A stretch of 35,304 bases of DNA from Candidatus Kapaibacterium sp. GTDB lineage: Bacteria; Bacteroidota; Ignavibacteria; Kapaibacteriales; UBA2268. The stretch is from positions 1-35,304 of the forward strand of contig JAQIDA010000101.1 of the NCBI GenBank assembly GCA_027858275.1, given 5' to 3'. The notes below the pieces were generated by a model. It was not told the DNA's origin, ran no database searches, and worked only from the letters and a program-made list of their open reading frames with translations. Below are positions 1-35,304 of this stretch, one piece after another; position 1 is the first letter of the stretch; each line of letters begins with the position of its first letter. The translations under genes were made by a program, and so were the position numbers.

Positions 1-2
1 GC

Positions 3-3000
3 AGGAGCTATGCGACTTTTCATACTTTTGTCGCGGAAGTTACTGACGGATTGTTGCGAATCAAAGCCTCAGCTTCGGCAGGGGAGACCATGATTAACGG
101 TATATCAATTATTCAAGTAACTGAAGATCAGATTGCTCCTGCGCGTCCGACCGAGACGATTGTCACAGGCGGCTTCGACAGGATGATTGTCAATTGGGAC
201 CCGAACTATGAAGCGGATCTCACGGGATTTAATATATACCGAAAATTGGCGGCGGAGGAATTTATAAAATTGAATGCAGAGCCGTTGCTTTATACTATGT
301 ATATTGACGATGATGTTGAGGTTGGAGTTGAGTATTTCTATACGATGACGAGCGTGGATATTTGGGGCAATGAAAGCGAATTTTGTACTGAAATATCAGG
401 AATCGCCGTCGGAGATGAAGCCTCGCAGCTGCCGATTTATGAGCTGACCGTCACACAGGCAAATCTGGACAAACTCAATGAGGATTATCTCTCCGATGAT
501 TATGTTGACTGTGAATTTAAATACGGCGGCAAGACTTGGAGCAATGTGAAAATCCGCTATCGAGGCAGAACCACAAGGGGCTACCGCAAAAAAAATTATA
601 AAATCAAATTCGATTCCGAAGACCTTTTTGATAATATGAGAAGCTTGAATCTTACTTCCGAAATGGGCGATTTGAGTTTAATCAAAGATTTGTCAATCTA
701 CGAAGCGAAGAAATTAGCCGGGCTGCCGACGCACAATGTTTATCCTCTGCATTTGAAATTAAACGGAGAGTTTATCGGCGTTTACGTTCAGCGAGAGCAG
801 GAGGACGATGCTTTTGTTTCGAGGTTGGAACTTGGTTCGGGCAATTTGTATAAACCGCTTTATCGCGCTTATTCCAATCTTGAGACTCTCGATGATTTCA
901 AAAAAGATTACTCAAAAGAGACCAATCCGAACAGCGGATTTCAGGATATAATCAGCCTCACGAGATTTGTTAATGAAACGCCCGATGCTGAGTTATTCGA
1001 AGAGCTGCCAAGGAGATTCCATATTGATGAATTTTTCACATCTTTTGCGGTATTGAATTTATTCGCCGACTTAGATCATTCTTGGGGCAATTTCTATTTG
1101 TTCCGCAGTTTCGAGGATAATAAATGGCGCGAAATTCATTTCGATCACGATTACAGCCTGCATAATTATAATTATCCATTCCGATTATATACGAAGGAAG
1201 CAAGGGCTGCAGGGCTCTATCACTGGATTCTGAATAAACTCTATTACTCTGATGATTACCGTTGGTACTATTGTCACAAGTATGATGAGCTGTTGAACGG
1301 CGCGCTTAGAGAAGATTCCGTTGAAACCATGATGAAGCAGTTTTTTGCGGATGTTAAATTTGACGCGCATAGAGATATCTATAAAAATTCCCATGAGGAC
1401 AATGTCAGTTTCGACAATTATTTGTTCAGCATTCTCAGTAATGTTCGGAAGCGCGCGGCTTTGATTCGGGACAGTATTGCCGTTGAATCTCCGGCCGGCT
1501 ACGATCCCCTCTATAGATTGTTCGTAAATGAAATTATGCCGGACAACGATAAGGCTCATAAATCTTCGGATGAATTGTATCATCCTTGGATTGAGATATA
1601 TAATGATAATGTGATCCCTGTGGATGTTTCCGCGTGCAAGATTCAGATAGACAGCGGAGAAATGTGGACGATTCCGGCGGGCAGCATTGTCGATCCTAAG
1701 GGACATATTATTATATATACTGATTGCCCGGCCGAACAAGGGGGGCTTTTCAGCGATTTGACGATGCCGGAAGAGGCGAGTGCGATTACTCTATATTATC
1801 CCGACGCTGTTGAAATATGCGCAGAGATGGATTTTGATATTCCCGATACGGATCAGTCTTACGGACGGAAAGAGGACGGCAGCGCTGAATTAATTACGTT
1901 CAATCAGGCATCTCCGAATAAACAGAATTTTACCGAGCCCGGCAACTCGCTGCGAGGCATTGTCTTTATTAATGAGATTATGCCGGCTAATACTCAAACT
2001 GTTGCGAACAGCGACGGAGAATTTGAGGATTGGATTGAGTTGTATAATGCCGGCGTCGATATTGATATGTCCGGCTATTGGCTCAGCGACAACCGGGACG
2101 CTCCGTTCAAATGGCAATTCCCTAAAGGATATTATCTCAAAAGCAAATCCACGACAAAGTTTTTCGCTGACGGGCTGGGCGCGGATAATACTAACAACTT
2201 GAACTTCAAATTGAGTCGATCGGGTGAAGAAGTGCTGCTTACATCGCCGGACGGACTCGAAACTATTGATTATATTAAATTCCCCGAATGCGCCGACGAT
2301 GTATCCTACGGCAGAAACGGTGACGGCAGTCACGAATGGATTTCTTTTGCAGCCGCTACACCCGGCAAATCGAATATTCCGAAGACTGTTGACGGCAAGA
2401 TTTATATTAATGAGTTTATGGCGAAAAATTCCGAAACGATTCTCGATGAGAACGGGAACGCCGGCGATTGGATTGAATTATACAACCCGGATTCTGTCGA
2501 CAGAGATATAGGCGGTTGGTTCCTGACTGATTCCGATAATAATCTGAGCAAATGGCAAATTCCTGTCGGCAGCCTCATTGAGGCTTTTTCTTTCTTGTTG
2601 ATATGGGCGGACGGCGATCCGGAAGCAGGCGAATTTCATGCTAATTTCAAATTGGGCGGCACAGGGGAGCAGGTGCTTCTTGTCGGTCCTGACGGTGCGA
2701 CGATTATCGACTCCTTGAGTTTTGGAGTGCAGGAAGATGATATTTCCTACGGCAGATTTATTGATGCAGGAGCCGAATGGATGTTTTTTGAAGAGCCGAC
2801 TCCCGGCGCGACAAACAATGTTTATGATGAAAATGATGAACTTGTAGAAATTCTCTCTATTTCCCCGAATCCTACGGAAGATGTCGCGTATATTGAATAT
2901 AAAACTTTGACCGCCGGACCGGTGCGTTTATTTATATTCGATAATTCCGGGCGCAAAGTGTTCGAAAAGCTCTATGATCAGCTCCAAGTGGGCGAACATG

Positions 3001-3101
3001 CAGAAAAAATCGATGTTTCTGCTTTGTCAATAGGAAATTATTACTATATTGTCAAAGTGGGTAGTACTATAAAGATGAAAATGTTTGCTAAGATGAAGTA
3101 G
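3..3101 (+). CDS. CotH kinase family protein with malectin-like remnant, FN3, three lamin-tail domains and T9SS type A CTD (5'-partial)
   Basis: Frame is open from position 3 (RSYATFHTFVAEVTDGLLRIK), so the true start is probably upstream of the window. CotH motifs: IRYRGRTTR..KKNYKIKF, LNGEFIGVY..RE, D..H..GNFYL..FDHD. Three LTD repeats (F/Y[VI]NE[IF]M...WIE[IL]YN...SYGR). C-terminus ISPNP...IFDNSGR...GNYYYIV...KMFAKMK is CTD-like. Confidence 0.9.
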   Translation, partial: RSYATFHTFVAEVTDGLLRIKASASAGETMINGISIIQVTEDQIAPARPTETIVTGGFDRMIVNWDPNYEADLTGFNIYRKLAAEEFIKLNAEPLLYTMYIDDDVEVGVEYFYTMTSVDIWGNESEFCTEISGIAVGDEASQLPIYELTVTQANLDKLNEDYLSDDYVDCEFKYGGKTWSNVKIRYRGRTTRGYRKKNYKIKFDSEDLFDNMRSLNLTSEMGDLSLIKDLSIYEAKKLAGLPTHNVYPLHLKLNGEFIGVYVQREQEDDAFVSRLELGSGNLYKPLYRAYSNLETLDDFKKDYSKETNPNSGFQDIISLTRFVNETPDAELFEELPRRFHIDEFFTSFAVLNLFADLDHSWGNFYLFRSFEDNKWREIHFDHDYSLHNYNYPFRLYTKEARAAGLYHWILNKLYYSDDYRWYYCHKYDELLNGALREDSVETMMKQFFADVKFDAHRDIYKNSHEDNVSFDNYLFSILSNVRKRAALIRDSIAVESPAGYDPLYRLFVNEIMPDNDKAHKSSDELYHPWIEIYNDNVIPVDVSACKIQIDSGEMWTIPAGSIVDPKGHIIIYTDCPAEQGGLFSDLTMPEEASAITLYYPDAVEICAEMDFDIPDTDQSYGRKEDGSAELITFNQASPNKQNFTEPGNSLRGIVFINEIMPANTQTVANSDGEFEDWIELYNAGVDIDMSGYWLSDNRDAPFKWQFPKGYYLKSKSTTKFFADGLGADNTNNLNFKLSRSGEEVLLTSPDGLETIDYIKFPECADDVSYGRNGDGSHEWISFAAATPGKSNIPKTVDGKIYINEFMAKNSETILDENGNAGDWIELYNPDSVDRDIGGWFLTDSDNNLSKWQIPVGSLIEAFSFLLIWADGDPEAGEFHANFKLGGTGEQVLLVGPDGATIIDSLSFGVQEDDISYGRFIDAGAEWMFFEEPTPGATNNVYDENDELVEILSISPNPTEDVAYIEYKTLTAGPVRLFIFDNSGRKVFEKLYDQLQVGEHAEKIDVSALSIGNYYYIVKVGSTIKMKMFAKMK

Positions 3102-3133
3102 AACAGTGTTACGACATCCGTTTTGGCTGCCCG

Positions 3134-3194
3134 GTTCGCTGAGCGGAGCCGAAGCGAGAGATACGCTAAGACACTTCGACTCCGCTCAGTGAAC
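3134..3194. repeat. REP-like inverted repeat (21-bp arms, 19-nt spacer) after the CotH gene; may also act as a terminator or mRNA stabiliser
   Basis: gttcgctgagcggagccgaag (3134-3154) vs cttcgactccgctcagtgaac (3174-3194), 19/21 complementary. Confidence 0.7.
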
Positions 3195-3205
3195 GGAGAT
3201 TGAAG

Positions 3206-3239
3206 CCGGGCGACCACACAGGGATCGCCACTACGAAGA
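3206..3239 (-). repeat. GTAG-type REP-like element, copy 1
   Basis: ccgggcgaccacacagggatcgccactacgaaga; the minus strand reads GTAG followed by an imperfect GC-rich palindrome (ggcgatc...gtcgcc); 33/34 identical to 3885-3918. Confidence 0.7.
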
Positions 3240-3275
3240 CAAAAAATGTTTGATAATTATTATTAGAATCGTGTT

Positions 3276-3614
3276 ATGGAGAGTATACAAATTTTTACTA
3301 CCCCGATTTTGGATGGTTATGAAATCACTGAATATCACGGACTCGTCACGGCTCGGTCGGTCAGAGCGATGAATGTTTTTCGCGATATTATGACTCAGTT
3401 CCGCGACCTCTTCGGCGGTCGGTCGGAATCTTATGAAAATATCATGGATGAGCTGCAACTTGATGCTCTGCATGAATTAGAGATCAGAACAAGAGACAAA
3501 GGCGCTAACGCCGTGGTTGGACTTTTAATTGATTTTGACAACATAGGCTCGAAAGGTAATTCGCTGTTGATGGCTTTTGCTAAAGGCACGGCAGTTACTA
3601 TTCGCAAAAAATAA
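3276..3614 (+). CDS. ybjQ: YbjQ (UPF0145) family protein
   Basis: 112 aa with the family pattern TTP.LDGYEITEYHGLV, FRD....FRDLFGGRSESYE, GANAVVG...DF, LLM..AKGTAV. Confidence 0.92.
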   Translation: MESIQIFTTPILDGYEITEYHGLVTARSVRAMNVFRDIMTQFRDLFGGRSESYENIMDELQLDALHELEIRTRDKGANAVVGLLIDFDNIGSKGNSLLMAFAKGTAVTIRKK

Positions 3615-3884
3615 TTGTTTCGCTAATTATTACGTAATCATCCCCCCGTCTGAGCTGCCTGATTTGTAGTTCTCGGATTATGCAGGACAATTATTTATTC
3701 CCACAACAAAATTATGTTAACCGGCTCGATTTTGGCTACAGTTAACATTGACCTAAAATTAACGCAGCATCGAGGCTTTAGCCCGATGTCTTATTGCGGC
3801 AAGCTGAAGCATGCCGTTGCGAGAGACAGGGAAGAAGACGGAATCCACTGAAGAAAGTGGAATCCGTCGAAGAATTTTGTATCT

Positions 3885-3918
3885 CCGGGCGACCACACAG
3901 GGATCGCCCCTACGAAGA
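3885..3918 (-). repeat. GTAG-type REP-like element, copy 2
   Basis: ccgggcgaccacacagggatcgcccctacgaaga; minus strand GTAGGGGCGATCCCTGTGTGGTCGCCC; direct repeat of 3206-3239. Confidence 0.72.
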
Positions 3919-4004
3919 AAAATTTGGTTCATATAAATGAAATATATTTTGAATTATGAATTTTGGAGGAAACATAGAATAAACGTTTGTACAACTTATA
4001 TTTA

Positions 4005-4252
4005 GGGCTTTAAAAGCCCGGTGAAAACTCCCGAGCGAATGTAGTACTTCTTCACAATCCATTGTGACGAAAGCATAGGTCTTCCCTGTACTGCTGCTAT
4101 AGTAGCCGCTGTATGGGCTCGGATGTGCTTCTAAGTAGAAATGCTTAGTTTATGACATAATTGTGAAAAATCGGTAATAATACTGATAGATATAGAACTA
4201 CTCTTGCGTAGTTTTGATTCTTATTGCAGAAGACCCTGTTTTTTGCAGGGTT
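4005..4252 (+). promoter_or_regulatory. Candidate structured 5' leader of the large secreted-protein cluster
   Basis: Several possible helices: gggcttt/aaagccc, ccgagc/gctcgg enclosing gtagtac/gtactgc and tcacaa/ttgtga, aactac/gtagtt, accctg/cagggt. No confident match to a named family. Confidence 0.3.
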
Positions 4253-4320
4253 TGTCGTGTCGAAAAAGAGACTTTGGAATAAATAATTACTTGTTTTATT
4301 AACAACAGAAGGAATCAGAA

Positions 4321-6846
4321 ATGACTACCTTAACTTTTACTAAACGTTTTTTATCGCTCGTAGCACTAATGGGGATTGTCCTCATGGCTACAGGGCTCCA
4401 CGCTCAGAATTTGGTCAATGGCGCCGAAGGTGTTATTGTGAATTATGGAACAATTAAATTTGTCGTAACAGACGGTGAATTTCAAAATGAAAATGCCGAC
4501 GGTACTATCGCCACTATCTTGGATAATGATAACGGCACAATCGAATTTGCGAACACTGACAATGTGTTTGCAGGTACAAATGATATCGGCGCCAGTACGG
4601 CTATGCGTCTTGGCGGTTTAATGTTGTATTCTCTTGGAACGGCAACACAGAACATTCAAGGTCGTTATTATACTAATCTTGAAATGGCAAACGGTACCGC
4701 AAATACCGCTGTAGTGAAACAATTTGGTGCTTCTCTTGTTTATTGCTCAGGCGCTTACACTGCAGCCGGTGCTGATCGCGACTATGGTACAGGTGAATTT
4801 TCTTATGACGGAGCTGCTGCTCAGACTATCTTCGCTGAAGCCGGTGCTACAGGTAATGCTAACATCTATAACATTTTGAACTTTGAAGATGTCGGTGTAA
4901 AAACTTTGACTGCCGGTGAAACAAATAATGTTGAAACTTCTTCAACAATGCTTGCTTCAACAGTTGGCGGCGGTGTTGACATCCAAGGTATTTACCAGTC
5001 ATTAGGTAATGCAACTTTCGATCAGATCGCCAACGCCGGTGATTTGCTTGTTACCGGGGCCGGTGCTGAATACAACAATACTAACGGTGCAGCTACTTTT
5101 AACGCGAACGTGACTGTTGCAGCCGGTACGATGACTGCAGGCGGAAGCGGCGGTATGACATATAACACCGGACTTTTGGCAGTTAGTGCTGCAGGTGCTG
5201 TAAGAACAAACGGAACTGCAGGAGACGGATTAGGTGATATCACTTTCAATTCAACTACAACCGTAATAGGAACAAGTTTCTTGACTACTGACGGTGACGG
5301 TGACTTGATTGTTAATACCGGTACTGTAACTATTACTGACGGTACATTCGGAGTTACTGCTACCAGTGACAACGGTCAGGGTACTATCAACTCAGGCGGT
5401 ACATTAGCTCTTGCTGATGTAGGAGGATCCGATGCTTTGGGTCACGTGGATATTGCAACCGGGCAAACTCTTGAAAATACCGGTATATTCACTAATGCAA
5501 CAGCATATGCCAGCAGAACAAATATGCTTTTTGCTGATGATTCAGAAATGATTTATAACGGTGCAGGTCAGTCTATCGTTGGTACAATTGCTGCAAATCC
5601 TTATGGTAATTTGCAATCAATTGGCGCAACAAAAGCCGGTGCTGAAAATCATATTAATATTTCGAGTGATTTACTTGTAACAACTGAAGTGCTTGATATG
5701 ACTGCAGGCGCAGGCCCATTTACATTGACAATGCTTGACCATACAGGTGAGGCACTTTATACAGGTTCAACAGACGGTGTTGTATTTGAGGTTGCCGGTT
5801 CATTCCAGAGAATGTATAATGTATATGATGGAGGTGACGCTTACACCGGTGCTACACCATTAACATACAACAATGTTGACACAAAAGTCAGCATAACAAC
5901 ATTAGGCAGTCTTGTTGACTTGACACTGAATATTTTACCTGAAACGAATCCTGATCCTTCAGTTCCGGCATTTAGCTTAGCTACTGATGTGAATCGTAAA
6001 ATTACATTTTCATACAATAGTACAGCAAATGATTGGGTTTCTGAAGTAACTATGGGTTATAGATCAAGTGAAGAACCAACAGACGGAGACGTTCCGATCG
6101 CAGCCTTGCGTTTCAGAGAATATGAATCTCCCACCAACCCATCTCATAAAGTATCGACTAATGAGTTGATCGGCAGAAGCACACCAGCTGATTATACTGA
6201 TGGTTTTGCATGGATCTCTTTGGCAGGTATCGAACCGGGTACCGGCACTACGCTTGCTGAAGTTATTAACACTAATGACTTGTATTTGAGCGGTGCTCCA
6301 ACATCATTTATCACTATTAACCACGGTCGTTGGTCAAATCCTGCAACATGGGATGAAGGCATTCAGCCGAGTTCAAGTGACTTTGCTATTGTTCGCCACA
6401 ACGTTCATGTTGGTTTCCGTAGAACCTCATTTGACGGTGGTGTTGCAGGCGGTCAGAATGATGAAGGCGACTTTGCCGGAGTTACTAACGATCGCTTAGC
6501 ATCAGAGATCGAAATTATTGTACCTGATGGCACATATACAACTCCTGCTCTTATCTTTGGTAATAATGTCGGCGGCGCAACTGATGAAGAGTTACCTTTA
6601 ACTCCATGGAAACTTGCTGATGTCTCTACTGCTAACCTGACTAACTTGAATGCCAATGCTACAGGTACAGGTTTAGCCGGGTATACAAGTACAGTGTTTG
6701 ACAACGATGTTCGTAATAGTGCTACAGCAAACTATTATCACGGTTTGATGTTCTTGAACACAAACACAGCAGTAACATTGCTTACACTGACAAACAGTGG
6801 TGCAATGGCTGTTGGTGAAGATGTTACAGTAACAGTTGGTGAATAA
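4321..6846 (+). CDS. Secreted T/G/A/N-rich protein (beta-helix-like region, beta-sandwich, G8-like motif); putative major filament subunit
   Basis: AAGGA RBS; Sec signal ending LHA|Q; low-complexity beta-solenoid-like sequence; G8-like HGRWSNPATWDEGIQP; ends VTVTVGE; no T9SS CTD. The filament role is inference. Confidence 0.8.
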   Translation: MTTLTFTKRFLSLVALMGIVLMATGLHAQNLVNGAEGVIVNYGTIKFVVTDGEFQNENADGTIATILDNDNGTIEFANTDNVFAGTNDIGASTAMRLGGLMLYSLGTATQNIQGRYYTNLEMANGTANTAVVKQFGASLVYCSGAYTAAGADRDYGTGEFSYDGAAAQTIFAEAGATGNANIYNILNFEDVGVKTLTAGETNNVETSSTMLASTVGGGVDIQGIYQSLGNATFDQIANAGDLLVTGAGAEYNNTNGAATFNANVTVAAGTMTAGGSGGMTYNTGLLAVSAAGAVRTNGTAGDGLGDITFNSTTTVIGTSFLTTDGDGDLIVNTGTVTITDGTFGVTATSDNGQGTINSGGTLALADVGGSDALGHVDIATGQTLENTGIFTNATAYASRTNMLFADDSEMIYNGAGQSIVGTIAANPYGNLQSIGATKAGAENHINISSDLLVTTEVLDMTAGAGPFTLTMLDHTGEALYTGSTDGVVFEVAGSFQRMYNVYDGGDAYTGATPLTYNNVDTKVSITTLGSLVDLTLNILPETNPDPSVPAFSLATDVNRKITFSYNSTANDWVSEVTMGYRSSEEPTDGDVPIAALRFREYESPTNPSHKVSTNELIGRSTPADYTDGFAWISLAGIEPGTGTTLAEVINTNDLYLSGAPTSFITINHGRWSNPATWDEGIQPSSSDFAIVRHNVHVGFRRTSFDGGVAGGQNDEGDFAGVTNDRLASEIEIIVPDGTYTTPALIFGNNVGGATDEELPLTPWKLADVSTANLTNLNANATGTGLAGYTSTVFDNDVRNSATANYYHGLMFLNTNTAVTLLTLTNSGAMAVGEDVTVTVGE

Positions 6847-6891
6847 TTCTAAATTTATAATTTAGAACGTGATTAATAAAACAGGTATAAC

Positions 6892-6918
6892 TCGGAGGGC
6901 GATAAGCTCGCCCTCCGA
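6892..6918 (+). terminator. Strong intercistronic hairpin (leaky terminator or mRNA-stabilising stem)
   Basis: Perfect 11-bp stem tcggagggcga-taagc-tcgccctccga followed by the weak tail tattaat. Confidence 0.7.
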
Positions 6919-6941
6919 TATTAATAGGACTCACTCAAAAC

Positions 6942-9002
6942 ATGCTTAAAAAAATGAAAATATTGTCAAATATATTGATCCTTATAGGATTTATTCTCCT
7001 TGCAGTTCAGCAGCCGAGCAATGCTCAGCAGCTGAACAGCACGGGGAATATTATCAATAAGGGCAAGATCATTGTCAAACAACAGGCAGTGATTGAGCAA
7101 GCGTCAATAGACGGTGAAGTTGAGTTTGTTTGGGATCGAGACGGAATGAGACAATATATACCTCAAATTTCTTATGAAAGCGTAAAATTTTCGGGTAGAA
7201 CACCAAAGTATTTGAGTGATACTACTAAAATTCTCACGGCACGCAAAAAATTCGTTTCGGAAATAACTGAAATCATAATGGTTCCGCAATCAATGATCTA
7301 CTCGCAAGGGGTTACCGAGCATGAGGCTCAGATTAATCCTGCCTATGGATACGGAACGGTAAAACTCAACGGACTGAATGCTCAGGATATATCGGGCAAA
7401 GGCGGCTTCAAAGTGCTTGAGCTTGACAATTGGTCAGGTGCGGACGTCATCAAAGGGGGCGGTTTTGTGGTAAACACAAAATTAGAACTAACCCGCGGCG
7501 AGATGCGCAACGACTCGGTCAGTAATTTCCTGATGAAAGATTCCGCGTTGATAGTCCGTAACGACGAAGGATCACTGAGATACGAGGCGAACTTCGAAGA
7601 CCATATCGATGTTCACTATATCGGATCGAACACTTACTCAATCGCAACCGGCGGAGAAATCCCGAGCGATCCGGCAATCTTGCAGACAATGCAGGTGAGG
7701 AATCGCGGCGGCGTAGATTTGAGCATGGACGTTACAGTAAACGATACACTGCTTGTCGCAAGTCATGTAAACACTGAGCCGACGGCAGACCTCAAGGTTT
7801 TGACCTATACATCGGCAAAGAATCCAATATATGAGGAACATGACGCAGAAGTAATCGGCAGTCTCAGACGAACAAATCTCAAAACAGACAGTTCGCAGAT
7901 ACTGTTCAACAATCGTTATACTTATGCACTGTTTGAAAATGCGGCAGCGGCAGGAGCAGTGAAAGAATTGACTTTCAGAGTCAAACCACTGGAATGGCCG
8001 ATCTTCACATTGGACGTAGACAGAGTAAAAAGATATTTTGCCATAAGCGCGCGCGACGAAAATTCCTCAGACCTGAGCGCTGTTCCGAATATGCAAGTCG
8101 GCTACGGCTGGCGTCAATTCGATGACAGTGTAGAGGTGGATGAGTCGTTGATATTGCGCAATAGTTTCGCAGAACTCGGATTCGAGCGATGGGTAAACGG
8201 CGAATGGGAATTTATAGAAAGCTCGCAAATGCCTGCTCAGCTGGACGGAGCTCTGGGCTGGGCTTATAGCTATGCGACAATAGTAACGGAATTCGGCGAA
8301 TTCGCTGTTGGTTTGAATACAAGTATGCCTTTGCGCATGAGAGCCATAGCGTTTTTGGAAGGCGCGTATCGCAAGGAAATGATGTCGGATGAACTCCGCA
8401 TTAAAAAGCTGATACCGACCACCCCGGATAATTCATATCCTTATAATCTCGATCCTACACGGGCTTCGATTGCGGTGATCGCGATCCCTGATTCGGTAGT
8501 TGATTGGGTGGTTCTCGAATTTAGATCCTCTCTGACCGGCGAAGCCTTGTTCTATAAGACCTGCTTTGTCAGAACAGACGGAACGTTGGTGAACCAACAA
8601 GGTGACGAGTGGATACAGTTGGATGCATTCAGAAGAAATGCTGAATTCTACGTGGCAGTGCGTCACAGAAACCACTTGAGCATAATAACAGAGAGCAAAA
8701 TGGAGTTTGTAACAGACTCCAATTTGAACGTAATTGATTTTACTAATCCGTCATTAGTACTCGGCGGCTCAGCCTCCTTGAAGCTAATCGGCAGAAACTC
8801 ATTGGGCAAGTTGATATTCGCAATGCCCGGCGGGGATACTGACGGCAACGGAGAAATCAATCGTGACGATCTGGAAAGAGCATGGATACAACGTGACAAC
8901 GAAGGATATTTGAGATCAGATATCCACATGAGCGGAATTATCAATACAAGAGATTTTAACTATATCTGGAACAATCAGGGGCGTACAAGCCAGATCAAAT
9001 AG
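6942..9002 (+). CDS. Secreted protein paralogous to the N-terminal part of the 841-aa protein, with a C-terminal FLEG/RHRNHL domain and dockerin-like EF-hand pair
   Basis: Signal ends SNA|Q (start could be 6954). EVIGSLRR..FNN.YT..LT...P..VKR aligns with EVAGSFQR..YNN.DT..LT...P..VNR in the 841-aa protein. C-terminus has AFLEGAY, VVDWVVLEFR, VRHRNHL, GDTDGNGEINRDD and SDIHMSGIINTRD. Confidence 0.8.
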   Translation: MLKKMKILSNILILIGFILLAVQQPSNAQQLNSTGNIINKGKIIVKQQAVIEQASIDGEVEFVWDRDGMRQYIPQISYESVKFSGRTPKYLSDTTKILTARKKFVSEITEIIMVPQSMIYSQGVTEHEAQINPAYGYGTVKLNGLNAQDISGKGGFKVLELDNWSGADVIKGGGFVVNTKLELTRGEMRNDSVSNFLMKDSALIVRNDEGSLRYEANFEDHIDVHYIGSNTYSIATGGEIPSDPAILQTMQVRNRGGVDLSMDVTVNDTLLVASHVNTEPTADLKVLTYTSAKNPIYEEHDAEVIGSLRRTNLKTDSSQILFNNRYTYALFENAAAAGAVKELTFRVKPLEWPIFTLDVDRVKRYFAISARDENSSDLSAVPNMQVGYGWRQFDDSVEVDESLILRNSFAELGFERWVNGEWEFIESSQMPAQLDGALGWAYSYATIVTEFGEFAVGLNTSMPLRMRAIAFLEGAYRKEMMSDELRIKKLIPTTPDNSYPYNLDPTRASIAVIAIPDSVVDWVVLEFRSSLTGEALFYKTCFVRTDGTLVNQQGDEWIQLDAFRRNAEFYVAVRHRNHLSIITESKMEFVTDSNLNVIDFTNPSLVLGGSASLKLIGRNSLGKLIFAMPGGDTDGNGEINRDDLERAWIQRDNEGYLRSDIHMSGIINTRDFNYIWNNQGRTSQIK

Positions 9003-9079
9003 TTCTGATTTTAAATTTTCTTGTATTTATAATTATCGGAGACAGTGATACAGAAAATTGTTTGTAAATAGAGTTTTGA

Positions 9080-9110
9080 CGGCATAGCGGCGACAGCCTG
9101 TGTTATGCCG
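9080..9110 (+). other. Intergenic hairpin
   Basis: cggcatagc...gttatgccg outer stem with inner ggc/gcc; no U-tract. Confidence 0.4.
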
Positions 9111-9218
9111 GACACTTAGGAACGACTACAGCACTATAAAAAAAAGAAGATAAAAGAAGGATATAACAATTAACTATTCCATACAACATACACTGCAATC
9201 GCTGAGAAAGGACAGACT

Positions 9219-10517
9219 ATGAGAACAATGATTAAATACTCAATATTGATTGTTGTCTTCTCCATAGTGATGTCCCAAAACGCGGTATCTCAACGTACAG
9301 ATACACTGGTGACGGTATGGATAACTAATGTTGAACGTCCGGCACCTGATGAGCTTCAGTTTGATTTGCTTCTGGCAAGTAATTCCGAGGAGCTGATCTA
9401 TTGGGCAAACGGTACATTTGATATAGCATTCGCCTCAGGTTTTGTGATTGATCCTACAACAGTGTCTCTCAGTTTAGAAGCTGTTCAGGATGTGATTTAT
9501 CAACCTTTAGCCGGCGATCCGATTCCCACGGATACCTATTATATGACTCCAAGAATATTCCCCGGCAGATTCAGTATAACGATCGTAGGCCCTGAACTCT
9601 ATGTGGACACCTATCCGATATTGCCTTATGACACATTGCGTCTCGGCAGATTCAGTGTAAAAACCACAGACGGAACGAATCTAACTTCAAATTTCATGTG
9701 GCTGAATCCTATCTATTATTATCAGGCATTGGCATACAAATTAGACAAACCCTTGATTTTGCCCCCGTCGAATATATTGGCGGAAGTAAATCATAATATA
9801 GAATTTTCTGATATAAACACGCTTTATACAGCCGAATACAAGGCTCAGGACATCGACAAACCAGAATTCATACTTGATTATTTCAATGTGGAATATATTG
9901 GTAAGATGGTGATGCAGATAGATTTCGCCACAATTCAGGAAGCATATAACTATGGCTTTATTATTACTCGCGCCTATAAGTACAGGTCGACTGATGACGA
10001 AGCTACGTTGGATTATAAAGATACAATCGCTCATTACAGAATCGGTCATAACAGATATAATCCTGACTTGGTAGGACTCGGCACCCGAAAACCGGGCAAA
10101 GTCTACGCAACTCTGTATGACACAGTAGACCACAGACAGTTGACCTATTGTTATGAGCTCTTGTACCAAGATTGGGATTGGAATATTAATTTCCTCGCGA
10201 GAGATTGCGAGTTTGTCCCGCACGCTTTGATCACCGAAGCATTCACAGCCCCGTCGCCGTTCAGCCACGAGACAACGATCACATACAGAGTTGAGGATAA
10301 TGTACTAATGTCCGCAAAAGTATATGATCTGCGCGGCAAGCTGGTCAGCACAATATTTGAGAACAAAGAACATCCTCCGGGATACCATACGGTGAAATAC
10401 GTAATTCCGGATTTCGCCTCAACGGGAGTATATAACATATTCCTCAGAGCGGTGCCGGTCGATGATCCGGACGTAGAATATTCTCAGGCAGTTATAAAAA
10501 CGCAATATATAAAATAA
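9219..10517 (+). CDS. T9SS type A sorting-domain protein with N-terminal cohesin-like beta-sandwich
   Basis: AAAGGA RBS; signal ends AVS|Q; N-terminal ELQFDLLL..GTFDIAF..LGRFSV; Ig-like linker (F.T.QE..NYGF.I.R..Y.Y.L...D.D); CTD APSPF..ETTITY..VYDLRGKLV..GVY. The cohesin-like call is tentative. Confidence 0.75.
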   Translation: MRTMIKYSILIVVFSIVMSQNAVSQRTDTLVTVWITNVERPAPDELQFDLLLASNSEELIYWANGTFDIAFASGFVIDPTTVSLSLEAVQDVIYQPLAGDPIPTDTYYMTPRIFPGRFSITIVGPELYVDTYPILPYDTLRLGRFSVKTTDGTNLTSNFMWLNPIYYYQALAYKLDKPLILPPSNILAEVNHNIEFSDINTLYTAEYKAQDIDKPEFILDYFNVEYIGKMVMQIDFATIQEAYNYGFIITRAYKYRSTDDEATLDYKDTIAHYRIGHNRYNPDLVGLGTRKPGKVYATLYDTVDHRQLTYCYELLYQDWDWNINFLARDCEFVPHALITEAFTAPSPFSHETTITYRVEDNVLMSAKVYDLRGKLVSTIFENKEHPPGYHTVKYVIPDFASTGVYNIFLRAVPVDDPDVEYSQAVIKTQYIK

Positions 10518-10545
10518 TAAGCTAATGTAACATCACAGGAAATCC

Positions 10546-12495
10546 GTGAACAGAAAATTCGAATATATAAACACAAAGATGAATAAGATCAAAGCGATTG
10601 GCGCTGCTCTTGTTCTGTTGTTGTTTGTCGGAAGCAATCTGTTCGCCGATGTGAAGATATTATATCCTCTCAACGGAGAAATCCTGAGAGCCGGCGAGAC
10701 TACAGAAATCCGCTGGGAAAGCATTCCTAATTCAGTATACACAGTAAAGTATTCAACAGATGAGGGTACGACTTGGGAGTTGATCGCGGAAGATATAACA
10801 GCAGACAGATACAACTGGTCGGTTTTGACGGATATATTAGATGTTAAATTCCGAGTAGAAGAACGCAGCACAATCCCTCCGAGACTTTTGCGCCGGATGG
10901 AAGACGTTCACGATCATAATGTTTATTCAGTAGCGATGTCTCCTGACGGACAAAAAATGATCACAGCAGGCCGCGACATGAGAGTAAAAATATGGAATAT
11001 CAGCGATCTGACATTAGACGAACAGATAGTCACAGGCGACAGCGGGTCAGTCTATGACGCTATGTTCGCGGGCAACAGCGAGTCAATAATATATGTCAAA
11101 GAGAACGAATTGGTATACAGAGATTTAACAGACGACAGCGAAACAACGATGACAGGATTGTTTACGGATCTAATCAGATCAGTCGCATATCATAATGAAA
11201 AAGATATTTTTGCCGCCGCGTCATACGACGGTAATATGAAGATATTTACAAAAGCCGGATTTACTGAAATCGCATCGTATTCAACGGGTGCGGAGTCAGA
11301 ATTATACAAAATAGTCTTCTCGCACAGCGGCGATTTGGCGGCATTCGCGGGCGGCGCGGGCATAATCTATATATTTGATATACAGAACAACACAGTTATT
11401 GGTCAGATGACAGGTCACGGCGACGTAACGAATAAATTGGTATGGTCTCTGGCATTTTCGCAGGACGATCAATCATTAGTTTCATGCGGAGTTGACGGCA
11501 CGGTAAGGGTCTGGGATTTGACCACATTCGAAGAAAAAGTTTTAATTGACGCGCACAGCTTCCACATTCGCGCAGTTGATTGGCATCCTACTGAAAATAT
11601 GATATTATCCGCTTCTTTGGATAAATATATTAAACAATGGGATCCGACTGACGGTGCAAAAATCAGTGAATCGATGCAGCACGGCGGTCAGGTGTTAGAC
11701 GCAATGTATTCGTCCACGGGCGACACAATCATAAGTTGCGGTCGCGATCACGCAATGAATATATGGAAGAATATCCAAACGGATTACAGCGAGGACAGCG
11801 TTGATTGTCTCGTGAGATATCCTGCGACCGTTTCATTGCCGCACATTGTAAGTGCCGCGGACAGAAAAGTAAAAATTCCGCTAATCTTTGAATCAAATTT
11901 GATTCCTCCGGGCGGCGAAAATAAGTATTTCGACGCTGAAGTCAGCATTGAAATTCCTTCAAAATTATTAGATATATCCCTTCAGGGCGAACATTATATG
12001 CTGTTCAATGATCCTGACACAGTGAATATCAGCTTAAAATCAATAATCTTAGACGGAGCGATTCTGACCCTCGACGGTTTGACGATTGCCGGTATCCCGA
12101 ATATAGCTGATTTGAAGATATTAAACATAGAAACTACAGATGAAAATTATTACATCATAGATAAAATTGACGGTTCGATACGAGTACCCTCTGATTGCAT
12201 AGGAGATTCTTTTCGCGGCGTAAGCTTTGCTTCGGAACCGCTTTCAATGAAACTGAGCCCTGCTCCGGTTTCGTCAACAGTCAAAATCAGTATGAATTTG
12301 ATCGAAGAGGGCAGGCACAAATTAGAACTAATCAATTTGCAAGGCGAGATAATAAGTGTTTTGGAAGTCGCGGATTATAATCCGGGACCGCATATAACAA
12401 CAATTGATATGTCGGATTTTGCCTCGGGACATTATTTCTTGAGAATTGTCGGTCCGACTCGTTCCTTAACCGGATCATGTGTGATTTCGCGTTAA
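10546..12495 (+). CDS. Secreted WD40 seven-bladed beta-propeller protein with Ig-like N-terminus, cohesin-like domain and T9SS CTD
   Basis: GTG start with AGGA RBS (alternative ATG at 10579); signal ends LFA|D; YPLNGE..IRW..YSTDEGTTW; seven WD repeats (e.g. GH..VWSLAFSQD..SCGVDGTVRVWD); ATVSLP..VKIPLIF; CTD LSPAP..INLQGE..SGHYFLRI. Confidence 0.88.
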   Translation: MNRKFEYINTKMNKIKAIGAALVLLLFVGSNLFADVKILYPLNGEILRAGETTEIRWESIPNSVYTVKYSTDEGTTWELIAEDITADRYNWSVLTDILDVKFRVEERSTIPPRLLRRMEDVHDHNVYSVAMSPDGQKMITAGRDMRVKIWNISDLTLDEQIVTGDSGSVYDAMFAGNSESIIYVKENELVYRDLTDDSETTMTGLFTDLIRSVAYHNEKDIFAAASYDGNMKIFTKAGFTEIASYSTGAESELYKIVFSHSGDLAAFAGGAGIIYIFDIQNNTVIGQMTGHGDVTNKLVWSLAFSQDDQSLVSCGVDGTVRVWDLTTFEEKVLIDAHSFHIRAVDWHPTENMILSASLDKYIKQWDPTDGAKISESMQHGGQVLDAMYSSTGDTIISCGRDHAMNIWKNIQTDYSEDSVDCLVRYPATVSLPHIVSAADRKVKIPLIFESNLIPPGGENKYFDAEVSIEIPSKLLDISLQGEHYMLFNDPDTVNISLKSIILDGAILTLDGLTIAGIPNIADLKILNIETTDENYYIIDKIDGSIRVPSDCIGDSFRGVSFASEPLSMKLSPAPVSSTVKISMNLIEEGRHKLELINLQGEIISVLEVADYNPGPHITTIDMSDFASGHYFLRIVGPTRSLTGSCVISR

Positions 12496-12540
12496 GCGAA
12501 ACTTGAATTAGAATATTAACGGTATAGAGAGTTATCTTAT

Positions 12541-15372
12541 ATGAAAAAGCTAAATCAAATAACATCTGTCGCAAGACTTACGAGCGCTGCCTTGTTGGCA
12601 GTGCTGTTTATGTTTTCCGCACGCCCTGCAGAGGCTCAGACAGATAATGTCGGGATTGGAACAGTAACCCCTGACAACTCGTCGATACTCGATTTGACTT
12701 CTACCAGCAGAGGCTTTCTAACACCAAGAATGACTGCCGCTCAACGCGACTCAATAACGGCACCGGTAGTTGGTCTGATAATTTATCAGACCGACAACAC
12801 GCCGGGATTCTATTACTACAACAGTACGTCATGGGTGAAAATATCGGATACTATAGCAGGTGTTATAACAGGTGGCGGTACTGACGGGCAGCTTAGTTTT
12901 TGGACATCTACCAGCGCAGTTTCCGGGGACAATGATCTGTTTTGGGACAATGTTAATAAACGTCTCGGTATCGGAACGACTTCTCCTCATACACTCTTAG
13001 ACGTGGAAGGAACTGCTTTACTCGGAGCTCCTTCTTCAGCACCCGATGCTGATGATTTTAATAATTCACAGTGGACTTTATGGCTTGATGAAGCGAATGA
13101 TGACTTTGAATTGAGAGCTAAGAAATCTGACGGATCTATGATTGCCCTAACTGTCAATGATGTAAACCCGGGTGGTGCTACAGGCGAATTGCAATTCAAT
13201 AACGGCGGTGCTTTCGGAGCAAGTTCAAGTTTATATTGGCTTAGTTCTAGTTCTAGACTGGGAATTGGTGCCGGAACTACTCCAAACGCAGATTTGGATG
13301 TCGAGGGAACCGTAATTCTTGGTGCTCCTTCATCTGAGCCTGCAAACACTGATTTCGCTGTTTCGCAATGGTCTCTTTGGCTCAATGAGGATATTGATAA
13401 ATTTCAGTTAAAAGGCAAAAAATCTGACGGTACTACGATAATTAGAAGTTCTCTCGCAACAGCTGCGGGCATCGACGGTGAAATACAATATAATTCGGCC
13501 GGTTCTTTTGCTGCAAGCACAAATTATATGTGGGATAGTGCTAACGGGCGTCTCGGTGTAGGAAATGCTGCTCCCGTAGCCAGAATAGATTTGAAGGATG
13601 TATCCGGCAACGGCGGCATCCGAATTGCAGACAGTGAGATAACTCTACCCGGTGTAGTCAGATGGACAGGATCAGATTTTGAAGGATATACAGGATCATT
13701 GTGGGCATCCTTTACTTCCTCCGGCGGCGGCGGCGACGGCGGCGGTGATGTTTGGGCTGAGAACGGATCTTTCGGACGTGTTGCAGTTTTCAATTCATCT
13801 ACAACTATTACGGGTACAGATGCCTTCTTTTGGGATCTCAGTACCGAACATCTGGGAATTGGTGCCGGAACTACTCCAAGTGTAGATTTAGATGTTGAAG
13901 GTACAGTCCTTCTGGGCGCTCCGGATACACTTACCTCCGACGCAACATTTGCTAATTCGCAGTGGACTTTATGGCTTGATGAAACTGAAGACCGCTTTAA
14001 ATTGAGAGCGAAACAATCTGACGGTACTACTATGATGTCTCATAGGATAGGTGATGTGACTGCTGCGGGAAATACCGGTGAAATTCAATTTAATGAAGGC
14101 GGTGCACTCGGCGCAAGTTCAAATCTGGTATGGTCAAATACAACTGTAAGTCTCGGAATTGCTGCAGGTGCAACCCCGTCAGCCAATTTGGATGTTGTGG
14201 GAACTGCAATTCTTGGTGCTCCTTCATCTGCACCGGCAGACGCTGTTTTCGATAATTCCCAATGGTCTATTTGGCTCAATGAGGATATTGATAAATTTCA
14301 GTTAAAAGGCAAAAAATCTGACGGTACTACGATCATTACAAGTTCTCTCGCAACAGCTGCGGGCACCACCGACGGTGAAATACAATATAATGACAACGGT
14401 TCTTTTGCTGCAAGCCCAAATTATATTTGGGACAATACTAATATTCGACTCGGTATCGGTGCAGGTGCTCCCACCAGCACAATTGACGCTGTAGGCGGAT
14501 CGGCTCTGTTGCCGGCTCCTAACGCTCCTCCGGACGATGGGGATTTGGACAATTCACAATGGTTACTGTGGTTGGATGAATCAAGTACTCTTACCACCAG
14601 ATTTGAATTAAAAGCAAGAACAAGTGGCGGCACTATTGTATCTCAGAGTGTCGGATTGGCCGCGGGTAATACAGGTGAAGTACAATTCAACGACGGCAAC
14701 GGCGTATTTGATGCCAGTTCAGATTTGGTCTGGGACAATACAAATTCACGTCTCGGAATCGGTACCGGCACTCCGAAAGTTGCTTTAGATGTTGTTGGTC
14801 GAGCTGTTCTCGGTTTCCCCAACACAGCACCGGGTAATGCTGAACTCGGAACTTCACAATATTCAATTTGGATTGATGAAACTTCAAGTGATTTCAAAAT
14901 AAAAGCTTATAACTCTTCCGACTCAATAGTGTCTAGAACGCTTGCAGAGGCTTATGCTATGAGTTACAGAACAACTGAGACATCTGCTGCTGCAGATACA
15001 TATGACGGTGTTCCTTGGGAAGCTGATGTCGCTATGGATCTCGGTCATTATACCAGATCAAGTGATGTTATTACTGTGGCTAAAGCAGGGCTATACAGGA
15101 TTTCTTATGCGCTTAGCATTCGAGCAGGTACAGCAACTAATAATGTAATTGAAGCATGGGTTAGAAGCGGATCCACAAATCTCCCGGGAAGTTATGCTTC
15201 AGCCTTTATTTTGGATGACAATGACGATGATGACAGATCTACGGCATCAAATTCATTTTTAGCGGATTTAGCCACAGGTGCAACAATAAAGATTTATGCT
15301 AATTCGCCAAGCAGTACTTTATTTTTCATTCTTCCGAATTCGCAGATCACAATTGAGAGATTAAGAAATTAA
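12541..15372 (+). CDS. Secreted tail-fibre-like repeat protein with C-terminal C1q/BclA (TNF-like) domain
   Basis: Signal ends AEA|Q; typical FCB N-terminal domain NVGIGT.TP..SSILDL.ST.RGFL.PRMT..QR..I..P..GL.IYQTD..PGFYYY; six ~100-aa repeats; C-terminal ITVAKAGLYRISY..PGS..L..GATIKI..SQITIERL; no CTD. Confidence 0.8.
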   Translation: MKKLNQITSVARLTSAALLAVLFMFSARPAEAQTDNVGIGTVTPDNSSILDLTSTSRGFLTPRMTAAQRDSITAPVVGLIIYQTDNTPGFYYYNSTSWVKISDTIAGVITGGGTDGQLSFWTSTSAVSGDNDLFWDNVNKRLGIGTTSPHTLLDVEGTALLGAPSSAPDADDFNNSQWTLWLDEANDDFELRAKKSDGSMIALTVNDVNPGGATGELQFNNGGAFGASSSLYWLSSSSRLGIGAGTTPNADLDVEGTVILGAPSSEPANTDFAVSQWSLWLNEDIDKFQLKGKKSDGTTIIRSSLATAAGIDGEIQYNSAGSFAASTNYMWDSANGRLGVGNAAPVARIDLKDVSGNGGIRIADSEITLPGVVRWTGSDFEGYTGSLWASFTSSGGGGDGGGDVWAENGSFGRVAVFNSSTTITGTDAFFWDLSTEHLGIGAGTTPSVDLDVEGTVLLGAPDTLTSDATFANSQWTLWLDETEDRFKLRAKQSDGTTMMSHRIGDVTAAGNTGEIQFNEGGALGASSNLVWSNTTVSLGIAAGATPSANLDVVGTAILGAPSSAPADAVFDNSQWSIWLNEDIDKFQLKGKKSDGTTIITSSLATAAGTTDGEIQYNDNGSFAASPNYIWDNTNIRLGIGAGAPTSTIDAVGGSALLPAPNAPPDDGDLDNSQWLLWLDESSTLTTRFELKARTSGGTIVSQSVGLAAGNTGEVQFNDGNGVFDASSDLVWDNTNSRLGIGTGTPKVALDVVGRAVLGFPNTAPGNAELGTSQYSIWIDETSSDFKIKAYNSSDSIVSRTLAEAYAMSYRTTETSAAADTYDGVPWEADVAMDLGHYTRSSDVITVAKAGLYRISYALSIRAGTATNNVIEAWVRSGSTNLPGSYASAFILDDNDDDDRSTASNSFLADLATGATIKIYANSPSSTLFFILPNSQITIERLRN
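13376..14333 (+). repeat. Intragenic direct repeat: identical 64-bp blocks at 13376-13439 and 14270-14333 within ~170-bp near-identical segments
   Basis: tttggctcaatgaggatattgataaatttcagttaaaaggcaaaaaatctgacggtactacgat occurs twice, offset 894 nt. Confidence 0.9.
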
Positions 15373-15375
15373 AAT

Positions 15376-18300
15376 ATGAAGAGAATTGTTCTATATATTA
15401 CTTTGTCGTTGTTTGCGAGCTTCCTAATTAAATCGGAAGTATCGGCACAGACTACTGTTACCATGAAGTCCGGTTCGGGTTTATATATTAGCCCCGGCGC
15501 GACCTTCCATGTTAACGGCGGTTTGGTCAATGAAGGTACTATAACAGGCAATACCGGTAGGCTGAATGTTAGCGGTACTTATACGAATGAAGGAACGCAC
15601 AATGCTTCAAGTTCGACTATTTCTATTGGCGGAGACTTTGTTGATAATGCCACTTTCAACGTCGGGACTTGTACGCTGATAATGAACGGTCCGTCTTCTC
15701 AGACGATAACCGGTTCTGCAACAAATTCATTCTATGAATTATCAATAAATAAGACCGGCGGAATTCTCTATACTGATAAAGAATTGACAATCACTAAATA
15801 TTTGAGATTATTGTCGTCGCACAAGTTTGATATAAATGCTAATGATTTGATAATCGCTGAGACCGGCGAGATTTATTCAGATAACGCCGACGGTCAATAT
15901 TTCCATTCGGATAAATATATTGTAAGTTCACAGAGTTCTTCTACTGCCACAAGCGGGTATTTGATCCGACAGATACCACAAGGGACTCCCCCGTCACCTG
16001 ACGGAGTTGCTTATGTGTTACCCATTGGTAACGTAAATGGTTTTGGTTCTGCAATTATCAGATTTTTGCCTGATAAAGTTACTTTTTCGGCTAATGCTGA
16101 TTTGAGAATATTGCCGGTACCGGAAGAACATCCTAATTTAATTGTATCAGATCGTTCATTGCTTAAATATTGGCGTCTTGAACATAATAATATTACAATC
16201 GCAGACAGTGGCACGCATCTAAAATTCTACTATGATCTTTCAAATTCGGAAGTTGGTGGAGGTTCGGAAGGTAACTATATACCGTTATTTTGGGCAAATC
16301 CGGGTTGGATCACCCAAACAGGTGTCGGTAGCAGTCTAAATAGTACAACTAATGAAATACTATCCGAATTCTCGCCTTTAATCGCAGGAACTATAGAGGG
16401 TGATTGGACAGCAGGAGAAATTGAAGCTGCCGTTGCGGTTTATTACAGTCTTGGCGGACCTTGGAGTGTAAACACTTCATGGTCAAACGGTGGATATGGT
16501 CAAGCTCCTGCAGCTTTCGCTCCTTCTTCAAGTTCAGATATTGTTAGAATTGGTGAGGGGGAAACAATTACGATTAATTCAACCACAGCTATTGTCGGAA
16601 CAGTAACTGTGCAAGTTAACGGCAGACTGGATTGTGTCGGCGAAGCAGATCTTAGTGCCTTAGAATTTACTCTCGAAGAGGGAGGAACTCTCGGAATTGG
16701 CAGTGCTTTAGGAATAACAGATATTAACGGTGCTGACAAAGCCGAAGGGAATATTCAATCAACAGAGGTAAGAGATTTTAGCTCAGGTGCCGAATATCGT
16801 TATACCGGAACTTTAGATCAGATTACCGGTTTAGGTCTGCCGCTGACAGTCAGCAGACTCGTTTGTGATAAGACGAGCGGAAACTTGTTGCTGGCAAGGA
16901 ACACACAAATATCATCTTCATTTCATATTGAAGACGGAGTATTTAACGATAACAATAACAAGTTAGACGGGCAAACAGCCAGTCGTACTTTCACTATGAA
17001 TGGCGGTACGTTTATTGCTCACGGTCGTTTCCCCTTAAATTATGAACCTCCGACATTTAATGCCGGGACTATTTCATTCCAAGGAACCGGTGATTTGAAT
17101 ATTCCGTCAAGCGAATCCGCTTCGGAAACTTTGGCAGGGGTTGATCAATATTTCAATCTTGATGTCGCGGGAAACAGGGGTTATATAACAAGTGTTATAT
17201 TCATGCCGCAGGGTGAAGTAAGAATTGGCGGAGCATTGACTCTTGCTGACCTCGGTTGGACTTCAACCTTCCAGGGTGTGGATCATGTTCTAACAGTGAA
17301 TTCGACAATTCATTTTAACGGCAGCGGCGATCAGTCTATTCCGAGATATACCGATGATTTTCCCAACGGAGATGATTATCAAATAAAATATTATAATTTA
17401 AAAAGTTCAGGAACCGGAACTAAAAGTCTTATCGAAGCTGATTGTGATGTTTTCAATGATGTGATTATCGAAGGTGCTACTTTGCATGCCAATTCTTTCA
17501 ATATGAAAGTTCTGGGAGATTGGACAAATACTTCCGGCACATTTACTCATGATAATCAGCTGGTGACTCTATATACTCCTTCTGAAGGTATTGAAAATAC
17601 TATTACAGCCGGCGACAGTCCGTTTTGGAATTTGGATATAGGAAATGCAGCTGACGAAGCAACCGGAGACTATCGTTTGCTTGATGATATGACCATAGAA
17701 AACGGCTTCCATATATTGAATGCCAAAGCTGAATTGTTGATGAATTCATCAACATTTACCGTCAAAGGAACTTGGCTCAACGAAGGTACTTTTACTCCGG
17801 GTACGGGAACTGTACTTTTCAACGGCCTCGCGGCTAATCAGCAGATAACAAAAACAGGGACGGAAACTTTTTATAATCTTAAAATAGACAATTCAGGTAA
17901 TGTACTTGTTCCGGTCGGTTGTGATGTGGACGTTGCAAATGACTTAGAATTTGTTGCCGGCAACCTTGATGTTCGTACCAACGATCGTATAGTTTCTGTT
18001 TATAATAACACTACCAGAACCGGTACCGGACATGTTGACGGTCATTTGAGATTCAATGTCCCTGAGGGAGCAGTCGGCACAAAAGACTTGCATATTGGTA
18101 ACGGTACTGATTATTCACCTGTAGCAGTTGAATTTACAGGCACTGACGGAACAGCAGGATACTTGGATGTCATAACAAATGATCCCCAGACAATAGGTAT
18201 TCCTACGGATTTCAATGTGGCCAAATATATTAACCGACAATGGGAAATGTCTGTCCCTACAAATAGTGATTTTGTGTTGGGGACGAGAACCTATAATGCT

Positions 18301-21300
18301 ATATTGACTTATTTGGATGCAGATAAGGTCGGTGGTGCAAATCCTTTATTGTTGGAAACTCAGATATATGACGGTGCTTGGAACGCGACACAAGTCGGAA
18401 CAAGAACAGAAACACCAAATACTTGCCAATCTGTGGGCAACACAGTTATAGGTACATTATTCCTCGGTGAGCCTAATATATTCAATTTATACAGTATTTC
18501 AGACGGCGGCAATTGGTCAAATTTTGAATCATGGTCATCTGAAGGATACGGCAAAAGCAGCGTCCCTTCTACTTTCCCGATTGACGGTAATTCAAGATAT
18601 TATATAGGTGACGACAAAACAGTTAATCTCGGCTCTAATTTTACTATTAATGCCGGACGCGAAATTGTGGTTCAAGTGGATGGTAGTCTGGATTGTTCGA
18701 CAAACACAATCGACGGCAGCGGAACATTCACACTACAAAGCGGCAGTAGTCTTCTCATTGGTTCGCCTGACGGTATTGCGGCTTCCGGTGCAACGGGAAA
18801 TATCCATACTTCAACACGTTTGTTCAATGGCGTCGGCAACCATAATAGCGGCAATTTTGTTTATAACGGTGCTTCTGATCAGTTTACCGGTGATGGTATA
18901 CCGGATACTATTTCAACAATTGAAATCAATGCGCCCGGATATACTGTTGAGATGTCAAAAGATATTTCTGTAGCGGATACTTTGAACATTATTGATGGTA
19001 CATTAGATGTTTCAACATCAAATTACAGTATTGATATTTCCGGCGATTGGGAAAATACAGGAACATTTACTGAAAGATTAGGAGCTGTTACTTTCAACGG
19101 CAGCGAAGACCAACTGCTCAGAAATATAACCGGATACGGAGAGACATTCTATGACTTGGTTGTCAATAAATCAAACGGAGTTCTCGAATTAGATCAGAAC
19201 TCCGATATTTTGATTTCAAATCAATTGTCATTAACAACCGGATATATTGACGCTCGGTCGAATGAGGAATCTGTGACTGTTCTGGACGGTGCGACTGTCA
19301 GCCGGACTTCCGGCCATGTTGACGGCGAAATGAAAAAACATGTGCCGGCAGGAGCGACAAGCTCTGATATCGTATATGAAATTGGTGAAGGTTTGAGTTA
19401 TACACCTGCAAATCTTGGTTTTGTAGGAACCGGAGGAACTGCAGGCTATGTCAGAGTGAGTTCGGAGCCGGATAAACACGATGATTTTAGTGAAGATAAT
19501 AATTTGGATCCTGCCAGAGTTGTTGAACGACACTGGGATCTGTCTGCTGACGGTGACTTTGATCTTGGGCAAGACAGATCTATTAATGCTACTGTTACAT
19601 TTTTGAATCCTGATGATATTAACGGCGGGGCGGATCCCGAGAAATTCGTTATGAGATATTGGGCGGAAACTGTATGGAATTCAGCTGAGACCGGTTCTTG
19701 GACTGACACTACTACTCAAGGAACGAGTATTAGTTCTTTATGTGATATAATGGTAGGTCCGACAGGTCCACTACTTACGGTATATTATTCCAGCACATCA
19801 GGTTATTGGGACGATCCGAATACATGGTCTACCGTAAAATACGGCGGTGTTCCGGACGGATCCACACCGAGGAACAACGATATTGTTTTTATTGGTGATG
19901 GTGATCAAGTAAATTTAGGAGAAAGCAGAAGCATCCGATCAGTTACCGTTGAGAGATCACCCGGCGGTACAGGAAGCTTATTCTTATCTGATTCTGTGCT
20001 TTCCGGAGCACAATTTGTACTGAAGACCGGTGGTGTGTTAGGCATTGGTTCAGCTGCCGGCATAACTACAGGCACAACCGGAAATATTCAAACTAAAATC
20101 AGGAATTTCAATCCCTGGACACACAATTCCGGAAATTATATATATAACGGAACGGGCGACCAAGTTACAGGAAATGCATTACCTGCTGAATTTGCGACTT
20201 TAGAAGTAGATAACAACAACGGTACGGTTACTCTGCAAAGCTCAATAGGTTTGAGCTCTGATCTGACTTTGACGGATGGTATTCTTAAACCGTCGTCATC
20301 GGCAGTTGATGTTAATTTAGCGGGAGATTGGATTAATAATGCGTCTGTTTCGGCTTATGACGCTACCTCCAACAAAGTAACATTTGACGGTGAATCAAGC
20401 AGTACGATCAGTGGAACTTATGCAACAACGTTTTATAATGTTGATCTGGATAAATCGACATATAATCTCTCCTTAGAGACACATGCAACAGTTGCAAATG
20501 AATTTACATTTATCTCTGACGGTTTGCTTGTTCTCAATTCAAGTGATTTGACTATCGGCACAGCCGGCAGCATTGGCGGATCATCCCTCGGCAGTTCGAG
20601 AATGGTTCAATCTGACGGTACTGACACAGGCGGAAGAATTATTAAATTGTATTCGGGCTCGGGTTTGAACGCTTTCACGATTCCGATTGGTGTCGGCTCG
20701 GATTATAACCCTGCAGAGTTGAATGTTGCCGCTACTTTTGACGCCGGAGCTTATGCAGCTCTCAGACTGGTATCGGCTGTTCATCCGGATGCGATAAGTA
20801 CTGAAATGTTATCCAAATATTGGAATGTCAGTTCGGAAGGGATTTCAAATAATCTAGACTCTGCTAATTTAAAATACTATTATCTTAGTTCTGATGTTAA
20901 CGGAACTGTCGCGAATTACATGGCTGCGAGATACGCAAATGATGCTTGGGAAACTAACTTAGGTACATCGCGTGACGCGACAACTTCACCGATAACCGTT
21001 TTAGGTTATACTGAAGCTTTGGATGGTGATTGGACAGCCGGTGAAGCTACCGCGATATACAAAGGCAGAATCTTTTATAGTAGGGCCACAGGTAATTGGG
21101 GAGATGCGACAAGTTGGTCAAACGTGTCTCATTTAGGTTCGCCGTCAGCTTATACACCCGGAACTTTTGAGTCTGATACTGTGTTTATTGATGCCGGGCA
21201 TGTAATTGATTATAATCTTACATCCGTAACCGTAGGAGCTGTTACAATAGGCGGCGCTGAAACAGACGACGGCGATTTAGAATTTATACCCGATCTTAAC

Positions 21301-24300
21301 AAGACAATGACAATATTGGGTGATTTAACTATAGAATCTGACGGTTTCATGGATCAGGCCGGCAACGGCGGTCGAATTGATACTCTGTATTTACACGGCA
21401 ATCTTACAAATAATAATATAGGAACAGATGCCGTTGATTTGCGCCAAGGTGATTTGAGTTATACCATTTTGGAATTTGTAGGTGAATCAAGTTCTACAAT
21501 TTCCGGGCCGGGGAAATATAGGCTTTCAGGTGTTCATATCGATAAAGAAGCTATTACGGATATAGTCTATAATGAAGCAAGTGAATTCTCTGTTGCTTTG
21601 ACTGAAGCTGTCGGCGGTGATGATGATTTGGACAGACCTTTCAAATTGTTGACGGGTGTATATTGTCATAACAATGACGGCAGAGCCTTACTTGAAAGAG
21701 ATGAATTACCTTTAGCCGGTTTTGTTATGGGAGTCAATTCCGGAATTGATATTCGAAAGGGTGAATGTGCCTTTCTTGATGAATTTGAAACTAATACAAA
21801 CACTTTAGTTAGTATCAGCGGCGGTAAACTTGTTGTAGGAAATGGCCAAAATGAAGATTTCTTGTACGGATCCGGCACTAAGTATACTCAAAGCGGAGGT
21901 GAAGTTAACGTTTATGCGGCCTTCTCGGTCGTCAACACAACTTCTTCGATTAATTTTGATATGTCGGGCGGTTTTCTCACTGTGGTTATCGGAGATCATA
22001 GTAATGATGATGAAGGTCATATTGGATTTGATATACGAAGTCCGAGTTCGACCTATACTCAAAGCAGCGGTACAATAACGCTTGTAAGTTATTCTTCAAA
22101 TAAAGATTATGAAGTAAAAGCCTCAACAGTAAATGTAACCGGCGGAACTTTACAGATTGGTAAAGACGGTTTTTATCTTGGAGGTACAGGTGCTTCAATA
22201 GGTATTGGCAATGACAAACCGACTATATGGGATTTAAATATACGTTTTACTATGATGGGCGGTACTACTTATCGATCAATGATTATAACATCTCCTGTAT
22301 TGTATGTTCTGAATAATGTTGATATTCATCATTACGGATGTTTGGATCTTAATACTCTTTCTCTGTCTGTAGGCGGCAATTTTATAAACCGTGGCATGTT
22401 TACTTCAGACGGGTTGGGTTGGAACTCCGGCATAGGAGCAAAAGAAATAATTTTCAAGGGTGACAAAGATGTGATCGTCGCGACACAAGATTTTGTCAAC
22501 GACAACCCGGACGGAGCGACATTTGTTAACGAAGCATTCTACGATATTACCGTAGATAAGACCGGTGGTTCGATATCTCTCGGTGATTTTCCGTATTCTG
22601 ATATGATTGTCAGAAATAATTTAACATTCGCGGATAATAATGTTGCTAATATTATTTCCCGAACCAATGACAGATACGTTCATGTGGATCCTCAGGCAGC
22701 CGGTGATGCAGCGGCTGTCCAAAGAGTAGGTCTTGGATTTGTAGACGGCAGACTTAGAAAAGAAATTCCGTCAGATGACAGTTATACAAAATTTGAAATT
22801 GGAGCAGGAGCGGTTTACAGACCTGCGATATTGGAAATCCTTGGTACAGGAGGCAGCAATGCGCAGGAAGATGTGGACTTTATGGTTACGGACAGCAATC
22901 CGGCCAATATCCTCGAAAACCAAATAAATTTGGATTTGGACTTGAACATTCAATGTTATTGGACATTCTCTAATCCTGATGTTTTTGACCTTGACGGCAG
23001 GACATTTCATTTAACTCTTCAGTTTGACCCGAAGGATATTCCATCGGGTGGAAGTTGGGCTACATTAAATCAGTATTATGCCTCGTCAGTACCTTATTCG
23101 ACAACACAGATTGGTTTGCGAACCGACACTAGCACGCAATCACTCAGCAATTCTTTGTTGGGGGATTATATCTTGGGTGAAACTATCGGCTTTAATTATT
23201 TCTCAATTGCCGACGGCGACTGGAACGATGAAAACACATGGTCGAAAGAAAGTTACGGAGGACTTCCTGCGCCCGAATATCCTGACGGAGAAAATGATCG
23301 TGTTTATATTGGTGACGGAAAAGAAGTCATATTAAATAAAATTGTAAATACCAGAGGAGTTATTGTCCAGTCTTCAGGCGGGGGTGGTCAGCCGGGTGCT
23401 TTGTACGGCAAAGTTGACTCTTGGCTGCGCGGATTATCATTTATCCTTGAAGACGGAACAACTCTGTCTACTGAGCATTCGAACGGAATTACCGAGGCAG
23501 GTTCAGAAACCGGTTCAATTCGTACTGTTGCCCGTGATTACCGCTACTCACATTATAAATATACCGGCAAGGGGCAGAATCAATCAACAGGTCAGGGACT
23601 GCCGGACAGAATTATGTCACTGACGGTTGATAATACAGGTGTTGACGGCCAGAACACAGTAACTTTGACAAAGGAAATAGATTTTGTCGAAGATCTAAGC
23701 ATACTCAACGGTGTCTTTGATACAGGGTCTAAAGAGATTAAAATCGGCGGAAATTTCCTGATGGAAAACAGAGACACAAACAGAACAGAGTTTGAGGCAA
23801 GAACCGGAAAAGTAGTTTTCGAAGGTGATCAGGAGCAAATTGTTACAGTCAATGATCCGGGTGATTTAGAGTTTGAGCGTTTGATGTTGAATAAAACCGG
23901 CGGTGCTTTCCGTATGGCAGGAAATGACGCTGATGCAGACATACTTGTCAGAAGTTTGTTGAGATATGAGGCGGGTAATATAATAAATGTCGACGTCAGA
24001 ACGAATGACAGAAAACTAATCATTGAAAATGAAAATGGTGCTGAAATAGTGAATACCGGACTCGGCTATATTAACGGAAAACTGCAGTTGACAATACCCC
24101 CTGGTGAGTCCTCAACCACTTATTCAATTGGTTATTGGGACAATTATATGCCAATGACAATGACTATGGTAGGGACAGGCGGCATCCAAGGTCCTGTTAC
24201 AGCTGTGGTAGATTCCCTTGATGGTGATGATGAAGCGATTGTCAACAAGAAAATTGATCTGTATAGGAGTGTCCGGAGATTTTGGCAGGTTGAAGGTTTA

Positions 24301-27009
24301 GATGCATTTGCTCTTGCCGACAGAACAGTAATAACAAAGTTTGAATTCTCGACCGATTTCTTAGACTACTTTGACTATATCAGCGCGGTTATGCGCCGAA
24401 GAAGTATTCCCGATGAAGATCCGATTTGGTCAGGTATAAGAGGAGACCAATTGCTTTGGGACGTAGATTTAGTTTTAGAAGTAGCGTCTGTGACAATTAA
24501 AGACGTGTACCCGTCTAAGTATTGGCCCGGTTTAGGTAAGATATATGTGGGCGAAATGGCCACCAGAAAATTTTATAGTATTGACGGAGGCGGATTGTGG
24601 AACGATCCTGCGTCCTGGTCATTTGAAGGACACGACGGCGCCCCTACTGCGGGAGAATTCCCGAATAAGGACTGGCAGGCAGAGATTGATATTGATATGA
24701 GAGACATTGTTTGGATTGGTGACAATGATGAAATTATTTTAAATACATTGCCTGAGATTTCTGCACTTGAGATTCGCGCAACCGGATCACTCGTTATTCC
24801 CAATGACAGTGAATACGGTTCGGCAAGGGTCATTATACCGAGTTCTTTCGGATCTTCAAGGTTTGAAATGTTAGAAGACGGTTTGTTGGTTATCAAATCA
24901 GAATCAAGTTTAGAAAGCGGCGATGCCGGAATTATCCGATTCGCAGATGATGTGAGAACATATTCTCCTTTGGCTGATTTCGAATTCTCAGGTTCTTATG
25001 ATCATTATATTGGCGGAGCATTTCCTTCTGAAATAGGAGATTTGACGGTTAATACTGATATCAGTTCCAGATTAGTTTCTTTGAATTCAGGTAACTTTAT
25101 TATAAACAGAGATTTTAATATCCTGTCCGGTGATGTGCGACCTATGGATGCAACGACAAATGTGCGTTTGGGCGGAAGCATGATAATTGACGGAACTTAC
25201 AACGGTACTGTCAATCCGTCCGGTTCTTCAATATTATCAACGTTTACGTTCCAAGGCGGCGGAGATACGAATCAGGTTATCACAGGAACAGGTATTCCTA
25301 TGTTTGCCGATGTTACAATGAACAGGGGATCAGGGTCAGGTGCCGTTGATTTGGAAACAAGTATGACCATCACTCATGTTATGGATCTTCAAGAGGGCTC
25401 AAACACTAATCCGCAAATATTTTCTGTCGGCGACAATCAGCAGTTATGGATTACTAATCATGATGTGAATGCAATAATCGGTTACGGAGATACTACAGAT
25501 GTTCGTATGGTCAGAACTGCTGTCAGCACCGGCTCAAATTCTACTGTGGGTCTTTTGATGCGTGCAGTTACCCAGCCGCAGTCAGAGTCTTATATATTCC
25601 CGGTAGGCTCGTATGCTACTGAAGCAGGAGTGAATACTTATTCTCCTGCAGTATTTACTCCTGAAAATTCGGGAAGTGCAGGTTATATCGGTGTCAGGGC
25701 TTCTCGAGGAACCGGAATAAATTATAATCATGCAAGACTTTCAACAGTATCCCCAAATTATCTTCAGAGATATTGGACTCTTGATGCAATAACTGCTACG
25801 ATTCCGGGGCAGTGGAGATTCAATTATACTGACGGTGATGTTTTTGGAAATGAAACGGATATCGGAGTAATTTCAAAATACAATCCAGTCTATGAAGCAG
25901 CAAGCGGAACCTGGACTACAATCAACGGAACAATCAACCGATCGGCAAATTATTTCGAAACACCGGCGAGTTACCAACCCTCTGATTTCACGGGTGATTA
26001 TACTATGTCAAATGCTCGAAACTTCGGAGTTTTCTTCTATAGTCGCCAAAGCGGACCGTGGGATGAACCGAATACTTGGACTTTTTCACCTACACATTCG
26101 GGTGTGGCGGCTGACACTTATCCTCAAATAGGCAGTGATAATGTTGTTGTCGGAGGCGGTCTCTATGATTTGAACCAGCCCGATCATATTGTCTCGGTTA
26201 CAGAAGATATAAATACAATCGGTGATATCATTGTCGGTACTGACTTAAATAACACAGGTACTTTGAACTGCGGTCCTTATATCATCGAAGGTAGTTCATT
26301 TGAAATCAGAGATCATTCTACATTGCAAATAGGGTCTCCTGTCGGTATTTATGAAGTTGCCACTGTTGGAAATATTCAGACAACGTCAAGGCTTTTTGAT
26401 ACTGAAGCAATTTATGAGTTTAAGGGTGCAGACACTTCCGACCAAACTATGGGAGACGGCATGCCTTCTACTGTATTTGGGTTCATTGCAAATCATCAGG
26501 ACGCAACTCATAGTTTCTCGCTGGTTCTTGACAGAGATGTAAATGTTACTAAATTTGCAGATCTTATTGGAGGCAGAACTGATGCAGGTGATCACTATCA
26601 ATTCACTAATACCGCAACTGTTCCTGCTGATGGTCAATTTATTATTCGCGATGGTGCAGTATTGGCAATTGGCGGAACCAGAATATTTGACGGATTAAGC
26701 GCAAACAGCGTAACACAGGACTTTGTCCAAACAGCTGTTGGATATTTACTTGAAGTTGACAGTAATGTTGAGTATTACGGTAATCACACAATTACACCTG
26801 CACCAAATGACGGAGTAGGATACGGAAACGTTCTTCTTACCGGAAGTTCGGCTTGTATAATTAATCAGACGGTATTGTGTCGCGGTAACTTTTCTATACT
26901 GGACAACTCCTCGATTAATATTAATAACAGTTACAATCTTAAAGTGTTGAAAAATGTTGTTAATGAATCAGAAATTGAAAATAACGGTCTTATTGAGATT
27001 GGTGAATAA
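15376..27009 (+). CDS. Giant (3877 aa) secreted repetitive surface protein with seven beta-helix/beta-sandwich/G8-like units
   Basis: Signal ends VSA|Q; starts after a 3-nt gap from the previous stop; seven [YF]S..G.W.....W[ST] motifs, each preceded by a G..[DN]G.L.R / [PE]IG..Y.P / [RK]YW-type module; ends NNGLIEIGE; no CTD. Confidence 0.85.
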   Translation: MKRIVLYITLSLFASFLIKSEVSAQTTVTMKSGSGLYISPGATFHVNGGLVNEGTITGNTGRLNVSGTYTNEGTHNASSSTISIGGDFVDNATFNVGTCTLIMNGPSSQTITGSATNSFYELSINKTGGILYTDKELTITKYLRLLSSHKFDINANDLIIAETGEIYSDNADGQYFHSDKYIVSSQSSSTATSGYLIRQIPQGTPPSPDGVAYVLPIGNVNGFGSAIIRFLPDKVTFSANADLRILPVPEEHPNLIVSDRSLLKYWRLEHNNITIADSGTHLKFYYDLSNSEVGGGSEGNYIPLFWANPGWITQTGVGSSLNSTTNEILSEFSPLIAGTIEGDWTAGEIEAAVAVYYSLGGPWSVNTSWSNGGYGQAPAAFAPSSSSDIVRIGEGETITINSTTAIVGTVTVQVNGRLDCVGEADLSALEFTLEEGGTLGIGSALGITDINGADKAEGNIQSTEVRDFSSGAEYRYTGTLDQITGLGLPLTVSRLVCDKTSGNLLLARNTQISSSFHIEDGVFNDNNNKLDGQTASRTFTMNGGTFIAHGRFPLNYEPPTFNAGTISFQGTGDLNIPSSESASETLAGVDQYFNLDVAGNRGYITSVIFMPQGEVRIGGALTLADLGWTSTFQGVDHVLTVNSTIHFNGSGDQSIPRYTDDFPNGDDYQIKYYNLKSSGTGTKSLIEADCDVFNDVIIEGATLHANSFNMKVLGDWTNTSGTFTHDNQLVTLYTPSEGIENTITAGDSPFWNLDIGNAADEATGDYRLLDDMTIENGFHILNAKAELLMNSSTFTVKGTWLNEGTFTPGTGTVLFNGLAANQQITKTGTETFYNLKIDNSGNVLVPVGCDVDVANDLEFVAGNLDVRTNDRIVSVYNNTTRTGTGHVDGHLRFNVPEGAVGTKDLHIGNGTDYSPVAVEFTGTDGTAGYLDVITNDPQTIGIPTDFNVAKYINRQWEMSVPTNSDFVLGTRTYNAILTYLDADKVGGANPLLLETQIYDGAWNATQVGTRTETPNTCQSVGNTVIGTLFLGEPNIFNLYSISDGGNWSNFESWSSEGYGKSSVPSTFPIDGNSRYYIGDDKTVNLGSNFTINAGREIVVQVDGSLDCSTNTIDGSGTFTLQSGSSLLIGSPDGIAASGATGNIHTSTRLFNGVGNHNSGNFVYNGASDQFTGDGIPDTISTIEINAPGYTVEMSKDISVADTLNIIDGTLDVSTSNYSIDISGDWENTGTFTERLGAVTFNGSEDQLLRNITGYGETFYDLVVNKSNGVLELDQNSDILISNQLSLTTGYIDARSNEESVTVLDGATVSRTSGHVDGEMKKHVPAGATSSDIVYEIGEGLSYTPANLGFVGTGGTAGYVRVSSEPDKHDDFSEDNNLDPARVVERHWDLSADGDFDLGQDRSINATVTFLNPDDINGGADPEKFVMRYWAETVWNSAETGSWTDTTTQGTSISSLCDIMVGPTGPLLTVYYSSTSGYWDDPNTWSTVKYGGVPDGSTPRNNDIVFIGDGDQVNLGESRSIRSVTVERSPGGTGSLFLSDSVLSGAQFVLKTGGVLGIGSAAGITTGTTGNIQTKIRNFNPWTHNSGNYIYNGTGDQVTGNALPAEFATLEVDNNNGTVTLQSSIGLSSDLTLTDGILKPSSSAVDVNLAGDWINNASVSAYDATSNKVTFDGESSSTISGTYATTFYNVDLDKSTYNLSLETHATVANEFTFISDGLLVLNSSDLTIGTAGSIGGSSLGSSRMVQSDGTDTGGRIIKLYSGSGLNAFTIPIGVGSDYNPAELNVAATFDAGAYAALRLVSAVHPDAISTEMLSKYWNVSSEGISNNLDSANLKYYYLSSDVNGTVANYMAARYANDAWETNLGTSRDATTSPITVLGYTEALDGDWTAGEATAIYKGRIFYSRATGNWGDATSWSNVSHLGSPSAYTPGTFESDTVFIDAGHVIDYNLTSVTVGAVTIGGAETDDGDLEFIPDLNKTMTILGDLTIESDGFMDQAGNGGRIDTLYLHGNLTNNNIGTDAVDLRQGDLSYTILEFVGESSSTISGPGKYRLSGVHIDKEAITDIVYNEASEFSVALTEAVGGDDDLDRPFKLLTGVYCHNNDGRALLERDELPLAGFVMGVNSGIDIRKGECAFLDEFETNTNTLVSISGGKLVVGNGQNEDFLYGSGTKYTQSGGEVNVYAAFSVVNTTSSINFDMSGGFLTVVIGDHSNDDEGHIGFDIRSPSSTYTQSSGTITLVSYSSNKDYEVKASTVNVTGGTLQIGKDGFYLGGTGASIGIGNDKPTIWDLNIRFTMMGGTTYRSMIITSPVLYVLNNVDIHHYGCLDLNTLSLSVGGNFINRGMFTSDGLGWNSGIGAKEIIFKGDKDVIVATQDFVNDNPDGATFVNEAFYDITVDKTGGSISLGDFPYSDMIVRNNLTFADNNVANIISRTNDRYVHVDPQAAGDAAAVQRVGLGFVDGRLRKEIPSDDSYTKFEIGAGAVYRPAILEILGTGGSNAQEDVDFMVTDSNPANILENQINLDLDLNIQCYWTFSNPDVFDLDGRTFHLTLQFDPKDIPSGGSWATLNQYYASSVPYSTTQIGLRTDTSTQSLSNSLLGDYILGETIGFNYFSIADGDWNDENTWSKESYGGLPAPEYPDGENDRVYIGDGKEVILNKIVNTRGVIVQSSGGGGQPGALYGKVDSWLRGLSFILEDGTTLSTEHSNGITEAGSETGSIRTVARDYRYSHYKYTGKGQNQSTGQGLPDRIMSLTVDNTGVDGQNTVTLTKEIDFVEDLSILNGVFDTGSKEIKIGGNFLMENRDTNRTEFEARTGKVVFEGDQEQIVTVNDPGDLEFERLMLNKTGGAFRMAGNDADADILVRSLLRYEAGNIINVDVRTNDRKLIIENENGAEIVNTGLGYINGKLQLTIPPGESSTTYSIGYWDNYMPMTMTMVGTGGIQGPVTAVVDSLDGDDEAIVNKKIDLYRSVRRFWQVEGLDAFALADRTVITKFEFSTDFLDYFDYISAVMRRRSIPDEDPIWSGIRGDQLLWDVDLVLEVASVTIKDVYPSKYWPGLGKIYVGEMATRKFYSIDGGGLWNDPASWSFEGHDGAPTAGEFPNKDWQAEIDIDMRDIVWIGDNDEIILNTLPEISALEIRATGSLVIPNDSEYGSARVIIPSSFGSSRFEMLEDGLLVIKSESSLESGDAGIIRFADDVRTYSPLADFEFSGSYDHYIGGAFPSEIGDLTVNTDISSRLVSLNSGNFIINRDFNILSGDVRPMDATTNVRLGGSMIIDGTYNGTVNPSGSSILSTFTFQGGGDTNQVITGTGIPMFADVTMNRGSGSGAVDLETSMTITHVMDLQEGSNTNPQIFSVGDNQQLWITNHDVNAIIGYGDTTDVRMVRTAVSTGSNSTVGLLMRAVTQPQSESYIFPVGSYATEAGVNTYSPAVFTPENSGSAGYIGVRASRGTGINYNHARLSTVSPNYLQRYWTLDAITATIPGQWRFNYTDGDVFGNETDIGVISKYNPVYEAASGTWTTINGTINRSANYFETPASYQPSDFTGDYTMSNARNFGVFFYSRQSGPWDEPNTWTFSPTHSGVAADTYPQIGSDNVVVGGGLYDLNQPDHIVSVTEDINTIGDIIVGTDLNNTGTLNCGPYIIEGSSFEIRDHSTLQIGSPVGIYEVATVGNIQTTSRLFDTEAIYEFKGADTSDQTMGDGMPSTVFGFIANHQDATHSFSLVLDRDVNVTKFADLIGGRTDAGDHYQFTNTATVPADGQFIIRDGAVLAIGGTRIFDGLSANSVTQDFVQTAVGYLLEVDSNVEYYGNHTITPAPNDGVGYGNVLLTGSSACIINQTVLCRGNFSILDNSSININNSYNLKVLKNVVNESEIENNGLIEIGE

Positions 27010-27048
27010 AACCCAAAGTTGAATATGGCAGTTTTATTAATCCGATGA

Positions 27049-27576
27049 TTATTTATTATCATCGGATTTTTTTTGTTCTTTTCCGTCTTCTTGTTCTGCA
27101 GGTTTTTCTTCCGGGAATAATTGAAAATGACTCATAACAAACAGCCATTTGTCGTCAATCTTGTTGGCGACCATCGTATGTCGTCCTTCTCCGGTAATTT
27201 TTTCTTCTTTATAAGTCATATAGGATTTTATGTCAGTACTGACCCATGCGACATTGCCGGAATATTTAATTCTCAAGTTGGTATATTCATAATCATCCAT
27301 CTTCCAATCGAGATTGTCAAATTCCTCTTTAAAAATCTTTTTAATAGCGGCACGGCCTATGTAGGAATCGTTTTTTGCTCCGGCGAATACAGCAGCGTCT
27401 TTTGCGTAATCTTTCATTAGGGCATCGATATTCTTGCTGAGATATGCTTCACCGTTACGGTCTAACAGCTGTTGTATGCTTGCTTCTACAGATTCAGGGG
27501 CTTCTTTTTTTTCGAGGCATGATGTTAGAGAAAAAATAGTTAAAGCAAGTAAGATTAAGATAGTTTTCGAAATCAT
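27049..27576 (-). CDS. NTF2/SnoaL-like (DUF4440-type) domain lipoprotein
   Basis: Lipobox LTSC; AY..KNIDALM..YA.DA..F..IGR.AI, G.VAW, GR.T.V..K.D.KW..V..H. Confidence 0.85.
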   Translation of the reverse strand: MISKTILILLALTIFSLTSCLEKKEAPESVEASIQQLLDRNGEAYLSKNIDALMKDYAKDAAVFAGAKNDSYIGRAAIKKIFKEEFDNLDWKMDDYEYTNLRIKYSGNVAWVSTDIKSYMTYKEEKITGEGRHTMVANKIDDKWLFVMSHFQLFPEEKPAEQEDGKEQKKSDDNK

Positions 27577-27657
27577 AGTGAGACTCCCTGCAATATGGAG
27601 AAAACAAAATTTCTATAAAATAGGAAGTTTTGATTGTTTTGCAAGAGAAAATGGAAA

Positions 27658-28536
27658 TTATTTATTTGTCTGAAGCGCAGACTTGCTTTGTTCGCTCCGT
27701 CCGAAATACCAAGCCGCCACTGAAACTGAAATAATAATCGCACCTCCTGTTAAACTCCATACATCGGAGATTTCAGACCAGAACATATACCCGACAATCG
27801 CCGAGAAAATAATATGCGCGTAGTTATAGATTGCTAATTCCGATGCCGGAGCGAAACGGTAGGCATAAGTCAAAGCGAATTGTCCGCCGGCAGCGAAAAC
27901 CCCGGTTCCGATCAAATACATTAATTCTTCATAAGTAGGCATAACGAAAACTATGCTTGTAGGTATCAGCATCCCGACTACCGATATTAATGAGAAGAGA
28001 AAAACAATGGTTGCAGGCTTTTCACGAGGGCCCAGATAACGTATTACCGTGTAGGCTGATCCTGCAGCAAGTGCCGATCCTAAGCCTGCCAGTGCCGGCA
28101 TAATGCTCAAATCAAACTGCGGTTTGATAATCAACAAAGAGGCTAAGAATACTATAACAAGAAGCGGAATTTGAAACTTTTGGATTTTTTCCTTAAGGAA
28201 GAATTTTGCGAGAATAGTGACCACAAATGGCGAAAGTTTGTTTAGCATCGATGAATCGGCAAGATACATATTGTCGATTGCGTAGAAGTACAGAACAACG
28301 CCGCTGAGTCCGAAAAATGAGCGAAGCAGCAGGAATCCTCGATTTTCTTTTTTCCCAAAAAGAGGAACTTTGGTTTTATAAACGACGATTACGGCAATGA
28401 TCAGGCTTATTAAGTTTCTGAACAATACCTTTTCATATATAGGGATATCACCCGCGAACTTAACCATTGCTCCCATAAAAGCGAATGAAAGCGACGAGAT
28501 TAATATGAAATTTATGCCTTTTGAAATATCTGTCAT
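27658..28536 (-). CDS. DMT/EamA family transporter (~10 TM)
   Basis: Two EamA halves (SP.VV.IL..FFLKEKI; Y..IIFS.IVGYMFW.E). ATG at 28536 preferred over the track's TTG at 28566. Confidence 0.92.
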   Translation of the reverse strand: MTDISKGINFILISSLSFAFMGAMVKFAGDIPIYEKVLFRNLISLIIAVIVVYKTKVPLFGKKENRGFLLLRSFFGLSGVVLYFYAIDNMYLADSSMLNKLSPFVVTILAKFFLKEKIQKFQIPLLVIVFLASLLIIKPQFDLSIMPALAGLGSALAAGSAYTVIRYLGPREKPATIVFLFSLISVVGMLIPTSIVFVMPTYEELMYLIGTGVFAAGGQFALTYAYRFAPASELAIYNYAHIIFSAIVGYMFWSEISDVWSLTGGAIIISVSVAAWYFGRSEQSKSALQTNK

Positions 28537-29327
28537 TTTGTCGGAGACTGTCGAAATTAAACTCAATTATGAACTTGATTACGGATGTCAACTTGTGATA
28601 TTGCAGTGCGAAAATGTTGTTAGGAGAAGCGGTAGCAGAAATAAACAAAAAAATCCGAAATCTTGAACTAACGGGTAGTATTTGGTTAGAATGTTGTTCA
28701 AAATTCCGGATATATAATTTATCGCGAATTAGCCTGACGAAAAAATCAAGTTCGGAAAATCAATTGGTGTGGGTAGTGACTATGCGAGTTGTTGCAGTAT
28801 TAACTTCCCGAACTATAAATATGATTAAGGGACTGTGTCTGTGTCGTTCTTGTCTGTCCGTGTCTTCTGTTATATCCCTTGACCTTACTTATTGTTAAAA
28901 AACAAACGGGACTTAGCAGCGAGGTTAAGGTCTGACTATGAATGTATGTGTTTTGCTGCGGAAATCCCGTTTTCTTTTCTAAGTTGTGTTTTAAAATTTA
29001 TCAGTCGAGTAAAAAGGGGATTATAATCAAGTGTCCGGCTACAATTATGTTTTCTTACCCTTTGAACTCGACGAATAAATTTAATTTATCTCAACTTAAT
29101 ATCTTTATTCGCGTTGATGTTTGTCTTGTTTTCAAAAGAACTTTATTAGTTGCTCAAGACATTGTTCGTTAGATTCTAATGCCCTTTTTCAACTATACAA
29201 ATTAACGAATAAAAAAAGTTAGTTTTTATAACGGTTAGTATGATAATTCTGTAGAATTGCCGGAGGAATATTTGTAGAGCCCGGGAACAGTATCGCTGTA
29301 GTAGTTAGCACTACATACAGTGATTAT

Positions 29328-29354
29328 GGGAATCAACTTTAGTGGTTGATTCCC
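29328..29354 (-). terminator. Hairpin downstream of the response regulator; candidate terminator
   Basis: Perfect 10-bp stem gggaatcaac-tttagtg-gttgattccc about 50 nt past the stop; no clear U-tract; a second hairpin lies at about 29292-29324. Confidence 0.5.
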
Positions 29355-29403
29355 TTCACGTTGATACGAGATGCTTTATTCTGAGTCAAATATGTTTTCT
29401 GAT

Positions 29404-30036
29404 TTAATCGACCAATCGATTCTTGAGAGCGTAGTGCGTGATTTCGGAATTGTTTTTCATGCTCATTTTTTCGAGGATACGAATTCTGTACGTACTGATA
29501 GTATTGATGCTGAGAGAAAGTTCGTTAGCTATATCCGTCGCTGTTTTGCCGGAGGCAATCAAGCACATAACTTGGAATTCTCGATCAGACAGAGTGTCGT
29601 GCAAAGCCTTGTCGCCGCCGGCTTCTAAGTTAGAGGCTAAAAGCTCAGCTAAGAAAGCCGATATATACTTTCTGCCTTGTGAAACTTTTCTGATAGCTTC
29701 GATCAACACATCAGCTTCGGTTTCTTTGTTGACATACCCGGCCGCTCCTGCTTTGAGGACACGCAATGCGTATTGTTCTTCGGGATAAATAGTAAAGATA
29801 AGAACCGGCAAATCCGGGCAGATAGTTTTGATTTCTTTTAAAGTGTCCAGACCGTCTTTGCCGGGCATAGAAATATCAAGAATAACTACATCATATTTCT
29901 TGACTTTGATTTGATCAATAAGTTCGAAACCGTTGCTTGCTTCACCTGTGACTACGAGGTCCAAGGTCTCGTCAAAAATTTGTTTTAAGCCTTTTCTTAC
30001 GACTGCGTGATCGTCTGCTATAATAATTTTTATCAT
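29404..30036 (-). CDS. NarL/FixJ family response regulator (REC + LuxR HTH)
   Basis: IADDHAVVRKG, ILDISMPG (phospho-Asp), GAAGYVNK, LSDREFQV..IA.ELSLS..TISTYR.RI..K. Confidence 0.97.
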   Translation of the reverse strand: MIKIIIADDHAVVRKGLKQIFDETLDLVVTGEASNGFELIDQIKVKKYDVVILDISMPGKDGLDTLKEIKTICPDLPVLIFTIYPEEQYALRVLKAGAAGYVNKETEADVLIEAIRKVSQGRKYISAFLAELLASNLEAGGDKALHDTLSDREFQVMCLIASGKTATDIANELSLSINTISTYRIRILEKMSMKNNSEITHYALKNRLVD

Positions 30037-30041
30037 TTTAT

Positions 30042-32492
30042 TCAGGTCTCCTGTTCAGGCATAGAAATAGTTACGCTGACGGTAGTGCCGGCTCCGGGTG
30101 AACCGATAATCTTGACATCTCCCCCTATTGACTTGGCGCGTTCTCTGATGCCTGCAAGGCCGAGAGATTTGTGTGCTTTTAATTGAGAGCCTGTGATTCC
30201 CACTCCGTTGTCAGCAATTATGAGTTCAACTATATTATCTTTTTTTATCAAACTGACGTCAACTCTCGAAGCTTTAGCGTGACGAGTAATGTTTGTCAAC
30301 GTCTCCTGCAATATACGAAACATTGCGGTAGCATAAGGGTCTTTAAATTTCATGTCGTCCGGTTCGATCCGAAGTTTGCATCGTACAGCGGTGCGTTTTT
30401 GGAATTCGTTGCTTTGCCATTCTATAGCCGCTATTAATCCAAAATGATCCAAAATAGACGGGCGCAATTGAGTAGAAATTGATCTTACTTTATGAATAGT
30501 CAAATCAATCAGATCCGCCATAGTTTTTGTCTTTTCAGTCAATATTTTCTCTTTGATATTCATCTTGCCGCTTAGCCAGACAAGATCAAGTTTCAGAGCT
30601 GTCAGAGCATAGCCGAGTTCGTCATGAATTTCGAAGGCTATAGCCTTTCGCTCTTCTTCACGGGCTGTTTGAAGATGCACGGCAAGGTTACGCATTTGTT
30701 CACGAGATTCTTTCAAGTCGTTTTCGTTCTGTTTACGAACTGTAATATTACGAATAATCGCTATCAGACCGAGAATTTTGTTTTTATCATTGACCAATGA
30801 GGCAATTGCGATTTCTGCCGGAATTTCTTCTTTAGTTTTTAGTTGGGCAACTATTTCAGTAGGTTTAATACTTCCTCGTTTAAGCACTTTTCTCATAAGT
30901 CCGAATGCAAGTCCGGCTTGTTCCGAGTCAGCTAAAAATTCTGTCAGTGCTTTGCCTTGAATCTCTGTCTTGCTATACCCAAACAAATTCGCAAAAGCTT
31001 CATTAACTTCAATTATTTCGCCGTTCCCGTCAGTCAGGACAATTCCGTCAGGGGCAGTTTCAACAAGAGTCCTAAATTTCTCTTCGCTTTTCTTTAAGTT
31101 CTCCTGAGCATTGCGGCTTTCGCTGATATCTTCAAAGATACAAACGATTTCTCCGGTCGGAAGTTTGTGAATATGATTTTCACGCCAAATAACGGTTTGA
31201 CCGTCTTCTTTGATAGTAATTAACTTGTTTGCCGGAGTGTTCGTTTCGTAAACTTGTTTGAATATTTCGAGAAGCTGCGGGGTATGCAGCATCGAAATAG
31301 GATCACTCAATCTGCACCCAATTATTTTTTCTTGGCTGATATTATCAATAATTTCAGCGGCATGATTGAATTTTTTAAGAACGAAATCTTTGCCGTTGTT
31401 TATTGAAGAATAAATTGCGGCACCGCTTCTCATTTTTTCAAATAATTCACGAAACATATTTTCGCTTTCGGCAAGAGCTTTCTCAGCGATGCGCCGTTCA
31501 GTTATATCTCTCTCAATCGCAGAAACCCCAATTTTTTTTCCGGTGGCATCAACGAAAGGACACAATGTTACTGATACATCTATTAGTGTTCCGTCTTTTC
31601 GTTCTCTTACAGCGTCGAAGCGTGATATAGTCTGAGTTCTGATTACTTTTTCGATGATTTCTTGGAGTTCGACTCGGTTGTCAAACGGAACAAAATTATT
31701 GCAACTTTTACCCGAAATATCCGCGTCGCTAAAGCCGTAAGTACGTTCAGCGCCGAGGTTCCAACTCAGAATTGTGCCTTTGAAATCCATACCGTAAATG
31801 GCATCATCGCTTGATTCAACAATTGAGGCCAAGAGATTTGAAGTGTGACCGAGGCGCATTCTTTCGGTAATATCCCTGGCAATAGCTATCGCTCCAAAAA
31901 TAATCCCGTTGTTATTACGCAAAGGTATGCCGATACCTTCCCAGTAGCTGCCGTATTGATCAGACAGAGTTGTTGATTGATATTTGATACCTTTTTCAAT
32001 CACTCCTGTGGTCAAAGCCGCATTTGAGTATGGGGTGATAACATTTTCGCCGATACTCTCGAAAGCATTGTTGCAAAGTCTGCCGATTGCATGATTATCG
32101 AAACTGAGAGCTGCCTTGTTCGCCCAAAGTATGCGCATATTTGTATCGACTTGGAGAATCATATCCGGCACACCGTCGAGAACAGCCTTGAGCTCAGCAG
32201 TGCTCTTTTGCATTTTGCGTTCAGCCTGCCTCAGTTTCAAGGATATAGTGCTTAGCTCTTGCACTCGGCGGACGGAAAAAACAAGGATAAAGACAAGAAA
32301 CACTGACAGAAAGACAATTATTCCTGCCGGTATGCTGACATTGGACAGATCTACGTTGATACTGAATATCACATATTTGTCGGCAACAGCCAATATCAGG
32401 ATAGTCAACAAACTCATCACAGAAATGATGATTATATCTTGAGTAATGCGGTTGCTGCTTCTGAATCTGCCTTGTTCTTTTTGCTTATCCAT
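30042..32492 (-). CDS. Membrane-anchored multi-PAS sensor histidine kinase (HisKA_3, NarX/UhpB-like)
   Basis: Two N-terminal TM segments; four PAS-like domains; H-box EEERKAIAFEIHDELG; RILQE.LTNI.RHA; DNGVG; GL.GIRERA; PGAGT. Confidence 0.95.
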   Translation of the reverse strand: MDKQKEQGRFRSSNRITQDIIIISVMSLLTILILAVADKYVIFSINVDLSNVSIPAGIIVFLSVFLVFILVFSVRRVQELSTISLKLRQAERKMQKSTAELKAVLDGVPDMILQVDTNMRILWANKAALSFDNHAIGRLCNNAFESIGENVITPYSNAALTTGVIEKGIKYQSTTLSDQYGSYWEGIGIPLRNNNGIIFGAIAIARDITERMRLGHTSNLLASIVESSDDAIYGMDFKGTILSWNLGAERTYGFSDADISGKSCNNFVPFDNRVELQEIIEKVIRTQTISRFDAVRERKDGTLIDVSVTLCPFVDATGKKIGVSAIERDITERRIAEKALAESENMFRELFEKMRSGAAIYSSINNGKDFVLKKFNHAAEIIDNISQEKIIGCRLSDPISMLHTPQLLEIFKQVYETNTPANKLITIKEDGQTVIWRENHIHKLPTGEIVCIFEDISESRNAQENLKKSEEKFRTLVETAPDGIVLTDGNGEIIEVNEAFANLFGYSKTEIQGKALTEFLADSEQAGLAFGLMRKVLKRGSIKPTEIVAQLKTKEEIPAEIAIASLVNDKNKILGLIAIIRNITVRKQNENDLKESREQMRNLAVHLQTAREEERKAIAFEIHDELGYALTALKLDLVWLSGKMNIKEKILTEKTKTMADLIDLTIHKVRSISTQLRPSILDHFGLIAAIEWQSNEFQKRTAVRCKLRIEPDDMKFKDPYATAMFRILQETLTNITRHAKASRVDVSLIKKDNIVELIIADNGVGITGSQLKAHKSLGLAGIRERAKSIGGDVKIIGSPGAGTTVSVTISMPEQET

Positions 32493-32824
32493 TAATCACT
32501 GATTCTTTCATCTATTGAGATTGAAACCAATCTGTTTGTTTGGCCCAAAATATATTTTCGGATTAAGTTATAACATCTAATTATAATAATAACAAAAAAA
32601 ACACAAATTTGTGCGAATTTCTGAAGTTTAGCTGAAAATTGTTTGAAATTATCGGCTGAGATTCTGACCGTGAAGTGCTTTATACCGGCAGAAAATTCAG
32701 TTCTCACTAATTTTTCAAACTTTGTACCCTAATTGTCCGTCTACTTGTCATTATTATAGTGCCGAGACAATATTCATAATTATCGGCAGTATTTGTGATT
32801 CAACAGCAACCAACGGAGAGAATA

Positions 32825-35304
32825 GTGAAATTATTTATAACGACAATCATTTTTGCCATGCTTGCAACTTTAAGCACTCAGGCACAGTATATACCGCATC
32901 CTTATAACTTAGATTTTGAACGCGGTAATCCCGGCACATTGCCAGAAGGTTGGTCCGTCGAGCCGACCAGCGCGAAGAAAGGATACAAAGCAACGGTCAG
33001 TAATCAGGAATTTAAAACCGGCACTCAGTCTCTGGAGTTTAGCTATTTGGAAGACGAAGATGATCTGACAGGATCGATGTTCCAACGAATTGACGCCAAG
33101 CAATATCGCGGCAAAACAATTGTGTTCCGTGCTGCTGTCAAGGCTGACGTTTTCTCAAACGGCGGGCAGGCTTTTCTATATCTAATATCAGATATCCCCA
33201 AACGATACGGGGGAGAGCCGGATGAATTTACTTCTGAAGGGATTGTCGGAGATTGGGAATATTATCAAATAGTCTGCGAAATAAGTGCTGTCAGTGATTA
33301 TATTATTTTTGGCGCAGGACTGACCGGTGCAGGCAAGGTTTATATAGATGATATCAGTTTCGAAATAGATACAAAAGACAGTGAATCTTATTTCACGGCT
33401 CCTGAGCCGATCAGCAAACGAAGTATGGAAAACATTAGTGCCTTTGCAAAAATGGCAGGTTATGTGCGATATTTCTATCCCGGAACTGATGCGATAATTG
33501 ATTGGGATCGTTTCATTACAAACGGCATTGAATATGTCGAAGGTGCCAAAAACACTAAAAATCTTGCTAAAATCATGAACGATCTCTTTTGTCCGGTTGC
33601 TCCCGGCTTGGAAATATACAAGGGTAAACCGAAGAAAAAATCAAAGAAAGTAAATGTAAGACCAAAAGAAGCAGTAGGCGATTATGTACTTGCTTGTCGC
33701 CACGACGGCCCGGCTCTTGACGGAAATTACAAAGATTTTTCAAGCTCGATCATGAATCTCTATGAACCTACTAGATTGAGAGAAGGATCAGTAATTCAAA
33801 TCGCTTCAGGCGAAGAATTAGCAGGCAAAGATATCGTGCTTTCTGCTCGTATCTTGAATAAAACAGATGATGATCTCTCCAGCGAGCCGCAAATGTTTGT
33901 ACAAATCGACGGAGCAAAGGGAACCAAACCCGACCTGTATTTGTTGGAAACTAAGGTTGCAAAGTCAAGAAAATGGAAAACGTATTCTCTTGAAATAAAA
34001 GCAAGGGCAGACGCTCGAATAATTCGTACAGCTTTGGTTCTGGTTGGCGAAGGCAAGGCTCTTTTCGATGATGTCAAATTAACAATAAAAGCGGACTCTG
34101 TTGATAATAAAAATTATATAAGACATCAGGGTTTTGAGGAATACGAGCTCGGTTCGCTGACTTTGGGCTGGAAAATGCAAAATTCCGCGATTGCAGCGGG
34201 GTACAAAGCTGAAATCGTTCCAAAAGGCTACAGATCTAAAAAATGCTTGAGTATCTCAGCTTCAACTGAGAATAAAATCAAAGTTATCAAAAATAATGAA
34301 GTATACAGCCGAAAACTAAACGGCGGTATATCATTCAGCATGCCGCTGACATTGTATATGGACAGTGTCCGTACTTTGCCCTATCCGTACGGATGTGCTG
34401 AACTTCAGAATGTTAAGCCGAAAGATTTTGTTATGTCCGGCAGCGATCGTTCCTCACGATTGGCAATTGTAGCAATTGTTTGGAATCTGTTCAAGCACTT
34501 CGGTCTCAATGACAACAAAGCAAAAGTATGGGACAGGGCTCTTAAATATGCTTTGCAGGATGCAGCTATATGCAAAAATGACGATCAGTTCTTGGAAATT
34601 CTCGAATTGCTGACTGTTGAAGTCAATGACGGACAGTCCAGAGCATGGAAGAGCAAGGATCGAGTGCTGTTTTCATATCCTTTCAATTGGATATATCTTG
34701 ATAAAAAAGTATACATCAACAAAACCGCTGCAGATTTCACTGAGTTTTCTCCCGGCGACCAAGTATTATCAATCGACGGTATTTCAGTTAAAAGCGCGCT
34801 CAAAGAGTTTTCCGCATCTGTGTCTGCTGTCAGAACCGCAACTCGCTACAAGGCAACACTTGAAAAAATAAGACTCGGAAATAAAGGCGACGAAATAAAA
34901 TTGAAAATCAGAACTACATCCGGTAAAACTAAAAAAGTAACAGTCCGGAGAACATATCCGCCGGCTGATCTTGTGCCGTTCAAATATGACAGATTCTCGG
35001 AAAAAGCGCCGGGTATATTTTATGCTAATCTGACACAGATGAATGATCGAGGAATCAAATTAATAGTAAAAGATCTTGTTGACGCTAAGGGGATTATCTT
35101 TGATTTAAGAGGCAGTTCTCGTGTCAGTCCCGAATTCCTCGGACTCTTCGCTGATGAATCTTTAGACGGCCCGGAAATCAGTATTCCGATTTATATGATG
35201 CCGGATCACAACATGATTTCATATAAAACTATTAATAAACTGATCAGTGCGAAAAATCCAAAATTAGATATTAAAGTTGTATTTCTCGCTGATGAAAATA
35301 CAAT
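32825..35304 (+). CDS. S41 family peptidase with CBM/galactose-binding-like domains and PDZ (3'-partial; absent from ORF track)
   Basis: GGAG RBS then GTG; MKLFITTIIFAMLATLSTQA|Q signal; NLDFE..PEGW, QRIDAKQYRGK, AFAKMAGYVRYFYP, RLA.V..VWNLFKHF, PGDQVLSIDG, KGIIFDLRG, KVVFLADENT, all in one frame. Catalytic Ser lies beyond the window. Confidence 0.88.
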   Translation, partial: MKLFITTIIFAMLATLSTQAQYIPHPYNLDFERGNPGTLPEGWSVEPTSAKKGYKATVSNQEFKTGTQSLEFSYLEDEDDLTGSMFQRIDAKQYRGKTIVFRAAVKADVFSNGGQAFLYLISDIPKRYGGEPDEFTSEGIVGDWEYYQIVCEISAVSDYIIFGAGLTGAGKVYIDDISFEIDTKDSESYFTAPEPISKRSMENISAFAKMAGYVRYFYPGTDAIIDWDRFITNGIEYVEGAKNTKNLAKIMNDLFCPVAPGLEIYKGKPKKKSKKVNVRPKEAVGDYVLACRHDGPALDGNYKDFSSSIMNLYEPTRLREGSVIQIASGEELAGKDIVLSARILNKTDDDLSSEPQMFVQIDGAKGTKPDLYLLETKVAKSRKWKTYSLEIKARADARIIRTALVLVGEGKALFDDVKLTIKADSVDNKNYIRHQGFEEYELGSLTLGWKMQNSAIAAGYKAEIVPKGYRSKKCLSISASTENKIKVIKNNEVYSRKLNGGISFSMPLTLYMDSVRTLPYPYGCAELQNVKPKDFVMSGSDRSSRLAIVAIVWNLFKHFGLNDNKAKVWDRALKYALQDAAICKNDDQFLEILELLTVEVNDGQSRAWKSKDRVLFSYPFNWIYLDKKVYINKTAADFTEFSPGDQVLSIDGISVKSALKEFSASVSAVRTATRYKATLEKIRLGNKGDEIKLKIRTTSGKTKKVTVRRTYPPADLVPFKYDRFSEKAPGIFYANLTQMNDRGIKLIVKDLVDAKGIIFDLRGSSRVSPEFLGLFADESLDGPEISIPIYMMPDHNMISYKTINKLISAKNPKLDIKVVFLADENT

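Follow-up and report, generated by a model that had tools for sequence, protein, structure and literature searches.

The 841-aa protein encoded at 4321-6846 of the window, the whole 35,304-nucleotide stretch of Candidatus Kapaibacterium sp. DNA that we analysed, perhaps sits in the middle of a beta-helical fibre on the cell surface, its helix shared out among neighbouring genes with each cut falling precisely at a rung boundary; we give this reading an even chance. Each piece would be exported by Sec, and signal peptidase would expose an N-terminus opening with the rung Q..L.N..G.I.N.G.I. Chains of the 841-aa protein and of a 3877-aa giant would end right after the rung N.G.I.N.G.IE[IV]G-polar-COOH, and this open C-terminal rung would stack in parallel on the N-terminal rung of the next piece, so that the solenoid would carry on past the break between chains. 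The order would most likely run from the giant (a ~110-aa mini protein in some relatives) through the 841-aa protein to a 686-aa partner, which, without a donor rung, may tie the fibre elsewhere via an X-dockerin-like end, perhaps to a T9SS-anchored 432-aa protein. Terminus conservation, six fused homologues, complex prediction, a paired cysteine pattern and synteny of the genes suggest that these terminal rungs serve as docking surfaces.

Judged from its translation and from the columns of its family alignment, the 841-aa protein is Sec-secreted, with a signal peptide at residues 1-28 (4321..4404; all features described here lie on the plus strand) and an inferred cleavage site between LHA and Q; the -1 column holds A, S or G in 124/124 rows and the +1 column holds Q in 123/124. 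The family comprises 186 homologues, all lacking annotation and found chiefly in Kapaibacteria and Ignavibacteriota MAGs. Its mature N-terminal rung, Q-N-L-V-N-..G.I.N.G.I.F (residues 29-47, 4405..4461), is the proposed acceptor face and is well kept across the 124 rows (N33 90, G37 87, N41 97, G43 98, I45 97). The AF2 model (pLDDT 83.5, pTM 0.82) begins with a right-handed beta-helix at residues ~30-300 (4408..5220), mostly above pLDDT 90 over residues 30-220 and disordered or of low confidence at residues 275-336. Compared by VIA, residues 44-300 have the right-handed parallel beta-helix fold of Vag8, pectate lyases and tapirin at Z 10-11.5 (7akv_G, Z 11.3, rmsd 4.4, 205 residues aligned; 5w6h_A, Z 11.5, 246 aligned; 1ee6_A, Z 10.5).

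Short beta-helix-like strands resume at residues 336-480 (5326..5760, from DSSP) and lead into a beta-sandwich-like domain starting at EVAGSFQR (residues 490-657, 5788..6291), which AF2 models as eight long strands, mostly above pLDDT 90, and which is called a sandwich from its DSSP strand pattern only. The head motif FITINHGRWSNPATWDEG...IVRHNVHVG follows (residues 662-700, 6304..6420); within it GRWSNPATW occupies residues 669-677 (6325-6351), and the 124 family rows show no variation at G669, W671 and P683 and at least 90% conservation at R670, P674, T676, W677 and D678. The chain closes with the C-terminal tail rungs ending ..LTNSGAMAVGEDVTVTVGE-COOH (residues 808-841, 6742..6843), the proposed donor face, where AF2 places five short strands at 808-839 with pLDDT 83-95 and the family columns are G808 (121/123), N825 (106), G827 (117), N831 (112) and G840 (102/121), then a polar last residue. 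The model upholds the domain order read from the letters in the earlier note: beta-helix, sandwich, G.W..P.TW motif and terminal short strands. G8 domains begin with a G.W..P.TW-like stretch and continue into a beta-helix. The same note had called GRWSNPATW G8-like, and the motif is indeed present, but assignment to the G8 domain (PF10162) was rejected as a motif likeness only: neither the 841-aa protein nor the giant matched any Pfam family, G8 included, at E <=0.1, and at E <=0.01 none of 60 841-family members matched one.

The giant (15376..27009) is built of a signal peptide, a half-unit, seven head motifs with ~430-aa units and a canonical tail ending ..NESEIENNGLIEIGE-COOH (26953-27006). 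Its internal repeats of ~430 aa match one another in BLASTP at E 3e-34 to 2e-7, and G.W....[ST]W, present once in the 841-aa protein, recurs seven times in it (aa 361, 1045, 1476, 1906, 2614, 3073 and 3560). Sequence comparison puts the homology between the two proteins at a remote level, visible in profiles only. A BLASTP comparison of the two gave nothing significant (best E 0.28), and the single 841 sequence aligned to a profile of four giant units over just 26 residues at the motif (probability 2%). With the 124-row 841 profile, hhalign paired residues 360-598 with unit columns 165-393 (E 3.4e-5, probability 72%, 213 columns), and matched residues 662-700 with the head of the seven giant units (E 7.3e-5, 39 columns). 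The description of the 841-aa protein as one free repeat unit of the giant therefore has limited support, from these two segments, both collinear with the giant; the first ~330 residues and residues 700-800 gave no alignment to a giant unit.

The position at which the chain stops is strongly conserved in two families, 841 and giant. Of the 149 homologues of the 841-aa protein, 90 stop exactly at N.G.I.N.G.IE[IV]G[EQDNKH]-COOH, nine end in [CS][EQDN] and 18 have two to four extra residues; the last residue of the 90 exact ends is Q in 31, E in 23, D and N in 14 each, K in 6 and H in 2. What had been proposed as a conserved terminal [VI]GE is thus kept in its end position and its Gly, but not strictly in its final E, Q being commonest. 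An 18-residue tail matrix, built from the 90 exact tails without the window protein and run over 25,467 window positions, ranked the giant's C-terminus (last 18 residues) first at 30.3 bits, the mature N-terminus of the 686-aa protein second at 15.0 bits and the third position at 3.4; since the second-best match is that N-terminus, donor and acceptor rungs are alike. In the window 841-aa protein the tail departs from the usual form by two inserted residues; it ends VGE and, ungapped, scores -2.7 bits where the giant's scores 30.3. Of the resemblance between the two ends pointed out in the earlier note, the final [VI]GE is confirmed.

The tail module is shared by the 841 family, giants and the ~110-aa mini proteins. 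Tails of at least 10 bits occur in 54/78 841-type and 34/41 giant-type ORFs of related loci and in 2/2,521 other ORFs, and in none of the 73 686-type, 67 432-type, 25 WD40 and three 943-type ORFs, the loci and the sequences behind the matrix being not fully independent samples. The earlier note had offered [VI]GE-COOH as an alternative, a new sorting signal, and [VI]G-polar-COOH might be taken for a C-terminal signal for sorting or processing, recognised by dedicated machinery for export or attachment, as it is fixed at the C-terminus of two or three protein classes in one gene cluster and the proteins bearing it have no T9SS domain while neighbours have one. We consider this highly improbable: the motif lies inside six fused proteins, the last residue varies among Q, E, D, N, K and H, and no candidate sorting enzyme is conserved alongside. 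Moreover, among the 11,762 ORFs with 60 aa or more in the incomplete 2.68-Mb assembly the giant has the best C-terminus and is the sole bearer of the canonical form, the next-best scoring 4.7 bits.

On the acceptor side, the 686-aa partner (6942..9002) has a signal peptide at residues 1-28 and an N-terminal rung at residues 29-47 (7026-7082), and in its family N39 and G41 are kept in 50/50 rows and I43 in 41/50. The N.G.I rung earlier ascribed to the mature N-termini of all three proteins is therefore conserved in the 841 and 686 families, but the giant's VNEGTI sits ~30 residues inside the mature chain, and neither the tail-derived nor the 686-derived rung matrix detects the giant's N-terminus. 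Scored with the 686-derived matrix, the 841 N-terminus reaches just 1.9 bits.

Six fused homologues (1451-1581 aa) join the two faces in one chain. Each matches the 841-aa protein first and, after it, the 686-aa protein starting at residue 28-33 of the latter. In all six the best tail match lies inside the chain, the 686-type rung begins one residue past the tail in 4/6 and two to six residues past it (by BLAST) in the other two, and no signal peptide stands between tail and rung. A search for longer forms found no giant-841 fusion, which is weak evidence.

Complex prediction with residues 29-300 of the 686-aa protein and residues 640-841 of the 841-aa protein gave ipSAE of 0.84, 0.02 and 0.90 (median 0.84) against 0.26 for the best control, in a calibration in which 58/80 solved complexes and 2/110 mismatched pairs reached the mark and which is rough, since own alignments were used. 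Contact agreement between runs was at least 2% and partner pLDDT at least 71, and the single run at 0.02 counts against docking. The predicted interface is the expected one and joins residues 29-47, 49 and 58 of the 686-aa protein to residues 778-788 and 820-841 of the 841-aa protein, in register (686/841 pairs 43 with 837, 39 with 831 and 33 with 825). Cousins of the true partner also pass, so the prediction does not single out the N-terminal rung of the real one. The proposal that C-terminal rungs stack on the N-terminal rungs of the next subunit thus gains support for the 841 C-terminus and the 686 N-terminus, from the fusions and the ipSAE of 0.84, and rung complementation at this predicted interface is the best-supported junction.

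The cysteines bear on which rungs may meet. In seven representatives and seven loci with a cysteine in the tail, at the -2 Gly or one position earlier, all carry another after the N-terminal G.I.x strand; counted by alignment columns, tail and N-terminal cysteines coincide in 4/7 against 1/117 (Fisher 1.8e-5, relatedness uncorrected), and the predicted 841-686 register places the tail and N-rung cysteine positions side by side. The 686-type proteins of these lineages contain no cysteine at all, so the 841-686 junction cannot be a disulfide joint. Giants in four loci of the cysteine lineages (L002, L004, L007 and L010) have a cysteine at -2, their sole one in the last 400 residues, and two of three recovered giant N-termini have none in the ~110-120 mature residues read. 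These data would fit the C-terminus of the giant or of the 841-aa protein set on the N-terminus of the 841-aa protein, and also closure of the 841-aa protein upon itself.

Such self-closure, in which the tail stacks on the N-terminal rung of its own chain to give a circularly permuted, closed repeat unit and no fibre, seems doubtful to us. It draws on the pTM of 0.82 and the tail pLDDT of 83-95 in the monomer model, although that prediction offers the tail no other rung, and on three VIA alignments with tapirin that place the tail in line with the N-terminal helix of the same chain (residues 28..838, 44..841 and 46..841; two of 50 and one of 50 matches listed). The 841-aa protein is also collinear with the giant's 'second half of unit plus head of next', and in five of the seven Cys-tail members the tail and N-rung cysteines are the only two of the mature protein, most simply read from sequence as an intramolecular bond. 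In the six fusions, however, a 686-type rung fills the acceptor-facing side of the tail, yet the 841 N-terminal motif is retained; the tail is also borne by giants and ~110-aa mini proteins, whose two ends could not plausibly come together; and giant tails share the lineage cysteine without a matching N-terminal cysteine of their own in two of the three genomes read.

The 841-aa protein could instead stack head-to-tail on further copies of itself into a fibre of variable length, started by the giant or mini protein and ended by the 686-aa protein. Donor and acceptor motif types do lie on one 841 chain, 686-type proteins bear no tail (0/73), and the cysteine lineages have two Cys donors, the giant and 841 tails, for one acceptor type, the 841 N-rung, a pattern that would suit a giant, several 841 units with disulfide-locked joints between them, and a 686-aa end. 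We nevertheless think a homopolymer unlikely: the fusions fix a 1:1 841-686 joint, the 841 and 686 acceptor rungs differ in spacing, as the 1.9 bits indicate, and nearly all loci hold one copy of each gene, with two tandem 841-type genes in a single locus (L024). Terminal rungs of solenoids are often conserved, and the motif might be an ordinary C-terminal cap, a last beta-helix rung kept for folding or stability with no partner; it is restricted to homologous families, and the evidence for docking consists of sequence and models. This reading, which we hold to be very unlikely, fails to explain why chains stop 0-4 residues from the same Gly in 117/149 homologues, why the first rung of another protein follows directly after the motif in the fusions, or why the tail cysteine covaries with the N-terminal one.

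Under the split-helix reading, the 686-aa protein looks like the chain end because the tail motif is found in 0/73 686-type proteins and an X-dockerin-like module stands in its place, which supports the earlier suggestion that the tailless protein ends the chain. Its AF2 model (pLDDT 92.4) consists of the rung, a beta-helix to ~350, a sandwich and an X-module plus dockerin-like end (residues 462-686, 8325-8999). Residues 30-350 match solved beta-helices at VIA Z 11-12. The C-terminal module superimposes by VIA on 3kcp_A (Z 10.4, rmsd 3.7, 150 residues) and 5g5d_B (Z 10.1, 147/156 residues), and by Foldseek on XDoc with probability 1.00 and TMt 0.52-0.58. In sequence the likeness is faint: Pfam Dockerin_1 was found in 3/51 family members and no dockerin match in the window protein, and the 686 profile reached a dockerin among PDB sequences at a weak E of 0.66.

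The genes for the giant and the 841-, 686- and 432-aa proteins form a syntenic set. In 80 related loci a 686-type gene follows the 841-type gene in 74, a 432-type gene is present in 71, a giant precedes in 41 and a WD40 homologue occurs in 25; a tail-bearing ORF ends at most 3 kb upstream in 42 of the 61 loci with enough upstream DNA. The conserved third gene encodes the 432-aa protein (9219..10517), with a T9SS-type C-terminal domain; Por_Secre_tail was detected in 11/54 family members, the window copy being without a match, and on this sequence evidence the protein is a candidate surface anchor. A Cohesin Pfam match was found in 0/54. Separately, an Atlas lead is the sole basis for thinking of the 432-aa protein as a cohesin. 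The frequent fourth gene encodes a WD40 beta-propeller protein with a T9SS sorting domain (10546..12495; Pfam WD40 E 4e-37, TIGR04183 Por_Secre_tail E 2.6e-5), and the neighbour at 3-3101 has such a domain too. Pfam and NCBIfam found no T9SS sorting domain (Por_Secre_tail/TIGR04183, type B) in the 841- and 686-aa proteins or the giant. This counts against the fibre, as do the different type of the giant's N-terminus and the divergent tail of the window 841-aa protein. We infer the giant-then-841 order, the anchoring and the cell-surface location.

More broadly, and only tentatively, three or four consecutive genes may each encode part of a single beta-solenoid rod exceeding 5,000 residues, the parts being exported separately and ordered by rung stacking. 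Its breakpoints would be open to fission, by gain of a signal peptide, and to fusion with the fold unchanged, an inter-rung disulfide would lock it in some lineages, and an X-dockerin with a T9SS-anchored receptor would tie it to the cell. Were the joints real, they would show that a beta-helix can be cut at a rung boundary, exported piecewise and put together again in a set order, which would be a useful principle for designing protein rods that assemble themselves. Such a rod would be a new route to a bacterial surface fibre and a natural case of split-protein complementation in a solenoid, and would account for the way bacteria cope with fibres whose length exceeds what a single gene or a single round of export can deliver. 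The analysis also defines a conserved, wholly unannotated cluster (giant, 841, 686, 432 and often WD40) in Kapaibacteria and Ignavibacteriota-like bacteria, with a first functional handle in the predicted interface of 841 residues 820-841 and 686 residues 29-47 and, in some lineages, a natural disulfide reporter. It places a cellulosome-type X-dockerin-like module in a T9SS-bearing Gram-negative lineage.

Several known systems share parts of this arrangement. The fold matched by residues 462-686 of the 686-aa protein is that of the CipA XDoc, an X-module with a type II dockerin that binds cohesins of anchoring proteins; unlike the cellulosomal hosts, the present one belongs to the Gram-negative Bacteroidota/Ignavibacteriota group and has no cellulosome, and the 432 family lacks the Cohesin Pfam. 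Passengers of autotransporters and two-partner secretion (Ag43, pertactin, FHA, Vag8) and tapirins have the same beta-helix with N.G.I-type rungs (VIA Z 9-11.5), and Atlas structural neighbours of the 841-aa protein carry PATR, AIDA and Pertactin. These passengers are single chains with capped ends, whereas the 841-aa protein has no beta-barrel translocator, TPS domain, ESPR or family-level sequence match, and Pfam and NCBIfam found no beta-barrel or TPS domain in it or in the proteins of 3-27009.

In chaperone-usher and Bacteroidota type V pili, incomplete subunits are completed by a terminal segment of their neighbour, giving polar fibres with a terminator subunit. There a single strand enters an Ig-like fold and a chaperone or protease is needed, whereas stacking here would involve an entire solenoid rung, and neither a chaperone or usher nor a lipoprotein signal was seen. 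CsgA and CsgB play separate roles in curli, which have a distinct subunit at the cell-proximal end. Curli, as the source describes them, are a secreted beta-solenoid with subunits stacked end to end (PMC10192328). A curli subunit is small, has five repeats and joins an amyloid that grows by nucleation outside the cell, whereas the pieces here are large, folded and multidomain, meet at a single defined junction rung and have no sequence relation to curli. Bactofilins, in the accounts given by the sources cited, form beta-helical cytoskeletal filaments: the small right-handed helices need no nucleotide and join through their terminal windings (10.1101/617639, PMC12448750). Bactofilin identity was rejected for the 841-aa protein, which has a signal peptide and no DUF583/bactofilin Pfam match. 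Bactofilins are cytoplasmic homopolymers of one small protein with non-polar, head-to-head joints; the likeness lies in the end-on stacking of solenoid rungs, which here would join Sec-exported, unlike pieces (3877, 841 and 686 aa) through a polar joint of C-terminus onto N-terminus.

The ORF at 4321-6846 (+) translates into an 841-aa protein whose Sec signal peptide is predicted to be cleaved between LHA and Q. Around this site, an alignment of full-length homologues has A, S or G at -1 in 124/124 sequences and Q at +1 in 123/124. The +1 glutamine is nothing special to the 841-aa protein, because the 'Bacteroidetes Q-rule' is phylum-wide, as described in PMC5837995 and PMC10653852. Neither Pfam nor NCBIfam matched this protein, the 686-aa product of the next ORF (6942-9002 (+)) or the 3877-aa giant (15376-27009 (+)), and no Pfam family matched any of 60 scanned members of the 841 family. 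A word-indexed search returned a single relative in the similar length range and none in the longer range, which made an exhaustive search necessary; phmmer against 1.84 billion representatives gave 186 homologues at E ≤0.001, 151 at E ≤1e-10 and 60 at E ≤1e-30, most of them 700-870 aa long. According to record titles, 80 related genomic loci originated nearly all from Kapaibacteria, Ignavibacteriota, Bacteroidota and Chlorobiota MAGs. Some 15 of these loci (L003, L005, L008, L011, L014 and others) lie in bins titled 'uncultured Hyphomicrobiales', with one more titled Desulfobulbaceae and one Bradyrhizobiaceae; these labels are suspected to be wrong because the cluster is the same as in Kapaibacteria bins.

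The AlphaFold2 (AF2) model of the 841-aa protein, built from a 124-row alignment (pLDDT 83.5, pTM 0.82), contains the domain order read earlier from the sequence: helix, sandwich, G.W motif and tail. Residues 44-300 form a right-handed beta-helix (VIA Z 11.3 to 7akv_G, rmsd 4.4, 205 aligned; Z 11.5 to 5w6h_A). A low-confidence stretch (275-336) and short strands (to about 480) are followed by eight long strands compatible with a sandwich (490-657, from EVAGSFQR), the motif GRWSNPATW (669-677, at 6325-6351 on the + strand) and a tail of five short strands (808-839). Foldseek against the PDB returned no match at E ≤0.001 for the models of the 841-aa and 686-aa proteins. The description of the motif as G8-like holds as motif likeness and does not extend to a Pfam match, of which there was none in the 841-aa protein, the giant or 60 family members.

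The giant, which carries seven copies of G.W....[ST]W, is built of true repeats of about 430 aa, with E-values of 3e-34 to 2e-7 between units by segment-versus-segment BLASTP, used in place of whole-giant self-BLASTP, which returned the identity match only. It opens with a half-unit and closes with a head half-unit. Two units, aa 353-1036 and 1898-2605, are 684 and 708 aa long, each with about 250 aa inserted after its head half and before its second half. The proposal that the 841-aa protein is one such unit stands at the profile level and fails by BLASTP, which found nothing between the two proteins. The single 841 sequence aligned over 26 residues with a four-unit profile; the 841 family profile aligned residues 360-598 with unit columns 165-393 (E 3.4e-5, probability 72%), and residues 662-700 align with the unit head (E 7.3e-5).

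The real finding is the conserved ends. Among the C-termini of 149 homologues, 90 end exactly at G[EQDNKH], 9 at [CS][EQDN], 18 extend 2-4 residues further, 7 have a 686-like end and 25 are fragments or variants. The tail consensus is N.G.[IV].N.G.[IL]E[IV]G-polar-COOH, from which the tail of the window protein itself departs by an insertion of two residues. The terminal [VI]GE suggested in the earlier note is therefore conserved as glycine plus a polar residue, not as a fixed glutamate: the last residue of the 90 exact ends is Q in 31, E in 23, D in 14, N in 14, K in 6 and H in 2.

A MAFFT-aligned HMM of the last 32 residues missed even the giant's tail; because short tails align badly, it was replaced by an ungapped, end-anchored matrix of 18 residues, made from the 90 exact tails with the window protein left out. 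Across 25,467 six-frame positions in the window, the top score is that of the giant's last 18 residues (30.3 bits), followed by the 686-aa protein at its mature N-terminus (15.0 bits), with ≤3.4 for the remainder. Genome-wide (11,762 ORFs of ≥60 aa in the 2.68-Mb, 379-contig assembly), the giant's is the sole scoring C-terminus, with the next at 4.7 bits. In the 80 loci, 54/78 841-type and 34/41 giant-type ORFs reach 10 bits, as do 2/2,521 other ORFs and none of the 686-type (0/73), 432-type (0/67), WD40 (0/25) or 943-type (0/3) ORFs. The earlier claim that all three mature N-termini share one rung was too strong: an N-terminal matrix derived from 686-type proteins fails on the 841-aa protein (1.9 bits) and on the giant.

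The usual gene order, on one strand, is giant, 841, 686, 432 and often a WD40 gene. The 686-type gene is present in 74 of the 80 loci, the 432-type in 71, the giant in 41 and the WD40 gene in 25. Of the 61 loci in which ≥1.5 kb of sequence precedes the 841-type gene, 42 have a tail-bearing ORF that ends within 3 kb before it. A third class of tail carriers, small secreted proteins encoded by ORFs of 131-184 aa, sits immediately 5' of the 841-type gene in loci that lack a giant upstream of it (L027:9573-9974, L030:9597-10007, L064:9598-9993, L074:6308-6727, L015:171-707, L031:1015-1569 and L073, ORF end 9874). These mini proteins have a signal peptide, an N-terminus (Q.LVN.GA.I.I) resembling those of giants and a tail ending ..IG[KR]P or ..VEVGPP; they may serve as first piece or cap in the giant's stead.

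The window order differs, with the giant placed after the WD40 gene (10546-12495 (+)) and a gene for a secreted 943-aa protein (12541-15372 (+)). The latter has at least six internal repeats of about 110 aa (..LDVEGT..LGAPSS.P......SQW.LWL.E..D.F.L.K.SDG..) and, in its last 120 or so residues, a weak BclA_C match (E 1.2e-4, below the Pfam cut-off); 943-type homologues adjoin the cluster in 3/80 loci. A 5'-open ORF at 3-3101 (+), with a CotH kinase domain, three lamin-tail domains and a T9SS Por_Secre_tail, lies outside the conserved cluster and occurs in 0/80 loci. A 3'-open ORF of 836 aa at 32795-35302 (+) has no Pfam match and adjoins a PAS histidine kinase and LuxR response regulator pair at 29404-32492 (-).

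The AF2 model of the 686-aa protein (pLDDT 92.4) has a beta-helix at residues 30-350 (Z 11-12), whose first rung has the lowest confidence of any structured region in the model (mean pLDDT 77 at residues 31-40, versus >93 further on). Residues 462-686 superpose on structures of the C. thermocellum CipA X-module with type II dockerin (3kcp_A, Z 10.4, rmsd 3.7, 150 aligned; 5g5d_B, Z 10.1, 147/156), with Foldseek probability 1.00 and TMt 0.52-0.58; Dockerin_1 matches 3/51 members of the 686 family. The 686-aa protein, with an acceptor rung and an adaptor-like end but no donor rung, fits the earlier idea that it ends the chain. For the 432-aa protein (9219-10517 (+)), a candidate receptor for the 686-aa protein, a cohesin was an Atlas lead only (clusters with 29-32% Cohesin members, scores 0.90 and 0.84), and Pfam Cohesin matched 0/54 family members; Por_Secre_tail matched 11/54. 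Family profiles of the 686-aa and 432-aa proteins found nothing significant among PDB sequences.

Natural fusions join the two partners at the proposed site. In six fused representatives (1451-1581 aa), the first part matches the 841-aa protein and the second matches the 686-aa protein, starting at residue 28-33 of the latter; 1-6 residues separate the tail motif from the 686-type mature N-terminal rung at the junction. Read-through of two genes is ruled out because no signal peptide is present there. A further representative, P0094 (794 aa), has an 841-type N-terminal helix (residues 5-541) joined to a 686-type X-dockerin-like end (572-790).

Complex prediction with 686 residues 29-300 and 841 residues 640-841, using a separate alignment for each, gave ipSAE values of 0.84, 0.02 and 0.90 (median 0.84), against 0.26 for the highest of three controls. 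The ipSAE mark is reached by 58/80 solved complexes and 2/110 mismatched pairs, rough counts given the use of own alignments. At least 2% of contacts agreed among runs, and partner pLDDT was at least 71. The predicted interface pairs 686:29-47, 49 and 58 with 841:778-788 and 820-841 in parallel register (686/841 pairs 43/837, 39/831 and 33/825). Binding of the 841 C-terminus to the 686 N-terminus is thus supported as a prediction, by a test that cousins of the true partner also pass.

Paired cysteines mark the same ends in some lineages. A cysteine at the -2 glycine or one position earlier occurs in seven representatives (P0009, P0013, P0016, P0019, P0026, P0044, P0129) and seven loci (L002, L004, L007-L010, L013), all of which also have a cysteine right after the N-terminal G.I.x strand. 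By alignment columns the pairing is 4/7 versus 1/117 (Fisher 1.8e-5, relatedness ignored), the remaining three members having been displaced one rung by MAFFT. This position-specific count replaced a crude 2x2 table of any cysteine near either end (p = 0.05, 0.08), which was confounded by an unrelated N-terminal cysteine in ..NATCG.. sequences. In 5/7 members the two are the only cysteines of the mature chain, and given the predicted register and N-motifs that are offset by two residues between the 841 and 686 proteins, the N-rung cysteine would adjoin tail positions 840/841.

Giants of L002, L004, L007 and L010 also have a cysteine at -2, the sole one in their last 400 residues; giant N-termini have none in about 110-120 mature residues in the genomes of L002 and L004 and one in that of L007. 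The 686-type proteins of Cys-tail loci have no cysteine in the mature chain, and 0/74 have one at residues 29-60. A second tail class, ..[IV]G[IVN]C-x, two residues longer, occurs in five 841-type proteins (P0002, P0079, P0121, P0126, P0136), which have a cysteine at about residue 73-85 (..PGTV.W..C..), and in giants of L071 and L072; it may represent another disulfide geometry for the same joint. The same five proteins have a further cysteine pair about 44 residues apart in the helix.

The cysteine pattern fits an intramolecular seam of the 841-aa protein, 841-841 joints and giant-841 joints. Three tapirin rows in the VIA results, with model ranges 28..838, 44..841 and 46..841 (2/50 and 1/50 rows), suggest that in the monomer model the tail may be aligned with the N-terminal helix of its own chain, as in closure on itself; the giants' shared cysteine and the fusions argue that self-closure would not be the whole story. 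The best-supported joint is the 841 C-terminus onto the 686 N-terminus. The earlier note, which had C-terminal rungs stacking on the next subunit's N-terminal rungs in a possible homopolymer, is partly confirmed in its observation, and its complementation is supported in this modified form.

Its alternative, that the conserved end is a C-terminal sorting signal, is unlikely. An outer-membrane route via T9SS is also unsupported for the 841-aa protein, the 686-aa protein and the giant, because none of the three has a T9SS domain.

Literature on Kapabacteria/Ignavibacteria, T9SS, dockerin/cohesin and beta-solenoids did not yield this system. Absent from the literature searched is a secreted solenoid of the kind proposed here, split at rung boundaries over consecutive genes, that also occurs naturally fused and has, in some lineages, a cysteine pair across the joint. 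Terminator or anchor subunits are known in pili. Anchoring through an X-dockerin module is known from cellulosomes (PDB titles), and here an XDoc-like end lies on the 686-aa protein. End-on beta-helix stacking is itself described for bactofilins in 10.1101/617639 and for curli in PMC10192328. We regard the present system as a new variation on this known principle of end-on solenoid stacking, in an unannotated family.
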